In this document: positions 1-64,000 of the stretch, piece by piece | How positions within the stretch are numbered: the first letter of the stretch is position 1 | How the letters are laid out: the number at the start of each line of letters is the position of its first letter | NCBI GenBank assembly: GCA_045106935.1 | Contig: JBGCFN010000005.1 | Location: 17,732-81,731, forward strand | Direction: 5' to 3' | DNA from: Gammaproteobacteria bacterium | GTDB taxonomy: Bacteria; Pseudomonadota; Gammaproteobacteria; UBA4575 | DNA length: 64,000 bases | Translations under genes and position numbers: made by a program | The notes under the pieces: generated by a model | Told to the model about the DNA's origin: nothing | The model's input: the letters and a program-made list of their open reading frames with translations, nothing else | The model's database searches: none

Positions 1-1500
1 ATGTTTTACATGGGGCTGTTGACGCATCCAGATGGCAAACTCGTCTAAAGTTTTTAGGTATTCAGGATCACTTATACCGCCCGCTTCTTTGGCAGGGATA
101 GAAAACTCGATAGGATAAAATGCACCAAGGTGTTTAACAGCAAAATCTGTATCTGTACGAAACTTGATTGACTCGTCAAAGTATTTTGTCCAGACATCAT
201 TGAGTTGATTGGTGAATGCGATTGCAGATAAGCCTAATGCGATTGAGCCAGTGACGATCAGTATTTTTAAAGGGCGAGCAATAACAAAATTTGCAAGTTT
301 GGAAAATACGCTGCTATTTGTTGAGTGCTCAGATGCTGGCTTCACTTTCATTGGTAATAGGCTGATCAGTGCGGGCAATAAAAACAATGAAAGTGCCCAT
401 GCTCCTGCAATACCTGCCGCTGTCATATTGCCTAGATGATGAAATGGTGGAGAATCTGAAAAGTTTAATGCTAAAAAGCCTACGATGGTCGTGATGCTGG
501 TGATCGTAACCGCAAGAAAGTTGATGCGGATTGCTTCAACCAAGGCTTTGCTTTTTTCTATACCCGTACTCATTAAGTCGCGCATAGATATGAGTATGTG
601 AATACTATCTGCTATTGCCAGTGTTAATACGATAGTAGGTGCAGTTAATGAAATAGGGGTTAACTGTACAGACATTATTCCTCCCGCACCAAGAGCAACC
701 ATAGTCGATAATATGATCACGGTTAGTGTAGCAATGGTTGCGCTGAACGATCGTAGTGAGAGGAATGTGACTATTAATAAAACGCCATACATGATGGGCG
801 TTAGAGTTTTCATGTCTTTGATGCCAGACTCTGCAAATGAGTTGTTTAGCATTGATACACCGCTCAATGCGATTGTCAGGTCGGGGTAGTCTTGTTCGAT
901 GCCCATGACAATTTTGCGCGCATGAGCGGCAGCCGTGGGTACCTCAAGCAAATCTTTTTCAGGGTACTGAAGGATGACATTAACTGCAGTGGTATCAGCG
1001 TCCTCAGAAATGAGGAAATTACTAATTAAAGGTTCGGCAAGTGCAATGTCAATTTTTTTACCTAAATCTTGTTGAGAGAGCTGATTGCCATCTTTTATTA
1101 AATCTTCAACCGTTAAATCATCTTCATTTGCCCAGGTATATTGAAAGTTTGGCACAGAATCAACGCGGATGGCGTATGGAATTTGCCAGGCTTCTTGAGT
1201 GATCCGTTCAGCAACTTCAGATAATTTCCCGTCAAATCGTTTTCCATCCTCTTCTTGAATAACAAATAGAAAATTATCATTTTTAGTGTATGTTTTTTGA
1301 AAGTCTTCAAAGGCCACTAAATCGGGATTGTCTCCAGAAAAAAATGTGCGGTAGTTGGTAGCAAATTCTAAATTTTTAGCGTGGCTGAAGATGAAGCCAA
1401 CGATAATCAAGCTAATAAATATTGTCAGTAATCTATGTCTAATTACCCACTCACTCCATGTGGTGGCAAGGCTGTCAATTGCGCGTGTAAATTTATCCAC
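1..1500 (-). CDS. RND/MMPL-family exporter, N-terminal part only; the 3' end runs off the window start
   Basis: Absent from the ORF track because it is open at the window edge. My reverse-complement translation of 1441-1500 gives VDKFTRAIDSLATTWSEWVIRHR, with a GTG start at 1498-1500 right after the stop of the upstream gene. Translation of 361-480 gives AAGIAGAWALSLFLLPALIS...GFLALNFSDSPPFHHLGNMT in the same frame. Both are TM-rich and RND-like. Only short antisense ORFs compete, and the frame continues through position 1. Confidence 0.5.
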   Translation of the reverse strand, partial: MDKFTRAIDSLATTWSEWVIRHRLLTIFISLIIVGFIFSHAKNLEFATNYRTFFSGDNPDLVAFEDFQKTYTKNDNFLFVIQEEDGKRFDGKLSEVAERITQEAWQIPYAIRVDSVPNFQYTWANEDDLTVEDLIKDGNQLSQQDLGKKIDIALAEPLISNFLISEDADTTAVNVILQYPEKDLLEVPTAAAHARKIVMGIEQDYPDLTIALSGVSMLNNSFAESGIKDMKTLTPIMYGVLLIVTFLSLRSFSATIATLTVIILSTMVALGAGGIMSVQLTPISLTAPTIVLTLAIADSIHILISMRDLMSTGIEKSKALVEAIRINFLAVTITSITTIVGFLALNFSDSPPFHHLGNMTAAGIAGAWALSLFLLPALISLLPMKVKPASEHSTNSSVFSKLANFVIARPLKILIVTGSIALGLSAIAFTNQLNDVWTKYFDESIKFRTDTDFAVKHLGAFYPIEFSIPAKEAGGISDPEYLKTLDEFAIWMRQQPHVKH

Positions 1501-1521
1501 GTGTGCTCCGTTTAGTGATAT

Positions 1522-2064
1522 TTATATGAATTTTTTGAAAGCATCATCAACAGGCACATGGGTGATGTGGTTGCTGTAATTACTTAAAACTTTCTGTGAC
1601 AAACACAGGATGACTTCCAATACATTCTGCTTTGTATAACCTGCGTTATGGAACTCATGTATGGTTAATTCATCTACATGGCCACGATTTTGCACCACCG
1701 ATATTGTAAACTTTCTAAGTGTTTCTAGTTTTGGATCTGAGAGTGCTTTTTTATTTCGTACTGCAGTGATTATGTCATTATCAACATTACCAACGGTGGC
1801 CAACATTACATGGGCTGGAATACAGTAGTGGCAATCATTTTCTGTATTGATTGTCATCCATACTATATGTTGTTCGGTAGATGAAAAACTTGTTTGAGAA
1901 AATAGCTCATGTAGCATCATGTATGCTTCTAATGCGGCCGGTGCTTCTGCAATCACGGCATGAAAGTTTGGAATCATGCCAAAATTATCTTGTGCTTTTT
2001 TAAGTAATGGCTTTGAAGCGGCTGGCGCAGAATCGATTGTGTGAATTGAATATAAATCAGTCAT
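1522..2064 (-). CDS. carboxymuconolactone decarboxylase / AhpD-like family protein
   Basis: 180 aa with a CHYCIPAH (CxxC...H) AhpD-like core motif. Its stop lies 20 nt upstream of the RND start on the same strand. Confidence 0.65.
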   Translation of the reverse strand: MTDLYSIHTIDSAPAASKPLLKKAQDNFGMIPNFHAVIAEAPAALEAYMMLHELFSQTSFSSTEQHIVWMTINTENDCHYCIPAHVMLATVGNVDNDIITAVRNKKALSDPKLETLRKFTISVVQNRGHVDELTIHEFHNAGYTKQNVLEVILCLSQKVLSNYSNHITHVPVDDAFKKFI

Positions 2065-2097
2065 GATATTACCTCTTTATTAGTTGCTTTGTTTAAA

Positions 2098-2748
2098 CTA
2101 ATTATTAAGTTTAAGTTTTTGTAAATATTGAAGTAGACCGTGGGTGTATTCTGTAAAGCTCTCGGGGTTTTGTGCATTTTTAGCAATGCCTATAGCTCCT
2201 TGTGTGACAGCCATAATTAATGTTGAAATTTCATCTGCATCGACATCTTTGCTCATTTTCCCGCTTTGTTGGCTTTCCTTTAGAGCAATGGAGAGCTGCT
2301 CTCTCCATTGCGTATAAATATTCTCAATTCTGGTTCTAAATCCTTCGTCTATGGGTGACATTTCTTGGGCTAAATTGTTAATCGGACATCCATGTTTTAC
2401 AGATTCACAATCCAAATAATTTTCAGGATTGATGTACATCTCAATGATTGACTGGAGTGGGTTATCGCTACTTAGTATGGGATACCACATCTCATGTTTC
2501 ATTTTGATCAGCGTTTCATCTAGTACCGCATAGCCCAATGCTTGTTTTGTAGAAAAATGATGGTAGAAGCAGCCTTTAGAAATATTTGCTTTTTTGATGA
2601 TTTCTCCGATTGAAGATGATTGAAATCCACATCTCAATATCTCTTGTGTCGCAATATCTAAGATATTGTTTCGAGTTGAGATTGCTTGTGTTTCTCTTTC
2701 TGTAACCATTTTATCAATATACAAACCAACTGGTCGGTTTGTCAACAT
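2098..2748 (-). CDS. TetR/AcrR-family transcriptional regulator
   Basis: N-terminal HTH ILDIATQEILRCGFQSSSIGEIIKKANISKGCFYHHFSTKQAL, typical of TetR_N. It is the first gene of a minus-strand TetR, AhpD-like, RND unit. Confidence 0.8.
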   Translation of the reverse strand: MLTNRPVGLYIDKMVTERETQAISTRNNILDIATQEILRCGFQSSSIGEIIKKANISKGCFYHHFSTKQALGYAVLDETLIKMKHEMWYPILSSDNPLQSIIEMYINPENYLDCESVKHGCPINNLAQEMSPIDEGFRTRIENIYTQWREQLSIALKESQQSGKMSKDVDADEISTLIMAVTQGAIGIAKNAQNPESFTEYTHGLLQYLQKLKLNN

Positions 2749-3075
2749 GTATCATGATTTATCTAGGTCAATGTTGGCATTGTAAAAATATAATGAAGAG
2801 ATGACGTAATTATGAAAAGTGATTGATTTTTAGATAGATATAGATTGATCGATTAAGGATGAATTGATTAAAAAGATATGTGAGAGCCAGATCACAAAAT
2901 TTGACGCTTTACAGAAAGTTTAGACCAATTAGGTAAGCATTGTTTGTCGTTTATCGGATCACTTACTCAATAACCTTAGCGTAAGTATTAATGTGTCATC
3001 CAAGCTGCGCGGCATTTGATTGTCGACAATTATTATATGGAAATTAAATGATTACAATTAAGGACTTAGGCTGGT

Positions 3076-3924
3076 ATGCAGAATAAGACATTCCTAATTG
3101 GTGCTTATGGCATTGATACAAAAGATATACTTGTACTTGAACGAATATTTAAGATCACGCATGGACGAACACGATCTTATCAAGTTCAAGATGATGAGTC
3201 TCGTGCGAATATAGATATCGCAATGGTAAATGTTTCCAATAAAGAGGCGATTAAACAATGGGGGACTGAGAATTTAGATTCCAATGGTCAGCCTTCATGC
3301 CCTACTTTGTTGGTTGGAAAAGTTAAACCAAAAAATGACCGTTTTAAGTTTACGCCATTACCATTTTTTGCCACACGTGTTTTGAAATCACTAGATGAGA
3401 TTACAGTAGAAGATCTGAAATATACCCCTGAAATCAAGATCGATGATAGTGCTGGTAAAGAATTGGAATCACAGAATAGTGAAGAAGCAAATGCAACAGG
3501 CATTATTCAAAAACAAGTCATTTCTAAGACTGGTAATGACACAGTTAAAAACAATGAATCGAAAAGAGCAGTATTAGTTGTTGATGATAGTTTGCCAGTA
3601 AGGCAAGCATTAGAGATGAAATTGACGCTAATGGATTATCAGGTAGAACTTGCGACTAATGGACAGCAGGCAATGGACTTGATTGATGAAAAGTATTACG
3701 ACTCAATTTTTTTAGATGTAGTCATGCCTGGTGTTGATGGCTATGAAGTATGTAAGAAGGTTAAGCGTAATAAAAAAACGAAAAATATCCCTGTGATTAT
3801 GCTGACGAGTAAATCATCACCATTTGACAAAGTTAAAGGCAAGCTGGCCGGTTGTGATTCATATCTTACTAAGCCAGTGGAGCATGAAGAGTTTCAAAAA
3901 GTTGTATCTGGATATCTTGGGTAA
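3076..3924 (+). CDS. pilG: response regulator with roughly 150-aa N-terminal extension plus C-terminal receiver domain (PilG-like)
   Basis: C-terminal REC VLVVDDSLPVRQ...IFLDVVMPGVDGYEV...PVIMLTSK...LTKP. It is the first gene of the chemosensory operon. The N-terminal domain is unassigned. Confidence 0.6.
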   Translation: MQNKTFLIGAYGIDTKDILVLERIFKITHGRTRSYQVQDDESRANIDIAMVNVSNKEAIKQWGTENLDSNGQPSCPTLLVGKVKPKNDRFKFTPLPFFATRVLKSLDEITVEDLKYTPEIKIDDSAGKELESQNSEEANATGIIQKQVISKTGNDTVKNNESKRAVLVVDDSLPVRQALEMKLTLMDYQVELATNGQQAMDLIDEKYYDSIFLDVVMPGVDGYEVCKKVKRNKKTKNIPVIMLTSKSSPFDKVKGKLAGCDSYLTKPVEHEEFQKVVSGYLG

Positions 3925-3958
3925 TATGAGAAAGTTCGATTGTTTAGGAGAATAGCTT

Positions 3959-4321
3959 GTGACAAATAAGATCTTAGTTGTTGATGATTCGCCAACAGAT
4001 TTGCAAAACATCAAATCGATTGTGAGTAATGCTGGACATACTGTTATTACTGCATCATCTGGAAAAGAAGCAGTTATGAAAGCAAAAGAGATGCATCCCG
4101 ACATGATTTTCATGGATGTAATCATGGACAATACTGATGGGTTTGAAGCATGTCGCGAAATCATATCTGATCGTGATACAAAAAATATTCCTGTCGTATT
4201 TGTAAGTTCGAAATGTCAAAAAGCTGATCGTGTATGGGCGGAGCTACAAGGAGGTAAAGCGTTAGTTGGTAAGCCTTATACTGAAGATGAAATCGTCAGC
4301 CAGATTAATCAGTTTAGTTAG
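3959..4321 (+). CDS. pilH: single-domain CheY-like response regulator (PilH-like)
   Basis: 120 aa, KILVVDDSPTDL...MIFMDVIMDNTDGFE...VVFVSSK...VGKP. Confidence 0.75.
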   Translation: MTNKILVVDDSPTDLQNIKSIVSNAGHTVITASSGKEAVMKAKEMHPDMIFMDVIMDNTDGFEACREIISDRDTKNIPVVFVSSKCQKADRVWAELQGGKALVGKPYTEDEIVSQINQFS

Positions 4322-4332
4322 AAGACGCTGTT

Positions 4333-4875
4333 ATGGAGAATGCCGATCTTTCAAAAAATGCTTTCCTATCAATGGGGAAGAAGACGTTAGACGAATCTTT
4401 AGTTATTCCATTGGATGGTTATGATGAAGATCTAGATGCTGAGCGAGGCAAGAAACGATTTTATGGGTTTAAATTACATAACATTCAACTGTTACTAGAA
4501 TCGGATATACGTAGTGAGGTGATCAATGACGCAGTCATTACGCCGTTACCTTTTATGCCTTCATTTATTACAGGTTTATGCAATGTCAGAGGAAATTTAG
4601 TACCTGTATATGATATGCATGAAAAATATAATTTAGAAAAGCCTGCCTCAGATTTAACTGATAAAAAAATATTGGTATTGGATGAAAATGAACATATGGC
4701 AGGTATAGAAATACATGACATGGTGGTTCCGCTTGAATTTGATGAGCAGGATATTCAGAGGGAAACTTTCTCTGATAATGACCAGTTGAATCAATGTATT
4801 TCATATAGTTACCAATTAAATGGAAGTGCTTGGTTCGGTTTAGACTATAAAAAGCTATTTAATATAGATGATTAG
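4333..4875 (+). CDS. pilI: CheW-like coupling protein (PilI-like)
   Basis: 180 aa with a CheW-domain pattern (GLCNVRGNLVPVYD...ILVLDENEHMAGIEIHD). It sits between the CheY-like gene and the MCP. Confidence 0.7.
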   Translation: MENADLSKNAFLSMGKKTLDESLVIPLDGYDEDLDAERGKKRFYGFKLHNIQLLLESDIRSEVINDAVITPLPFMPSFITGLCNVRGNLVPVYDMHEKYNLEKPASDLTDKKILVLDENEHMAGIEIHDMVVPLEFDEQDIQRETFSDNDQLNQCISYSYQLNGSAWFGLDYKKLFNIDD

Positions 4876-4912
4876 CGCGCCGAAAATTAATTAAGGATAT
4901 TTAAAGAGGTAG

Positions 4913-7171
4913 TTGAGTATGATTAATTTTGCGTTACTGGATAACTTGAAAATTAAAGGTAAGCTAGTGGCATTGTTTACAGCAGTGCTTGTTGGTTTCG
5001 TTGTCTTGGGTGTTACTTATTGGTTGGAAGTGAAAGCAAATAATACTGCGGCCAGCCGATCAAGTGCGTTTATTCAATATGAGTCATTGTCTAACCAGGC
5101 ACAGAAAAACTATCTTAAAATGAGAAAGTATGAGACTGATTTTGCGTTAAATATTTCAGGTGATTCGGGTCAAACATATAATGACGCACCGTTGGAACGT
5201 CATAAGCAACACACCCTTGAGCTAGAAGGTATTATGGTGAAATTGACGTCTGCTGCAGAGCAAGTCGATGTGTTTTCTCAGGATGTTGCTTCCAGTGCAG
5301 AAGTTGCTGATACAGATGATTACGTTCGCAACTTGGTAGCACAAGCTGCCGATGTAACTGCCAATTATAAAGATTCATTTGCGGATATTGCTAAATTCCA
5401 AAGACTAGTAGGTTTTACCGAGAATGATGGTCTAAGAAATATTGCAAATAAAAAATATGATCAATTAGATAAGAGTGTTGCTAGAACAGCTGATGCAACA
5501 TTAGCCGCATATATGCAGCTGATGCGCGAGAGCCAAGGAAGAATTATTCGTTCAACCGATTTGACTGCTTCTCATGAAGCTCTTAAAGAGGCTAGTAATA
5601 ATTTTAAAAACTATTTAAAGATCTCTGATACTAGTTCGGATGAGCGAATCAGCATGAATACTTATGTTGATCAATACGTCTCAAGTATTAATTCAATTGT
5701 ATCTAACAAGCGTAGAGCAAATCAATACACGGAACTGTATGACTTTATGTTAGGGCCAATTTTTGACGAAATGGGGCAGTCTGCTCAGAATCGTATAGAT
5801 CAAAATTCAGTGGCTCTGGCTAAACAGACAAATAGATTGAAAACAGTGTTTATTTCAACAATTGTCATTGTTGCCGCTTTACTGTCAGCAATTTTATTTA
5901 TGTTTGGTAGAAGTATTGCTAAGCCCATTCAATCTTTACAGTCGACTATCCATCAAGTTAACCAAGGTCGACTAGACGCACGAAGCAAAATGTCTCGTGA
6001 AGATGAGCTTGGAGAGCTTTCTGATGCATTTGATACTTTGTTAGATGAAAAGGTCGCACAGCTATCTGGTGCGGAGAAAGAGAACGACCAATTGAATGAA
6101 TCGATTGTAGAGCTTCTAAAATCTGTTGCGCAATTAAGTAAAAAAGATTTTACGGTACGTGTCCCAGTTGCTGAGGATGTCACAGGAGCTGTTGGTGACT
6201 CATTGAATTTATTAGCTAAAGAGACAGGTGATGCACTTAATGAAGTTCGTACAATTTCAATGAAAGTAGCCAAAGTATCTATGCAGGTTAAAGACCAAAC
6301 CAAAATGGTGATGGGTGAGACGCGTAAAGAAAGAAAACAAGCGGAAAGTGCAATGAGTGAAATTCGTGTAGCAACGACTGCTATGCAAAAAATATCAAGC
6401 GACGCACAGCAAGCTAATAAACAGGCTGATGCTGCATTTGGTAATACACAAGTGGCACTGGATACAGTAAATGAATCTGTTCAAGGCATTAATAGTATAC
6501 GTGACACTATTAGTGAGACAGAAAAACGAATTAAACGTTTAGGTGAACGATCTCAGGAAATTACTGGCATTGTGAACTTGATTAACAGTATTTCTGAGCG
6601 TACTCACATACTTGCATTGAATGCGAGTATGCATGCTGCATCTGCGGGTGAGGCTGGACGTGGCTTTGCTGTCGTTGCTGATGAAGTCCAGCGACTTGCA
6701 GAGAATGCTCGTGAAGCCACCAAGGAAATTGGAACTTTAGTTAATAATATTCAGGTTGAAACAGGTGATACGGTTGTTGCTATGAATGATGTGATCACTC
6801 AAGTGGCTAAGGGAACTGAGTTGGCAGGTAAGGCAGAGAATGCAATGTTAATGACTCAGGCATCGACAAAAGAACTAGTGGATGCGGTTGATTTAATTGC
6901 TCATAGCTCTAAGTCTCAAGCTAAAGCTACCAACGGTCTATTGGATCAAGCGAACGAGATTGTGGAAAGTACAAGACAGACCGATAGACATATGAAGCAA
7001 CAGTCAGTTAATACTGAATTGCTTGGTCGTTACTCGAAAGGGTTAGTAGAGACGGTTAGTGAGTTTAGACTTTCATCTGAATATCAACAAGAATCTTCTG
7101 TGATTGAAACCACTTCAGTCGATGAACTTGATGAAGAGTTAGATGTGGATCTCATGGTAAGTAATCAATAG
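4913..7171 (+). CDS. pilJ: methyl-accepting chemotaxis protein (PilJ-like)
   Basis: N-terminal TM, a periplasmic region, a second TM plus HAMP, and the highly conserved MCP signalling motif [34 protein letters not shown]. Confidence 0.85.
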
Positions 7172-7220
7172 CTCTAAAAGTATTGCATACATTTAAATTG
7201 AACCAAGGAAGACCATTTAA

Positions 7221-10200
7221 ATGCAAAAGATAGATCAAGAGAAGCTATCGGAATTCACAAGCGAGCTGTCAACATTTCAAACTGAGGCATCTAAAACTGC
7301 CTCAATTGATGTGTATGATCGTTTTACGATTAGCAAATTAGAAGATCACGTAGTTGATCTTTGTCAGTTATCTATAGATGCTTCTCATTCAGGCCTCCAA
7401 TATTTGTGTGAGCGTCTGCGAGATAATATTCGTGACCATTTTATTACGGGCACAAATATATCTAATGATGAATTTTCGTTAATGACAGAATGGAAAAGCT
7501 TGGTCAAAGCGTATTTGATCGATAACGAAAATGAACAAATTGTTAATGCGTTAGCAAGAAATCTATCGAAATCTGCTTGGACATATCCTTTGAATTCAAA
7601 TGATACAGAAGATGTGATCTCTGTTTTATTGGGCCGATCAACTTTGAATGAAAATGATGATTTTACATCTAGCCAGGAGCCTAGCAATGAAGAGGTAAGC
7701 TCTTTTGATGCATTAATGGAAGAGTCAAATACTAGTCTTGCTGATGTTTTTGAGTCTCTTGGTGAAGATGATAATGAAGATGAGAGTGAGATTAGTCCTT
7801 TTGAGGATGACGAATCTTCGATTGCAGCATTCTTTGAAGAAGATGATTCCTTTGAAGCGTCTAAGATAATAGAAAATGAACTAAATAGTCGCCTGAATGA
7901 GAATCACGCAATAACATCTGATAACAATGAGCTGCCTGCAGTGGGTGACCCGGTGGCTGATTCATTCGCTAATGATCTGTCTTCAGAAAACTCTCCCATT
8001 GAAAAAGTTGAAGTCTCTAAGCAAGAGCTTGAAGACATTGAGAAAAGTGTTCCCGAGACAGTCGCAGACGAGTTGTTTGTCGCCGATGAGCATGCACATG
8101 AGTCTGACTACAATGAAGAATTCGATAAAGATTTATCAAGTGCAGAAGAGGCGTTAGCCGAGACTGCCGATTCTTCCATTGAAAAAGTTGAAGTGTCTAA
8201 GCAAGAGCTTGAAGATATTGAGAAAAGTACTGCTATGTCTGTGGCAGATGAGTTGTATGTTGCAGATAAAAGCGACAATGAATTATCTTTTGATTCTCCG
8301 GATTCATCAATTGATGAAATTGAAGAAATCGATCAAGTACATGAAGATGACAGTGAAGTTGTTGTAGGGCTAAATACTGAAGAAATCAATGTTAATGATA
8401 TCAGTGATGATAATCATGAAAAAAATCAGTCTGCTGAAGATGAGCCTGAGACTGTTTATATGCAGCCTGTTAATCAAAAACCTGAAGCTTCTAGAAGTGT
8501 TATTGAATCATACATGGGTGCTATCTCCAATAAAGGTAACAATACCTCTGAAAAAGAAAAACAACCCGAGATAGAAGTATCGTCTAAGGATGATAATCAG
8601 GAAGATATTGTTGCTCGAGTTGAAGAATCATCAGTAGAAGAAGATAGTAATTCTGAATTGTCACAGCAAAAGCCATCAGAAGGAAATCTGTTAAACGCTC
8701 AAGCTGTTGAGCCAGTGAGTACCAAGACTGAAGCGCCTAGAAGTATTATTGAAGCATATGTTGGTGTTATTGCCGATAAGATTCGTGGCAATAAACCAAA
8801 AGAGCTCGAGAGAGCGCTGATACAAGATGCGCCTAAGCCTGTACCTATACAGAAGTTGGAGCCGGTTGATAGTATCTTACTAAAATATCCAGATTGGAGC
8901 GAAGAGCAGAAAGAACTTCTGAGTTTAATTCTTTCTGAAGTGCATGATGTCATTGACCAGCAAGATGAGGTATTAAGTGTTCTGCATCAAGAGAAGATTG
9001 TTGAGCAAGATGTGTTGGATATGATTGCACTGTATTCTGAGCAAATTGAGCGCATGGGATCAGCAGCTGAAATGGTAGGCTTGGATGCTCTCCAAAAATT
9101 ATGCGAATTAATTGATTTTCATTTTGGTGATTTAGAGAAATCAAGCATTGAAATGATTGTCAGCTCTGAGCAGCGAATTAGGAAATGGCCATTTATTGTC
9201 TATGAGTATCTAAAAAATATTCAAAATGAAAAATCACATCAAGAAGCGATTGACTATATATCAGATGATGATTGGGCTAGAACAATACGAGAAGACATCA
9301 AATCAGATTTAAAAGAAGCGTTTGCTCATTCAACAATTCACATAGAGAAAACAGAAGAAGATCGACGTAATACTGAAGCTTCCCCGCAAGATGTTGATAT
9401 TTCTGTTCCAGAAGATGTGCAAGCGGAATTGCTTGATGGGCTATTACAAGAATTACCTCGTCAAACAGAAGAGTTTTCTGAAGCGATACAACAGTTAATT
9501 AAAAGTGACTATATAAATCAATTAGAAGTTGCTCAACGTATCGCGCATACAATTAAAGGGGCAGCTAACACGGTGGGTATTGTCGGTGTAGCAACCCTGA
9601 CGCATCATCTTGAAGATATTCTCCAGGCGTTATCTAAAGTGCAAGCCAAGCCTAGTGGTGATCTTCATGCTGGGTTGATTGACGCATCTGATTGTTTGGA
9701 ACAAATGACAGAATGTTTGTTAGGTCAAGGCGACCAGCCGGAAGACGCACTTCAAATAATGCAGGTGGTTCTTGATTGGGCAAACTATATTGATGAATTT
9801 GGTGTGCCAGAAGATGATGCTGACAAGTCAGTGCCTGCGACTAATGTGGAACAATCTGTTCAAGATCAGAAAGTTGATGTTGAAGAAAATAAAAGCAAAG
9901 CAAAACCATCTCAGGATGCTTCTTTGCGTGTTCCAGCAAATATGATTGATGAATTGATTAATCAGTCGGGCGAAAGCATTATTGCTACGTCTCAAATGCA
10001 TGAGAATGTAGATAAATTGTTAGCGAGTATGCGTGACATTAAGAAAAATAAAGATAACGTATATTCTTTGTCTCAACAATTAGAGCACCTCATAGATGTT
10101 CAAGGCGCAAGTGATAAGTTTTCAAATAATAAAGAAGATGAAAAATTTGATTCATTAGAGCTGGACCAATATAACGAATTGCACACATATTCTAGGCGGT

Positions 10201-11720
10201 TAATTGAAGCGACTGCAGACTCGGTTGAGTTGATCAGTGAGTTAGAGGATCGTTTATATTCATTAGAGTCTGTTATTGCAGATCAAGAAAGAGCTCAAAA
10301 AGATAATCAATACGCAATATTAAAAACTCGGATGATGCCAGTTGAGTCTGTTGTTGCGAGACTTAAGCGTGGCGTTCGTCAAGCAGCAAAAATTAGCGGA
10401 AAATCTGTTGAGCTAGATGTGCTGGGTGCTGACATATTATTGGATAGTAAGATTCTAAATAATCTAATTGATCCACTTATGCATTTACTAAGAAATGCTG
10501 TTGATCATGGGATTGAATCCGATGATATTCGAGAAGCTGCAGGTAAATCATTGCCTGGAAAAATAAAATTATCGTTTACCCAAGTAGGTGAAAAGCTAGA
10601 AATAAATTGCCAAGACGACGGTAAAGGATTAAACGTACAAGATATTAAAGCGCGTGCCATTGATAAAGGCATGATTCTCAATGAGCAAGAACTAACTGAT
10701 GAAGAAATACATCAGATCATTATGCAACATGGTTTCTCTACGCGTGATGAAGTGACTCAGCTTTCAGGGCGTGGCGTAGGCATGGATGTGGTTTATTCTA
10801 ATATTAAAGACCTGAATGGTTCGGTTAAAATTAGTTCGGAATGGGGCAATGGTATGGATGTTGAGCTGTCGTTGCCAGTATCCTTGTTAACAGCACATGC
10901 CTTATTAATTCCTACAGTATCAGGGTCTATGGCTATCTCTGCCAGTGCGATTGAGGAAATTCTTCACGTTAATATCAATGACCTTAAAGAATCAGAGCAG
11001 GGCTTGACTATCCAGGTGGAGGATGAAGAATATCCAGCCGTACACCTTGAGCAACTATTAGAAATGCGTTTATCTGCTTCTAAGGATAAAGAAAGCTACA
11101 CGGCGTTATTAGTTAACGAATTTGGCAGACAGAAGAAAGTTGTATTAGTGAGTGAAATACAAAGTGTTCGCGATATTATTATTAAACCGCTTAGTCAGTA
11201 TTTGCCTAAAGTAGTTGGCTTGGTTGGTGCAACAGTACTTGGAAACGGTGACATTGCCCCAGTTGTTGATGTGGCTGATCTATTGTCTAAACAATCTAAT
11301 ATTGTTGGTAAGCTTGATATTGAACATGCTGGAGAAATAGAAGAGATACATCAGGCCAGTGTGCTAGTAGTGGAAGACTCAATCAGTACTCGCCGGTCTC
11401 TTGCTGAGTTTATGCAAGATTTAAATTACAAAGTGCTGACTGCTAAAGATGGCGTAGAAGCTATTGAAATTATGCGTGACCATTCACCAACGTTATTGTT
11501 GACTGATCTAGAAATGCCTCGCATGAATGGGCTAGAGTTAACTTCTTATGTTCGTTCACACGATGAGACAAAAGATATTCCCATTATTATGCTAACGTCT
11601 CGCACAACAGAAAAGCATCGTAAAGAAGCTAAGTCTATTGGCGTCAATGAATATCTAGCTAAGCCATTTGTTGAAGATTTATTACTAGAAAAAGTACAAA
11701 GTCTAGCCAGTCATAAATAA
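7221..11720 (+). CDS. chpA: ChpA-like multidomain hybrid histidine kinase (CheA family: Hpt, acidic repeat linker, HATPase, CheW-like, C-terminal receiver)
   Basis: 1499 aa. Hpt motif AQRIAHTIKGAANTVGI, an HATPase_c region (LMHLLRNAVDHGIES...GRGVGMDVV), a CheW-like region and a C-terminal REC (VLVVEDSISTRR...LLLTDLEMPRMNGLEL...IIMLTSR...LAKPF). Confidence 0.85.
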   Translation: MQKIDQEKLSEFTSELSTFQTEASKTASIDVYDRFTISKLEDHVVDLCQLSIDASHSGLQYLCERLRDNIRDHFITGTNISNDEFSLMTEWKSLVKAYLIDNENEQIVNALARNLSKSAWTYPLNSNDTEDVISVLLGRSTLNENDDFTSSQEPSNEEVSSFDALMEESNTSLADVFESLGEDDNEDESEISPFEDDESSIAAFFEEDDSFEASKIIENELNSRLNENHAITSDNNELPAVGDPVADSFANDLSSENSPIEKVEVSKQELEDIEKSVPETVADELFVADEHAHESDYNEEFDKDLSSAEEALAETADSSIEKVEVSKQELEDIEKSTAMSVADELYVADKSDNELSFDSPDSSIDEIEEIDQVHEDDSEVVVGLNTEEINVNDISDDNHEKNQSAEDEPETVYMQPVNQKPEASRSVIESYMGAISNKGNNTSEKEKQPEIEVSSKDDNQEDIVARVEESSVEEDSNSELSQQKPSEGNLLNAQAVEPVSTKTEAPRSIIEAYVGVIADKIRGNKPKELERALIQDAPKPVPIQKLEPVDSILLKYPDWSEEQKELLSLILSEVHDVIDQQDEVLSVLHQEKIVEQDVLDMIALYSEQIERMGSAAEMVGLDALQKLCELIDFHFGDLEKSSIEMIVSSEQRIRKWPFIVYEYLKNIQNEKSHQEAIDYISDDDWARTIREDIKSDLKEAFAHSTIHIEKTEEDRRNTEASPQDVDISVPEDVQAELLDGLLQELPRQTEEFSEAIQQLIKSDYINQLEVAQRIAHTIKGAANTVGIVGVATLTHHLEDILQALSKVQAKPSGDLHAGLIDASDCLEQMTECLLGQGDQPEDALQIMQVVLDWANYIDEFGVPEDDADKSVPATNVEQSVQDQKVDVEENKSKAKPSQDASLRVPANMIDELINQSGESIIATSQMHENVDKLLASMRDIKKNKDNVYSLSQQLEHLIDVQGASDKFSNNKEDEKFDSLELDQYNELHTYSRRLIEATADSVELISELEDRLYSLESVIADQERAQKDNQYAILKTRMMPVESVVARLKRGVRQAAKISGKSVELDVLGADILLDSKILNNLIDPLMHLLRNAVDHGIESDDIREAAGKSLPGKIKLSFTQVGEKLEINCQDDGKGLNVQDIKARAIDKGMILNEQELTDEEIHQIIMQHGFSTRDEVTQLSGRGVGMDVVYSNIKDLNGSVKISSEWGNGMDVELSLPVSLLTAHALLIPTVSGSMAISASAIEEILHVNINDLKESEQGLTIQVEDEEYPAVHLEQLLEMRLSASKDKESYTALLVNEFGRQKKVVLVSEIQSVRDIIIKPLSQYLPKVVGLVGATVLGNGDIAPVVDVADLLSKQSNIVGKLDIEHAGEIEEIHQASVLVVEDSISTRRSLAEFMQDLNYKVLTAKDGVEAIEIMRDHSPTLLLTDLEMPRMNGLELTSYVRSHDETKDIPIIMLTSRTTEKHRKEAKSIGVNEYLAKPFVEDLLLEKVQSLASHK
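7994..8270 (+). repeat. two roughly 95-bp direct repeats, about 85-90% identical, 180 bp apart, inside the chpA acidic linker (encoding SIEKVEVSKQELEDIEKS...VADEL.VAD)
   Basis: Units at about 7994-8090 and 8174-8270 align base for base (ccattgaaaaagttgaagt[c/g]tctaagcaagagcttgaaga[c/t]attgagaaaagt...). A second diverged pair lies at about 8480-8540 and 8730-8790, encoding EA(S/P)RS(V/I)IE(S/A)Y.G.I. Confidence 0.8.
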
Positions 11721-11840
11721 GTCTTTATTGATCTCCAGTATTGGTGGTGATTATTTCTACTTTTATGAGTGCTTCATTTGGTTTTACTATATTCTGTCAC
11801 ATCTCATAACTGTATAATTCGTTCTTCTAATCTTCATTAA

Positions 11841-11917
11841 GCGCCCGTAGCTCAGCTGGATAGAGTACCTGGCTTCGAACCAGGTGGTCGGGAGTTCGAA
11901 TCTCTCCGGGCGCGCCA
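11841..11917 (+). tRNA. tRNA-Arg (anticodon UCG by my reading of loop CUUCGAA)
   Basis: Cloverleaf GCGCCCG-UA-GCUC-AGCUGGAUA-GAGU-A-CCUGG-CUUCGAA-CCAGG-UGGUC-GGGAG-UUCGAAU-CUCUC-CGGGCGC-G-CCA. It closely resembles enterobacterial tRNA-Arg(ACG) except for the anticodon. Confidence 0.8.
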
Positions 11918-12077
11918 TCTAGGTAATTGACTAATTTAATATCATATTTTTGGATTAATCACCTAGATCCAAGATAAATATTTATCAAAGTGATTAATAA
12001 GCAATAGATTAATTGTCATAAAAAGTATATTTTCTATTCATACTAATAATAAAATTGTGGGTGGAGAATAAAGCCCT

Positions 12078-13763
12078 ATGTATGGAGAGTTCTTCAATAT
12101 AGATGAAAGTGCATTTTCTATTGCGCCAAATCCTAAATATTTATTCTTAAGTCCTCAGCATCAAGAAGCGCTTGCGCATTTGCTGTATGGGATTACTCGT
12201 GCAGGTGGTTTTGTACTTCTTACAGGTGATATTGGTACAGGTAAGACGACAGTTTGTCGCAGTTTATTTTCAGAAATTCCTGAGAATACTGATATTGCAT
12301 TAATTGTTAACCCAAAGTTAAATTCTGATGACTTGTTAGCTTCGATTTGTGATGAGTTTGATATCACATATCCAGAATACCAACTTTCCTCTAAAACTTA
12401 TCTGAATAAATTAAATGAGCGTTTGATTCAGTCTCATGCTGATGGACGTAACACGATTCTGATAGTGGATGAGGCGCAAAATCTTAGTATTGATGCACTT
12501 GAAACAATTCGCGTATTAACTAATCTTGAAACTGATGAACAAAAATTATTGCAAATTATTTTGATTGGTCAGCCAGAATTGAGGAATCGGCTTAGAGCGC
12601 CAGAAATGGAGCAATTAAATCAACGTATAACTGCTCGCTTTCATTTGCAGGCGCTGACTAAACAAGAAGTTTCAGATTATATAGAGCATCGGTTAAATGT
12701 GGCAGGGAGTGATCCAGAATTATTTAGTCCAAGTAATATTAATTACATATATCGAAAAACGAATGGCATTCCTCGTCTTATCAATGTGCTTTGTGATAGG
12801 TCGTTACTTGGTGCATTTGTATTAAAGAAAAAAATTATAAGCAACGACATAATTGATAAAGCTGCGGAAGAGTCTTTGGGCGTTAACAATAACCATGTCA
12901 GTTTTTCGAAATTTACAAATATCGCTAAATGGCTAGTATTGTTATTACTGGTAGCAGCAACATTATGGGTGATGCTTCATGATAATCAATCTGCTCAAAA
13001 CATAGTCGAAGAAAATAATCTATCTAAGAATCCGCCTCAAGATGAAAAAGTGTTGGTGGAAAAAGTAACAATAGAAGATGAAGGAAAAATTATTGACCAG
13101 CCCCTAAAATCACCTTTGATGCCAAAAGCCGCTAAGGTAGAGCCTTTAATTATAAAAGATCAAGTGAAGATGGAGTCCGCAGTTGAATTATCAATGCAAG
13201 AGTGGGCATACCAACAGTTATTGGCGAGCTGGGGTGTCGATTATTCAAATACTCAAGAGTCTGCTTGTGATGTGGTTGAACGAAATGGCTTGCAATGTTT
13301 TTCTGGTGTTGGAGATATCCATATGCTTCAACGCTTGAATAGGCCTGTAATTCTAAAGAATAGAATCTCAGAAAATGAAACCTCTTATTTGTTCATCAAG
13401 GGAATTGATAAAAGTGATGCCATAGTTTTAGATCAATCAGGAGAATACAGGGTTAGTTGGTTAGAGTTAGCTAATTCATGGCAAGGTGAGTTTGAATTAT
13501 TATGGAAGCCTTTGGCAAAGATTAAATATATTCGGCCCGGTGCAGAAGGAGATTTCGCAAATGAGATAGACCGTAATCTTTCAAGGTTGATGAATCGATC
13601 GCCTAGTTGGGAAGATGTTAAACGTTATGATTTATCTCTTGTGGAAGAAGTAAGAGCGTTTCAGCGAGCCCAAAAAATTGCTGCAGATGGGGTGATTGGA
13701 CCTTTAACTCAAATTTATATGAATAATTTAGTTAATGCAGATGTCCCAAGGTTACGTAAATAA
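12078..13763 (+). CDS. gspA: GspA/ExeA-type AAA ATPase with C-terminal peptidoglycan-binding domain
   Basis: Walker A LLTGDIGTGKTT, an ExeA-like N-terminus (FSIAPNPKYLFLSPQHQEALAHLLYGI), a TM segment and a C-terminal PG_binding_1-like region (RAFQRAQKIAADGVIGPLT). Confidence 0.8.
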   Translation: MYGEFFNIDESAFSIAPNPKYLFLSPQHQEALAHLLYGITRAGGFVLLTGDIGTGKTTVCRSLFSEIPENTDIALIVNPKLNSDDLLASICDEFDITYPEYQLSSKTYLNKLNERLIQSHADGRNTILIVDEAQNLSIDALETIRVLTNLETDEQKLLQIILIGQPELRNRLRAPEMEQLNQRITARFHLQALTKQEVSDYIEHRLNVAGSDPELFSPSNINYIYRKTNGIPRLINVLCDRSLLGAFVLKKKIISNDIIDKAAEESLGVNNNHVSFSKFTNIAKWLVLLLLVAATLWVMLHDNQSAQNIVEENNLSKNPPQDEKVLVEKVTIEDEGKIIDQPLKSPLMPKAAKVEPLIIKDQVKMESAVELSMQEWAYQQLLASWGVDYSNTQESACDVVERNGLQCFSGVGDIHMLQRLNRPVILKNRISENETSYLFIKGIDKSDAIVLDQSGEYRVSWLELANSWQGEFELLWKPLAKIKYIRPGAEGDFANEIDRNLSRLMNRSPSWEDVKRYDLSLVEEVRAFQRAQKIAADGVIGPLTQIYMNNLVNADVPRLRK

Positions 13764-13766
13764 ATT

Positions 13767-14603
13767 ATGTCTTATATCTTAGAAGCGATTAAAAAGGCAG
13801 AAAGTGAGCGAGGTGAGACTCGTTTGTATGAAACTAATCGCCTTGATACTTCTCCGCAAGTGGCTAAGCAGATTCCTTGGGTTGCTATTGCAATTTTCAT
13901 CAATGCAGCAATCTTATTAATTTGGATAGGCATTCAGATATATTCTAATCATGCTAGTGAAGAGAACATTACTGTGAATGCGTTGGATAACACCAATCTT
14001 CAAAATCAGGTGGTTAATCCTGCTCAATCAATAGTGTCAACGGAAAAGGATTTTCAAGAGACCCCAACAGAAAAAAATGATTCATTAGATGCTATGTCTT
14101 CATCTAAACAGATCACTAATGATACGGCTTATAAAAAGCCTCGTTTTGTTAGTGAACCAATCAAAAATGAAATTCCTGCAGTTAAACCTATAAATGTTGA
14201 AAAAATAGCGACAATAGATAAAAAAATAATACCTGCAAAAGTAGCGCCATTACCAGAACGCGAAGATATGACATCAAGCATCAGCGAAGAATTGATGGTT
14301 AAAGAAGAAACAGCCGGTACAGAATTGCCTGCAGAAGTACACATTGATAAAGAGATTCCCATTGTTGAGAATACCAATGTGCCTCACTTTAATGAGTTGC
14401 CTTATCCGTTACAACAAAGAATTCCAGATATTTCAATTAGTGTGCATATTTATAATGTCGTTAAAAATGCAAGAAAAGTACGTGTAAACGGTAGGTTATT
14501 GCATCAAGGGGATGCCGTTAACGATGGTCTTATTATTCAGGAAATAACCACATATGGTGTAATATTTAATTATGAAGGTGAGTTATTTAAGATGCCTCTG
14601 TAG
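13767..14603 (+). CDS. gspB: GspB/ExeB-like T2SS accessory protein
   Basis: The GspB-type N-terminus MSYILEAIKKAESERGE is followed by one TM. It lies immediately after gspA. Confidence 0.55.
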   Translation: MSYILEAIKKAESERGETRLYETNRLDTSPQVAKQIPWVAIAIFINAAILLIWIGIQIYSNHASEENITVNALDNTNLQNQVVNPAQSIVSTEKDFQETPTEKNDSLDAMSSSKQITNDTAYKKPRFVSEPIKNEIPAVKPINVEKIATIDKKIIPAKVAPLPEREDMTSSISEELMVKEETAGTELPAEVHIDKEIPIVENTNVPHFNELPYPLQQRIPDISISVHIYNVVKNARKVRVNGRLLHQGDAVNDGLIIQEITTYGVIFNYEGELFKMPL

Positions 14604-14727
14604 ACACTGAATATTCTATGAGCATAAAGATGGTCGCTGAGAAAAGTGGTTATATGATTAAGATGTGGTCATTTTCTGAGTTATACTAAAATTAATTATA
14701 AGAAAATCAGTATTTAAAAGTATCTTT

Positions 14728-16575
14728 ATGTCTTTGATATATGATTCACTAAAGCAAGCGCAGCAGAAAAGAAAATCTAATCACTTAGATAATGCGTCTG
14801 CTGTGTCTTCAATTAATGAAGATAATCTTATGAATATATCTAGTTCCGAAGATAATTCAATTTCTATACCTAGTGAACCTATGGATAAGCAAGCTTTGCA
14901 AGAACAGTTGATTCAATCGCTTAAACGCAAAAATATTGTGTCAGACAGTGATGTCGCTAATGTTCAACGTATGTGTGATGAAAAACCAGAAGCATCTTTT
15001 TTATCACTGCTTGCAAGAATGGGCATTGCCAGTGATGCCGATATTGCAGAGGTGCTTAGTGATGTATTAGATCTGCCTTTAGCAACTAAAGCAGAATTTC
15101 CTGTTGAAAATATTACGGGGGAATTAATTTCTCAAAGATTCTTAAAAGATCAGAATGTCATTCCTTTAATGATAGACGAGCAACAGGTGCTCGTTGCCAT
15201 GTCGGATCCGACTGATATTGAAACACAACAAGCAATCTCTATGGCGTGTGACCGCGCTATAGATGTCAAAGTCGGTATAGCTTCAGAGATAAACAGCAGC
15301 ATAGATGTGTTATTTGGTGACCGTGCATCGCAGATGGATCAAATACTTGATGATGTTGCGCTGGAAGAGATATCAGATGAAGAAGTTGATCACCTAAAAG
15401 ACTTGGCAAGTGAGGCTCCAGTTATCCGTTTGGTAAATTTGTTGATTCAGCGCGCTGTTGAGCAACATGCATCTGATATTCATATCGAACCTTTTGAAGG
15501 CCAATTAAAAGTGCGCTATAGAATAGACGGCGTGCTTAAAGAGGTTGAATCACCCTCTAAACAATTTGCTGCAGCGATTATTTCGCGTATTAAAATCATG
15601 GCGAAATTAGACATTGCAGAAAGAAGGCTGCCTCAAGATGGAAGAATTCGCACTCGCATGCAAGGGGTGGATTTTGATATGCGAATATCAACAATACCAA
15701 CAATGCATGGTGAAAGTGTTGTCATTCGTTTGTTAAATCAAGAAAGCGTTGTCCTCAATTTTGAATCATTAGGGTTTAGTCAAGATGTTCAAAATGCCTT
15801 GGAAGAGGTATTACGAATGCCTCATGGGATGGTGTTAATCACGGGTCCGACAGGAAGTGGCAAGACAACCTCATTATATACAGCACTGAATATGCTGAAT
15901 GAACCCAATAGAAAAATTATTACCGTCGAGGATCCGATTGAGTATCAGCTTGAAGGAATTAATCAGATCCAAGCAAAATCTTCTATAGGGTTAACTTTCG
16001 CCAGTGCGCTTAGATCAATAGTTCGTCAAGACCCAGATGTCATTATGGTGGGCGAAATGAGAGATCTAGAAACCGCAGAAATCTGTATTAAATCAGCCTT
16101 GACCGGACATTTAGTACTGTCAACATTACATACGAATGATGCTGCCTCGTCTATCACAAGATTAATAGAAATGCGGGTAGAAGATTATCTGTTAACCTCA
16201 ACATTAAATGCCGTTATTGCTCAACGTCTGGTGCGTGTGCTTTGTAAACACTGCAAACAAACGCAACCGATTTCGCAGAAGCTATTAGATGAATGTGAAA
16301 AAAACCATATTAATGTGAATGGTGAATCGCAAATTTGCGTTGCTGATGGCTGTGCAGAATGTGGAGGAACCGGTTATTCAGGTAGAATTTGTATTGTTGA
16401 AGTTCTTCGATTAGACGAAGATATAAAGAAGAAAATTTTAGAACGTGTCGATGCGGGTGAGTTACAGCGTTTTGCAGTTGAACAAGGAATGCAAACCATG
16501 TATCAAGATGGCCTTGCGAAAGTATTGCAAGGTGTCACTACACTTGAAGAAGTGACTCGAGTGACCCAAGAGTAA
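14728..16575 (+). CDS. gspE: type II secretion ATPase GspE (the annotated start may be too far upstream; an alternative start is the ATG at about 14881)
   Basis: Walker A GPTGSGKTT, Asp/His boxes and a C-terminal tetracysteine CKHC...CAECGGTG. The N1E-like region starts near residue 80. Confidence 0.9.
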   Translation: MSLIYDSLKQAQQKRKSNHLDNASAVSSINEDNLMNISSSEDNSISIPSEPMDKQALQEQLIQSLKRKNIVSDSDVANVQRMCDEKPEASFLSLLARMGIASDADIAEVLSDVLDLPLATKAEFPVENITGELISQRFLKDQNVIPLMIDEQQVLVAMSDPTDIETQQAISMACDRAIDVKVGIASEINSSIDVLFGDRASQMDQILDDVALEEISDEEVDHLKDLASEAPVIRLVNLLIQRAVEQHASDIHIEPFEGQLKVRYRIDGVLKEVESPSKQFAAAIISRIKIMAKLDIAERRLPQDGRIRTRMQGVDFDMRISTIPTMHGESVVIRLLNQESVVLNFESLGFSQDVQNALEEVLRMPHGMVLITGPTGSGKTTSLYTALNMLNEPNRKIITVEDPIEYQLEGINQIQAKSSIGLTFASALRSIVRQDPDVIMVGEMRDLETAEICIKSALTGHLVLSTLHTNDAASSITRLIEMRVEDYLLTSTLNAVIAQRLVRVLCKHCKQTQPISQKLLDECEKNHINVNGESQICVADGCAECGGTGYSGRICIVEVLRLDEDIKKKILERVDAGELQRFAVEQGMQTMYQDGLAKVLQGVTTLEEVTRVTQE

Positions 16576-16581
16576 CTTTGC

Positions 16582-17799
16582 GTGCCAACGTTTGAATATA
16601 AAGCGACAACCGAAGATGGCAAGCTGCTATCTGGTCAGCGTGAAAGTAATGATAAGGCTTCCTTGATCTTATGGCTGCAAGAGTCAAATTATATTCCAAT
16701 TAGTGTTGAAGAAGTTAATGCCAACAGCTTAGCCGTTGGAAAATCGTTAGGTCTTCTAAAATCCAATCAACTGACAAATAACCAAGTTCTAGAAATTACT
16801 GAGCAACTGAGTACATTGATTCGCTCAAAGCTGCCACTTGATCACGCTTTGAAAATATTACAACAAATATCTGAACATAAGAATGTAAAAGAGTTAATAG
16901 GAAAATTGCTAGAGAGTGTTCAAGCGGGAAATGAATTTTCCACGGCGCTAGAAGAGCAAAAAGAATTCAGTCCATTCTATATCAATATGATTAGAGCTTC
17001 AGAAGCTAGTGGAAATCTTGATAGTGGGTTGAATCAGTTATATCGATACTTAGATAGTGCTAAGCAAATTCGTGATAAATTGAAATCCGCGTTATTGTAT
17101 CCATTGATACTATTGATAGTGGCAGGTGCATCGATCGTATTAATTCTCTTATTTGTCGTGCCTAAAATTACAGAATTATTTGTAGGCACGGATCAAGCGC
17201 TACCTATACCCACGCAAATAGTCATTGGTATGTCTAATGCGGTCATCGATTATTGGTGGATCATTCCAATCTGTATTGTCATGATTCTGTATTATTTGAA
17301 GTTTATCAGCATGTATGCGCATAGAAAGCGCCCGTGGCACAATTTGTTATTAAAGACCCCGTTAATAAAAGATTTAATCATACGCACTGAAACTGCTAAA
17401 TTTTCTAAAAGCTTGGGGACGTTGATTTCAAATGGTGTCAATATGCAAACTGCATTGCCGATTGCGAATGCTACGCTGACCAATGTTGTTTTTCATGAGA
17501 GTATGAAAGAGGCAATTGAGGAATTCAAAGAAGGTAAGTCTCTATTCGGTATTATGAGTAAAGTGAAACACTTTCCTACTTTGGCGGTCCAAATGATTAA
17601 TGTGGGTGAAGAAACAGGCGAATTAGAATCAATGCTGACGAGAGTAGGAGAGATTTATGATCGTGAAATCTCAAATGCCACTCAGCGATTTTTGGCTTTG
17701 TTAGAGCCGCTGTTAATAGTCACCTTAGGAATAATGATTGGTGGCATTATAATTTCAATTTTAATGGCGATTATCAGTGTCAATGATATACCGTTGTAA
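16582..17799 (+). CDS. gspF: T2SS inner-membrane platform protein GspF
   Basis: 405 aa with three TMs and a duplicated GspF domain. It directly follows gspE. Confidence 0.9.
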   Translation: MPTFEYKATTEDGKLLSGQRESNDKASLILWLQESNYIPISVEEVNANSLAVGKSLGLLKSNQLTNNQVLEITEQLSTLIRSKLPLDHALKILQQISEHKNVKELIGKLLESVQAGNEFSTALEEQKEFSPFYINMIRASEASGNLDSGLNQLYRYLDSAKQIRDKLKSALLYPLILLIVAGASIVLILLFVVPKITELFVGTDQALPIPTQIVIGMSNAVIDYWWIIPICIVMILYYLKFISMYAHRKRPWHNLLLKTPLIKDLIIRTETAKFSKSLGTLISNGVNMQTALPIANATLTNVVFHESMKEAIEEFKEGKSLFGIMSKVKHFPTLAVQMINVGEETGELESMLTRVGEIYDREISNATQRFLALLEPLLIVTLGIMIGGIIISILMAIISVNDIPL

Positions 17800-17822
17800 T
17801 AAAGAAAGAGGAGGATATCTCT

Positions 17823-18254
17823 ATGAAACAGAACAAGAATAATAGTAAATCGTACGGTTTTACCTTGATTGAATTATTAGTTGTACTCGTAATTTTAGGG
17901 TTACTGTCTGGATTAGTGGGGCCTAAAGTAATGAAGCATTTTGGAGAGTCCAAAGTTAAAACAGCTAAATTACAGGTGGAAGAATTAGCGTCGGCGCTTG
18001 ATATGTATAAGCTCGATACAGATAGCTACCCTACATCTAGTCAAGGTTTGCGTGCGTTGGTAGAGGAGCCGAGTAATGTCGCTGGCTGGAATGGCCCATA
18101 TTTGCGTAAAAACTTCGTGCCTAAAGATCCATGGAAACGGGAATACCAATATAAATATCCTGGTGAACATGGCGAATTTGATATTTATAGTTATGGTGCT
18201 GATAACTCTCAGGGTGGGGAAAAAGATAACCGTGACGTTGTTAGTTGGAATTAA
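17823..18254 (+). CDS. gspG: major pseudopilin GspG
   Basis: Prepilin peptidase site G/FTLIELLVVLVILGLL and a GspG-like body. Confidence 0.9.
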   Translation: MKQNKNNSKSYGFTLIELLVVLVILGLLSGLVGPKVMKHFGESKVKTAKLQVEELASALDMYKLDTDSYPTSSQGLRALVEEPSNVAGWNGPYLRKNFVPKDPWKREYQYKYPGEHGEFDIYSYGADNSQGGEKDNRDVVSWN

Positions 18255-18272
18255 TTATTTTATATCAATAAT

Positions 18273-18746
18273 GTGTCAAAATTTATTTATCCAAGAAGCA
18301 AAGGGTTTGCTAATCACTTAGGCTTTACATTAGTTGAGTTACTCGTAGTGCTAGTGATTTCGCTGTCTGTTATTAGTATTTCAACTGTTGCTTATAATAA
18401 ATTATCAACGAATGCGTATTTAAAAAGCGCTTCGCGACATGTGGCGGCTAGTCTGAGGTATGCGCGAAGTTATGCTGTGTCTCGTGGAAAAGAGGCGCAC
18501 TTGAAAATTGATTTAGTAAATAGAACGTATTCCTATACTGGCAATAGTAAGGTATTTAAATTTAAAAATAACATCGACTTGGAAGTGTATTCTGCCAAGA
18601 CATTTAATCAATCTAACAATATCGCTGAAATTAGATTTGCACCCGATGGCAGTTCATCTGGTGGACGAGTAAAGTTATCAAGTAGCAAAAAAGTCTATGT
18701 TATATATGTAGACTGGTTGACAGGTCAGGTTGGGTTTGATGGGTAG
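18273..18746 (+). CDS. gspH: minor pseudopilin GspH
   Basis: N-terminal GFTLVELLVVLVIS prepilin motif, in the pseudopilin order. Confidence 0.7.
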   Translation: MSKFIYPRSKGFANHLGFTLVELLVVLVISLSVISISTVAYNKLSTNAYLKSASRHVAASLRYARSYAVSRGKEAHLKIDLVNRTYSYTGNSKVFKFKNNIDLEVYSAKTFNQSNNIAEIRFAPDGSSSGGRVKLSSSKKVYVIYVDWLTGQVGFDG

Positions 18747-19143
18747 CTTGAATGCCTATAAAGATTCTCAACGAGGGTTTACTTTACTTGAGACTTTAGT
18801 TGCCTTGTCTGTACTGGCTATTTCTCTCGGAGTCATTTATCAGATATTTGGAACAAGCTTGCGTAACATGCAATACGCAAAGGAATATTCTTATGCGCAA
18901 TTATTTGCAGAATCTAAAATTTCAGAGCTAGGGAAGGGAATTCCTATTGCAGAAGGCACATTTGGCGGAGAAATTGATGGTAAATATGAGTGGGAAATTA
19001 GTATAGCGCCTGAATCTGCGTTGAATCATTCTGATAAGAATATTATTCATGCCTATAAAGTATTGTTTAGCATTCAATGGGATTCGTACGGTAAAGATAG
19101 GTCGATCAAAGTGCTGACTTATAAGTTAGCGGTAGAAGGGTGA
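18730..19143 (+). CDS. gspI: minor pseudopilin GspI
   Basis: RGFTLLETLVALSVLAI prepilin motif. Overlaps gspH by 17 nt. Confidence 0.7.
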   Translation: MGLMGSLNAYKDSQRGFTLLETLVALSVLAISLGVIYQIFGTSLRNMQYAKEYSYAQLFAESKISELGKGIPIAEGTFGGEIDGKYEWEISIAPESALNHSDKNIIHAYKVLFSIQWDSYGKDRSIKVLTYKLAVEG

Positions 19144-19147
19144 CGCA

Positions 19148-19774
19148 GTGAAAAATCATCGACGTCAAACTGGATTTACTTTGGTGGAGCTGATTATTGC
19201 TTTATTGATCTTAAGTTTTGTTATGGTGTTGTGTGGTAGTGGGTTTAGGTTTGGTACGCGTGTGTGGGATGCGATTAACACTACGTCTGCTCAAGTTGAT
19301 TTGCTGCAAGCATCACAAGGCTTTTTGAGAAAAAGTATTTCTCATTCCTTGATACATGAAAATTTATTTAGTGAAGAAGAGCAATATCAACAATCTCTTT
19401 TTTTAGGTGAAAGCACCAGATTGAAGTATGTGTCATATTCTCCTAAATATGGAGTGGATGATTTTTTATATAGATATGAGTTGTTTTATAATGATGCCAC
19501 CGATCATTTATCGCTTAAGTATGGCCCATATAATTTAGGAGGAATTGATAAGGATAATTCCATCACTGACATTGTAAAAAATGTCGAAGATGTAGAGATT
19601 CAATATTTTAGTGGTTATGCCCATCAAGGTGACGGAAGTGGTTGGCTTTCTAAATGGGATGACACATATTCATTGCCGCTACTGGTCAAAATTAAAGTCA
19701 CTTTTGTAGATGAAAAATTATATTGGCCAGAAATGATTATTCAAATGCGTAACGGTCCTTATGTGGTTCGTTAG
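19148..19774 (+). CDS. gspJ: minor pseudopilin GspJ
   Basis: TGFTLVELIIALLILS prepilin motif, about 208 aa. Confidence 0.7.
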   Translation: MKNHRRQTGFTLVELIIALLILSFVMVLCGSGFRFGTRVWDAINTTSAQVDLLQASQGFLRKSISHSLIHENLFSEEEQYQQSLFLGESTRLKYVSYSPKYGVDDFLYRYELFYNDATDHLSLKYGPYNLGGIDKDNSITDIVKNVEDVEIQYFSGYAHQGDGSGWLSKWDDTYSLPLLVKIKVTFVDEKLYWPEMIIQMRNGPYVVR

Positions 19775-20630
19775 AAGAAACGTGAAATATCCAAGTCACC
19801 AATCAGGAGTAGCATTGCTCGCCGTGCTCTGGATAACAGCATTTTTAGCTGCTATCGCAAGTACCGTTGCTCATCAATCAAGGACAAGTTTACAAGTGAC
19901 AAAGAATCGCATCGATATGATGCAGCTGGGTCAAATTGCAGAAAGTGCAGTATTGTTAAGAATTGTCGATCAGATTAACTCCCCACAATTACCTAGCACC
20001 AGTGTAGAGACAGCATTACTTCCCGCATTACCCGATGGTATTAACGTTAATTTATCAATACATGATGAATCTGGTAAGGTGGATTTGAATTCTGCACCGC
20101 AAGCAGTGCTTGTTAGTTTGATGATTGAAGTTGGTTTAGATGAAGATACTGCTATTAATGTGTCAAATTCAATTCTTGACTGGCGTGATGAAGATGAGCT
20201 CACAAGAGTTAATGGTGCAGAAGATATTGAATATCAAAAATCTGGATATCAATATGGAAGTAAAGACGCTGATTTTGAAAGAATTGAAGAATTACAATTA
20301 GTTAAAGGTGTGTCGGCAGAACTATTTGCTGCGATAAGTCCTCATGTTACCGTTTATGCGCAAGATTTTGGTGTTAACGTCTCAGCGGCATCGAATCTCG
20401 TTCAGCAAGTGGTATCCAATGCTGCAATCTTAGAGTCTGACCTCGCTGAAGATGAGGCTTTGTTAGATAGTGAGGAGGCGTTCACATCGTTGTCTGGTGG
20501 AGTGGTCTTTAATATTCGTGCAAGTGTGAGTACTAAAAGCGGTGTCAGCCAAAACTTATCTACAGTGATAAGAATAGAAAGAGGGAATATATATGAACCA
20601 TTTACTGTGCTTAAATGGTTGCAAGAGTGA
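19761..20630 (+). CDS. gspK: minor pseudopilin GspK
   Basis: GVALLAVLWITAFLAAIA N-terminus without the Glu+5 that GspK typically lacks, 289 aa. Overlaps gspJ. Confidence 0.7.
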   Translation: MWFVRRNVKYPSHQSGVALLAVLWITAFLAAIASTVAHQSRTSLQVTKNRIDMMQLGQIAESAVLLRIVDQINSPQLPSTSVETALLPALPDGINVNLSIHDESGKVDLNSAPQAVLVSLMIEVGLDEDTAINVSNSILDWRDEDELTRVNGAEDIEYQKSGYQYGSKDADFERIEELQLVKGVSAELFAAISPHVTVYAQDFGVNVSAASNLVQQVVSNAAILESDLAEDEALLDSEEAFTSLSGGVVFNIRASVSTKSGVSQNLSTVIRIERGNIYEPFTVLKWLQE

Positions 20631-21721
20631 TTAGAATGATGACGACATTGATAGATAATTTAAAAATTCGAGAAAACTATGATTGGTGGCGATCTGAGCT
20701 TGCCGGTATGTTGCCGAATTTGAATATTCAATCAGGTAGTAATTCTCAAGTCTTTTCAATTGAGCTATCAATGAATGGGTACCAATTGAATTGGCATGAG
20801 GCTGATAAGCAAGTCGCTAGCCAATCGAAATTTGATTCCAGTGATGCGGTTAAGAAATTTAATGATGTGGTTGGTAATGATAAAAATCTATCGGTAAGTT
20901 CGTGCACTTTACGTATTGCGAGTCATTTAATTCTCTCTAAGGAAATAAGTCTTCCCTCTGCTACAGAAGAAAATTTAGAGAATGTTATTGCATACGAAAT
21001 TGATAGATATACGCCATTCAAGAAAGAAGATGTCTATTTTAGTGTGCAAGTAAAAGATAGAGATAAAAAAGAAAAGAAGATAAATGTTTTATTAAATGTT
21101 GTTAAGAAAAGCCTGCTGGACGATGTGTTGAAGTTTGCAGAATCATGTGATTTATCTATTGATAATGTGTTTAATGCTGATAACGATGAAAGAATATATT
21201 TCGTAGATTTTTTAGGTAATCAACAACAAAACAAAAAGAAAAATTCTTTAGATAGGTTTTTGTTAATTGCTATGGTGATTTTATTTATCACAGCATTGGC
21301 GTTGCCCATTGGTAAAAATTATTGGGTTGGGAAGCAATTGCAAGAAAGATTTACTGCTAAAGAAAGTGAAATTGCTGAAGTGAAAGAATTATTGGCCGAA
21401 TATAAAGCTGTTAAGAATAATGCAGAGCTTGTTGAGCAACTTAGTCTAAATAATATTAAAGTGATGAAGTTGTTAAATGACCTAACAAAGATCATTCCAA
21501 ATGACACGTCGTTGAATAGACTGTCAATGGAAGATGGTGTGGTACGTATACAAGGCTTATCTTCAGAAGCGTCAAAACTGCTTCCTTTGTTGGATTCAGC
21601 AAATAATTTTTCTGCGGTAAGGTTTGTTGCACCAGTCTCGCAAAGTGGTGACTCTAATAAAGAAAAATTTACGATAGAAATTAAGTTGCTACAAATAGGC
21701 GAAAATCATGCAGACGGGTAA
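20615..21721 (+). CDS. gspL: T2SS protein GspL
   Basis: 368 aa, bitopic, with a cytoplasmic actin-like N-terminal region and a periplasmic C-terminus. Its position and overlaps are consistent with gspL. Confidence 0.6.
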   Translation: MVARVIRMMTTLIDNLKIRENYDWWRSELAGMLPNLNIQSGSNSQVFSIELSMNGYQLNWHEADKQVASQSKFDSSDAVKKFNDVVGNDKNLSVSSCTLRIASHLILSKEISLPSATEENLENVIAYEIDRYTPFKKEDVYFSVQVKDRDKKEKKINVLLNVVKKSLLDDVLKFAESCDLSIDNVFNADNDERIYFVDFLGNQQQNKKKNSLDRFLLIAMVILFITALALPIGKNYWVGKQLQERFTAKESEIAEVKELLAEYKAVKNNAELVEQLSLNNIKVMKLLNDLTKIIPNDTSLNRLSMEDGVVRIQGLSSEASKLLPLLDSANNFSAVRFVAPVSQSGDSNKEKFTIEIKLLQIGENHADG

Positions 21722-22283
21722 TCGTCCAAGAGGGCGTCTTTTAGCATTAGGAATATTATTTATTCTTGTATTGCTTTTTGTCATGCTTATTGTGAATCCT
21801 TATCTTGGTTTGCTGAGTGCTTCGAATGATTATGTGAGTGATCAGGCATTTCAATTGCAACGCGGAAATAAGATGTTGCAAAGAAAAGAATTTTACTTGG
21901 ATGAAATAGATCGTTTCCAAGATTCATTTAATGCAGAAGATATATATTTGTCTAGCACGAAAAAAGCATTGGCCACTGCTGAAATTCAACAAATCATAAA
22001 GAGAATTTCAAGTCAAAGTGATGCCGAGCTGATAAGTAGTCAACCTGTCTCTTCTGATGAAGCAGAAATTAATAGAGTAGGTCTTAGTGTGCGCGTCAAA
22101 GCAGATATATTTAGTCTGCAAAAACTTTTATACGAGATAGAAGCAGGCAAACCAAATTTATTTGTTGATGAGATACAAATAGATCGTGGTAGTCGTACGA
22201 TATATAAATTCAAAAGTCAGGAATCGAACAATCAGTCTTTAAATATCACAATGAAGCTATTTGGATATATTAAAAATAAGTAA
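21708..22283 (+). CDS. gspM: T2SS protein GspM
   Basis: 191 aa with a single N-terminal TM. Overlaps gspL. Confidence 0.6.
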   Translation: MQTGNRPRGRLLALGILFILVLLFVMLIVNPYLGLLSASNDYVSDQAFQLQRGNKMLQRKEFYLDEIDRFQDSFNAEDIYLSSTKKALATAEIQQIIKRISSQSDAELISSQPVSSDEAEINRVGLSVRVKADIFSLQKLLYEIEAGKPNLFVDEIQIDRGSRTIYKFKSQESNNQSLNITMKLFGYIKNK

Positions 22284-22288
22284 ATGCT

Positions 22289-23068
22289 ATGAAATATTTC
22301 TTACTGCTTATATGTGCATTGCTACTTGGGTTGATCTTTTATCAGGTAAAATTTTATCCTGGTAATGATGCGATATTGACTGATAATGATGGAGTTTTCG
22401 AGAGTGCAGAGGGAGAGACTGGCAATTTTGATTCTCAACTTCGTTCAATCAAAGCATATTCTGAAATTATTGATCGGCCATTATTTTCATCAAATAGAAA
22501 ACCACCTCTGATCGCTAGTCAAAACTTTTCAAATTCAGTGAGTGCTGCCGAGCTTGAAGACTTGGTTTTATTTGGTGTAGTGGTAAGTCAAGAGCTAACA
22601 TATGCGCTTATTAAAGATAATAACAGCGGCGAAACTGAGCAAATAACAAAAGGACGACAATATCGGGGTTGGAAAGTCAGTGAGATCACGTCAGAAAGTA
22701 TTAAGTTTGAAGCTGATAATGCTCAATATGAATTATTTTTATCACCTAACGAGAGTACTAAGAAAAATGGCGTGAGATCTGCTAATTCATCATCAGAAAG
22801 AATTGTGAATAGTCGAGCTGGAAGTAATAAAAAGCCTGTTGAAAGAACCGTGATTAAATCTTACAAGTCAATATTTCGAAGCTCACAAAAAAAATCATCA
22901 CCTATAAAGCTTCCTCCCGACTCGTCAAGTCAAAAGAAAACACGTGAGCTACCTGAATTTAGTGAGGCAGAACTAGAAAAACTTCATGAAGAGGGAGGGT
23001 ACGAGTATAACCCTGATGATGAAGACTATGATGATGATGATGATGAGGATGAGGGATTCGAAGAGTAG
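22289..23068 (+). CDS. gspN: GspC/XpsN-type T2SS protein with an unusual poly-acidic C-terminal tail
   Basis: N-terminal TM, an HR-like segment (IDRPLFSSNRKPP) and a C-terminal DDEDYDDDDDEDEGFEE. It occupies the position that xpsN holds in Xanthomonas-type clusters. Confidence 0.5.
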   Translation: MKYFLLLICALLLGLIFYQVKFYPGNDAILTDNDGVFESAEGETGNFDSQLRSIKAYSEIIDRPLFSSNRKPPLIASQNFSNSVSAAELEDLVLFGVVVSQELTYALIKDNNSGETEQITKGRQYRGWKVSEITSESIKFEADNAQYELFLSPNESTKKNGVRSANSSSERIVNSRAGSNKKPVERTVIKSYKSIFRSSQKKSSPIKLPPDSSSQKKTRELPEFSEAELEKLHEEGGYEYNPDDEDYDDDDDEDEGFEE

Positions 23069-23314
23069 GAATCTCCCTACTTTGATTAATTGAATTTTAA
23101 AGAGTCATACAAAATACATAATATCAAAACGTTATTGTAGTATTTAAGCGGTATTCTATAATTTTTGACAGCTTTTCATTCTAGAAAATTGCTGTTTTTA
23201 TTATTATGGTCAAAGGGTTCAACGGTTTTATTAATTGATCTTTTATGTGGATGCGGGTTAATCTGGTCGATAGGAGTTTATATACCCATAATAATAATTA
23301 TATAAAAATACACC

Positions 23315-25600
23315 ATGAATACTAAAGTAGAGAATATAAAACCTTTTTTCTTTTCTTTTTTGGCTACCTTGCTTGTTTCATGCGCAGCCCCAAGCGAAGT
23401 GATGAAGCAAGAGTCTGCAGAACCTGTCATGGTTAAGGCGAAGAATACAAATGTCGTTGATGTCGCCACTAGTCAAACGAACACTCAGGTAGCTGAAGAC
23501 AGCAAATCGCCCAAATCTGAAAAATTTAAAGGGTCTGGCCGTTTCGTCAATAAAAATCCTAAGTCTCGTGTTAAGCATTCATACAGCACGAATGATGATG
23601 TCAGCTTGATGTTTCAGGATGCGCCAATTGAAGAAGTCGCCACTACAATTCTTGGTGACTTAATGGGAATGGCGTATGTGCTTGATGAGCGTGTTGCAGG
23701 GTCAGTCAGTTTAAAAACAGGTCGGCCTATCCCGCGTAATGCATTGGTGGCTGTGATGGAAGGTATTCTAAAAGCCAATAATGCTGTGTTACTCGATAAT
23801 GATGGAATATTTCATATAGTCCCTACTAGTGAAAATCTTAGTAGTGTCGTGTCACCATCATTCGCGCTTGAAGCAGACAAAGGTTATCAAATTATTGTCG
23901 TGCCTCTGCGATATATTGCCGCAGAGGAAATGAAAAATATTCTTGGCTCAATACAGGGTGCTGATGCCAAAATACAAACAGATGCGCGTCGTAATTTAAT
24001 ACTGGTCTCTGGATCGCAGTCAGAATTAAAGAATATGCTGGATACCATTGAAATATTTGATGTTGACCAGCTTAAAGGGATGTCTACTGGCATCTTTAGA
24101 CTTTCTCAAGCTGATGCACCGACAATCGCCAATGAGCTGCAAACAATATTCAATTATGAGATCAACCCAGCCAATGGTGCTGAAGGCAGTACTACCGCTT
24201 CTATTATTCGCTTTGTTCCCATAGAAAGAATTAATGCCGTTTTAGTCATCACGCCGCAAGCGAATTATTTGGATGCTGTTGAGCAGTGGGTAAACCGTCT
24301 AGATGTCGTTGATAACAGTATCGATAGAGCATTGCATGTGTATTTCGTTCAGAATGTTCGTTCAGGTTATTTAGCAGGTATTTTGCAAGAGTTGTTTGAT
24401 GCCGATGTTAGTACGCAGGAGAGTCAAGACGCACAAGGTGGTTTGAGTCCAGGTTCTTCAGGCAATACTCAATCGAGTTTTGGGGCAAGTAATGCATTGA
24501 GTACAAGCGCTGATTCGCTTGATGGTGATCCGCCATCGGGCCCTTCCTCAGGTGGCTTGGGTTCTTTGCAAAGACGATCCGCATTCTCTAGTAACTTCAG
24601 TAGTTCAAATAGTAGTAGTGGCGGCGGCAATAGTGATAGCCCAATTAAGATTATCGCTGACGAAGAAAATAATGCTTTGGTCATTAAAGCAACCAATGAT
24701 GAGTATGCGGATATAGAGGATGCGATTAAGCGGCTTGATATTGTTCCTCTGCAAGTGCTTGTTGAAGCAACGATTGTGGAAGTGACTTTGACTGGTGATT
24801 TAACTTATGGGCTAGAATGGTTTTTCAGAAACAATAATGTCGCTGATGGTAATGATGGAATCGCACGTCTTGATATTGGTGGCGGTGGCGTCACGAGTGA
24901 TTTGGGAGTTGCCCCTGGATTTTCATACTCGATAGTGGATAGTGCCGGCCTAGTAAGAGCAACATTAAACGCGTTAGCTGGAGATTCAAAAATTAAAGTT
25001 ATTTCATCTCCTTCACTGATGGTGTTAGATAATCACTCAGCTTCAATCAATGTTGGAGATCAAGTGCCAGTCAGAACCTCGGAGTCAACCAACACTGGCA
25101 CGACAGGTGATAACTCAATCGTTACCAGCACAATTCAGTTTGTTGAGACGGGAGTGACTTTGGAAGTGTCTCCTCGAGTAAGTAAAGGTGGTAATGTGGC
25201 AATGGATATTTTTCAGAGTATTCGTACTGCCGATACTACGATTACTTCATCTATCGATTCTCCAACGATTAACCAGCGTCAAGTTCAAACATCTGTGTCT
25301 GTCTTAAGTGGGGAAACCATAGTGCTTGGTGGTTTAATCCAAGATAACAATGGTAAACGTAATAATGGTATACCTGGTTTGAGGAACTTACCCATTGCAG
25401 GTGCATTATTTGGGACCACAACAAATAACTCATCTCGTACTGAATTGTTAGTGTTAATCACCCCAACTGCAGTACGTAATGCGACTGAATCTAAAGAAGC
25501 CACTGTTGAATTGAGAGATAAATTGAAAGGCTTAAAACTTCCGGAACTGGATTCTGATGGAACAATTAAAGCGACAGAATACAAAGGCATTCGTTGGTAG
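23315..25600 (+). CDS. gspD: T2SS secretin GspD, lipoprotein type
   Basis: Lipobox LLVSC, N0-N3-like domains, a Gly/Ser-rich linker and a secretin C-domain (VVLGGLIQDN...GIPGL..LPI.GALFG). Confidence 0.9.
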   Translation: MNTKVENIKPFFFSFLATLLVSCAAPSEVMKQESAEPVMVKAKNTNVVDVATSQTNTQVAEDSKSPKSEKFKGSGRFVNKNPKSRVKHSYSTNDDVSLMFQDAPIEEVATTILGDLMGMAYVLDERVAGSVSLKTGRPIPRNALVAVMEGILKANNAVLLDNDGIFHIVPTSENLSSVVSPSFALEADKGYQIIVVPLRYIAAEEMKNILGSIQGADAKIQTDARRNLILVSGSQSELKNMLDTIEIFDVDQLKGMSTGIFRLSQADAPTIANELQTIFNYEINPANGAEGSTTASIIRFVPIERINAVLVITPQANYLDAVEQWVNRLDVVDNSIDRALHVYFVQNVRSGYLAGILQELFDADVSTQESQDAQGGLSPGSSGNTQSSFGASNALSTSADSLDGDPPSGPSSGGLGSLQRRSAFSSNFSSSNSSSGGGNSDSPIKIIADEENNALVIKATNDEYADIEDAIKRLDIVPLQVLVEATIVEVTLTGDLTYGLEWFFRNNNVADGNDGIARLDIGGGGVTSDLGVAPGFSYSIVDSAGLVRATLNALAGDSKIKVISSPSLMVLDNHSASINVGDQVPVRTSESTNTGTTGDNSIVTSTIQFVETGVTLEVSPRVSKGGNVAMDIFQSIRTADTTITSSIDSPTINQRQVQTSVSVLSGETIVLGGLIQDNNGKRNNGIPGLRNLPIAGALFGTTTNNSSRTELLVLITPTAVRNATESKEATVELRDKLKGLKLPELDSDGTIKATEYKGIRW

Positions 25601-25696
25601 TTAAGAATTAATAAACATCCATGTGTCATATTTCAATTACAGCGTCATTGAATGTGAATCTAAGCATGGATAATCAACGTCAATACCTATAATTTT

Positions 25697-27619
25697 ATGC
25701 AAAGTAAGATTCGTGATGATTCTGATGCACTGAGAGAATTTTATTCTATTGCTTTATCCAAAGATCTGACATTTGTAGATCAGGCTAAAGAAGTGCTACG
25801 CCTAGGTTGCGAATATCTAGGTCTGCATTGTGGAATAATTTCATACGTCGAAGGCGAGCGTTACACTATACTGCATGTGTATACGGCCACTGATGAGTAT
25901 GAAATACAAGGTGGTGATGTATTTGAATTAGGGCTGACTTATTGCAAATTCACTTTAGAGCAGAAAAAAGCAATCGGTTTTCATCATGCGGCGCTCACAG
26001 ATATCGCTAAGCACCCTTCCTATGAAGCACTGAAATTAGAATCTTATCTCGGTGCTCCTACGTTTTTGAATGATACATTATTCGGTACAGTCAATTTTAC
26101 CAGTATCAATCCTCGTGCTCATGAATTCACAGAGAGCGAAATTTACTATGCTCAACTAATTTCAGAATGGATTTCAAAAGAGCTTGATAGAAATTATCGT
26201 CAAGTACCAAGTTATCAGCAACATGTCACTTTGACCTCACGGTTAGAGACCTCACCATTAGCCATTATAGAAATGACGCCTGCATTTGAAGTGACTAAAT
26301 GGAGTGATACTGCAGAATTAATTTTGGGCTGGCGCGAAGAACAAGTACTGAATAAGGCACCCAAAGATTGGCCAGTGGTTGGGAAAGATGACTTGGTCAA
26401 TCTAATTTCAATGCTAGATAATTTGCAAAACTGTAACGATCAAGGGTGTGCATTTTCCTGTGACCTACGAAAAAATAACGGCCAATTAATTTCAACGGAA
26501 TGGATGCTCTCATGTACATTCTCTGAAAAAGAAAAGTGTACAAAAGCCCAGGCGCATGTGTTGGATATTACCGATAGAGTCAATGCAGAGAATGAATTGT
26601 TAAGAAAAAGTGCTTTATACCTAGACTTATTTCAGAACGCGCCAGATATGTATATGTCACTTGATCAGACGGGCAATATTATTTCTATCAATAACCAGTG
26701 TAAAAATATATTGGGGTATGAGGTTGTTGAACTTATTGGGACGCCTTTCTGGAGTTTGATAGATAAAAAAGATCTTAGACGAATTCGTCGATTGATTGAT
26801 GTCGCTTTTCTAGGAGATGTTGAAGAGCTAGAAATGGAAGCGAATATTCTTAAAAAGGATAATTCAATCATTAGAGCGCATCAAAGAATTAGAATTATTC
26901 AAGTCGGAAAGGGTGCACCACATGAACTAAGAATAATTCTAAGGGATATTACAGAGCGCACAAGAGGGCAAATATATCGGCTAGACCATATGAGGCACCA
27001 GCGTGATGAAATCACCACAGAAGTTCAGCATCGAATAAAAAACAGTTTGCAAGCAGTGATTGGTATGTTGACCGTTAGTGTCGATGCGCATCCAGATTTG
27101 AAGCCCATACTGACAAACTCAATCGCCCAAATAAATACCATCTCAATCGTTAACGGTTTGATCATGGATGGTAAGCAAGATGTAAATGTATTGAATTTAT
27201 TGACTAACTTATTTGATGCATCATCAAAATTATTCAATTGTGAAATACGCTTAAAGCAAACTAGTAAAGATCAAGCTGTCCAGATGTTGGTTGCTGACGA
27301 AGTCATTTCTGTCTCACTGGTCATTACGGAGTTATTAATTAATGCATTAAAGCACCACGCGCAAAATAGTAATAATGAGGATTATGTCTCTGCTAGCGTT
27401 GAAATTGATGACGATGAAGTTAATCTGAGTATCATCAATACCTTTGATCAATCGATACCTTCAAAAGAGCATGAATCACACCTTGGGCTGATGATGATTG
27501 ATGCTTTGTTGCCTCCGCAGGGCGCAGTGCTTCAAGCTTCTAATGAGCATGGAGTCTATGCAGCCAAATTGACTATAAAAGAACCAGTAATAATAAATGG
27601 TAATAATGATACATGGTAA
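25697..27619 (+). CDS. cytoplasmic GAF/PAS sensor histidine kinase of the HWE/HisKA_2 type (PdtaS-like)
   Basis: No TMs. HWE-type H-box EVQHRIKNSLQAVIGML and an ATPase region ELLINALKHHAQN. The partner REC-ANTAR gene follows. Confidence 0.65.
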   Translation: MQSKIRDDSDALREFYSIALSKDLTFVDQAKEVLRLGCEYLGLHCGIISYVEGERYTILHVYTATDEYEIQGGDVFELGLTYCKFTLEQKKAIGFHHAALTDIAKHPSYEALKLESYLGAPTFLNDTLFGTVNFTSINPRAHEFTESEIYYAQLISEWISKELDRNYRQVPSYQQHVTLTSRLETSPLAIIEMTPAFEVTKWSDTAELILGWREEQVLNKAPKDWPVVGKDDLVNLISMLDNLQNCNDQGCAFSCDLRKNNGQLISTEWMLSCTFSEKEKCTKAQAHVLDITDRVNAENELLRKSALYLDLFQNAPDMYMSLDQTGNIISINNQCKNILGYEVVELIGTPFWSLIDKKDLRRIRRLIDVAFLGDVEELEMEANILKKDNSIIRAHQRIRIIQVGKGAPHELRIILRDITERTRGQIYRLDHMRHQRDEITTEVQHRIKNSLQAVIGMLTVSVDAHPDLKPILTNSIAQINTISIVNGLIMDGKQDVNVLNLLTNLFDASSKLFNCEIRLKQTSKDQAVQMLVADEVISVSLVITELLINALKHHAQNSNNEDYVSASVEIDDDEVNLSIINTFDQSIPSKEHESHLGLMMIDALLPPQGAVLQASNEHGVYAAKLTIKEPVIINGNNDTW

Positions 27620-27792
27620 ATATTAAAATTAGACAATAAAATTGTTTAATATATTTATATATGAATAATCTAATTTAGATTTCATATTAGACTTTCATTA
27701 TAGTAAGAGAATCTTATTGCGCTGAGTAATGTCTTGCTGTTATAACTGTTAAGATAATAAAAAAATATAAATTTGCTGGGGGGCGGTTTTAT

Positions 27793-28437
27793 ATGTCACA
27801 GCCGAAAATTTTATTGGCAGATGATGATCGTGTCATTCGGGTTACATTTGCAAATGGCCTGCGTATGCGGAATTTTGACGTTATTGAAGCTGAAAACGGT
27901 GAGAAAGCCATTGAACTGGGGTGTGAACACCAGCCTGAGCTCGCTATCATGGATTTCCGCTTGCCAGACATCTCTGGCGCTGAAGTCGCAACTCAGCTGC
28001 AAGAACAAGCCAATGTCTCTAGTATTTTCTTATCTGCCTATGCTGAGCAAGAGTTTGTTGAAAAAGCCACACAAGCAGGTGCATTAGGTTATTTAATCAA
28101 ACCAATCGATTTTGATCATGCGTTACCCACCATCAATTCTGCATTGGAACGATCAAAAGAAATCAAACAACTCAAAGATACTGAGAGTCAACTGAACACA
28201 GCGTTGGAACAGGGTAGAGAGACCAGTGTCGCGATTGGAATTCTCATGCAGGAGTACCACATCACTTCTGAGCAGGCATTCGATATGATTCGAGGCCAAG
28301 CACGCTCGCAACGACGCAAAGTAGCCAATGTGGCAACAGACTTAGTTCAGGCAGTGAATAACTTAAATGGGTTCACCACCGAAATGCGTGATAGAAATGA
28401 AGAATTTCTAAAACAAATGAAGCGCCCTAAGTCATAA
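27793..28437 (+). CDS. REC-ANTAR response regulator (AmiR/NasT/EutV/PdtaR-type RNA-binding antiterminator)
   Basis: REC (ILLADDDRVIR...MDFRLPDISG...IFLSAYAE...IKP) plus a C-terminal ANTAR domain (ALEQGRETSVAIGILMQEYHITSEQAFDMIRGQARSQRRKVANVATDLV). Confidence 0.8.
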   Translation: MSQPKILLADDDRVIRVTFANGLRMRNFDVIEAENGEKAIELGCEHQPELAIMDFRLPDISGAEVATQLQEQANVSSIFLSAYAEQEFVEKATQAGALGYLIKPIDFDHALPTINSALERSKEIKQLKDTESQLNTALEQGRETSVAIGILMQEYHITSEQAFDMIRGQARSQRRKVANVATDLVQAVNNLNGFTTEMRDRNEEFLKQMKRPKS

Positions 28438-28609
28438 TTACCTGACAACAAAGTGCAATAAATTCAAGTAACGTATTAATTATATTAGTTAAATATGCAT
28501 CTACAGAATCATTCTAAAAATTCTCTTTAGTGCTTGATTTATATCAATAATAAGTCTATAAATGTACCTACAGCTTTGTGGGTATATAAATAAAATAAAC
28601 TTACCCACC

Positions 28610-28645
28610 GAGGACCCAAACCAACTAGTCCTCATTTTCATTCCA
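28610..28645 (+). promoter_or_regulatory. leader hairpin (GAGGAC-12 nt-GUCCUC) followed by a U-rich tract, a candidate attenuator within the 490-nt leader upstream of 28930
   Basis: Direct reading: gaggacccaaaccaactagtcctc then attttcatt. Confidence 0.3.
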
Positions 28646-28929
28646 ATCAATGGCTATAACCTTTGCCATCAGCAATAAATCTTTAGGCCTCGTTCCTGCC
28701 TAATTCAAATCAAAAGAATTGATTTTGTGTATTCGCAAACAATTTTGCGTATATGCGGAAAATTTCTGGAGAGCGACTTAAAGATTTTTCATCCTAAATA
28801 ATTCTTTGAGTAATTCACCAGAAATGTACATCCCAGGGAAGAGCCGCAGCATCTAACAATGTTGGGGGAACATCTACACGGACAGTAGATACCAATGTTG
28901 TTAAACAAAGTTTTCATGGGAGGAGTTTT

Positions 28930-30546
28930 ATGAAACTTAAATTTAGTACAAGTGGATTGTTGCTACTCGCGTTGGGCCTATCTTTTAGCTCAGTGCAAGC
29001 AAGTGACAGCTACGATTGTGATTATGATTTGCGTGATGGAGCGTTTTTCTACAACGCAAATAACCCAGCCACCGACGGTAATGGAAATGCACAGCAAAAT
29101 GAGCTGCTCGTATTCCTTCGAAACGCTGACGGTACCCTAGATCCTAATATTCAAACGCATCGTGTTAATTCTGGTGGTTATGGTAACCAAGCAGGTATTG
29201 TGACTTCTGGTCAAAATGCTGTTTACCACACAGGTGAAGGTGATGATCAATACGTGTTTATGATCAATGCTGGATTCAATCCTGTGGCAAAACCAAGACG
29301 CCTTGGTTATGGCAAGCACTGGAATAAAAAACGACTTGATAGAAACGGTAGTGTTTCAGCATTTAAAGTCAACAAGTGTGATGTTGTTAGAACAAGTGTT
29401 CGATCAACTCGTGGTCAAGAGCCTCGTGCAGTCACTCGTCATGGAAACTTAGTCTATGTCGTGAATGCTGGTTCTGGTGAAGTTGAGTTCAACGGATGCC
29501 CAGGCTTACCTGAAGGATTTTTACCTCCAACAGGACAAGTTTGTGGAGAACGTGCAGAAATTTCAGAAGATAATAAAGATCCACAAAGTATCACTGGCTA
29601 TAGATTCAGAAATGGTAAATTACGCTATATCCGTGGTTCTAATATAAACTCAGCTGATGCTGATGGTGATCCAGTACAGCTTTCATTCATCAATGAAGGT
29701 CGTCAACTTCTAGTCGCTAACCGTAATACTTTCTTTGCGTTAGGTGATGGAACTGAGGCTGATGAAATTGAAGTTCACAATATCGACAAAAGAGGTCGTC
29801 CAAGTTACCCAGTTGTTAGTACAACCACTGGTAATGATAACTTTGGTTTCTCTGTCTATCCACGTGATGGTGATGACTACAATGATTGCGTCATGATGAC
29901 TCATGGTAGTTTCCAACAACGTGATCAAGGTGGTGCGTCAGTATTCACTATTAATAAACGTGCTGAAAAAGTACGTATCATTCCAAATAAGGCTGATGGC
30001 GGATCTGACACGTGTTGGACTGCGATTTCTGCAAAGACAAACACGCTATACACATCAGCGTTTTTTGATTCAGAAATTTCTATTCGTGGAATCAATCCTG
30101 AAACATGTAACCTAACTGATGGTGGACCACCAGTCGTTGTTGTTGATGGTGTACCACAATTCACAGGACCATTAGCAAACATCAGACATAGAGTGTCTAG
30201 CTCTGGTGCTAATTTTGATGGCACACCTCGTGGTGATGACATCTCACTTAGAACTGACCAAAGAGACTTCTTGTATGAAGCAGGTGGACTTGATCTTGCT
30301 GTATCTAAAGCAGGTGAGGAAGAGTACTTGTATGCGATTTGGGCACCTGTGCCTTTCTACGTAGATCGTGATGGTGATGGAAACTTCTTGTACCCGAATA
30401 CAACTCAAATCACAGTATTCCGTGTTATTCAGGACTGTGATGGTGTTGATTCAATGTACGAAGATGGTTGCCGTCCAGGTGATCTGGAGTTAGTACAGCG
30501 TGTACCTGGTTTACCAGGAAGTGGTTACGGAGCTGCGGCTCAGTAA
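28930..30546 (+). CDS. secreted protein, probably a 7-bladed beta-propeller (lactonase-like fold); function unknown
   Basis: Signal peptide MKLKFSTSGLLLLALGLSFSSVQA. Repeated propeller-like strands (LVYVVNAGSGEV, LLVANRNTFF, LYTSAFFDSEISIRGI, YLYAIWAPVPFYVD). Confidence 0.45.
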   Translation: MKLKFSTSGLLLLALGLSFSSVQASDSYDCDYDLRDGAFFYNANNPATDGNGNAQQNELLVFLRNADGTLDPNIQTHRVNSGGYGNQAGIVTSGQNAVYHTGEGDDQYVFMINAGFNPVAKPRRLGYGKHWNKKRLDRNGSVSAFKVNKCDVVRTSVRSTRGQEPRAVTRHGNLVYVVNAGSGEVEFNGCPGLPEGFLPPTGQVCGERAEISEDNKDPQSITGYRFRNGKLRYIRGSNINSADADGDPVQLSFINEGRQLLVANRNTFFALGDGTEADEIEVHNIDKRGRPSYPVVSTTTGNDNFGFSVYPRDGDDYNDCVMMTHGSFQQRDQGGASVFTINKRAEKVRIIPNKADGGSDTCWTAISAKTNTLYTSAFFDSEISIRGINPETCNLTDGGPPVVVVDGVPQFTGPLANIRHRVSSSGANFDGTPRGDDISLRTDQRDFLYEAGGLDLAVSKAGEEEYLYAIWAPVPFYVDRDGDGNFLYPNTTQITVFRVIQDCDGVDSMYEDGCRPGDLELVQRVPGLPGSGYGAAAQ

Positions 30547-30589
30547 GTCACTGTTAAAGTATACTTTTTAAGCTATACTGATGGATAAT

Positions 30590-30635
30590 CGCAGGCAGAT
30601 AAAGAACACATCTACCTGCGGTTCTCTTCAAAATT
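30590..30635 (+). terminator. 11-bp stem hairpin with one mismatch (cgcaggcagat/atctacctgcg) followed by a T-rich tract. Either a partial terminator or a regulatory hairpin between the two ANTAR-downstream genes.
   Basis: Direct reading of 30590-30620 plus gttctcttcaaaattttg. Confidence 0.4.
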
Positions 30636-30724
30636 TTGTCAGTGTTTTTTTATTAATAGAGCGCCAAAACCATTCGCACTCTAGAAAGAACGACTGACAA
30701 ATCCTCGGCTGTTAATCTTTTTCT

Positions 30725-32467
30725 TTGCCTAATCAACGCATGGAGAAGAAACGTTTAGCCAATTTTAAAATTGGGAGATATAAAGTGAAACAGCACTTTA
30801 CTAGTAAAAAGCAACCAAACTGGTTGGTATTAGCCCTAAGCGCGACACTAGTTGGCGCATCATCATTTGCATCAGCAAGTGATCCAGGTGCAGATATTGA
30901 CTATTCACATTTAACACCACAACTCATTAAAGAGACTGACGGAACTGCGTTTAGCTCAGACTTTTTTAATCGAAATGGTAATGGTCCGGCATTAGATGCA
31001 AACATCACTGAAGATGATTTCAGTAAATTAAGCTTGACTGAAATTCGTCAAATCGGTGTGCGTATGTATACCACGCCTTTCCGTCGTGCTGATGGATATG
31101 GTGACGGTCCTGGTATTAATACCGCTATCCTAGATGACGGAACACCAGCGCTTAACATTCCTGATCTAGGCCCTACAGGACGCCCAACCTTACAAGGTAA
31201 CGGCACATGGTTACGAATGAACGGTTTAGATTCGCAAACATGTTTAGAGTGTCATGGTGTTGTTGATAACTCTGTTGTTCCTGCGCAGTTAGGTGTCGGT
31301 GGTCAAGCCGGTATTGGTGGTTCACCATTCTTCAGATCAAAAACTGCTGATATAGATGACTCAGGTAATCAGTCATTTGGTGGTGGTGATCTTACAGGTG
31401 CAGGCATCGGTGATGCGATTGGTATTGCAGCATTTGACGGACGTTCAATTAACCCGCCAGCCAACTTCGGTTTAGGTGGTGTTGAGTTAGTTGGTCAAGA
31501 AATCACTGAGCGTTTACAAAAAATTCGTGAACGTGCTGGTGGTACTTGTGAAGAAGGTGGTAGAGATGTGAAGCTAAGAGCGAAAGGCATCGACTTCGGA
31601 ACTAACTGTAACCCTGAAGGTGTGGATGGCGACTTAGAAATTCGTCCATTTGGCCGTAAAGGTGAATTTGCGACTGTTCGTGGGTTTGATGAAGGTGCGT
31701 TAGCATTCCATCAAGGTATGCAAGATGCAACAATCTTTGAAGGTGATGCTGATGGTGATGGTGTCTCAGATGAGATTACTAGTGCGCAAGCACGTGCATT
31801 CCACGTATTCATGACAACACAAGAGCGTCCAGTTCAGAAGAAGCGAACAAGACAAGCTCGTCGTGGCTTTAGATTGTTTAATGACGTGGGTTGTGCAGGA
31901 TGTCATGTTCCATTCTTAGATACTGAATCTCCAGTACTAGAATATACTGACCCAGAAAGCGAAGAAGTTTACTTCAGTGCGGATCTTTCCAAAGGTGTAT
32001 CAAACTTTGAGAAAAATCGTTGGGGTGGTATTCGTGTTCGTGCACACTCAGATTACAAGCGTCACAACATGGGCTACCGTTTGAAAGAAACAGCTCATTT
32101 CTTAAACGATCCTGAAGGCGAAAATGCATGTCAAGATGAAGTGGCTGGATCAGAAATCGACAACTGTAACTTTATTACAATGAAGTTATGGGGTGTTGCT
32201 GACTCTGCACCGTACTTGCATGATGGTCGTGCGTTATCATTATTTGAAGCCGTAGCTTTACACGGTGGAGAAGCGCAAGATGTTCGTGATCGTTTCTTGA
32301 AACTTGGCAAAAATGGACAAAATGCAATCTTTGCTTACTTGGGAACACTGAAGCATCCTGAAGATCCAAACCAGGATGTAGCTAACCAAGTTCAGTTAGA
32401 TCCAATTGCAAGAAGCCAGGATCAACGTCCTATACCTAGAAGAAAGTACGATTACTATAAGCACTAA
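30725..32467 (+). CDS. secreted di-haem cytochrome c peroxidase-like / DUF1111-type oxidoreductase (likely true start ATG 30740)
   Basis: Two CxxCH motifs (CLECH, CAGCH), a signal peptide, and a C-terminal LWGVADSAPYLHDGRALSLFEAVALHGGEA motif of DUF1111-type di-haem proteins. Confidence 0.65.
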   Translation: MPNQRMEKKRLANFKIGRYKVKQHFTSKKQPNWLVLALSATLVGASSFASASDPGADIDYSHLTPQLIKETDGTAFSSDFFNRNGNGPALDANITEDDFSKLSLTEIRQIGVRMYTTPFRRADGYGDGPGINTAILDDGTPALNIPDLGPTGRPTLQGNGTWLRMNGLDSQTCLECHGVVDNSVVPAQLGVGGQAGIGGSPFFRSKTADIDDSGNQSFGGGDLTGAGIGDAIGIAAFDGRSINPPANFGLGGVELVGQEITERLQKIRERAGGTCEEGGRDVKLRAKGIDFGTNCNPEGVDGDLEIRPFGRKGEFATVRGFDEGALAFHQGMQDATIFEGDADGDGVSDEITSAQARAFHVFMTTQERPVQKKRTRQARRGFRLFNDVGCAGCHVPFLDTESPVLEYTDPESEEVYFSADLSKGVSNFEKNRWGGIRVRAHSDYKRHNMGYRLKETAHFLNDPEGENACQDEVAGSEIDNCNFITMKLWGVADSAPYLHDGRALSLFEAVALHGGEAQDVRDRFLKLGKNGQNAIFAYLGTLKHPEDPNQDVANQVQLDPIARSQDQRPIPRRKYDYYKH

Positions 32468-32492
32468 AAGCTAATAGTAATAAGTTAGATCA

Positions 32493-32530
32493 AAGCCGAG
32501 AAGCTAGTATTATTTCTCGGCTTTTTTTTT
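32493..32530 (+). terminator. rho-independent terminator
   Basis: Perfect 10-bp stem aagccgagaa/ttctcggctt, an 11-nt loop, then T9. Confidence 0.8.
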
Positions 32531-32555
32531 ATAAAATAGTTTATAATGATCAATA

Positions 32556-33233
32556 ATGAAAAAAAATATTTATATAGTCAGTGCGTTAATATTGATTGTA
32601 GCTGCGATAGCTAGTTTTTACGCTTATACCCACCACTGTAAACATCAGCTGCGTGAAGTTGACCGCTATGCATTACCCACCGTTGTATCATTCATGAAAG
32701 CATTGAGTGATTGGGAACTAGAAAAGCTCAGACCTTACTTATCAGATGAATATATTAACGCGATATCAGAAGAAGAATGGGCGTCTGTGTTAGAAGAACT
32801 ATCTGTGTTAGGTGAATTGAAATCATTTGCGCGACCTAACTTTGTCTCTCACACACCGTATTTGAGATATAAATTATGGCCTTCTGCGGTTGACATGTAT
32901 TCCGTTGCCAGTGAATTTGAAAACGATAATGCGGTTGTTAGAATATTTTTTGATAACAACTGTGCAAAATTAAAAATCAGTTCATTTGTTGTGACATCAA
33001 AATCAATCGTAACAACCCCAGATTATTTAGAAGAAATAGAAAACGACAGCAAAGAAGATGAAATATTAGATAATTTGAATGAAGACGAGTTGGATGAAGA
33101 TTTAGATTCGCTATATGAGCAAAATCAAAAAGAGACGCCTATCGATGAGCTCGAAGAAAATGTCAGTAGCGAGATCAAAGAAAAAGTAACTGAGAAAAAA
33201 ACTAAACAGCATGGAAAGGCATATAGGTATTAA
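32556..33233 (+). CDS. hypothetical membrane-anchored protein with acidic C-terminal region
   Basis: N-terminal TM and an E/D-rich tail. No recognisable domain. Confidence 0.4.
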   Translation: MKKNIYIVSALILIVAAIASFYAYTHHCKHQLREVDRYALPTVVSFMKALSDWELEKLRPYLSDEYINAISEEEWASVLEELSVLGELKSFARPNFVSHTPYLRYKLWPSAVDMYSVASEFENDNAVVRIFFDNNCAKLKISSFVVTSKSIVTTPDYLEEIENDSKEDEILDNLNEDELDEDLDSLYEQNQKETPIDELEENVSSEIKEKVTEKKTKQHGKAYRY

Positions 33234-33236
33234 GCA

Positions 33237-33593
33237 ATGATCAGAATGTTTAAAATTATCATTAACCATAAGATATTGCTGATGATGCTTTTGATTTTGG
33301 TGTCAGGGTGCCATGATTCTGGCGAACCATGGCGAATTACGGTTGGCTTAGATAAACCGAAAAAATTGGTATTTATAGATGGTGATGAAGCACGTGAAGT
33401 ACGGGTCTGTCTAGATAAGCAAGGTGGATCAGGATACCCAACACGAGTGGTAGCTAGATTTGATGACAAAAAATACACGCCAATGTTACCTGGCCAATGT
33501 ATGTTTTTTGTGGGTAAACATGTGTCAGTATCTTTTCCTAATCCATCATCAGGAAAATTTGCTGAAGGTACCTATACTATAATTCAAAAATAA
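33237..33593 (+). CDS. small hypothetical lipoprotein
   Basis: Lipobox LVSGC, 118 aa. Confidence 0.4.
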   Translation: MIRMFKIIINHKILLMMLLILVSGCHDSGEPWRITVGLDKPKKLVFIDGDEAREVRVCLDKQGGSGYPTRVVARFDDKKYTPMLPGQCMFFVGKHVSVSFPNPSSGKFAEGTYTIIQK

Positions 33594-33639
33594 TGTTGTT
33601 CTAATTTAAGAAACAAGTGTTATTCAGGAGAGGATAGAG

Positions 33640-35787
33640 GTGCAAGCCGCAACACTACTAGTCTCCAATAAAAACAGTTATCAATCATATCTAGCTGCAA
33701 TGATTGTATTGGCACTGGCGTGCCATTTTGCAGTCTTAATCAGTGCGCAATTCACATTCATTTCAATTCATGTTTCATTATTCGATATAGCCACAGGTGT
33801 GGCTGTTGGTGGCTTAGTAGTTTATGGATTAAAATATTGGCCAGCTGTTTTTCTTGGTGTGGCATCAGGTCTCATGCTGCAAGAAGAATCATTGCTATTG
33901 GCGTGTGCAATTGCTTCAGGTATAACACTGGAAGCAGTACTGGCTGGGTATTTTTTGCGAATATACTTACACCAACACTATAGCTTGGACTATATTCCAG
34001 AATTATTAAGCTATTTCCTAATTACAGGAATAGTGGCAATTATAGTTGGTGCTACTTATATTAGTTTAGTGTTAATGCTGTTTTATAATATTACATTCAA
34101 CGATATTGGCTTTATATGGTTGAATGCAAGTTTGGGTAAAGTGACTGGCGTGGCTGTCATTGCACCATTTGTGATGGTGTGGAGCCAAAAGTTTACTGAT
34201 ACTTTGTCATGGAAAAAAATTATCGAATTACTCTGTCTCTATACAATATTGATTGTATGTGGTGGCATCATATTTTTTGGTTGGTTCGATTCAAGTATTA
34301 AAGGCTATTCTCGCTATCCGCTTGCTTATTTGTTTTTTCCTATACTTGCCTGGGCAGCGTTTAGGTTCGGTCAGCGTGTATCCACAGCGAGTACGATCAT
34401 TATTACTACATTTGCTTTGTGGAGTTTGGCTAATTACTTGGGGCCATTTTCAAGGGACTCAATATATGAAAGTCATTTTTTAACGTGGTTGTGTATTAAT
34501 GTTGCCTCAATATTGTCAATGATACTCGCTGCAGATATTACGCAATGTAAAAAGGTCCGGATTGCACTACAGACGAGTGATGAACGTCTTGCATTAGCGA
34601 CAAGTGGATCTCAAGATGGATTATGGGACTGGATGGATGTGACTAACGATAAGATGTGGTGGTCACCTAATTTTCATGAATTGATAGATTATAAAGAAGA
34701 TGAAATCGAATCTTCACATACACAGCTGACTAATATAATGCATCCGGATGATCGAGAGATGCATTTCAAAGCACTTGAAGCACATCTCAATAATAATCAA
34801 CCTTACAATATTGATTATAGAATTCAAACAAAATCTCAAGGTTATCGCTGGTTTCATGCAAAAGCTGAAGTCACTTATGATGAAAAGACCACTTCAAGAA
34901 GAATGGCTGGTTCTATTATTGATATCGATGATCGAAAAATTGCTCAAAATGAGATTGTCTCATTAAATAAGAATCTTGAAAAACGTGTGCAAACTCGAAC
35001 TAATGAACTTCAAGAAATTAACGATAATCTTCACTGTGAAATTGAAGAAAGAATTAAAGCAGAGCAAGAGATTGTAAAATTGCAAAATGATCTGATTCGT
35101 ATGAGTCGAGTGTCAACGATGGGTGAAATGGCGTCTGCGCTTGCTCATGAATTACATCAACCACTAATGGCAATTGTCAATTATTCTCAATCTGCTTTGT
35201 TAGATTTATCGGAGTCAAAAAAACAAAATACTAATGCAATCGATGATGTAAAAATAATCTCTCAGCAAGCTCTGCGAGGAGGAGAAATCATTCGCAGAAT
35301 GAAAGAGTTTGCTATACGCGGTGAAGTATCAAAAGAGCGCGTTGATTTGAATGAATTGATTGATGAGTTAAGGCCGCTATTTGATATCGAGGTCGCAGAA
35401 AATAACATTGACTTGACGATTAAGTTGTTTGCAGATGAACTTATTGTATTAGTTAACCATGTTCAAATGCAGCAAGTTGTTAGTAATCTTGTGCGAAATA
35501 GTATTGAAGCGATGAAAAATAATACTGGAAGAAAAGTGTTATTAATCAAATTATATAGATTAAATGATGAGTTTGCTGCGATTGAAATTATTGATAATGG
35601 ATGCGGTATTAATTCTGATATTAAAAATAAAATGTATGATTCATTCTACACAACTAAATCTACCGGTTTAGGCTTAGGTTTGTCGATAAGTGAAAAAATT
35701 GTAAAAGCGCATCATGGTCAATTAACATTATTTGATAATACTCGTGGGGCAACGGCACGTGTGTGCCTAAAATTGATTCATGAATAA
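33640..35787 (+). CDS. membrane sensor histidine kinase (polytopic MASE1-like N-terminus, PAS/PAC, HisKA, HATPase)
   Basis: Multiple TMs, a PAS region with WDW, H-box MGEMASALAHELHQPL and a G-box IEIIDNGCGI. Confidence 0.8.
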   Translation: MQAATLLVSNKNSYQSYLAAMIVLALACHFAVLISAQFTFISIHVSLFDIATGVAVGGLVVYGLKYWPAVFLGVASGLMLQEESLLLACAIASGITLEAVLAGYFLRIYLHQHYSLDYIPELLSYFLITGIVAIIVGATYISLVLMLFYNITFNDIGFIWLNASLGKVTGVAVIAPFVMVWSQKFTDTLSWKKIIELLCLYTILIVCGGIIFFGWFDSSIKGYSRYPLAYLFFPILAWAAFRFGQRVSTASTIIITTFALWSLANYLGPFSRDSIYESHFLTWLCINVASILSMILAADITQCKKVRIALQTSDERLALATSGSQDGLWDWMDVTNDKMWWSPNFHELIDYKEDEIESSHTQLTNIMHPDDREMHFKALEAHLNNNQPYNIDYRIQTKSQGYRWFHAKAEVTYDEKTTSRRMAGSIIDIDDRKIAQNEIVSLNKNLEKRVQTRTNELQEINDNLHCEIEERIKAEQEIVKLQNDLIRMSRVSTMGEMASALAHELHQPLMAIVNYSQSALLDLSESKKQNTNAIDDVKIISQQALRGGEIIRRMKEFAIRGEVSKERVDLNELIDELRPLFDIEVAENNIDLTIKLFADELIVLVNHVQMQQVVSNLVRNSIEAMKNNTGRKVLLIKLYRLNDEFAAIEIIDNGCGINSDIKNKMYDSFYTTKSTGLGLGLSISEKIVKAHHGQLTLFDNTRGATARVCLKLIHE

Positions 35788-36139
35788 TGAAATAAATTAC
35801 CAAAATCATATTCATCTTGTTGATGATGATAGGGTTGTTGCTCATTCATTAACTAGAATATTAAATAAACATGGCTATCATGTTGAGGTGTTTAATTCGG
35901 CTGAGCAGTACTTGGAAATGTTAGATGATGACTATGATGGCTATCTTCTACTTGATTATAAAATGAGCGGTATGTCAGGGTTGGATCTACAAGAACAATT
36001 ATTACAAAAAAATGTGAATCCAAGAATTATATTTATTACAGCGATGGGCGAGCAAATTGAACAACGCGCATTAAAAAATGGAGCGCTGAGAGTCTTTGAT
36101 AAACCATTTGATCTGAATGAACTGATAGAAATTCTTTGA
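35780..36139 (+). CDS. stand-alone receiver-domain response regulator (no output domain)
   Basis: 119 aa, IHLVDDDRVVAHSL...LLLDYKMSGMSGLDL...IFITAMG...FDKPF. Overlaps the kinase stop. Confidence 0.7.
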   Translation: MNNEINYQNHIHLVDDDRVVAHSLTRILNKHGYHVEVFNSAEQYLEMLDDDYDGYLLLDYKMSGMSGLDLQEQLLQKNVNPRIIFITAMGEQIEQRALKNGALRVFDKPFDLNELIEIL

Positions 36140-36359
36140 TTAAAAGCCTACATCTTTGCTATGAAATTCAATGGCTTGTATTCATTAATTATGCTGATGC
36201 TAATCAAGGCGAGTTGAATCTTATTCTGTTGTAAACTCTAACTCATCCATTACCAAAATCTATCAAAATAGTTTTATATATCATATATACCCTAAAGCTA
36301 TTAAAGTAACGTTTTTAATATATTCAATATTATCCAAAATTAATTAACTGGATGAAATT

Positions 36360-37985
36360 TTGACAGACGATATCGATTTTCCCACAGGGTTTAAAGTGCT
36401 AAACAGTGCTTCATTAAATAAAGGTACTGCTTTTACCACTGAAGAGCGTGATAAATATAAGTTGCATGGTTTATTACCGCCAACTATTAATTCACCTGAA
36501 GCTCAATTAGATCGTGCTTTGCAAAACATGCGACGTAAATACTACGATATTGAGCGATATGTTTTTTTGAAATCACTTCAAGGTAGAAATGAACGTCTTT
36601 TCTACCAATTAGTCATGAACAATATTGAAGAAGTTATGCCGCTTATTTACACGCCTACTGTCGGTCAAGCGTGTAAAGAGTTTGGTCGTTTGTTTAGGCG
36701 TCCAAGAGGCATGTATCTTTCTTTGCATGAAAAAGGCCGAATAAAGCAAGTGATGGAAAATTGGCCATACAAAGATATTCGAGTCATTGTAGTGACAGAT
36801 GGTGAACGTATTCTAGGTCTAGGAGACCTGGGTGCAAATGGAATGGGTATTTCTATTGGCAAGCTCGCTTTATATGTTGCATGCGCCGGTATTCATCCGT
36901 CTCAATGTTTACCAGTTATGTTGGATGTTGGCACAAATAATGAAGAGTATCTAAATGATGATCTTTATCTTGGAATACATCAAAAGCGCAGCACAGGTGA
37001 TGAGTATTATGATTTCGTTGATGAATTTATTCAGGTCTCAAGGCAGCTTTATCCAAATGTGCTTATACAATTTGAGGATTTTTTAACGCCGCGTGCTTAT
37101 TCATTAATGAATAAATATAAGCATAAAACTTTATGCTTTAATGATGATATTCAAGGAACAGCAGGTGTTGCCTTAGCAGGTGTATATGCAAGTACACGTA
37201 TTTCTAAAGTTTCATTTTCTGATTTACGCATACTATTTTTAGGTGCAGGGTCAGCCGCAACTGGAATTGCTGATTTAATTTGTTATGCATTGCAAAAAGA
37301 AGGCTTAACTGAGTTACAAGCGAGGCAACGACTGTGGTTTATTGATAGAGCCGGACTTTTAGTCAATGGTCGAGATAATATCAGCGAGCATAATTTGCCA
37401 TATTTACAGAATCAAGCCGAGCAATCATTTTCAGAAGCGATTGAGAACTTTAAACCTCATGTATTAATCGGTGCAACAGGTTCACCAGGCTCGTTTTCCC
37501 AAGAAATAATTGAGCAGATGAGTCGAATTAATGCTCGGCCTGCAATTTTTGCTTTATCCAATCCTACTTCGCATGCAGAGTGTACTGCAGAACAGGCTTA
37601 TCAATGGTCAAATGGCAATGCAATATTTTCAAGTGGAAGTCCGTTCGATATGGTGGAGTATAAAGAGAAGACTCTTAAGCCAGGACAGGGAAATAATGCC
37701 TATATATTCCCAGGAATTGGTCTAGGAGTAGTTGCTTGTCAAGCAAAGTTAATTGATGATGATATGTTCTTAGTGGCAGCAAGAGAATTGGCTGCACAAG
37801 TGAGTGAATCTGATTTGAGCTCTGGTGCATTGTATCCCCCATTAAATAATATTCGTGAGATATCATCCAATATTGCTGAAGCTGTTATAAATTATGCATA
37901 TGATAACGATTTAGCAACATTGCAGCCTAAGCCTGATAATATTAAAAAGTTTTTATCAGATTATATGTATGATCCTACCTATTAA
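36360..37985 (+). CDS. maeA: NAD-dependent malic enzyme (TTG start)
   Basis: Malic-enzyme signatures VYTPTVG, GLGDLGANGMGISIGKLALYVACAGI and FNDDIQGTAGVALAG, 541 aa. Confidence 0.85.
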   Translation: MTDDIDFPTGFKVLNSASLNKGTAFTTEERDKYKLHGLLPPTINSPEAQLDRALQNMRRKYYDIERYVFLKSLQGRNERLFYQLVMNNIEEVMPLIYTPTVGQACKEFGRLFRRPRGMYLSLHEKGRIKQVMENWPYKDIRVIVVTDGERILGLGDLGANGMGISIGKLALYVACAGIHPSQCLPVMLDVGTNNEEYLNDDLYLGIHQKRSTGDEYYDFVDEFIQVSRQLYPNVLIQFEDFLTPRAYSLMNKYKHKTLCFNDDIQGTAGVALAGVYASTRISKVSFSDLRILFLGAGSAATGIADLICYALQKEGLTELQARQRLWFIDRAGLLVNGRDNISEHNLPYLQNQAEQSFSEAIENFKPHVLIGATGSPGSFSQEIIEQMSRINARPAIFALSNPTSHAECTAEQAYQWSNGNAIFSSGSPFDMVEYKEKTLKPGQGNNAYIFPGIGLGVVACQAKLIDDDMFLVAARELAAQVSESDLSSGALYPPLNNIREISSNIAEAVINYAYDNDLATLQPKPDNIKKFLSDYMYDPTY

Positions 37986-38001
37986 AATCTGGTCTTGAGT
38001 T

Positions 38002-38988
38002 ATGAAAATAATTGAAGTTATCACTGATGAAGGTCATGTTGATACAATTTTGGGAATTGCTGAACAATTAGATGTAGCAGATTGTTGGCGCTACCCATTA
38101 GCTGGTGATGATAGGCATGTTGTTCGTATGCTAGTGCCTAATGAATTGATTCAGTCAGTTTTAGATACATCTCAAAAAACAATTAGTGCCACTGATGGTT
38201 CTAGGATTGTAGTGATGCCAGTCGAAGCGACAATGCCTCGAGTTGAAAATTCAGATAAAGCAAAATCTTCATCAAAGAATTCGACATCTAGAGAAGAGCT
38301 TTATCAGTCGATTGAGCGTAATGCTCGTATTAATCAAAATTATATTTTACTTGTTGTGCTCTCGACTATTGTAGCTGCAGTTGGGATGTTAGAAGATAGT
38401 ATAGCTGTTGTGATAGGGGCTATGGTAATTGCTCCATTGCTTGGCCCAAATATAGCTCTGGCATTTGGCACAGTATTGGGTGATGGCAAGCTTATGCTGA
38501 GAGCATTAACTGCATTGTTAGTAGGTGTTGTCATCGCAATACTGACTTCTTTTTCAATTTCTCAGTTATATCCAATAGAAGAATTTAGTAAAGAACTTTC
38601 AGCAAGAACTATTGTAGGATTTGGTTCCGCTGTCATGGCATTTGCCTCAGGTGCGGCGGCTGCATTATCGATGACGACAGGATTATCTACAGTATTGGTA
38701 GGTGTTATGGTTGCTGTTGCGATTTTGCCACCCACAGCAGCGCTTGGTTTGATGCTGGGATACCAGCAGTATTCATTAGCATTAGGTGCGTTTATATTAC
38801 TTGCTGTGAATATAGTCTGTATCAATTTGTCAGCTAATATTGTATTTGCATTTAAGGGTATAAACCCTCGTACGACAGGTGAAAAACGTAAAGCAAAGAA
38901 ATCTACACGAATCTATTTATTGGTATGGTTAATACTGTTGGCTTCACTTCTCATCGTGCTCCTGGACTTTAAATTAAAAGGTGTCTGA
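38002..38988 (+). CDS. DUF389-family membrane protein
   Basis: Soluble N-terminal domain followed by a hydrophobic Gly/Ala-rich multi-TM region typical of DUF389/TIGR00341. Assigned from general resemblance only. Confidence 0.45.
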   Translation: MKIIEVITDEGHVDTILGIAEQLDVADCWRYPLAGDDRHVVRMLVPNELIQSVLDTSQKTISATDGSRIVVMPVEATMPRVENSDKAKSSSKNSTSREELYQSIERNARINQNYILLVVLSTIVAAVGMLEDSIAVVIGAMVIAPLLGPNIALAFGTVLGDGKLMLRALTALLVGVVIAILTSFSISQLYPIEEFSKELSARTIVGFGSAVMAFASGAAAALSMTTGLSTVLVGVMVAVAILPPTAALGLMLGYQQYSLALGAFILLAVNIVCINLSANIVFAFKGINPRTTGEKRKAKKSTRIYLLVWLILLASLLIVLLDFKLKGV

Positions 38989-39361
38989 GTTGGAACTGCA
39001 AAAAAACGTCTACGGAGACGATTTAAAAGAATGTGGCTGTGATCCAATGACTGGGTTTTTTCGTGATGGATTATGTAGCACAGATGCTGATGATATAGGG
39101 TCACATACAGTATGTGTTCAGATGACTGATTCATTTCTTCAATATTCGAAAGCTCAAGGGAATGACTTAACCACTCCGGTGCCTGAATTTAATTTTCCAG
39201 GTTTATGTGCTGGAGATAGGTGGTGTGTCTGTGCGCAACGCTGGAAAGAAGCTTATAAAGAGGGGGTCGCACCTAAAATAATATTATTAGCAACAAATCA
39301 AAAGGTGTTAGACATTATACCGTTGGAAATATTAAAGCAGTATGCAATAGATTTATCATAG
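38981..39361 (+). CDS. small Cys-rich conserved hypothetical protein (DUF2237-like)
   Basis: 126 aa with multiple Cys (CGCDP, GLCSTD, CVQM, GLCAGDRWCVCAQRW). Overlaps its neighbours on both sides. Confidence 0.35.
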   Translation: MSELELQKNVYGDDLKECGCDPMTGFFRDGLCSTDADDIGSHTVCVQMTDSFLQYSKAQGNDLTTPVPEFNFPGLCAGDRWCVCAQRWKEAYKEGVAPKIILLATNQKVLDIIPLEILKQYAIDLS

Positions 39362-40119
39362 TGGCTGTTATTTGGAAGAAAACTAAGGGCGAGACAAGCT
39401 ATAAAGTTACAAAAGCGGGCAGTGCTGTTCGTTTGTATCGAAATAATGTTTTACATAGTCAGTGGAATGAAAATAATCCTATTTCGGGTAAGTTGTGGGA
39501 TCTTTTCCTGTTATCAAGTTTAAATAGTGAGAAATCTATTGATAAGGTATTAGTATTAGGAGCAGGTGGTGGCGCGGTGATTAATTTGATTCATTGTTTG
39601 TTCCCGAAATGTCATGTAGATGCCATTGATTTGGATAAAACTCATTTATATGTAGCAAGAAAATATTTTAAAGTTTCAAAAAAATACTGCCGATTAATAC
39701 ATGATGATGTAAAGAATTGGTTGCCAAATAATGAAAATAAGCAATATGATTTAATAATAGATGATGTTTTCTTTGAATCTAATAATATTCCATATAGATC
39801 AGTGAAAGCACAAGCGATATGGATTGAAAAGTTATTGAAAAAATTAACCAAGCAGGGTGTGCTAGTAATTAACTTTGCTGACAATAAAGAGTGGAAAAAA
39901 AGTAGAAAAAAATTAGCAAATAGACGTTTAGTAAATCAATATAAATTTGCGATTTCGTCACATAGTACTTGTGATAATAAAGTTGTTCATATTGCTAAAA
40001 AGCAACTCTCCAAAAAAAATATTAAACAAAGGTTTGATTCTGCTATATGTCAACGATATATGAAGATTCTCAATAATGGCAAAATCTCTTATAAGAAGCT
40101 TTCAAAGTTGTCACCGTAA
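39361..40119 (+). CDS. spermidine-synthase-like SAM-dependent methyltransferase-fold protein
   Basis: VLVLGAGGGAVI glycine-rich SAM/dcSAM site and ...LIIDDVF... Start overlaps the previous stop. Confidence 0.45.
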   Translation: MAVIWKKTKGETSYKVTKAGSAVRLYRNNVLHSQWNENNPISGKLWDLFLLSSLNSEKSIDKVLVLGAGGGAVINLIHCLFPKCHVDAIDLDKTHLYVARKYFKVSKKYCRLIHDDVKNWLPNNENKQYDLIIDDVFFESNNIPYRSVKAQAIWIEKLLKKLTKQGVLVINFADNKEWKKSRKKLANRRLVNQYKFAISSHSTCDNKVVHIAKKQLSKKNIKQRFDSAICQRYMKILNNGKISYKKLSKLSP

Positions 40120-40364
40120 TGCATGGTTATGTCCCACCCGACCCGATGGAAGGGGTTTCAAAAATTCAGTATGCCGTGATTTATGCACCACGTGCCAAAA
40201 GACATCGATTTTCGGCGAATTGTGTAGAGCTATACAATGATGAGCTTGAGGCAATCGCGAATGCCTGTGTTGAAGATAATAGGTATCCTGCAAAAGTGTT
40301 AGGTCCTTCTAAATCATCTGAAGGGCAATTTATTTTTTATCTCATAGAATGGCTAAGTGCATGA
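40119..40364 (+). CDS. small hypothetical protein, translationally coupled to the preceding gene
   Basis: 81 aa; its start lies at the stop of the upstream ORF. Confidence 0.3.
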   Translation: MHGYVPPDPMEGVSKIQYAVIYAPRAKRHRFSANCVELYNDELEAIANACVEDNRYPAKVLGPSKSSEGQFIFYLIEWLSA

Positions 40365-40487
40365 TTTTTATTGCTTTATGTCGTTTCATCAAGTATTTGC
40401 TTCCATATAGCATAAATTGATTTAGATTCTTAACTAACTGAGTAATTATGTGTTTATTAATATCACTCTATGTAATAAGTATAAATC

Positions 40488-43337
40488 ATGCTCAACTTGT
40501 TCGGCAGAAGCAAAAACAGCGACTCGGATGAGGAAGTATCGGATGCTGCCTTGTTGGAATCCAATGCTAAATATTCAATACAGTTAGATAATAAAGGAAA
40601 TATCCTTTTTATTAGTTTTGGCTTGAAAGAATATTTTTTAATATACGACATTTATGATGTTGCTCAAGTATTACCAAACAATATAGATCAGTTGTGTCAG
40701 TCCTTATTTAAATCTAAAGAATCTCAGGTTGTTAAATGTGAGCATAACGATAAAGTATGGGCATGGGGATTTTCTACACAAGATAAGACTAATGTACTTG
40801 TAGAATTATTAAATCAAAGTGATTTTGAGAGTGTTAACCGATCTTCAGCAAGTGAAGATGTTGCAAACCTGAATGAAGAAATATTTGGCAGTATTCCTGC
40901 GAGTATCTGTATAACGCCATACGACTCATTTGAAGTTATTTATAATAATAATAAGTTTTTAGAAATGTTTTCTATTTCTGAAGATGAAGTTCAAGAGTTG
41001 TCACAGTTAATTAAAAATAAAGCTGTACTTCAGGATATAAAATCTTCGATTAATGGTACCGATCAAGTTGATAATGTTCTTTTTGTCTATACAAAATCAG
41101 GTGAAAGCTTTTGGCAAAATAGAAATTTATATATTTCTATAAACATTAAAAGAACAAAGCAGATATATGGTGATGCATTAGTATGGAAATTTGAAGATTT
41201 CACTGAACTAAAATCATTGCAACATCAACATCAACAATTCAAAAAGAAATTTGACACAGCAATTCAAGCAGCGACCGAGGGAATTTGGGAGTGGTCAAAA
41301 TTAAAAGATAATGGTGATTGGTGGTCAAAGCCAATGTTTAGCTTGTTGGAATTGGATAAAGAGAATTCTAAACCGTCTTTCGAACTAATAAAAAGGTTAA
41401 TGCATCCTAAAGAGAAGAAATTATTCGAACGTCATGTTGAAAATGAGATTCGTAGTAAACAATTCTTTTCAATGGAATGTCGTTTATCTGTTAAGGAAAA
41501 AGGATTTCGTTGGTTTAGGCTAAGAGTGGTAGGTTCTTTTGATTCTAGTGGTGATCTGAATAAAATGATTGGCTCTCTAGTTAATATACATTCAGAAAAA
41601 ACAAATAGAATCCAATTGCAGCAAGAGAAAGATAAAGCAATGGCAACACTAAACTCTATTGTTGATGCTGTGATAACAACTGATGCTGAAGGGGTTGTTG
41701 AATATGAGAATTCTGCTGCAGAACGGTTAACTGGTGTTTCCAGAAAAGATACGCGCGGCAAACGAATCGAAAACGTTATTTCTTTCTATAAAGAACATTC
41801 TATGGAAGATATTGACAACCCTGTGCTTGTTTGTTTGGATTCGGGTGAGAGGATGGGGCAAAAGATCTATGCGGATATGCTTGATAAAGACGGTACTCGA
41901 TATACAGTGCAAGTAATGGCTACGCCTCTAGTACGAAAAGATGGAGAAGTATTTGGTGCGGTACTAGTACTTAACGATGTCACCAATATTCGAGTGTTAT
42001 CTCGTCGATTAAAATATCAGGCCTCACATGATATTTTAACTAAGCTAATAAACCGCAGTGAGTTTGAACGGAGAGTTTCTACTGCAATCACACTGGCTGA
42101 AAATAATGAAGGTAATTCTGCTGTTATCTATATTGATTTAGATCGATTTAAGTTAATAAATGATATTTGTGGGCATGCTGCAGGTGATGAACTGCTCAAA
42201 CAGGTGGCTAAGTTATTGCGCAGTATTGTGGGTAATAAAAACTCTGTTGCGCGTATGGGGGGTGATGAATTTTCTGTATTACTTGAGGGGATTGAGTTTT
42301 CATATGCAGAAAAAATGGCAGAGAAAATTCTAGCAGATTTGGCTGCCTATCGATTCTCTTGGGATGAAAAAACATTTTCAATTGAATGCAGTATAGGACT
42401 AGCAGAAATACAACCAACATGTGATGGATTAACCTATATTTTAAATGCGGTGGATAGTGCATGCTATTTAGCAAAAGAATCTGGCCGTAATTGCATTCGC
42501 AAATATAGTGATGGAGATGACACGATTATTGAGAGGAAAGGGCAAGAACGCTGGATTCAACATTTTGATAAAGCAATCGATTCAGATGGCTTGGTGCTTT
42601 ATGCTCAACCAATTATTTCTTTAGACAAAAGTAAGCCTAAGAAAACATCTATTGAAGTACTAGTACGTATGCTGGACGATGATGGCAGTATAATCCCTCC
42701 GAATGCATTTTTACCTGCTGTCGAGCGATATGATCGTGCATATAAGTTAGATAAATGGATCATTGAAAAAGTGTTTGAATATATAAGTTCTCATAAGAAA
42801 CAAGTGAGAGAACTTACTAAAATTTCAATCAATCTATCTGGGCAATCTGTCGCTGAAGATGACTTGTTACCTTTTATACAAGAGAAATCTAGAGAATATA
42901 GGATTGACTCTAGTAAAATTTGTTTTGAAATTACTGAAACCGCGGCGATTGCTAATTTGACTACTGCGATTGATTTGATAGAGCAACTTAAAGATGATGG
43001 GTTTCTATTTGCATTAGATGATTTTGGTTCAGGGCTTTCCTCGTTTGCTTATCTTAAAACACTACCAGTGGACTTTTTAAAAATTGACGGAATTTTTGTT
43101 AAAGATATGCAAACAGACAAGGTCAATTACGCAATGGTGAAGGCTATCCATGACATGAGTGCTGTCTTAGATAAACAAACCATCGCTGAATATGTTGAAA
43201 ATGAAGCGGTTGTAGAGTTATTAACAGAAATTGGTGTAGATTATGGACAAGGTTTTCATTTAGGTAAGCCAGAGCCAATAAGTAATTTTTTGTCTAATAA
43301 AGGTTTCTTTCATAAGAAGGCTAATTCGGCCGCATAG
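40488..43337 (+). CDS. PAS/PAC-GGDEF-EAL c-di-GMP turnover protein
   Basis: GGDEF site ARMGGDEFSVLL, EAL motifs IEVLVRM, FEITE and KIDGIFV, and upstream PAS repeats. 949 aa. Confidence 0.85.
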   Translation: MLNLFGRSKNSDSDEEVSDAALLESNAKYSIQLDNKGNILFISFGLKEYFLIYDIYDVAQVLPNNIDQLCQSLFKSKESQVVKCEHNDKVWAWGFSTQDKTNVLVELLNQSDFESVNRSSASEDVANLNEEIFGSIPASICITPYDSFEVIYNNNKFLEMFSISEDEVQELSQLIKNKAVLQDIKSSINGTDQVDNVLFVYTKSGESFWQNRNLYISINIKRTKQIYGDALVWKFEDFTELKSLQHQHQQFKKKFDTAIQAATEGIWEWSKLKDNGDWWSKPMFSLLELDKENSKPSFELIKRLMHPKEKKLFERHVENEIRSKQFFSMECRLSVKEKGFRWFRLRVVGSFDSSGDLNKMIGSLVNIHSEKTNRIQLQQEKDKAMATLNSIVDAVITTDAEGVVEYENSAAERLTGVSRKDTRGKRIENVISFYKEHSMEDIDNPVLVCLDSGERMGQKIYADMLDKDGTRYTVQVMATPLVRKDGEVFGAVLVLNDVTNIRVLSRRLKYQASHDILTKLINRSEFERRVSTAITLAENNEGNSAVIYIDLDRFKLINDICGHAAGDELLKQVAKLLRSIVGNKNSVARMGGDEFSVLLEGIEFSYAEKMAEKILADLAAYRFSWDEKTFSIECSIGLAEIQPTCDGLTYILNAVDSACYLAKESGRNCIRKYSDGDDTIIERKGQERWIQHFDKAIDSDGLVLYAQPIISLDKSKPKKTSIEVLVRMLDDDGSIIPPNAFLPAVERYDRAYKLDKWIIEKVFEYISSHKKQVRELTKISINLSGQSVAEDDLLPFIQEKSREYRIDSSKICFEITETAAIANLTTAIDLIEQLKDDGFLFALDDFGSGLSSFAYLKTLPVDFLKIDGIFVKDMQTDKVNYAMVKAIHDMSAVLDKQTIAEYVENEAVVELLTEIGVDYGQGFHLGKPEPISNFLSNKGFFHKKANSAA

Positions 43338-43638
43338 AACTAATTGTTCTTAATTTCACTCTTACAAGTGGCATCTTAATTTCGTCTTCATATCATGTTT
43401 TATATGTGTCTTGATTTCTATACTTATGTTTTTAAGTATTGATAATTTTCGTGCTAAAATTAACCATGCAAATGAGAATCATTATTAACTGGTCTAATAA
43501 GTAGTAAATTAAGTGTATGAATAATATGATTATTTACTATTGTGATTGATGAGTATATTTGGTGATAGGGTGAAATTTATTGCATTATTGAAACATCAAA
43601 TGCGTACAATAGTAAGATTAGCAATTCTGGAAGAATAA

Positions 43639-44187
43639 ATGAAAATAGCCCTAATATCCCTTCTATTTTATCTGGTTATTAATACTAATTTTGTCTTAGC
43701 AGAGACAAATTACTACTTACAACCAGGTGATGTACTGTCTGTTTCTGTCTGGAAGGAAGAAGATTTACAGCAATCTGTTCTTGTACGTCCCGATGGAGGC
43801 ATTTCATTTCCGCTTGTTGGAGATATTCGTGCGAGTGGTAAAACGGTGGAAGATGTCCGCCAAATAATAACGAGAAAACTAGCAAAGTTAATCCCAGACG
43901 TTCAAGTGAGTGTGGCGTTACAAGAACTAAATGGTAATTTAATTTATGTCGTTGGAAAGGTGAATCGGCCTGGAGTGTTCCCATTTAGTAAAAATGTAGA
44001 TGTATTACAAGCGTTGGGAATGGCAGGAGGGGCGACAGCTTTTGCTGGTTTAAATGAAATAAAAATATTACGTAGATCTTCTGGCCAATTGAAGTCAATA
44101 CCATTTCGTTATGTCGATATAGAGAAAGGCAGAAATCTACAGCAAAATATAATTTTGCATAGTGGTGATACCGTTCTTGTTCCATAA
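43639..44187 (+). CDS. Wza-like polysaccharide export protein (Poly_export/SLBB), PEP-CTERM-locus type
   Basis: Signal peptide, then YYLQPGDVLSVSVW and PLVGDI.ASGKTVEDV, 182 aa. First gene of the EPS locus. Confidence 0.7.
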   Translation: MKIALISLLFYLVINTNFVLAETNYYLQPGDVLSVSVWKEEDLQQSVLVRPDGGISFPLVGDIRASGKTVEDVRQIITRKLAKLIPDVQVSVALQELNGNLIYVVGKVNRPGVFPFSKNVDVLQALGMAGGATAFAGLNEIKILRRSSGQLKSIPFRYVDIEKGRNLQQNIILHSGDTVLVP

Positions 44188-44193
44188 AAACTA

Positions 44194-45390
44194 ATGATCG
44201 TTAGAGATTCTATGAAAGTAATAACATTATCAATTTTAGCGCTAATATCATTTGCAACAGTATCCAATGTGGTGCTTGCGGATGGATGGTTTTATCAAAC
44301 AACTTTTAGTTCTCAACTTGAAGCAGATGATAATAAACGTCTACGAACAGATGACGAGAAAGGAGTGATTGGTGCAAATGCACGAATCGATATTAAACTT
44401 TCTAATGTGACTGAAATTAGTGAAGTATATGTTCGAGGTGCTCTTCGTTCAGTGCGCTATGATGGAAGTGAAGATCGAGGAATAGATACGGATGATCAAT
44501 TATTATATGCAGGAGGTCGCTGGAACGGTGAACGTTCACAGTTCTCAATTGATGGGGAATTTCTTAGGCAGTCATCACAGCTAACAGAGTTAACAGATAC
44601 TGGATTCTTTGATGATGTGGATCGTCGAGTAACTAAGTCAATTGAGCCGCAGTATTCATATATATTATTTGAAGACACACAAGCATTTGTTGGGCTTAAT
44701 TACGAAGAAGTTGATTTTCCAAATAGTATTCCCGTTAATTTGACGGAATATACTGTTGAAGGCGGAAATCTTGGTGTGATTCATACAATTAATGAATTAA
44801 ATTCTGTCACCGCAAGTGTATTTCATTCTCAATATGAAGCAGATACATTCTCTAATGAAGTTGATACAACTGGTGTCAATGTCCGATATGCTAAAACCAT
44901 TAATGAATTATGGGATGCTTATGCGCAAGTGGGATACCGCAAATCAAATTTTAAAAATGTGGTTTCGGGAATTGTTGTGCGTGATGATGATACTGGTGAA
45001 TCTTATGATGTCGGCGCAACACGGCAATCAGAATTATCTACACTAAATGTATCTGCCAGTAATGAATTACAACCTAGTGCATCTGGTGATGTGAATGAAC
45101 GGTTAACGTTAAATTTTGCTTACAATCGATCGTTTAGTGACTATTGGGCAGGATTAATAGATTTTATTTGGCTAAATAATGAATCGGTTAATAATGAGGG
45201 TAATGATAATGACCGTGAATATTGGCAATTTACATTAGGTGCAGATTATCGAATAACACCTGCATGGACAGCCACAGCGCGTCTTCGTCATAGAGAGCAA
45301 AATAGAGATGATATTTCGGGTTCTCGAGCAGAATCTGATGCAGTGATATTAGGTATTCGTTACGCTGGTAATAATAAAAGAATAAAATAG
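44194..45390 (+). CDS. putative outer-membrane beta-barrel protein of the EPS locus
   Basis: Signal peptide, alternating amphipathic strands and a C-terminal aromatic residue pattern. No specific family assignable. Confidence 0.35.
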   Translation: MIVRDSMKVITLSILALISFATVSNVVLADGWFYQTTFSSQLEADDNKRLRTDDEKGVIGANARIDIKLSNVTEISEVYVRGALRSVRYDGSEDRGIDTDDQLLYAGGRWNGERSQFSIDGEFLRQSSQLTELTDTGFFDDVDRRVTKSIEPQYSYILFEDTQAFVGLNYEEVDFPNSIPVNLTEYTVEGGNLGVIHTINELNSVTASVFHSQYEADTFSNEVDTTGVNVRYAKTINELWDAYAQVGYRKSNFKNVVSGIVVRDDDTGESYDVGATRQSELSTLNVSASNELQPSASGDVNERLTLNFAYNRSFSDYWAGLIDFIWLNNESVNNEGNDNDREYWQFTLGADYRITPAWTATARLRHREQNRDDISGSRAESDAVILGIRYAGNNKRIK

Positions 45391-45392
45391 TA

Positions 45393-47165
45393 ATGGATAA
45401 TGCAACTAGTGAGTTTGAAGATGCACTCGAGCCAGAGAAAAGTCTTGGTGACTGGATTCGAGCTGTTAAAAGAAGAAAAGTAGCTGTTGCTGTCACTGCA
45501 AGCATATTACTCATCGCGTCTGCTTTATTGGCTTTCTTGTTACCGGCTAAATATCAGTCGGCGGGGACAATTTTAATTGAGCAGCAGGAAATCCCGCAAG
45601 ATTTTGTTCGGTCGACTATTACGACCTTTGCTGATCAGCGACTTCAAGTGATCAAGCAACGTGTTATGACTTCCACTAATTTGTTTCAAATTATAAACAA
45701 ATTCAATCTCTATCAGGATATGTTGCAAGAAGAGCCGAGAGAGGTTGTTCTTGAAGAGATCAGAGATGCTATTTCGCTTGATTTTATCAGTGCTGATGTG
45801 ATCGACCCACGCAGTGGAAGACCCGTTCAAGCAACTATTGCTTTTAAAGTCTCTTACGAGCATGAATCGCCAGCGTTAGCACATAAAGTTGCCAATGAGA
45901 TTACAGGTTTATTCCTCAATGAGAACATTAAAGAACGCACGCAAAAAGCTCAAGATGCAACAAAATTTTTAGAAGATGAAGCTGATAAATTAGAAGGTGA
46001 GATAAATAAACTTGAGGAAAATTTAGCAGAGTTTAAAACGGGTAACGTAGAGAAGTTACCAGAACTTGTATCCATGAATTTAAACTTAATGGATAGAACA
46101 GATCAAGAGATTAAGCAAATTGATCAGCAGTTACGAACACTTAGGGAAAGACAAATATATTTGCAATCTGAGCTTGCTCAGATGAATCCAAATCAAGCTT
46201 TATTTAGTGAGCAGGGTGAACGTTTGCTCGGTTCAGGTGACCGTTTGAAAATCCTTAAAATAGAGCTTGCACAATTATTGGGGGTATATTCTCCGAATCA
46301 TCCAGATGTATTAAGAACAAAGCGTGAAATATCAGCTTTAGAAAAAGATAGCGGACAAAATAGTAGTGGCTTTAAAGAAATTAATGCTGAATTACAATTG
46401 TTGAGACAACGACTTCAGGAAGCAGAGTTGAAATATTCTAAAAATCATCCTGATGTTAAGTCGCTTAAACGTTCTATTGCAGGTTTAGAAAAGTCACTTA
46501 ACGATTCTGATTTTAATGCAGAATTTCAAGTCAATAGTAGCAATGTATCTAATCCAGCATATTCACAGTTATTAGCTCAATTGGATGCGTCTAAATCTGA
46601 AATTAATAGTCTCAAGATTACGCGTTCATCACTACAAACAAAAATAAAAATGTTGGAGAGAAGGTTAATTGAATCTCCAGAGGTTGAACGCAAGTATAGA
46701 GCATTAGTACGAGACTATGATAATGCTCGAGCAAAATATGCTGATGTCAAAGCTAAGCTTTCTGAAGCAAAAATAGGAGAGTCATTAGAACTAGGGAAGC
46801 AAAGTGAACGATTTACTATAATCGAGCCACCATTGCTGCCTGAACAGCCAGTCAGTCCCAATCGACCTGCTATTTTATTATTAGGAGTTTTATTGAGCGG
46901 CATTACAGCACTAGGCGTTGTACTGCTAAAAGAAAGTTTGGATGATGCAATTTATGACCGTACAACTGTTCTCCAAATGACTGGTTTTATGCCAATTGCT
47001 GTTTTGCCTACTATGTATACTATTGAGGAAGTATCAAAGACTAATAATACAAAGTTATTTTTATTAGGTATGGGTTTAATTGGCACGGCTTGTTTACTTA
47101 CGTTAATTCATATTTTTTATCTTCCACTTGATGTGCTTTTTTATAAAATTCTGAGAAAAATATAA
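45393..47165 (+). CDS. polysaccharide chain-length determinant (Wzz/PCP) protein, PEP-CTERM-locus subfamily
   Basis: N-terminal TM, a long coiled-coil periplasmic region and a C-terminal TM. 590 aa. Confidence 0.65.
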   Translation: MDNATSEFEDALEPEKSLGDWIRAVKRRKVAVAVTASILLIASALLAFLLPAKYQSAGTILIEQQEIPQDFVRSTITTFADQRLQVIKQRVMTSTNLFQIINKFNLYQDMLQEEPREVVLEEIRDAISLDFISADVIDPRSGRPVQATIAFKVSYEHESPALAHKVANEITGLFLNENIKERTQKAQDATKFLEDEADKLEGEINKLEENLAEFKTGNVEKLPELVSMNLNLMDRTDQEIKQIDQQLRTLRERQIYLQSELAQMNPNQALFSEQGERLLGSGDRLKILKIELAQLLGVYSPNHPDVLRTKREISALEKDSGQNSSGFKEINAELQLLRQRLQEAELKYSKNHPDVKSLKRSIAGLEKSLNDSDFNAEFQVNSSNVSNPAYSQLLAQLDASKSEINSLKITRSSLQTKIKMLERRLIESPEVERKYRALVRDYDNARAKYADVKAKLSEAKIGESLELGKQSERFTIIEPPLLPEQPVSPNRPAILLLGVLLSGITALGVVLLKESLDDAIYDRTTVLQMTGFMPIAVLPTMYTIEEVSKTNNTKLFLLGMGLIGTACLLTLIHIFYLPLDVLFYKILRKI

Positions 47166-47167
47166 TT

Positions 47168-47971
47168 GTGGACAAAATTACAAAAGCGCTAGATCTCACC
47201 AGAGCAAAGAGAGACAAGCAGAATTCTGTTTCGCCAATCACCGAAAGAAGTGATGCTGTGCAATTTCCTAGGGCGAATTCTTACGCGATAAAAGAATTTA
47301 GTCCGAATGCTCTAACTTTAGAAAAAAACAGAATTCTCAATAGTGCTAGTCGTGAAGAGATGATTCAACCATATAAAGTGTTGAGAACGCGATTAATGCA
47401 TATCATGCAAGAGAAAGATTGGCGCTCTATTGCTGTGATAAGCCCAGCTAAAGATGAAGGTAAGTCTACTGTAGCGATCAATTTGGCTATTAGTATAGGT
47501 AATAGCCGAAAAGAAAATGCAGTATTGTTAGATTTGGATTTATTAACACCATCTATACATTCTTATTATGGTTATCAGCCTGACGTGGGATTAGATGAGT
47601 ATTTTAAACAAGATAAGCCGCTAAAAGAAATTTTAGTGTCACCAGGTATAAAAGGTTTGGCAATAGCACCATCAATTAAGCCATTGCATGATTCATCTGA
47701 GTATTTGTCAACGACTAAAGGTGCAGATTTAATACGTGAAGCAAATTCAGTATATGATGATTCAATTGTCATTGTTGATTTGCCGCCGATTCTTGTAAGT
47801 GATGATGCTATATCATTTCTACCGCATGTTGATGCTGTGTTATTGGTGATTAGAGAAGGTCAAACTAATAAGCTAGAACTGCAACGGGCCCAAGAGATGC
47901 TTGCTGGCGTAAATATTGCTGGTGTTGTCATTAATGATTCCTTGGAGCCTGCAACATTAGGCTATTACTGA
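47168..47971 (+). CDS. ParA/MinD-like tyrosine-kinase-type ATPase (EpsG-like)
   Basis: Deviant P-loop SPAKDEGKST and a Walker B IVIVDLPP. Confidence 0.6.
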   Translation: MDKITKALDLTRAKRDKQNSVSPITERSDAVQFPRANSYAIKEFSPNALTLEKNRILNSASREEMIQPYKVLRTRLMHIMQEKDWRSIAVISPAKDEGKSTVAINLAISIGNSRKENAVLLDLDLLTPSIHSYYGYQPDVGLDEYFKQDKPLKEILVSPGIKGLAIAPSIKPLHDSSEYLSTTKGADLIREANSVYDDSIVIVDLPPILVSDDAISFLPHVDAVLLVIREGQTNKLELQRAQEMLAGVNIAGVVINDSLEPATLGYY

Positions 47972-48008
47972 TTCAAATTTTAGAGTAGCTGCTTAAATAT
48001 AACTGCCT

Positions 48009-48830
48009 ATGTATAACAGTCATTTTGGATTGAGCGAAAAACCATTCGCATTATCACCAGATCCTGATTTTCTATACTTCACAAGTAGCCATCGTCTAGC
48101 AATGACGATGTTGGAGTATGGTATTCAAAATGAATCTGGATTTACATTAATTAGTGGTGATGTAGGGTGTGGTAAAACCACATTAATTAGATATCTATTG
48201 CGTAGCATTGATAAAGATCATGTGGTTGGCTTAATTAGTAATACACATGAATCATTTGGGGATCTTATTGATTTAGTATTGTTAGCATATGGATTAGATT
48301 ATAAAGATAAAACTAATATTGAAAAATATCATACATTTGAAGATTTCTTATTAGAGCAATATCGCTCAGGTAAGAGTACATTATTAATTGTTGATGAGGC
48401 TCAGAATCTTAGCCCTAAAATGTTAGAAGAACTTAGAGTAATTTCTAATATTAATTCTGGCAAGGATCATGTTTTTCAAATTATCCTATCGGGTCAGCCA
48501 GAAATTAGAGAAACATTAAGATTGCCAGAATTGAAGCAATTTGCTCAGAGAATATCATCTGACTTTCATCTTAAGCCATTAACTCTTGATCAGTTAACAG
48601 AATATATAAAATATCGATTGGAAGTGGCTGGAGCTAAACGCATGCTATTTACCGATAAAGCTATTCGAATGGTATTTAATTTTAGTAAAGGTGTGCCTAG
48701 AGTGGCGAATACATTTTGTGATTTAGCAATGATATATGCATTTGCTGATGGGTTAGACGTTGTGGATTGGAAGACGGTGATGAGTGTAGCTATCGATAAG
48801 AAAAACAGTGGTGCAATTGGAATATTATAA
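48009..48830 (+). CDS. ExeA-like AAA ATPase, PEP-CTERM-system associated type (no peptidoglycan-binding domain)
   Basis: FALSPDPDFLYFTSSHRLAMTMLEYGI plus Walker A SGDVGCGKTT. It is a paralogue of the gspA N-terminal half at 12078. Confidence 0.75.
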   Translation: MYNSHFGLSEKPFALSPDPDFLYFTSSHRLAMTMLEYGIQNESGFTLISGDVGCGKTTLIRYLLRSIDKDHVVGLISNTHESFGDLIDLVLLAYGLDYKDKTNIEKYHTFEDFLLEQYRSGKSTLLIVDEAQNLSPKMLEELRVISNINSGKDHVFQIILSGQPEIRETLRLPELKQFAQRISSDFHLKPLTLDQLTEYIKYRLEVAGAKRMLFTDKAIRMVFNFSKGVPRVANTFCDLAMIYAFADGLDVVDWKTVMSVAIDKKNSGAIGIL

Positions 48831-48846
48831 AGTAATGAGTAATTAA

Positions 48847-50445
48847 ATGAATGCGACAAATGTAACTGGTGAAGTTGGTCAGAAAATAAATGTATGGAGA
48901 TTTACATTACGACAAATTGGCTTAGTTGTTGTTTCATTTATATTATTATATTTTCTTTTTGAGGAGGGAATATTACATGCGATTCAAAAATGGGACTCAC
49001 CCGAATATAGTCACGCATATTTAATTCCTTTCATATCTCTATTTATAATTTGGCAGAATCATTCTGAATTTATCAAGTATAGATTCAGTGGATCATGGCT
49101 GGGAGTACTCATCTTACTGGTCGGTTTATTTTTATTATTGTTGGGAGAGATGAGTACTCTCTATATTATTATAAAATATTCATTGTTGGTCGTTATATTT
49201 GGTTTGGTCTTGTCTCTGACAGGAGTTAAAAGATTTCATTATTTTCTTTTTCCAATCTTTTTATTGTTTTTCACCATACCTTTACCTAACTTCATTTATA
49301 ACAATCTATCAGCATATTTGCAGCTAATTTCATCTAGCATTGGCGTTGAAGTGATTAGATTGTTTGGAATTAGTGTCTTTTTAGAGGGTAATGTCATTGA
49401 TCTTGGAAATTATAAGCTACAGGTAGTAGAGGCTTGTAATGGACTAAGGTATTTATTCCCACTTGTCACATTGGGTGTAATAGCAGCATATTTTTATAAT
49501 GACAGCTTTTGGAAAAAATGTATTGTCGTTATTTCAACGTTACCAATTACCATTCTTATGAATAGTATACGCATAGGTGTTATCGGTATATTAGTAGAGC
49601 ATTGGGGCATTGCTATGGCTGAAGGCTTTCTGCATGATTTTGAAGGCTGGATTATCTTTATGGTGTGTTTTTCAATTTTATTAATTGAGATGTGGCTATT
49701 AACAAAATTGACAACAGGAAGATCGTTGAGAGATGTGTTAAGTATTGAAGTACCCACCAAGCTGAATATGAATAACTTTAATGTGTCTGAAAGACATATT
49801 CCTAAACCGTTTTATGTTTCTGTTTTTATATTGTTATTAATATTGTTTGCACAGTATGCATTACCAGAAAGACGGGAAAATGTACCAGAAAGAAGCCAAT
49901 TCATTGAATTTCCTGTTGATATATCTGGATGGCAGAGTACTCGCAAGTCTATGGAAGCCAAATTCATCAATGCACTTAAATTTGAAGATTATTTGCTCGC
50001 GAATTACTCCAGCAATGCTGGGGCATTAGAATTATACATTGCATATTACGAATCTCAGCGAAAAGGTGAGTCTGCACACTCACCAAGATCATGTCTTCCA
50101 GGTGCTGGCTGGAAAATTACAGATAGAGGTTTGGTTAATATTAGTTATAAAAATCATGTAAATATTGACACGCAAATACCAGTAAGTCGTATGTTGGTTC
50201 AACAAGGTGATAGTAGATACTTAATGTATTACTGGTTTAAGCAACGAAACAGGCATATCACGAATGAATATTTAGTTAAATGGTATTTATTTTTAGATGG
50301 AATAATAAAAAATAGAACTGATGGTGCATTAATTAGAATAATGTTCCCTATTGCACAGCATCAAGATATAAGTACAGCCGATGAAACAGTACAGTTATTC
50401 TTGCAAGAAACATTGCCTATTTTGCCTGAATTTGTACCAGATTAG
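48847..50445 (+). CDS. xrtA: exosortase (XrtA-like) fused to a C-terminal EpsI-family domain
   Basis: Polytopic N-terminal half with the exosortase catalytic motif VVEACNGLRYL and the Arg motif LMNSIRIG. C-terminal soluble domain with SPRSCLPGAGW (EpsI-like). Confidence 0.75.
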   Translation: MNATNVTGEVGQKINVWRFTLRQIGLVVVSFILLYFLFEEGILHAIQKWDSPEYSHAYLIPFISLFIIWQNHSEFIKYRFSGSWLGVLILLVGLFLLLLGEMSTLYIIIKYSLLVVIFGLVLSLTGVKRFHYFLFPIFLLFFTIPLPNFIYNNLSAYLQLISSSIGVEVIRLFGISVFLEGNVIDLGNYKLQVVEACNGLRYLFPLVTLGVIAAYFYNDSFWKKCIVVISTLPITILMNSIRIGVIGILVEHWGIAMAEGFLHDFEGWIIFMVCFSILLIEMWLLTKLTTGRSLRDVLSIEVPTKLNMNNFNVSERHIPKPFYVSVFILLLILFAQYALPERRENVPERSQFIEFPVDISGWQSTRKSMEAKFINALKFEDYLLANYSSNAGALELYIAYYESQRKGESAHSPRSCLPGAGWKITDRGLVNISYKNHVNIDTQIPVSRMLVQQGDSRYLMYYWFKQRNRHITNEYLVKWYLFLDGIIKNRTDGALIRIMFPIAQHQDISTADETVQLFLQETLPILPEFVPD

Positions 50446-50464
50446 CTGTTGATAGAGAATATAT

Positions 50465-52081
50465 ATGCAGTTTTATACAATATTTTTGGTGGCAATGTTC
50501 GCGGCAATTATTTTAATTCCACCACTAACTTATATCTACCAGAAATTAAATATTGTTGATTTACCTGCTGCAAGGAAAGTACATAAAAAACCTATTCCTA
50601 GAGTAGGTGGTATAGCAATTGTTGTTGCAACTATATTTCCAATCATTGCTTGGATTCAGTTGGATGCACCAATATTGGGTGTGTTAATAGGAATTGCGAT
50701 ATTATTTATTTTGGGAATTATTGATGATGCTAGGAATCTATCCTATAAGATTAAATTTATTATTCAAATCCTATCTATTTCTTTAGTGTTTATATATGGG
50801 TTTGTAGATTTGAATGCATCACATTTTGTCGCAAAAGAATTAGTCCCATATGCAGTATTGTTTACAGCCTACTTCTTATTTATTTTAGGTGTAACTAATG
50901 CGATAAATTTGTCTGATGGTTTGGATGGTCTAGCAGGTGGAGAAGCTTTATTGTCCTTTAGTGTGATTGGGTTGCTAGCGTATGAAACGAATAATAGTCT
51001 AATCATTCTTTTAGTATTAGCTATAGTTGGCGCAGTCTTTGGTTTTCTAAGGTTTAATACTTATCCAGCAAAAATATTTATGGGTGATACGGGCAGCTTG
51101 TTTTTGGGGTTTGTCCTAGGCTTGCTTAGCGTTGCTTTGACATATCGTGTTGACAATGCATATGCAAAAATGTTGCCGCTATTGTTGGTGGGACTGCCAG
51201 TGTTAGACACGTTAATGGTAATGATAATTAGATTGTATCATGGAAAATCTCCTTTTAATGCTGACCGAAATCATTTGCATCATCGTCTTTTAGATCATGG
51301 TTTTGCACATTATCAAAGTGTATTAATTATTTATCTTATACAAAGTATATTTGTATTAACTGCGTATTTCATGCGTTATGACACAGAAGTAAATGTGTTA
51401 ATAGCATTTACGATTATTTCAATTTTGGCAATATCGATAAGTTATGCAACTACTAAAGACAATAAGCCAATACTAAGTAATAGTATCGTTAATAAAATTT
51501 TTAATATATCTAGAGACATTGTAAATATTCATACTGAAAAATTGTTTTCTATTCTTGGGGTATTGTTATTGCTGTATACATTAACGGCATCGTTTGCTGT
51601 TGATAAATTCGATAAAGATATATTACTTTTATTATTGGTCATTAGTGTTATAGGTATGATTGGGTTAATTCTGTTAAGAGAAAAGCCTTGTCATTGGATA
51701 GAAAGAGTTGCCATTCATGTGATGATTGTGCTGTCTATATACTTTGGTGTTGGCGTCAATCAAGGAAATATAATGGATGTATTTCAGATTGGCATACTGC
51801 TGGTAAGCGTGGTCATTATTGTTCTGTTATTTTTAGGTGAAGGAAGAAAAAAATTCATTGGTTCGCCATTGGATTTTTTATTAATAGCAACTGCTATTGT
51901 GATACCGAATTTACCAAATTCACCAATAGCTAATCATGGGCTAAGTCTGTTAATACTAAAGTTAGTCGTGCTTTTCTATTGTGTGGAATATGTTTTGTTT
52001 AACGTGACTAGTCATTGGTGGGTAATTCGTTTGACTTTGATAATTGGTGCTTTTGTACCAATTATTTTAAATTATATATAG
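50465..52081 (+). CDS. WecA/MraY-family polyprenyl-phosphate sugar-1-phosphate transferase (GT4) with roughly 200-aa extra C-terminal TM region
   Basis: DDxxN (IIDDARNL), NAINLSDGLDGLAGG and KIFMGDTGSLFLGF motifs. Confidence 0.7.
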   Translation: MQFYTIFLVAMFAAIILIPPLTYIYQKLNIVDLPAARKVHKKPIPRVGGIAIVVATIFPIIAWIQLDAPILGVLIGIAILFILGIIDDARNLSYKIKFIIQILSISLVFIYGFVDLNASHFVAKELVPYAVLFTAYFLFILGVTNAINLSDGLDGLAGGEALLSFSVIGLLAYETNNSLIILLVLAIVGAVFGFLRFNTYPAKIFMGDTGSLFLGFVLGLLSVALTYRVDNAYAKMLPLLLVGLPVLDTLMVMIIRLYHGKSPFNADRNHLHHRLLDHGFAHYQSVLIIYLIQSIFVLTAYFMRYDTEVNVLIAFTIISILAISISYATTKDNKPILSNSIVNKIFNISRDIVNIHTEKLFSILGVLLLLYTLTASFAVDKFDKDILLLLLVISVIGMIGLILLREKPCHWIERVAIHVMIVLSIYFGVGVNQGNIMDVFQIGILLVSVVIIVLLFLGEGRKKFIGSPLDFLLIATAIVIPNLPNSPIANHGLSLLILKLVVLFYCVEYVLFNVTSHWWVIRLTLIIGAFVPIILNYI

Positions 52082-52103
52082 CTAAAATTAATATTTTATT
52101 TCA

Positions 52104-54506
52104 GTGTTACTGAAGGAGTTTGTTGTGAGTAAGTTTTTAATTGTTACATTGTGCGCTGTTTTAGTCATTAGTGGATGTGGTGGAGCTGAGTCAAGGAAAG
52201 AAAAATACATTCAAAGTGGTAATCAACACTATATACAAGATGATTGTAATAAAGCCAAATTAGACTATAAAAATGCACTGCAAATTGATCCAAAAAGTGT
52301 AGATGGGCTTATTGGGTTGGCTAGATGTATGCTAGAAGAGAAAGAGTGGCGTAAAGGATATCAATTGTTAAATGGTGCGTTAGAGCATGACCCTACATCT
52401 GTTGATGCCAAATTGGATTTGGCAAAACTATATTTAATATCAGGTGAAAGTGATAAATCTTATCAATTGATAGAAGAGATATTAACTGCTGAATCTAATA
52501 ATTCTACAGCAATTGCATTAAGAGGTATTTTTCACTTGAAAAATAATACGCTTTCTGCAGCAAGAACTGACTCTGAAATTGCTATTAACCTCGAAGCAGA
52601 TAACTTATCAGCGATTACTTTGTTTTCATCTCTTAAAGTTAAAGATGGAAAGACAGACCAGGCTGCAACGTATATCAGTGATATTGTTAATAATAAAGAA
52701 ATTACTAAGCGTAAAAAGAAAGAGCTACAAGTAATACTAATTGCGTTATACGACCAGCTTAAAGATATTGACAGTGTTATAGATATTTATAAGGATTTAA
52801 TTACACAGTATCCTGATAATTACAGTTATATTTATAGATTATCAGCTATCTATGCTAACAATGATGAAGTTGATCAGGCTGAAGAATTATTATTGACGAG
52901 TATTGATTCTGATGACAGCGATAGTCAGTTAGCCTATATTTCTTTTCTAGATGCTTATAGATCATCTGGTGATGCAACTAAAAAACTAGAAGAGTTTAGT
53001 GCGCAATCTAACAATGGCAAGTTAAAGCTTGCGCTTGGTAAACGCTATCTTGCGAGCAATGAAGAAGAGAAGGCGATATCAGTTTTTACTGACTTGGCCG
53101 GTAAGATAACAATTGTAGAGCATAATGAGGCTAAAAATGAACTAGCATTTTTGCATTTAAAAAATGGTAAATCTGATTTAGCGTTAGAATTAGTCCAGCA
53201 AGTATTATCTGATCAACCAAACAATCTAAGAGCACTAGTCATACGTGGCACATTGGCTATATCTGAGCGTGATGCACCTCAGGCAGTATCGGATTTTAGG
53301 ACGATTTTGCGTGATCAACCTAATAATATTTTTGCTATTAGACAGCTAGCTACAGCATATATATTAAATGACCAAGAAGATTTGGCTAAAGAGTTGTTGC
53401 AGAAAGCTGTCAACATTGATAGTCATGATAAGGCATTAGGCTTGTTGTATGCGCGTCTTCAGGGTAAGGATAATGAATTTGAATCTGCAATTAATACTGT
53501 TAATGAGCTGTTAGAGTCTAATGAAGAAGATCTAGAAACAATTAAAACATTATTTGATTTGCAGATTGCTAACAAAGACTTTGAGGGGGCTAAACATACT
53601 GCTGCAACTATGAAAGCATCGTTGAAAGATAATCCGTTAGGGTATTATCTTTCTGGAGTGTTGTTGCAGAATGAAAACAACAATCTAGCTGCAGAAAAAG
53701 AGTATTTAACTGCACTAGATAAAGAACCGCGTGCAAATGAACCATTATCAGGGTTGGTTAGATTGTATTTGTCTGAAGGTAAGCCTAATAAAGCAATTGA
53801 TCTATTAAATGACATTGTTAGCAAAGATCCTGAGTATTTGGTGCCTTACAATCTTTTAGGTGAGGTAGGTATTAGTATAGAAAATTATTCTTTAGCTGAA
53901 GATAGTTTTAATACTGCAATCAAACTCAATAAACAATGGTGGGTTCCGTATCGAGGTCTTTCCTTAGTACATTCAGCTAAAGGCAATAAAGAAAAATCAA
54001 TTCAAGTGTTACAACGTGGATTTGATAATGGTGTTGGCATTGAACGATTAGGGCTTGAATTAGCGTTAAATCAATATCAGCTAGGTGATAGATCTTCGGC
54101 AATTAATACTTATGAGAAAATTATCTCTGAAATTCCAACGTCCGCATTAGCAAAAAATAATTTATCAATGATTTTGGTTGACGATCAAGCAAATGATCAA
54201 GATATAAATAATGCACTTAATCTTATTGCTGATCTTGAAAAAATTAATGATGCAGCTTCATTAGACACTGTTGGTTGGGTCTACTACCGAGCTGGAAAAT
54301 TTAATCAAGCAATTGAATATTTAGCTAGGGCTGTTGAATTAGCACCGAATGCAGCTGAACTTCATTATCATTTGGGGATGGCCTATGCTGAAGATGGTAA
54401 TAGTCCTGAAAAAGCTAAGCAACATTTGAAGATAGCTGCTGAATCTGAACAAAGTTATGTAGGTAAAGACGTAGCTATTGCTAAGTTTAAACAACTGTCG
54501 CTTTAA
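52104..54506 (+). CDS. PEP-CTERM-system-type TPR-repeat lipoprotein
   Basis: Lipobox LVISGC and about 800 aa of TPR-like repeats. Its context after the exosortase matches the PrsT-like family. Confidence 0.65.
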   Translation: MLLKEFVVSKFLIVTLCAVLVISGCGGAESRKEKYIQSGNQHYIQDDCNKAKLDYKNALQIDPKSVDGLIGLARCMLEEKEWRKGYQLLNGALEHDPTSVDAKLDLAKLYLISGESDKSYQLIEEILTAESNNSTAIALRGIFHLKNNTLSAARTDSEIAINLEADNLSAITLFSSLKVKDGKTDQAATYISDIVNNKEITKRKKKELQVILIALYDQLKDIDSVIDIYKDLITQYPDNYSYIYRLSAIYANNDEVDQAEELLLTSIDSDDSDSQLAYISFLDAYRSSGDATKKLEEFSAQSNNGKLKLALGKRYLASNEEEKAISVFTDLAGKITIVEHNEAKNELAFLHLKNGKSDLALELVQQVLSDQPNNLRALVIRGTLAISERDAPQAVSDFRTILRDQPNNIFAIRQLATAYILNDQEDLAKELLQKAVNIDSHDKALGLLYARLQGKDNEFESAINTVNELLESNEEDLETIKTLFDLQIANKDFEGAKHTAATMKASLKDNPLGYYLSGVLLQNENNNLAAEKEYLTALDKEPRANEPLSGLVRLYLSEGKPNKAIDLLNDIVSKDPEYLVPYNLLGEVGISIENYSLAEDSFNTAIKLNKQWWVPYRGLSLVHSAKGNKEKSIQVLQRGFDNGVGIERLGLELALNQYQLGDRSSAINTYEKIISEIPTSALAKNNLSMILVDDQANDQDINNALNLIADLEKINDAASLDTVGWVYYRAGKFNQAIEYLARAVELAPNAAELHYHLGMAYAEDGNSPEKAKQHLKIAAESEQSYVGKDVAIAKFKQLSL

Positions 54507-54820
54507 TGCTGAAGATAATATGGGATTAAGTTATTGATATCAGGTTGTTCTGATGATTGCTGAATTCCTTGTATAACTTGGAATTCAGCTTCTGTAATGA
54601 GTTCATTTGCCTGCGCAAAATTATTAGTCTCCGCTTGTTTCCTAGCCTTTGATGTCAAGTCTTTGGTGTCTCGCCATAAACTATTTGCAAGTGTAGCTTT
54701 TTGTATTAATTCATTAACTGTATTGATGCGTTCAATTAGTTCTTGGTATTTTTCTTCATTACTATGTACAGATATAGAATAGACTAGTAATAAAATCACA
54801 ATATAAATATGTTTATTCAT
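54503..54820 (-). CDS. small secreted protein, last gene of the sox unit (possibly a SoxK-like SoxAX-stabilising subunit)
   Basis: Signal peptide MNKHIYIVILLLVYSISVHS, 105 aa. It lies immediately downstream of a monohaem soxA. Confidence 0.25.
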   Translation of the reverse strand: MNKHIYIVILLLVYSISVHSNEEKYQELIERINTVNELIQKATLANSLWRDTKDLTSKARKQAETNNFAQANELITEAEFQVIQGIQQSSEQPDINNLIPYYLQH

Positions 54821-54824
54821 AATT

Positions 54825-55664
54825 TTATCTTCTTACTGCAGGACCATTAATAGCTAGTCCATTATTCATGTGTGTATGAAAATACTCTAAGTTTCTATAT
54901 ATTTCGCTCTGAGCTTCAAATGGTGCCGCTCGAACTTGTTTGTTGCATCCGATATATCTTTTATGTAATGGTCCTAATGCCCCCCATTTATTGCGATAAG
55001 TAGGCCATCCTGTCGTTTGACCTAGTGCTGGGCCAAGAGACTCGGTTCGCAATTTTTTTCCAGCATTATCGAAATGACAATGAAAGCATGCGAAATTCAA
55101 TTGCCCACGTCTTGTAAAGTAGAATTTTTTTCCTTTTTGATAGGCTTCTAATGCATTCTCATTAGGTATTCTAATGTTTATAATTTCTCCTCTGCTTTGG
55201 TAGGCAATATATGCAACCAAGCTATTCATCTCCATGCCCATATAATCTAGTTCATCTAATTCATGAGATTGTCTGCATAAATTAATTGCATAGGGCAGAG
55301 TAATCACTGTATTTAGCTTGTCATCCCAACTAGGGTAGTTGTGTTTAATTGAAGGGCCAGAGGGAAAACATTTGCTATAAATTGCACTATTGTTATGCCA
55401 ATACTCTTCACCAGAGTCAATATGTACCTCATATGGAGGGAATTCTTCCAGGGCTTCCCAGTTCTCTCTTGCGGTACTGTCTAATGCATAGACGCCATTA
55501 GCGAAATCTTCGAAAGGCACCTCAGGAAAACGCTTTTTAAAATAACTTTGTATTAAATTAAGATCTTTAATATGTTCAGATGCTGGTGACTCAGCTCTGG
55601 TAATGTCAGTAATTGATAGGGATGCTGCAATTAATAGACAAAATGTAAAAAAAATATTTCGCAT
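54825..55664 (-). CDS. soxA: SoxA-like c-type cytochrome (single CxxCH)
   Basis: Signal peptide, a haem site FACFHCHFDNAG and a SoxA-like C-terminal region (IGCNKQVRAAPF). Adjacent to soxX and soxY. Confidence 0.6.
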   Translation of the reverse strand: MRNIFFTFCLLIAASLSITDITRAESPASEHIKDLNLIQSYFKKRFPEVPFEDFANGVYALDSTARENWEALEEFPPYEVHIDSGEEYWHNNSAIYSKCFPSGPSIKHNYPSWDDKLNTVITLPYAINLCRQSHELDELDYMGMEMNSLVAYIAYQSRGEIINIRIPNENALEAYQKGKKFYFTRRGQLNFACFHCHFDNAGKKLRTESLGPALGQTTGWPTYRNKWGALGPLHKRYIGCNKQVRAAPFEAQSEIYRNLEYFHTHMNNGLAINGPAVRR

Positions 55665-55678
55665 ACTGTTTGAAGCTT

Positions 55679-56131
55679 TTATCCGCCACAGCCACCGATT
55701 GTCACTTTGATGCTTTTAGAAGCAGTAAAGTGTTGATTATCAGATGTAGATACTAGCGCGATAATGTTTGATGATTTGGCCATTTTTACTCGTGTAGAGA
55801 CGTAAGCTTCAATCTTCGGATTGATATCATAGGATGATGTTAAAGGGCTAGGGTTGTTATCGACTAAAATAGATATCATATTGACGTTGTCGATTGTTGT
55901 GTTAACTGTAATTGGAACCACAGCTCAATTTTCAGCAATTTCTGGTGCCTTGATATGGATTGCATCACTGGCATTTGCTGTTTGATTACTAGTCAATTTG
56001 CTGATTAGGTCATCAACATTTGCATGGTCAAATAACTCTTTTTGCCAGTCAGCAAAAGCAAAATTAACTCCACTGAAAAGAGGGAGGGCTAATAAGGTGC
56101 TTGTATTTTTTAGAAATGTTCTTTTAAGCAT
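55679..56131 (-). pseudogene. soxY: soxY interrupted by an in-frame TGA at 55925-55927 (conserved Gly codon position). Could be a nonsense mutation, a read-through or a sequencing error.
   Basis: ORFs 55925..56131 and 55679..55921 are in the same frame. Joined they read ...IHIKAPEIAEN*AVVPITVN...KVTIGGCGG. The Tat-like signal, the APEIAEN(G)AVVP motif and the C-terminal GGCGG are SoxY hallmarks. Confidence 0.6.
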
Positions 56132-56139
56132 AGTAATAC

Positions 56140-56478
56140 CTATAGAGCGTGTATAAAGTCAACGACTTGATCTATTTCTTCTTCTGTTAATATGCGATGT
56201 TTACCAAATGGCGGCATCACTGTAATAGGGTTAAATTGGGTTTCGTCCCAGATTCTTTGTCGTAATAGAGATTTATCTGGATAACGCTGCTTCATGTTTA
56301 TAAGCGCAGGACCAATATTTCCCGGGCTTTCTCCACCCTCTATTGCATGACATGCTAGACAATTACCTTTAGTTCTATCAAATGCTAATTGCTTGCCATC
56401 AGCGTATGAAATTGAGCTTATTGCTGCAAATATGCAGATAATTAAAATGTTACATTTTGTTTTAGCTAGATTGAGCAT
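56140..56478 (-). CDS. soxX: SoxX-like monohaem cytochrome c
   Basis: Signal peptide and GNCLACH haem motif, 112 aa, directly upstream of soxY. Confidence 0.6.
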   Translation of the reverse strand: MLNLAKTKCNILIICIFAAISSISYADGKQLAFDRTKGNCLACHAIEGGESPGNIGPALINMKQRYPDKSLLRQRIWDETQFNPITVMPPFGKHRILTEEEIDQVVDFIHAL

Positions 56479-56713
56479 AATTCCAAGCTAATTGTAAAAA
56501 CTGTCTGGAGGGCTTTAATTTTATTTACTGACAGTATGATAGCGTGACTCTGAACGTCTATCTACTAGTTTGGTGGTATCGGTAGCTGCTGATTGTTTAT
56601 TTAGAGATTTTAGTATTTTATTAAAAATCTCATTGGTCTGCGTACGAATTTTATTTTTCATATTATCCTCAAGACTGTAACGGCAGTCTCAGGAATATGT
56701 TGATGGATGATTA

Positions 56714-59305
56714 CTATTTAGTGTGATATTGATCAGCAATTCTATAATTGAGTTCCCTTAACTTGTTGTTATTTAAGGTAATATTGAGGCTTTCTATAGG
56801 CCTTAGTTTGTCAGAATAATTGACCAATGCAGGTGCGTTTAGGTCTATCTCATTAAAGGCTATAAATATCACTGGATGACCGTGCCATTCATGTGGAATC
56901 GTCCATTGTTCATACATGCTGGCAGTTCTGCCTACGGCGTTCCTAGATAAAATATTATCAACTTGCTTGTCAACGTCGTAAAAACGTAAGGAGCTTGCGA
57001 TTGACCATTTGCTCAAACCAACAATGAGTGGTTTTTGACCGGTTTCATTCTCTAGTTGTTTCTCTAGCATGTCTAATTCGTATGCTGTTTGTTGCCAAAA
57101 ATAATGGTTTGTGACTTGAGTATTTATATTTATTGGTAGCCCTAAAGCTGCGTAGTGGAGTATTGCACCATAAATTAAACCTAGAATGGCTGTCGACAGC
57201 AAAGTTAATTTTGTAAATAACTTCTTGTTTGTAAAATTTGAAGTCGGGCTTAAGGCAAATGATATTAATGGAATGGCAATTAACCAGATTGGTGCAGTCC
57301 AATGGAATCGAGGGTAATGAGTGAAACTAAAATACACATATACCAATAAGGGTATGAATGTAAATATGACAAAAAACTGTTTGTAAGTTTTGATGGTTGA
57401 TTTGTTTTGGATTTTATCCTGCAGTAGAGAAGTTATGTTTCTATACGCATTAATGATGAATAATAATATTAATGGAGAGAGAAGAATCATTAAATGAAGT
57501 AATAAGTAATGAGTCGAAAATTCTATAGTTCGATCCAATCGGCGAGTGGTTTGAAATAAAAATGAGCTCCATTCATTTTGTGCATTCCAATAGAGAGTAG
57601 GTGAAAATATCAATAGAGAAATTACTCCAGCAATATATAAAATAGGTTGCTTCCACCATTGTCTGGTTGCTTGATTAACGCTTATAAAAATAATAATGCT
57701 AATTGCAAACAGCGCGATTGAGTACTTTGAAAGCATTCCGATTCCTATACAAATGCCTAAGCTCAGCCAGGAACCGGCCGACTTTTCGAATGTAATCTTT
57801 GCAATAAAGTATAAACATGCAGCCCATATAGCTATTTGTAGTGCATCAGTTGTCGCCAAAAACCCAGTGACTGCTGCAAATGGAATAACGGAAGTCAGTA
57901 TGAGAGAAATATATGCAGAGGTCTTATCAAAGAGCATTGAGCTGAGACGAAATACAAAATATAAAGTGACTATTCCACTAATATATGAAAAAAATCTCAC
58001 ACCAAATTCATTGTCACCAAATACGCTTGTTGCAAGCCATATCAACCAAGCGACCATAGGTGGATGATCTAAGTAGCCTAAGCTTAAATGCTCTTTATAA
58101 TTCCAGTAATATGCTTCATCAGGTATTAATTCAGTTGTGCCTAAGTATAAAAAGCGCAATATCAACATAAAGCCGGTAATTGCAATAGCTAATACTCGCC
58201 AATTGATAGAGCTATATTTAAAGCTATTAGAAGTATTTGCAGGAAATACAATAAATGAGGCAGCAAAATAGTTTACTAAAGCTGCTGCAATAATGGCGGG
58301 ATAAATAGCAAAACCAGGACTGAAATTTAATAAATTGATCAGAATAGCGAGAACTCCGCCACGGATAGTCAGTGCAATCAAGCCAAAGTAAATATACTTT
58401 ATTGCTTTACTCAGCCAGCTATTAAATGAGTTATGTATGTATTTAAATGACCAAATTGAGTTTAAAATATAGTTGAAGGTAGCAGCAATAAAAAAACTGC
58501 TGATATGAGCGCTAGCAATGCTCCATCCTTTACCTAAGAATAATTGGAAGAATAATGCATCTATTACTACACCTAGAATACCAACCATCATAAAACGGCC
58601 AGTAGTAGAACCGCTAACTCTTCCACCGCTTAATTCAATCAAGCGCTGAAAATATTGAATGAGTTGTTTGCCTGAAAGTTTAGACTCACCAAGCACTCGA
58701 TCTGTAAATACAATAGGTGTTTCAGTGACTCGAAATTTGTCTAAGCCTGATGCAAGTAACTCCAATAGTACTTTATAGCCTCTAGCATTTTGGTCAATAT
58801 CGGAAAAACAGGTTTTTTTACAAGCAAAAAAACCTGATGTAGTATCTTTTACATCAGTCAGGACTCTTGCAGGTAATCCACCAAACCATGATAAGAATCG
58901 TCTGTGTGCTGGCCAGTTAGCGATGCCGCCATTTTTGGTGTAGCGACTACCCACGACGACATCATGAGTACCGTTAATGATTGGCTTGAGTAAATCTGGT
59001 ATGCAATCTATGGGATGGCTTAAGTCAGCATCCATTACTAAGATATACTCAGAATGACTAGTTGCTACTCCATCTAAGATGGCTTGTGTTAAATCTGGAT
59101 GGCCCGTGCGTTGCAGTACTGATATCCAGTTGAAACGCTGGCTCCAAGCATTAATTTTTTCTATCGTATTGTCTTTAGACTGGTCATCGACAAACAAAAT
59201 TTCAAGATCGCAATTCTCAATTTTAAGTTGAGTCAACCCTTCTAGAAGCGGGTCAATATTATCCTGTTCATTCAGCGTGGGAATGACTATTGTAGCACTG
59301 CTCAT
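56714..59305 (-). CDS. three-module glycosylation fusion: N-terminal GT2 polyprenyl-phosphate sugar synthase (DPM1/ArnC/GtrB-like), GtrA-like TM segment, and a large GT-C (PMT/ArnT-like, GT39/83-type) membrane glycosyltransferase
   Basis: IVIPTLNEQDNI...VDDQSKDNT...VMDADLSHP (GT2 DxD). GtrA-like FMMVGILGVVIDALFFQLFL. GT-C signature ELIPDEAYYWNYKEHLSLGYLDHPPMVAWLIW followed by about 10 TMs. 863 aa. Confidence 0.65.
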   Translation of the reverse strand: MSSATIVIPTLNEQDNIDPLLEGLTQLKIENCDLEILFVDDQSKDNTIEKINAWSQRFNWISVLQRTGHPDLTQAILDGVATSHSEYILVMDADLSHPIDCIPDLLKPIINGTHDVVVGSRYTKNGGIANWPAHRRFLSWFGGLPARVLTDVKDTTSGFFACKKTCFSDIDQNARGYKVLLELLASGLDKFRVTETPIVFTDRVLGESKLSGKQLIQYFQRLIELSGGRVSGSTTGRFMMVGILGVVIDALFFQLFLGKGWSIASAHISSFFIAATFNYILNSIWSFKYIHNSFNSWLSKAIKYIYFGLIALTIRGGVLAILINLLNFSPGFAIYPAIIAAALVNYFAASFIVFPANTSNSFKYSSINWRVLAIAITGFMLILRFLYLGTTELIPDEAYYWNYKEHLSLGYLDHPPMVAWLIWLATSVFGDNEFGVRFFSYISGIVTLYFVFRLSSMLFDKTSAYISLILTSVIPFAAVTGFLATTDALQIAIWAACLYFIAKITFEKSAGSWLSLGICIGIGMLSKYSIALFAISIIIFISVNQATRQWWKQPILYIAGVISLLIFSPTLYWNAQNEWSSFLFQTTRRLDRTIEFSTHYLLLHLMILLSPLILLFIINAYRNITSLLQDKIQNKSTIKTYKQFFVIFTFIPLLVYVYFSFTHYPRFHWTAPIWLIAIPLISFALSPTSNFTNKKLFTKLTLLSTAILGLIYGAILHYAALGLPININTQVTNHYFWQQTAYELDMLEKQLENETGQKPLIVGLSKWSIASSLRFYDVDKQVDNILSRNAVGRTASMYEQWTIPHEWHGHPVIFIAFNEIDLNAPALVNYSDKLRPIESLNITLNNNKLRELNYRIADQYHTK

Positions 59306-59334
59306 TGATTCTTATGTGAAGTGTAGAATGGCGT

Positions 59335-61008
59335 TTATTTGATATAAATATTGGAGAAATGATACCAGAAATCTGAGTTGTATACGTCTGGCTTACGATG
59401 GATCCTGCAATGAAAGCCGATGCTTAGTTCTTCCCATGATTTATGGTCTTTAATCGCTTGCCATAACAAAGTAGCCCTTACTTTTATCAGTAACTGGCGG
59501 TGGTCTGATGATGCTGAATCGTATTCTGATTGAATGTCTCGATGACTCATTATTTTAGTTTTAGCCTGTTGGCTAAAATCAACAGTAAGCCCTTTGTCTA
59601 ATGGGGTAAAGTCAGACGTACATGGGATTATATAAACGACTAAATCATCTTGAAATTGACTTGCTGAAAAATAGTCTTTTGTAGCCTTGAAGAATGACTC
59701 TTCCTTGGGAATGCTTTCACTATCTATGTATTTGCTAATTTCTTCTTTAGTAATGATGGGACGATTTATATTGCTTGATAATGTGGTTATTGAAGTGCCA
59801 ATTGATATTTTATCGGTGATGGTAGGATTAATTGTCATGACGCTAGGGTATAAACGATTCACTTCTTCTTCTATATCTTCTAGTGAATTTTTATTATTAT
59901 TATTTTTTATATACTCATCTCTAGGCGCTGCTTCAGAAAAATAGCCTGCATAGGGCATATATGATTTTGGTTTGCAGATGTCTATATATTTATAGATCGA
60001 ATTTTTAACTGAAAGAAGTCTGTTTTCTGAAATTTTTGATTTCTCATTTTCATCGTAATGATCAAAGCACCAAGGATGGCTAGAAGCACCGCCAGCAAAA
60101 GAGGTGGCTAAGAAATCAATATCTGTTGGAAGCACATAGTGATTGAGTGCTGAGGAGTCTACTGTGATAAGCGCTTGTTTTTTTCCATAGCAAAGATATA
60201 AGCCGCTATCATCCCTGAAATCTCCAGATTTTAAAATTGATATATAAATTTCATTTTCATCTAGTTTGTGAATCTGATTGAAGGCTAGTGGAATAACGTT
60301 AGTGAAGCCTAGATTTCTTAGTGGCGTTTCTGCTGATTTTGTTTTGAATTTGGGAATAACAATTGGTATGTCAGGACGATGCTGTATAAGTTTTATTAGT
60401 GTTTCTTCATGCATGTGATCTGGATGGTTGTGAGAGATATAGACAAGATCTGCATTAAATAGTTGATCGAGTGCGTCGCTGCACGGGGCTGGATCGTGCC
60501 ACCATCCATTTAGAAAACATGGGCCATGTATCCATGGGTCTGTGATGATATTGATTGTGTCGCAATTAAATAGAAGGCTAGCATGCGATAAAAAACGGAT
60601 ATTTAGATCAAGTGCTTGTTGTTGTGAAGTAATATTTTCAGGTAATTGCAAGTGAGTCTTTGGTTGATGGATAACAACCTGGTTGTTTGTCACCTCAAAT
60701 TCAAGTTTTTCTTTAGTAACATTTACATTGTTATATTTGAGTTTTTCTAAATCAAGCTTCCAACCATGAAGTGGGCATTCTGCTAATTTTTCATCTTGAC
60801 ATGGCTGTAATGTGCCACTGGCATGGTCGCATATACGTGAGATTACCCAGTCGACTTGTTTCTCTTTAGATAGTTTAAGAATATGTTTGTCTTGATAGTT
60901 TATTCCTGGTGTTAAGTTATCGAGATCATAATGATAATGGCTATGATTTTTATCATCTATACACGAAAACGATCCAGCTAAACGCAATTTTATTTTTAAT
61001 TTTCCCAT
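59335..61008 (-). CDS. Rieske [2Fe-2S] plus metallo-beta-lactamase-fold protein, CMP-N-acetylneuraminate hydroxylase (CMAH)-like
   Basis: Rieske motif CDHASG-x13-CPLHGWKLDLEKLKY; compare animal CMAH CKHQGG...CTKHNWKLD. It is followed by an MBL-fold region with YISHNHPDHMHEE (HxHxDH). 557 aa. Confidence 0.6.
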   Translation of the reverse strand: MGKLKIKLRLAGSFSCIDDKNHSHYHYDLDNLTPGINYQDKHILKLSKEKQVDWVISRICDHASGTLQPCQDEKLAECPLHGWKLDLEKLKYNNVNVTKEKLEFEVTNNQVVIHQPKTHLQLPENITSQQQALDLNIRFLSHASLLFNCDTINIITDPWIHGPCFLNGWWHDPAPCSDALDQLFNADLVYISHNHPDHMHEETLIKLIQHRPDIPIVIPKFKTKSAETPLRNLGFTNVIPLAFNQIHKLDENEIYISILKSGDFRDDSGLYLCYGKKQALITVDSSALNHYVLPTDIDFLATSFAGGASSHPWCFDHYDENEKSKISENRLLSVKNSIYKYIDICKPKSYMPYAGYFSEAAPRDEYIKNNNNKNSLEDIEEEVNRLYPSVMTINPTITDKISIGTSITTLSSNINRPIITKEEISKYIDSESIPKEESFFKATKDYFSASQFQDDLVVYIIPCTSDFTPLDKGLTVDFSQQAKTKIMSHRDIQSEYDSASSDHRQLLIKVRATLLWQAIKDHKSWEELSIGFHCRIHRKPDVYNSDFWYHFSNIYIK

Positions 61009-61037
61009 TGATATATTGGATTTGTGTAGTGCTTGAT

Positions 61038-62393
61038 TTAGTTGTGTAACTTAAATATATCTTTTGATATGGAGGATATATTTACATCGTTAAAACGGCC
61101 AGTAATATTTTGAAGGCGAGTGACTCGCTCTTGGATATAATCAATACTGATTGGTGGGAATCTATGCTTGTGATAGGCAGTACTATTGCGATGTGATGAA
61201 TTTTTGCTTTTAACTTTTTTCACCAACGTACGAGTGTTGTTATGTATTATGCTTGGTAAGCGAGCTAAGGACCCACGATGTGTGTGTGCGCTTGTAATAT
61301 ATTGTTGAAATAAGGTGTTAGTGATTATATCTGATGCTAAATCACCCTCTTGGCTACTAATATGTTCTGATAGCACGGGGCAGTGGCCTTTTGGTTTGGT
61401 ATCGCTTGTAAGCGTTGTTTGAATTTTGTCGAGTAAGGATTGACTGCTAGTGGCTATGTCACACAATGCTTTAGGTAAACTATCATCTATTTTTTCGTTA
61501 GAGATAGGGTAATAACCAAGTGTTGGTTTATCTAATATTGTTGCTTCAATTGAAGTTGTGCATCCATTTGAAATTAATGCCTTTGATCCCATTATCCAAG
61601 GAATCACATTACCTTCATTGACTACTTTGATATTTTTATTGTCACTGAATATTTGTTGCCAGTTATTAATATTTTCTGAAGGGTGTGGTCTGACAATTAT
61701 ATTAATTGATGGAAATGTATCAGCTATTAAAGGAATAATTTTTTTAAATTCATTGAATAGTATTTGTTTATGTTTGAATCTATCTGCAATAAAGTTGTCA
61801 TTTGAGTTTCCACTAAAATTTTTGTCTCTATTGGCTTCACCAATACCTACGCTAGAAATAAAATGATTTACCTGCCCAAAATTTGTATTGATTAGAATGT
61901 AGTCACCATATTGATTGATAATTTTTTCTGTTTCAGGATTAAAGTAACCTCGTAATTCAGGTCTAATAATATCGATTCTTGGGTTGCCTGTGATATGAAT
62001 GGGCTGGTTATTGTAGGCGGAATAATTTTGAAATACCTGTGCATCATTTTTCCCCCATGCAAATAAGTGATCAATATAATCAAATGCGACTGGAGATAAT
62101 CTATGTCTATAATATTGATCGTCAGGCAATCTCACTAAGCCTTCTTCATCCCATGCGGTAATTCTATGGCCTAGGCCGTGCATGATCTTGAACATTCTGA
62201 TGCTGAATCTTCTCATGCTTTTAGCAAGGTAGACGGCATTATAAACTTTCGATGAATGATGATGGATGTATGCTCGTGACCCGATAATCGAGTTAAAGCC
62301 TTTTTCTGCAGCTGTACAAGCAAGAAGTATTTTGCCGTCTAGCTCACGTACCTGACTCTCAACAGGAATTAGTAAAGTATCAAATGTACTCAT
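61038..62393 (-). CDS. putative ulosonic-acid transferase of the capsule-synthesis (KpsS/KpsC-like, HP-motif) family
   Basis: IIVRPHPSE (HP motif) and ALISNGCTTSIEATILDKP. It sits between the cytidylyltransferase and the CMAH-like gene. Family assignment is tentative. Confidence 0.35.
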   Translation of the reverse strand: MSTFDTLLIPVESQVRELDGKILLACTAAEKGFNSIIGSRAYIHHHSSKVYNAVYLAKSMRRFSIRMFKIMHGLGHRITAWDEEGLVRLPDDQYYRHRLSPVAFDYIDHLFAWGKNDAQVFQNYSAYNNQPIHITGNPRIDIIRPELRGYFNPETEKIINQYGDYILINTNFGQVNHFISSVGIGEANRDKNFSGNSNDNFIADRFKHKQILFNEFKKIIPLIADTFPSINIIVRPHPSENINNWQQIFSDNKNIKVVNEGNVIPWIMGSKALISNGCTTSIEATILDKPTLGYYPISNEKIDDSLPKALCDIATSSQSLLDKIQTTLTSDTKPKGHCPVLSEHISSQEGDLASDIITNTLFQQYITSAHTHRGSLARLPSIIHNNTRTLVKKVKSKNSSHRNSTAYHKHRFPPISIDYIQERVTRLQNITGRFNDVNISSISKDIFKLHN

Positions 62394-62395
62394 TA

Positions 62396-63109
62396 CTATT
62401 TATGTAGCTCTTCGAGTAAAACTTCGGCAAGCTTTAAATCAATTTCTTCATCAATATTGACTACAGGGCGTTCAATTATGAGAGGAATGCACTGCTTCTC
62501 CATTAAGTTATTTTGATCAATCAAGCTTTCTCGTGTGGTGGCATAACAAATGCCATTGCGATGGTAATAATCAGGTATCTGTTGGCGTATAGAATATTGA
62601 ATTCCACCTTCTAAGTAGGGGTTGATAAAGCCGTTGTCCGAAAGTTGTAATGTTTTATGTGGTGTGTAATGTCCGGGGGTTTTGCTGACAGTTGCGACGG
62701 TGAAGGCGTTTTTTTCTATTAGTAAACTTACAGCATTTGTAATATCTTCTGGTGTTCTCATTGGGCTGGTTGGTTCAAGTAACACTGAAATATCAAATTT
62801 TTTATTGTAATAATCTTCACTATATAACCACGCATGTTTCCACATATCAATTGACTTCGCATGGTCGGTCGATAATTCTTTGGGACGTGTGAATGGGACA
62901 TCAATATTTTCATTGCGAGCATGAGTGCATATTTCAGCATCATCCGAGCTTAGGACAATTTCATCTATCCAGTTTAGTTGTTTAACACAGTTTGCTGCAT
63001 GGGCAATTAAAGAATTGCCATGAATGTTACGTAAATTTTTGCGTATTATTCCTTTGCTTCCACCGCGTGCTGGAATGACAGCAAGAATGTTTTTGTTCTT
63101 GAATGACAT
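62396..63109 (-). CDS. CMP-N-acylneuraminate / ulosonic acid cytidylyltransferase (NeuA/KdsB-like, CTP_transf_3)
   Basis: ILAVIPARGGSKGIIRKNL...IVLSSDD, 237 aa. Confidence 0.8.
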   Translation of the reverse strand: MSFKNKNILAVIPARGGSKGIIRKNLRNIHGNSLIAHAANCVKQLNWIDEIVLSSDDAEICTHARNENIDVPFTRPKELSTDHAKSIDMWKHAWLYSEDYYNKKFDISVLLEPTSPMRTPEDITNAVSLLIEKNAFTVATVSKTPGHYTPHKTLQLSDNGFINPYLEGGIQYSIRQQIPDYYHRNGICYATTRESLIDQNNLMEKQCIPLIIERPVVNIDEEIDLKLAEVLLEELHK

Positions 63110-63128
63110 GTTTTTCTAAGGATAGCGG

Positions 63129-63926
63129 TTAGCGTTTTTCAGCAAGAATTGAGAAACCAACAGGAAATTTAGTATGTTCTCGAACTAAATTGTCTGTGAA
63201 TTTTTCATCCCATTCTTTGAGTTGTGGCCAATGTTCTTCATAAAACCATTTCTCAGATTTTTTACGCTGTTCTGCCGGCATATATTCTAATGCTTGAAGC
63301 CAACAATAACCTATCGCGCTGAAAGGGCCGCCATCTAACTGAGTATCAATTGGTTCTAGGCCAACAGAGCGCATAATTTCATACATGCCATAAGGTGTAT
63401 AGCGTAGGTAATCATCTGGTATTTGGTGTAGTTCTCTTAAGGTCGGTTCAAATACAAATACTTTGCCGTTTGGTTTGGTGATTCTTGCCATTTCGCTAAA
63501 TAAATCATGCTGGTTGGCAATATGATGAACTAAGTTAGGCACCAGGACCAAGTCTGCAATATTATCTTCTAGACCTGTATTTTCGATTGGTGCACGTTTT
63601 GTGATCGGCACGCGTAAAAAATTCTTGTCTATCACTTTGTCTTTATTGTAAGCCCCACGATCATCGGCACTTTTTGGGCTGCTATCAATCGAGATAAATT
63701 CTTGTTGGTGGAAATATGGGCCGACCAAACTCAGTCCTCCATATAAGAGTCCACGTTCTAGTGAAACAACTGTTGATTCAGGTGCTATTTCTTGTGCTAG
63801 CTTTCTAATTTCACGCAACAATAAGTCAAAGTGTGGTAAACGATCAGTAATGAAGACCTTCTCCGCAAGGACTTGAGTATGCTTGGCTAGCTGATCGTTT
63901 GAGTAGTTCATAGGCTTATTGTACAA
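63129..63926 (-). CDS. class I SAM-dependent methyltransferase
   Basis: DLVLVPNLVHHI...ITKPNGKVFVFEP pattern of a Methyltransf_11/23-like fold. It is the first visible gene of the minus-strand operon, which continues beyond 64000. Confidence 0.5.
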   Translation of the reverse strand: MYNKPMNYSNDQLAKHTQVLAEKVFITDRLPHFDLLLREIRKLAQEIAPESTVVSLERGLLYGGLSLVGPYFHQQEFISIDSSPKSADDRGAYNKDKVIDKNFLRVPITKRAPIENTGLEDNIADLVLVPNLVHHIANQHDLFSEMARITKPNGKVFVFEPTLRELHQIPDDYLRYTPYGMYEIMRSVGLEPIDTQLDGGPFSAIGYCWLQALEYMPAEQRKKSEKWFYEEHWPQLKEWDEKFTDNLVREHTKFPVGFSILAEKR

Positions 63927-64000
63927 GAAAAATATGTGCTGATACCTGTTTAATTTTAATTGAGGAACGAGTATTAAGGACAGAAGAAAACCTATCTATT

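Follow-up and report, generated by a model that had tools for sequence, protein, structure and literature searches.

The stretch of DNA analysed here (the window, 64,000 nucleotides) belongs to a marine sulfur-oxidising bacterium. On its minus strand it carries a gene whose product resembles the animal hydroxylase of CMP-N-acetylneuraminate (CMAH), together with the genes and protein features that follow.

56714..59305, minus strand: GT2-GtrA-PMT_2 (GT-C) triple fusion of 863 aa (Pfam), directly downstream of the CMAH-like gene
59335..61008, minus strand: CMAH-family protein of 557 aa, with an ATG start and its stop codon at 59335-59337; predicted CMP-N-acetylneuraminate hydroxylase
60646..60987, minus strand: N-terminal Rieske [2Fe-2S] domain (approximately aa 8-121)
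60766-60831, minus strand: Rieske ligands C60, H62, C78 and H81
60064..60606, minus strand: metallo-beta-lactamase (MBL)-fold domain, predicted to be catalytic (approximately aa 135-315)
60415-60432, minus strand: H193-N-H195-P-D197-H198 motif of the MBL domain
59338..60051, minus strand: CMAH-specific C-terminal region (approximately aa 320-557)
61038..62393, minus strand: TIGR04396 "surface carbohydrate biosynthesis" protein, paralogue b; candidate sialyl/NulO transferase
62396..63109, minus strand: NeuA-like CMP-sialic acid synthetase (PF02348, 58 bits)
63129..63926, minus strand: SAM-dependent methyltransferase (Methyltransf_11, Pfam); candidate O-methylase of the sugar
63916..64000, minus strand: TIGR04396 paralogue a, final 27 codons and stop, cut by the window edge (translation ...IKQVSAHIFLVQ*, the same tail as in the L001 gene)

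Read along the minus strand, the order is methyltransferase, NeuA-like enzyme, TIGR04396 protein, CMAH-like protein and GT2-GtrA-PMT_2 fusion. The initial annotation had correctly placed the CMAH-like gene directly upstream of the fusion, with the NeuA-like and methyltransferase genes on one side; the putative transferase that it put on the other side lies upstream as well, on the same side as NeuA. Between 56000 and 64000, a scan for promoters gave counts at the level of shuffled sequence, and terminator-like sites were in weak excess with none on a gene boundary, which does not inform the limits of the operon.

Similarity to animal CMAH

The gene product is a bacterial protein that truly belongs to the CMAH family. 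BLASTP searches against named CMAH proteins gave E-values of 2e-61 for Sarcophilus (P0137) and 3e-65 for Lepisosteus (P0197), and the identity to vertebrate CMAH is 29-31% across approximately 520-550 residues (roughly residues 32-552 of the query). A mouse CMAH sequence was used only as bait, and the comparisons rely on the named CMAH proteins that it retrieved. The Rieske motif of the translation, ICDHASGT...ECPLHGWKLDL, pairs in these alignments with MCKHQGGL...RCTKHNWKLDV, the likeness that had first been quoted for this gene, and the similarity runs far past it, taking in the MBL motif and the C-terminal domain as far as the terminal IGF..R..R.PD.Y..FW.HF block. A confident AF2 model (pLDDT 90.5) contains Rieske, metallo-beta-lactamase and C-terminal domains. 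The window protein has no exact-sequence record, and P0001, which is 96% identical, served as its stand-in.

The animal and bacterial proteins are collinear, with the three domains in identical order, and they share the Rieske ligands, the HxHxDH motif, D267 and D284 of the MBL domain, and an invariant C-terminal block (R511, R535, R538, P540, Y543, F547 and W548). In an alignment of 11 bacterial and seven animal sequences 55 columns are invariant, both metal motifs among them. An exhaustive search led to the same family: a representative of animal CMAH stands within the hit list at 199 bits, and no more than 156 of 1.84 billion cluster representatives reached E<=1e-30. By similarity to a marsupial CMAH, however, the window protein ranks only approximately 97th among 263 family members.

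The differences concern both the protein and its setting. The His of the animal "DG(I/V)HPE(L/M)D" segment is replaced by Phe264 in the bacterial proteins, so that their iron site may differ from that of animal CMAH, and the animal C-terminal "LPLTPPxW" tail is missing. Unlike its animal counterpart, the bacterial gene is encoded in an operon, with genes for the supply of CMP-Neu5Ac alongside. Neither cytochrome b5 nor its reductase is encoded close by, the operon contains no ferredoxin, b5 or reductase gene, and no electron-donor gene is enriched among the neighbours of 37 distant CMAH homologues.

A sialic-acid cassette within a sphingolipid locus

The CMAH-like gene closes a cassette of eight genes, which run in the order NeuB, NeuC, a PLD-like protein, a TIGR04396 protein, the methyltransferase, NeuA, a second TIGR04396 protein and CMAH. 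The genes past base 64000 were read from a 97.6%-identical relative that is collinear with the window up to that base, and it is there, just past the edge, that the NeuB-family and NeuC genes are found, which supplies the ulosonic-acid synthase that the initial annotation expected in the rest of the operon. In this relative the NeuB-like protein scores 319 bits on TIGR03569, its closest solved relative being NeuB of N. meningitidis, and NeuC is of the UDP-GlcNAc 2-epimerase type (395 bits, over the cut-off of 236). The closest solved relatives of the NeuA-like protein are CMP-Neu5Ac synthetases (6ifd, 108 bits; 1eyr, 95 bits). The NeuB-like, NeuC and NeuA-like genes form one tightly spaced operon, and the cassette contains neither the DegT-type aminotransferase nor the hexapeptide acetyltransferase of the Leg/Pse pathways.

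The order of the cassette is kept in at least nine other genomes of Gammaproteobacteria/Thiotrichales, and the methyltransferase gene is a member in all relatives. A longer order of 12 genes is kept in L002-L006 and L008-L010, and L007, whose contig ends within the locus, keeps it as far as the sequence goes. Among approximately 65 loci of more distant CMAH homologues, 13 have a NeuB-family gene at a distance of up to 10 kb, in almost every case accompanied by NeuC and NeuA homologues. One further locus (L084) has an equal cassette in which an unrelated gene of 277 aa occupies the CMAH slot, and this is consistent with CMAH being an optional tailoring enzyme. The 277-aa gene, with no NCBIfam match and no precomputed Pfam match, is not a remnant of CMAH.

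The two TIGR04396 proteins are candidate sialyltransferases. Both score far over the family cut-off of 125 bits (paralogue a, the L001 gene, 362 bits; paralogue b, 365 bits), and both keep the DEE(G/A) and RPHP motifs across 10 genomes, motif types that have been described for bacterial sialyltransferases (PMC5420450). The NulO transferases of Tannerella forsythia (BFO_1060/Tanf_01245) share similar D/E-D/E-G-like and HP motifs, but the pair matches the BFO_1060 family at only 73-75 bits, under its cut-off of 200, and belongs to TIGR04396; no solved relatives of these neighbours were found. The KpsS-like identity proposed earlier for the protein at 61038-62393 was abandoned, there being no match even at E<=5 to PF05159 (Capsule_synth), the family of the KpsS/KpsC capsule beta-Kdo transferases.

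The cassette sits in a variable island between serine palmitoyltransferase (SPT) and the GT2-GtrA-PMT_2 fusion, which is the conserved flank of the island: in relatives without the cassette, the fusion comes straight after SPT. The proteobacterial set for ceramide synthesis consists of AasR, AcpR, Spt, a dehydrogenase and an N-acyltransferase (PMC11324152), and all five gene types are clustered in L081, the SDR and the GNAT being assigned by family type only. This locus carries a fatty acyl-AMP ligase (FAAL; 771 bits, cut-off 600), an SPT (NF047599, 600 bits, cut-off 500), an ACP, the SDR and a GNAT-like protein of 383 aa. The sole SDR is part of the sphingolipid set, and relatives without the cassette still have it. 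No report of an operon joining spt with neuB was found in the literature.

Proposed function and alternative readings

The protein is probably a cytoplasmic three-domain oxygenase of the CMAH family, converting CMP-Neu5Ac, made in cis by the operon, into CMP-Neu5Gc. The Rieske plus MBL enzymes characterised so far are CMAH and the mycobacterial N-acetylmuramic acid hydroxylase NamH, both of which turn an N-acetyl into an N-glycolyl group. The substrate of CMAH is a nucleotide sugar, CMP-Neu5Ac, and NamH reportedly acts on UDP-MurNAc. A cytoplasmic nucleotide sugar would fit the window protein, whose translation, inspected by eye, has no signal peptide or membrane segment. The initial annotation had also allowed for a Kdo-like substrate, which is unlikely, given that Kdo lacks an N-acetyl group and that NeuC, NeuB and NeuA are encoded in the operon.

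In the following scheme the enzyme's substrate and product, its electron donor and the final acceptor are inferred. NeuC would convert UDP-GlcNAc into ManNAc, from which NeuB would make Neu5Ac, and the NeuA-like enzyme would activate it to CMP-Neu5Ac. In the CMAH-like protein, the Rieske [2Fe-2S] centre (C60, H62, C78 and H81) would take electrons from a donor encoded outside the operon and pass them to a non-haem iron site of the MBL fold (H193, H195, D197, H198, D266/D267 and D284), where O2 would be activated and the N-acetyl methyl group hydroxylated to N-glycolyl, giving CMP-Neu5Gc. Transfer of Neu5Gc to a glycoconjugate of the cell envelope would fall to one or both of the TIGR04396 proteins, and the adjacent methyltransferase may O-methylate the sugar. 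Mouse CMAH depends on b5 and b5 reductase, and the family includes a natural fusion (P0473, 892 aa) that joins CMAH to cytochrome b5 and an NAD-binding reductase domain (Cyt-b5, NAD_binding_1), in agreement with that dependence.

The same chemistry could be directed at another substrate, such as a different CMP-nonulosonate (e.g., CMP-Leg5Ac7Ac), a methylated intermediate, or Neu5Ac already transferred to a glycoconjugate; this has a lesser, though appreciable, chance of being correct. Legionaminic acid pathways also use NeuC/NeuB-type enzymes, the NeuB and NeuA scores fall under the equivalog cut-offs, and a possible N-glycolyl-Leg has been reported for Tannerella forsythia UB4. In a set of eight distant NeuB-carrying loci, six have a Polysacc_synt_2-type gene, so the homologues there may act on Leg-type sugars, and the genes most often found beside CMAH homologues encode SAM methyltransferases. 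The conserved cassette, however, has no DegT-type aminotransferase and no N-acetyltransferase gene, its NeuB and NeuA are closest among solved proteins to Neu5Ac enzymes, and the lack of a signal peptide or membrane segment, noted above, suits a nucleotide sugar of the cytoplasm.

It is improbable, in turn, that the protein hydroxylates a lipid or carrier-protein substrate of the adjacent sphingolipid pathway, in the manner of CmlA or FrsH, with an acyl or amino-acyl group on ACP, or else the long-chain base, as its target. These two non-haem diiron beta-hydroxylases are its closest solved sequence relatives, and ACP, fatty acyl-AMP ligase and serine palmitoyltransferase share the operon; but the CmlA match is confined to the MBL core (approximately aa 186-315 for CmlA/FrsH, E 1e-6), compared with a full-length match to CMAH (E 1e-61). 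CmlA and FrsH act on amino acids tethered to carrier proteins and have no Rieske domain, which is what forms the N-terminus of the CMAH-like protein. Furthermore, the gene keeps company with the sialic-acid genes and not with the sphingolipid genes: it is missing from relatives that have SPT, ACP and FAAL without the cassette, distant homologues occur with NeuB, NeuC and NeuA but without SPT, and the sphingolipid set already has its own FA_hydroxylase gene. Hardly credible at all is the reading as a relic without catalytic function or as an MBL-fold hydrolase that is no oxygenase, despite a Rieske Pfam score under threshold and the name "MBL fold metallo-hydrolase" that Pfam and NCBI give to most homologues. 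All four Rieske ligands and HxHxDH are invariant in 45 homologues of 36-78% identity, as would be expected if the protein is a working redox enzyme, and the open reading frame is intact and full-length in many species.

The position of the island hints, speculatively, at a sialylated sphingolipid. The cassette would decorate a ceramide-anchored glycolipid with Neu5Gc, an analogue of gangliosides, possibly O-methylated and possibly di- or oligosialylated by the two TIGR04396 transferases, built in a hypervariable glycan island of free-living marine sulfur oxidisers, with spt on one side and the GT2-GtrA-GT-C fusion on the other. This proposal in its entirety is unlikely; if true, it would be the first case of Neu5Gc in a microbe and of a sialylated sphingolipid in a bacterium. 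The place of the cassette among genes for ceramide synthesis in itself suggests that bacterial glycosphingolipids have a new class of head groups.

Known systems and significance

NamH is the only characterised bacterial analogue, and it resembles the window protein in its Rieske and MBL (UlaG-like) domains as well as in its chemistry. It differs in its peptidoglycan context, which is absent here, no mur genes being found near the CMAH-like gene. The comparison was made with actinobacterial Rieske/MBL proteins encoded on plasmids. A tblastn search of plasmids gave only remote MBL or Rieske matches, and these proteins cover 41-51% of the query with an identity of 22-24%.

The notion that this is an undescribed bacterial CMAH holds for its function but not for its sequence. 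Prokaryotic "CMAH-like" sequences had already been listed (Simakov 2015; Peri 2018, PMC5767959) and noted (Angata 2018, PMC6288428), and they form one family with the window protein; homologues from Helicobacter, Bacteroidota, Alphaproteobacteria and cyanobacteria were also recovered here. Of the 578 homologues found by a word-indexed search, many are called CMP-N-acetylneuraminate monooxygenase by JGI (IMG). The earlier surveys dealt with the presence of sequences alone, whereas here the gene belongs to a minimal NeuC-NeuB-NeuA operon that also encodes two candidate sialyltransferases and lies among sphingolipid genes. No report of a CMAH homologue in such an operon, nor of activity for any bacterial CMAH homologue, was found in the literature. 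The protein is thus a new addition to a known family, and the novelty is its genomic context.

Neu5Gc is regarded as a "signature of self" exclusive to deuterostomes. Up to 2018 its presence on microbes had not been demonstrated in any study, and CMAH-like sequences of microbial origin were then untried (PMC6288428); nothing was found in the later literature searched on microbial Neu5Gc or a characterised bacterial CMAH. Its absence from microbes is now directly testable, and the locus is the cleanest test case so far, given that a minimal NeuC-NeuB-NeuA set, a CMAH homologue and two candidate transferases are in one operon; the natural variant of the cassette without the hydroxylase adds to this value. 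With no structure of the CMAH family among the PDB entries searched, a soluble bacterial CMAH could give the first structure and the mechanism of the family, and could also serve as a practical catalyst for CMP-Neu5Gc. Environmental bacteria that make Neu5Gc would, in addition, bear on the sources of this human xeno-antigen.

A CMAH-family protein in the window

The gene described in the initial annotation as encoding a CMAH-like Rieske and metallo-beta-lactamase (MBL) oxygenase was found as an open reading frame, and the Rieske motifs quoted there are present in its sequence.

59335-61008, minus strand: CMAH-like open reading frame, intact, 557 codons, ATG start

It lies 29 nt from the preceding gene and 29 nt from the next. 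In Pfam searches the MBL-fold domain was recognized (PF13483, 32.9 bits against a cut-off of 24) and the Rieske match was sub-threshold (17.5 bits against 20.3); NCBIfam returned no specific model. The resemblance to animal CMAH was borne out by BLASTP, with 29% identity to the Sarcophilus enzyme (P0137, E 2e-61) and 30% to that of Lepisosteus (P0197, E 3e-65), both alignments covering query residues ~32-552.

When 11 bacterial and 7 animal proteins are aligned, 55 columns are invariant. These include the Rieske ligands (C60, H62, C78, H81), the MBL motif (H193-x-H195-x-D197-H198), D157-P-W, D267, D284 and, at the C-terminal end, a block of seven residues (R511, R535, R538, P540, Y543, F547, W548). 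The standout difference lies in the segment DG(I/V)HPE(L/M)D, where animal CMAH has His and the bacterial proteins have Phe264. The protein is a bona fide member of the CMAH family with intact redox and metal motifs. An AF2 model built from 45 homologues is confident (pLDDT 90.5, pTM 0.87); the PDB holds no CMAH structure, and the only solved relatives by sequence are CmlA and FrsH, whose match is confined to the MBL core.

In an exhaustive HMMER search only 156 of 1.84 billion cluster representatives reached E<=1e-30, an animal CMAH (P0229, 199 bits) among them; the family has few members, and the animal enzymes belong to it. Other members resemble animal CMAH more closely than the window protein does, which ranks ~97th of 263 in this similarity. 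Nor is the family new, since CMAH-like sequences have been surveyed in ~60 prokaryotes (PMC5767959) and many homologues already carry the IMG name "CMP-N-acetylneuraminate monooxygenase"; the window protein is an additional member. Neu5Gc has not been shown on microbes and the microbial CMAH-like sequences are functionally uninvestigated (PMC6288428). In 2017 a bacterial N-glycolyl nonulosonic acid was termed undescribed (PMC5378307).

The sialic-acid cassette and its variable site

In minus-strand order, the CMAH-like gene stands between the third and the fourth of these window genes.

63129-63926, minus strand: SAM methyltransferase
62396-63109, minus strand: NeuA-like cytidylyltransferase
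61038-62393, minus strand: TIGR04396 protein
56714-59305, minus strand: GT2-GtrA-PMT_2 fusion

After a gap of 235 nt the fusion is followed by soxX, Y, Z and A. The operon runs past the window end, and its upstream genes were read from the metagenomic contig ERZ28496113 ctg28562 (81 kb; locus L001), which is 97.6% identical to and collinear with window 49336-64000 to the last base; the window's final 27 codons (63916-63999) agree exactly with the upstream gene of that contig. The order on this contig, towards the window, is as follows.

Fatty acyl-AMP ligase (771 bits, cut-off 600)
SDR
ACP
Serine palmitoyltransferase, SPT (NF047599, 600 bits, cut-off 500)
NeuB-like protein (TIGR03569, 319 bits, below cut-off)
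NeuC (TIGR03568, 395 bits, cut-off 236)
PLD-superfamily protein (L001 4667-5698, just past the window edge; two PLDc_2 stretches)
First TIGR04396 paralogue, last before the window genes

A GNAT-like protein of 383 aa and an FA_hydroxylase are transcribed divergently from this set. Beyond position 64000, where the initial annotation proposed to look for a synthase, this relative has NeuB-like and NeuC genes. Among proteins of solved structure, the NeuB-like protein is closest to N. meningitidis NeuB (174 bits, against 146 for PseI) and the NeuA-like protein to CMP-Neu5Ac synthetases. The PLD-superfamily protein is a fixed member of the cassette and might provide a phosphotransfer step joining glycan to lipid.

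The view of a CMAH-type protein in a sialic-acid operon is supported with corrections, one of which concerns a label: the neighbour at 61038-62393 had been called KpsS-like, an identity that is not supported because Capsule_synth gave no match at E<=5; TIGR04396 matched instead. Both TIGR04396 paralogues score 362-365 bits and show only a weak match (73-75 bits) to the family that holds the Pse/Leg transferases of Tannerella, which are genetically validated. Across ten genomes both keep DEE(G/A) and RPHP motifs, of the types reported from bacterial sialyltransferases. It is reasonable but unproven to regard both as candidate sialyltransferases.

The full 12-gene order, from SDR through the glycosyltransferase fusion, was found by tblastn in loci L002-L006 and L008-L010; in L007 a contig end interrupts the locus and the covered part retains the order. 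These nine loci represent Gammaproteobacteria/Thiotrichales species with CMAH identities of 56-79%, and the CMAH-like gene is the last of a conserved NeuC-NeuB-NeuA cassette. Where relatives are without the cassette, SPT directly precedes the fusion: a relative that is widespread in the sea (SPT 72% identical) shares these flanks, and the eight-gene block running from NeuB through CMAH is absent. In L084 (SPT 76%) the cassette is present and the CMAH slot is taken by an unrelated gene of 277 aa that matches no family (L084 18768-19601). In L085 (SPT 65%) a different glycosyltransferase set stands at the same site (L085 11233-16382), comprising GT2, a 2OG-Fe(II) oxygenase-like gene and a 783-aa Elm1-like protein. 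Since the cassette is missing, altered or replaced in these relatives, the interval separating spt from the GT-C fusion has the character of a variable glycan island, in which CMAH resembles an optional tailoring gene.

More distant homologues were recovered from Helicobacter, SAR11, Prochlorococcus, Bradyrhizobium, Pannonibacter and Chitinophagaceae, among other taxa. A NeuB-family gene lies within 10 kb at 13 of ~65 such loci, nearly all of which also have NeuC and NeuA homologues. Pfam scans of eight NeuB-carrying loci gave NeuB (8), Epimerase_2 (8), CTP_transf_3 (7), methyltransferases (7) and Polysacc_synt_2 (6), a domain content that suggests that some homologues may serve Leg-type sugars. 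Of 150 genes lying no more than two genes away from a CMAH homologue (L011-L067), 10 encode SAM methyltransferases, the commonest family there; these are only distantly related to the methyltransferase in the window. Possibly the glycolyl group is O-methylated after the hydroxylation. Homologues of 31-44% identity are also found in animal gastric Helicobacter and abundant marine oligotrophs, at loci with no NeuB homologue within 10 kb at the sensitivity used.

L049, L050, L069, L076: Helicobacter cynogastricus, baculiformis, cetorum, bizzozeronii
L044: Prochlorococcus
L029, L047, L053, L060, L065: Pelagibacteraceae

Predicted reaction and alternatives

CMAH acts on the nucleotide sugar CMP-Neu5Ac, and mycobacterial NamH, also a Rieske and MBL enzyme, makes N-glycolyl-muramic acid, its substrate reportedly being UDP-MurNAc. 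Both characterized members yield N-glycolyl products, so hydroxylation of N-acetyl to N-glycolyl is common to them. The CMAH-like protein would probably convert CMP-Neu5Ac to CMP-Neu5Gc with electrons from a housekeeping donor, and the TIGR04396 enzymes would transfer the product. No redox partner family is enriched among the neighbours of CMAH homologues. In P0473, an 892-aa protein from the representative library, a CMAH-family protein is naturally fused to Cyt-b5 and NAD-binding reductase domains; this Rosetta-stone link to the family's electron supply is independent genomic support for a cytochrome b5/reductase path.

Action on another N-acetylated nucleotide sugar, or after transfer, is conceivable but considerably less likely. 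The sphingolipid genes nearby would suit a lipid- or ACP-directed hydroxylase, a reading made improbable because the gene accompanies the Neu genes rather than spt. That the protein, with its invariant ligands, is a hydrolase or a dead enzyme seems very improbable indeed.

Sphingolipid setting and other loci

The ligase, ACP, SPT, dehydrogenase and N-acyltransferase flanking the cassette match the five-gene proteobacterial ceramide set (PMC11324152, PMC11087976). No report of a sialic-acid cassette within a ceramide-synthesis locus was found in the literature, and the genomic context of this CMAH homologue is probably new; it makes the function of bacterial CMAH homologues directly testable. 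In Caulobacter, ceramide-decorating genes cluster with spt (PMC11324152) and ceramide is completed in the periplasm (PMC11087976), so by analogy a periplasmic GT-C step acting on a sphingolipid is plausible. That the cassette decorates this lipid, giving a sialo-sphingolipid, is a doubtful proposal drawn from position alone in one clade, and the GT2-GtrA-GT-C fusion could equally act on lipid A or another acceptor.

The fusion (863 aa) joins a GT2 polyprenyl-phosphate sugar synthase, a GtrA flippase-like part and a PMT_2/ArnT-like GT-C, and has counterparts at L082 11264-13879 and L085 16765-19350. A single polypeptide could thereby serve as a periplasmic glycosylation system, with sphingolipid or lipid A as the acceptor.

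Within soxY (~55679-56131, minus strand) there is an in-frame TGA at 55924-55926; the corresponding codon of the 97.6%-identical relative is GGA (Gly). This single G-to-T difference could be a nonsense mutation, a sequencing error or, improbably, recoding. Adjoining the sox genes, 48847-54506 (plus strand) encodes an exosortase EpsH-EpsI fusion, a WecA-like GT4 phosphotransferase and an 800-aa TPR protein, which look like a PEP-CTERM/exosortase-type exopolysaccharide locus.

Follow-up and report, generated by a model that had tools for sequence, protein, structure and literature searches.

At the end of a 64,000-nt stretch of a gammaproteobacterial contig (hereafter the window), minus-strand genes for a methyltransferase, a CMP-nonulosonate synthetase and a putative transferase run off the edge, raising the question of which acid is activated there and to what it is attached. 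Gangliosides, the sialylated sphingolipids, and CMAH-derived Neu5Gc are considered traits of deuterostomes, and bacterial sialylation is known chiefly as host mimicry in the LPS or capsules of pathogens. The gene content analyzed here suggests that one operon joins sphingolipid and sialic-acid synthesis and that marine, free-living sulfur bacteria may make a ganglioside-like sialylated lipid.

Positions 61038-64000 were found to be the middle of a tightly packed minus-strand operon of 13 genes and roughly 16 kb, the first 8 of which lie beyond position 64000. Genes upstream of 64000 were read from a 97.5%-identical strain and syntenic contigs, not from the window's own DNA; contig L084 is 97.55% identical to positions 54000-64000 of the window over 10,001 ungapped nt, and contig L002 is 98-99% identical. 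Gene identities, order, tight spacing and conservation were observed. Genes 1-4 encode a fatty acyl-AMP ligase, an NDUFA9/CerR-like reductase, an ACP and serine palmitoyltransferase (Spt); genes 5-8 encode NeuB, NeuC, a PLD-like protein and a first TIGR04396 paralog (T96a); genes 9-13 encode the methyltransferase, NeuA, a second TIGR04396 paralog (T96b), a CMAH homolog and a GT2-GtrA-GT-C fusion (Table 1). The gaps were 2-40 nt throughout, with the upstream genes taken from L084, and measured 19 and 2 nt between the methyltransferase, the NeuA-like gene and the 451-aa frame. The identical 13-gene order was seen in L003, L006-L010, L037 and L049, and the order was kept in L004 and L023 with the CMAH gene alone missing. 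The operon starts in L085 with the ligase gene, preceded by a 300-nt gap, and the fusion gene at the other end is followed by a 235-nt gap and then soxX. Between positions 54400 and 64000, promoter-like sites were not enriched (39 vs 38.1 in shuffles) and no convincing internal terminator was seen. An Rfam scan of the window returned one tRNA only. For the 451-aa protein, identical-protein look-up returned only a 3-kb contig; for the 260-aa methyltransferase it returned nothing.

Table 1. Operon genes lying within the window, in order of transcription.
Feature	Position	Strand	Basis
T96a 3' end, 27 codons + TAA	63916..64000	-	frame open to window edge
SAM-dependent methyltransferase, 260 aa	63911..63129	-	ATG start; Methyltransf_11
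CMP-nonulosonate synthetase (NeuA-like), 237 aa	63109..62396	-	CTP_transf_3
TIGR04396 'surface carbohydrate biosynthesis protein' (T96b), 451 aa	62393..61038	-	TIGR04396
CMAH (CMP-N-acetylneuraminate hydroxylase)-like protein, 557 aa	59335..61008	-	Rieske [2Fe-2S] + MBL-fold
GT2-GtrA-GT-C fusion, 863 aa, last operon gene	56714..59305	-	Pfam domains

The original prediction that the operon continues past 64000 was borne out by the open frame at the window edge, which differs from the frame of the methyltransferase and reads IDRFSSVLNTRSSIKIKQVSAHIFLVQ followed by a stop. The same residues form the C-terminus of a 458-aa gene in L002 and L084, where the gene is complete and stops 4 nt ahead of the methyltransferase. 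The L084 copy of T96a scored 362 bits on TIGR04396, and its identity to the paralog T96b is 36%. The presence of a second TIGR04396 paralog directly upstream of the methyltransferase had been missed in the original prediction.

The other genes near the edge behaved largely as had been proposed from the DNA alone, namely as a SAM methyltransferase and a CMP-ulosonate synthetase with NeuB-type genes further upstream. The methyltransferase matched Methyltransf_11 (E 1.9e-9, 38.5 bits vs cut-off 21.2), and no solved relative of it was found. An alternative TTG start at 63926 would give 265 aa; its relatives are annotated with 260 aa. In the gammaproteobacterial operon this gene always separates T96a from NeuA, and in L052 it is flanked by NeuC and NeuA; its product putatively methylates the nonulosonic acid (NulO). 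The NeuA-like protein matched CTP_transf_3 (E 1.4e-15, 58.2 bits vs gathering score 22.6), and its best solved relatives are the CMP-Neu5Ac synthetases 6IFD (E 5e-30) and 1EYR (E 5e-26). It is no PseF equivalog (119 bits vs cut-off 205.7), and its matches to KdsB models are weak (E 1e-11), far below the cut-offs. Both NeuB and NeuC were present in every syntenic relative. NeuC (L084/L003) scored 395 bits on TIGR03568 (cut-off 236); NeuB (L084/L003) reached 319 bits on the NeuB model (equivalog cut-off 400) and 241 on the PseI model, with N. meningitidis NeuB as its nearest solved relative (E 4e-50). A PseF/PseI assignment was rejected on scores that were below the cut-offs and lower than those of the Neu models. 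No kds or kps genes were found in the operon and its flanks (window, L003, L004, L084 and L085), where NeuB, NeuC and NeuA are present. With NeuB and NeuC upstream and a CMAH homolog downstream, Neu5Ac is the most likely acid to be activated, perhaps with hydroxylation to Neu5Gc and methylation. Counting against Neu5Ac, NeuB falls under its equivalog cut-off and legionaminic-acid 2-epimerases may be picked up by the NeuC model too.

The 451-aa protein T96b had been assigned to the KpsS/KpsC family on account of an HP motif. The motif is real, R235-P236-H237-P238-x-E240 being invariant in 42/42 homologs, but the family call was wrong: a Pfam-A hmmscan at E ≤ 10 gave no Capsule_synth and only a spurious Auxin_inducible match (E 0.049), and the protein matched TIGR04396 at 365.3 bits (cut-off 125; residues 7-427, profile positions 1-426 of 427). 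It is also a remote homolog and non-member of the BFO_1060 family (75.1 bits, E 5.7e-21, cut-off 200). At E ≤ 1e-5, 2,862 homologs of TIGR04396 are found, and no Pfam model covers the family. The AF2 model of T96b (pLDDT 90) shows a GT-B fold whose nearest folds are 2-epimerases and TagF/TarL; KpsC and other Kdo transferases were not the closest structural neighbours, and a profile of 42 T96 homologs run against the PDB found neither KpsC nor any other solved relative. The hhalign probability between the T96 family and the operon's NeuC was 0.6%, indicating that the epimerase resemblance is fold-level only. The D/E-D/E-G and HP motifs of bacterial sialyltransferases (PMC5420450), shared by the GT38/52/80 set, are both present and conserved in T96b: D82 in 41/42 homologs, E83 and E84 in 42/42 and G85 in 26/42, preceded by an invariant W81. 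Sequence homology to GT38, GT52 or GT80 enzymes was not found. Among the 26 species-level TIGR04396 loci with 6 kb or more of flanking sequence on each side, NeuB-family genes accompany 25 and CTP_transf_3 genes 24. T96b is predicted to be a cytoplasmic GT-B enzyme and is a candidate CMP-nonulosonate transferase.

Directly downstream of T96b, and inside the window, lies the CMAH homolog, which the original prediction had overlooked. Its Pfam matches are Lactamase_B_3 and a weak Rieske domain, in the PDB it comes closest in fold to the MBL-fold diiron hydroxylases FrsH and CmlA, and the ligands C60, H62, C78, H81 and H193-x-H-x-D-H198 are invariant. Its homologs are annotated by JGI as 'CMP-N-acetylneuraminate monooxygenase', and an alignment with mouse CMAH, a lead which this annotation supports, gave 29% identity over residues 28-551 (E 3e-58). 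Prokaryotic CMAH homologs have been listed (PMC5767959); that paper lists homologs only, and no functional test of one was found. The protein may hydroxylate CMP-Neu5Ac to CMP-Neu5Gc.

The last gene encodes a GT2 polyprenyl-phosphate glycosyl synthase, GtrA and a GT-C (PMT_2/ArnT-like) transferase in one chain (Glycos_transf_2 96 bits, GtrA_DPMS_TM 58 bits, PMT_2 140 bits). The fusion is kept at the operon end in all gammaproteobacterial relatives, and homologs of it lie near PLD and T96 genes in Nitrosomonas and Nitrosovibrio. Nitrosomonas europaea, which is cultivable, carries a related T96/PLD/NeuB-fusion locus.

At the other end of the operon, Spt passed the equivalog NF047599 (599.9 bits vs cut-off 500; L084, 4.6 kb upstream of the window end). 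Because the aminotransferase passes this cut-off, an exosortase-A-type acyl-ligase/ACP module was rejected for the upstream genes. The 307-aa gene beside the ACP gene is an NDUFA9-like SDR by Pfam profile, as CerR is an NDUFA9-like protein (PMC11087976). Divergently upstream of the operon lies a conserved 386-aa GNAT-like gene, a bCerS candidate; a divergent pair of GNAT-like (45% identity) and NTP_transf_3 genes, together with LptFG, is likewise shared between phyla. The complete sphingoid-base module (FAAL, CerR-like SDR, ACP, Spt) at the operon start had gone unnoticed in the original prediction. In 23/79 loci a T96 gene is preceded on the same strand by Spt, no more than 3.4 kb away. In the Desulfuromonadales/Geobacteraceae loci among these, T96 begins 5-86 nt after Spt, and the Desulfobacterota Spt-T96 loci carry a different NulO pathway (NeuB-cupin, HAD, GFO/IDH). 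This adjacency despite a different pathway supports a NulO-capped sphingolipid.

We infer such a nonulosonic-acid-capped sphingolipid as the operon product, a reading to which we give about an even chance, and we likewise infer that a sphingolipid is the acceptor, which donor the transferases use, how the steps follow one another and what the PLD-like protein and the methyltransferase do. The ligase would load a fatty acid onto the dedicated ACP, Spt would condense it with serine, and the GNAT-like protein and the reductase would complete a ceramide. NeuC and NeuB would convert UDP-GlcNAc and PEP to Neu5Ac, NeuA would form CMP-Neu5Ac, and the CMAH homolog may turn this into CMP-Neu5Gc. On the cytoplasmic face, T96a and T96b would attach the acid to the sphingolipid and perhaps also to the first sialic acid; the methyltransferase would modify the nonulosonic acid, and the fusion protein would add a polyprenyl-phosphate-borne sugar periplasmically. 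The fullest version, which is tentative and rather less likely than not, makes the T96 proteins ceramide/sphingolipid NulO transferases and the product a 'ganglioside' of marine sulfur oxidisers: ceramide with one or two sialic acids, N-glycolylated (given a functional CMAH), methylated and periplasmically glycosylated, with sister systems using other NulOs in Desulfobacterota and Nitrosomonadaceae. Literature searches on TIGR04396, on Spt with neuB/neuA and on nonulosonic acid with sphingolipid returned no description of such a cluster.

Several observations count against a sphingolipid product and have to be weighed with it. Spt is not nearby in about two thirds of TIGR04396 loci, and the remote homologs of the BFO_1060 family in Tannerella cap a protein O-glycan, not a lipid. 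A TIGR04396 gene follows neuABC inside a Herbaspirillum LPS island. The operon itself adjoins a convergent XrtD exosortase/EPS locus with a priming GT4, a chain-length determinant and a Tyr kinase and no further glycosyltransferases, an adjacency seen again in L004 and L084. These points would suit a system in which the Neu/T96 half sialylates a polysaccharide, LPS/LOS or the neighbouring XrtD EPS, with T96a and T96b acting on glycan acceptors, the fusion protein decorating the same glycan periplasmically and the Spt lipid unrelated, merely co-transcribed. We regard this as possible but somewhat doubtful, given that the short gaps extend across the entire 13-gene unit, that no Wzx/Wzy, ABC exporter or initiating transferase is encoded in the operon and that the Spt-T96 adjacency in Desulfobacterota, beside different NulO genes, would be hard to account for if no product were shared.

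That the top structural matches of T96b are 2-epimerases, not transferases, also counts against a sphingolipid product. The TIGR04396 proteins might be epimerase/hydrolase-like sugar-nucleotide enzymes or TagF-like phosphotransferases, with the head group attached by the PLD-like protein, whose gene adjoins T96 in many lineages, or by the GT-C. This is improbable: the family shows no profile similarity to NeuC, the operon already has a NeuC, T96 is homologous to genetically implicated NulO transferases, and the sialyltransferase-type motifs are conserved. A very small chance is left to the 451-aa protein being a beta-Kdo transferase that initiates group-2-like capsule synthesis on a lipid anchor, with Kdo or a relative as the acid. 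The HP motif, the two paralogous transferases, which recall KpsS and KpsC, and the weak KdsB matches would fit; it is contradicted at family level by the Pfam result, the 42-homolog profile finds no KpsC, the upstream genes are NeuB and NeuC and not KdsA/KdsD, and there is no kpsMT/kpsDE in the window or in the flanks of the relatives.

If the NulO-capped sphingolipid is real, the large TIGR04396 family would gain a function and an acceptor class, the missing genetics of the old Chlorobium neuraminic-acid sphingolipid would be supplied, a bacterial CMAH would become testable, and the head-group chemistry of bacterial outer-membrane sphingolipids would be wider. The head group of that Chlorobium limicola sphingolipid is reportedly neuraminic acid. 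Chemically, the lipid provides a precedent for a sialo-sphingolipid of bacterial origin, and it likewise comes from a sulfur-oxidising bacterium. This aminoglycosphingolipid (Jensen, Knudsen & Olson 1991, Arch Microbiol 156:248, as cited in PMC11762602) is known from the lipid only, no assigned genes having been found.

The route to CMP-Neu5Ac by NeuC, NeuB and NeuA is that of the neuABC genes of E. coli K1 and N. meningitidis. The K1/meningococcal and KpsS/KpsC systems also have HP-motif, CMP-dependent GT-B transferases, a paralogous pair of which may act on a lipid anchor. The T96 proteins differ from these enzymes in lying outside GT38 and Capsule_synth/GT107 and in having no kps export genes, and the lipid would be ceramide, in contrast to the lyso-phosphatidylglycerol with poly-Kdo of KpsS/KpsC systems. 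Related to T96b are Tanf_01245/TFUB4_00887 of the BFO_1060 family, which are likewise soluble, GT-B/TagB-like, equipped with both motifs and encoded beside CMP-NulO synthesis genes; BFO_1060/Tanf_01245 is genetically required for Pse/Leg transfer in Tannerella forsythia (Tomek et al. 2017, PMC5420450). The homology is remote (residues 9-332), and T96b continues at its C-terminus into a further basic, conserved stretch of some 90 residues. In Tannerella a Pse/Leg derivative is donated to a protein O-glycan (ManNAcA), whereas T96b lies in a context of NeuB/NeuC and Spt.

The 557-aa protein shares with animal CMAH the Rieske and MBL layout, an end-to-end alignment and the retained Rieske and HxHxDH ligands, and is encoded just after the CMP-sialate synthetase and the putative sialyltransferase; it differs in an identity of about 29% and in having no cytochrome b5/b5-reductase gene nearby. 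The 863-aa protein unites the three functions of the GtrA/GtrB/GtrC and ArnC/ArnT modules, unlike them in a single polypeptide. With Caulobacter crescentus the operon shares a four-gene core of AMP-forming ligase, NDUFA9-like reductase, ACP and Spt (PMC11087976, PMC11324152), as well as a separate N-acyltransferase candidate nearby; its Spt is of the betaproteobacterial type (NF047599), unlike that of Caulobacter. Caulobacter head groups are hexuronic/hexose sugars or phosphoglycerate, added by other enzymes (PMC11087976, PMC11324152), whereas in the operon the sphingolipid core is joined with neuB/neuC/neuA, two TIGR04396 genes, a CMAH homolog and a methyltransferase.

The three closely spaced minus-strand open reading frames (ORFs) that the original prediction placed at the window end were confirmed by ORF analysis and, for two of them, by Pfam matches. 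Its claim that the operon runs on upstream of position 64000 was also borne out, because the bases at the edge are the end of a 458-aa gene in two related contigs, L002 (5 kb, 98–99% identical to the window) and L084 (81 kb, 97.55% identical over 10,001 ungapped bases and, by identity, of the same species). The methyltransferase starts 85 bases from the edge; these bases do not form a promoter region, and another frame stays open to 64000. That frame encodes IDRFSSVLNTRSSIKIKQVSAHIFLVQ*, the C-terminus of the 458-aa gene, which ends 4 nt before the methyltransferase. The region forms the downstream half of a conserved operon in which sphingolipid and sialic-acid synthesis are combined; the operon's product is a prediction.

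One gene order (see table) is common to contigs L084, L003, L004, L006–L010, L023, L037, L049 and L085. Intergenic gaps are 2–40 nt throughout the operon in L084, with a 235-nt gap before soxX. A 300-nt gap and divergent genes precede the ligase in L085, so the operon begins at the ligase, about 9 kb past the window edge. Curated models name gene 1 as a fatty acyl-AMP ligase (FAAL) and gene 4, of 399 aa, as a serine palmitoyltransferase (Spt) equivalog (599.9 bits, cut-off 500). The PLD-like protein of L084 carries two HxK...GSxN half-sites (HSKLFYF...GSYN and HNKFIIY...GSFN), both missing the canonical Asp, and its gene adjoins a TIGR04396 gene in 14 of 26 well-covered loci; it may act in phosphodiester head-group chemistry.

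Operon genes in order, and surrounding features (window coordinates unless stated)
Feature	Length	Position	Strand	Remark
1, fatty acyl-AMP ligase	590 aa	upstream of window edge
2, NAD-dependent SDR	307 aa	upstream of window edge
3, ACP	82 aa	upstream of window edge
4, class I/II aminotransferase-fold protein (Spt)	399 aa	upstream of window edge
5, NeuB	348 aa	upstream of window edge
6, NeuC	384 aa	upstream of window edge
7, PLD-like protein	343–349 aa	L084 4667-5698		just past window edge
8, TIGR04396 paralog a	458 aa			3' end within window
9, SAM methyltransferase	260 aa	63911..63129	minus	Methyltransf_11, E 1.9e-9
10, cytidylyltransferase (NeuA)	237 aa	63109..62396	minus	CTP_transf_3, E 1.4e-15
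11, TIGR04396 paralog b	451 aa	62393..61038	minus	no Pfam family
12, Rieske/MBL protein	557 aa	61008..59335		absent in L004 and L023
13, GT2-GtrA-PMT_2 fusion	863 aa
soxY		56131..55679	minus	in-frame TGA at 55925-55927
VPLPA-CTERM exosortase XrtD locus		45393-54506	+	convergent with operon
XrtD		48847-50445		562 bits, cut-off 400
GT4 priming transferase of XrtD locus		50465-52081	+
tRNA gene		11841-11914	+	sole Rfam match in 64-kb window

The upstream genes had been expected to decide which acid is activated, and in the relatives they include NeuB and NeuC. NeuC scores above its equivalog cut-off (395, cut-off 236). NeuB scores higher with the Neu5Ac-synthase model (319) than with the PseI model (241), under the cut-off of both; its nearest solved relative is meningococcal NeuB, and those of NeuA are CMP-Neu5Ac synthetases. 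On these scores and relatives, the activated acid is most likely Neu5Ac, made from UDP-GlcNAc via NeuC and NeuB. The operon contains no PseB/C/H/G or LegB/C/H genes; legionaminic acid synthesised with the help of genes sited elsewhere is a possible alternative.

The Neu5Ac reading is also fitted by the 557-aa protein, which is, from its sequence features, a homolog of CMP-Neu5Ac hydroxylase (CMAH) encoded directly after NeuA and paralog b; CMP-Neu5Ac is the sole known CMAH substrate. This position suggests that Neu5Gc may be formed. Neither the Rieske ligands (C60, H62, C78, H81) nor the HxHxDH motif varies, homologs are named CMP-N-acetylneuraminate monooxygenase by JGI and UniRef, and among solved structures the folds that match best are those of the MBL-fold diiron hydroxylases FrsH and CmlA. 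Alignment with mouse CMAH runs end to end (29% identity, E 3e-58), which is taken as a lead. A list of CMAH homologs from prokaryotes exists (PMC5767959), and no functional test of any was found in the literature.

The interpretation offered in the original prediction stood only in part, as its assignment of the 451-aa protein to the KpsS/KpsC family failed every test run: no Capsule_synth match was obtained in the Pfam search even at E<=10, and no solved relative was found by sequence with a profile of 42 homologs. That identity is highly improbable. The protein instead belongs, over its full length, to NCBIfam TIGR04396, 'surface carbohydrate biosynthesis protein' (365 bits, cut-off 125), and matches the BFO_1060 family below threshold yet significantly (75 bits, E 5.7e-21). 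BFO_1060 is an ortholog of Tanf_01245 and TFUB4_00887, which are genetically required for adding pseudaminic/legionaminic acid derivatives to the Tannerella O-glycan and have been reported as GT-B/TagB-like proteins bearing D/E-D/E-G and HP motifs (PMC5420450). The 451-aa protein shares these features: its W81-D-E-E-(G) and R235-P-H-P-x-E240 show little or no variation among the 42 homologs. The HP motif noted earlier is present, and fits CMP-donor GT-B enzymes as a broader class rather than Capsule_synth. Among 26 species-level TIGR04396 loci flanked by 6 kb or more in both directions, a NeuB-family gene is found in 25 and a CTP_transf_3 gene in 24; Nitrosomonas europaea and Burkholderiaceae are represented, with different NeuB fusions. 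Because of this homology, motifs and context, we infer that TIGR04396 is probably a family of CMP-nonulosonate-dependent transferases. That its members are epimerases or phosphotransferases is improbable; no profile similarity of the 451-aa protein to the operon's own NeuC was found.

Family-wide, a conserved, very basic C-terminal extension past the GT-B core (residues 375-451 of the protein encoded at 61038-62393) carries the motif 'HRNSxAYHxHRFP', with R388, K392, R411 and P413 invariant and H408, H410 and F412 near-invariant; a possible role is binding to membranes or lipids. Cultured nitrifiers (Nitrosomonas europaea ATCC 25978, L080 3200-11401; L081; L083) have a TIGR04396 gene accompanied by a PLD-like gene, by CTP_transf_3, by SDR and GFO/IDH oxidoreductases, and by a 749-aa CBS-NeuB-SAF-xylose-isomerase-like fusion; in N. 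supralitoralis and Nitrosovibrio a GT2-GtrA-GT-C fusion is also nearby. These loci are a possible experimental handle.

The acceptor is best explained as a sphingolipid, because TIGR04396 remains coupled to Spt even where the sugar pathway has been exchanged. A same-strand Spt lies at most 3.4 kb upstream of the TIGR04396 gene in 23 of 79 species-level loci, and 5–86 nt separate the Spt end from the TIGR04396 start in Desulfuromonadales, Geobacteraceae and related MAGs. The Geobacteraceae locus L071 has different nonulosonate genes (GFO/IDH oxidoreductase, NeuB-cupin fusion, HAD phosphatase, CTP_transf_3 and another methyltransferase) and keeps the FAAL-SDR-ACP-Spt-TIGR04396 core with divergent GNAT-like and NTP_transf_3 genes and LptFG. 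Divergent genes upstream of the ligase in L085 (1-9100) encode a fatty-acid hydroxylase, a 386-aa GNAT-like protein, two nucleotidyltransferases, LptF/LptG, a CDP-alcohol phosphatidyltransferase and a DAGK-type lipid kinase. The divergent pair, adjoining LptF/LptG genes in both, is thus common to two phyla (L085 1-9100, L071 800-4700), the GNAT-like proteins (386–389 aa) being 45% and the NTP_transf_3 proteins 30% identical; the GNAT-like protein is a candidate bCerS. In a Deltaproteobacteria MAG (L052 6376-14465), the module is NeuB-NeuC-methyltransferase-NeuA-TIGR04396-CMAH-TIGR04396, with no Spt visible within 6 kb upstream, which suggests that the sialic-acid half may move between phyla as a unit.

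The main rival is that the Neu and TIGR04396 genes sialylate a glycan, either LPS or EPS belonging to the neighbouring XrtD locus, Spt being merely a co-transcribed neighbour. Characterised remote homologs act on glycan acceptors, one Herbaspirillum TIGR04396 gene was placed in an LPS island, and Spt is missing from most loci of the family. The convergent XrtD locus, also adjacent in L004 and L084, encodes a chain-length determinant, Tyr autokinase, PEP-CTERM ATPase and PrsT-like TPR protein, and no glycosyltransferase beyond the priming GT4 was found in it. The cross-phylum Spt-TIGR04396 conservation is the decisive argument for the sphingolipid, leaving a glycan acceptor a serious but rather unlikely reading. 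Between the two loci, the soxY TGA, which reads GGA (Gly69) in L084 (97.5% identical) and the relative L003, divides the gene into ORFs of 68 and 80 aa; a nonsense mutation, a pseudogene or a sequencing error could account for it.

No description of an Spt-neu-TIGR04396 cluster was found in the literature. The Chlorobium limicola aminoglycosphingolipid reportedly contains neuraminic acid. This lipid is a chemical precedent (Jensen et al. 1991, as cited in PMC11762602). Genes 1–4 correspond to those of the Caulobacter ceramide core (AMP-forming ligase, NDUFA9-like CerR, ACP and Spt), CerR being homologous to NDUFA9 (PMC11087976). The operon is a variant on kinds already known, namely bacterial glycosphingolipid clusters and nonulosonic acid glycoconjugate clusters.
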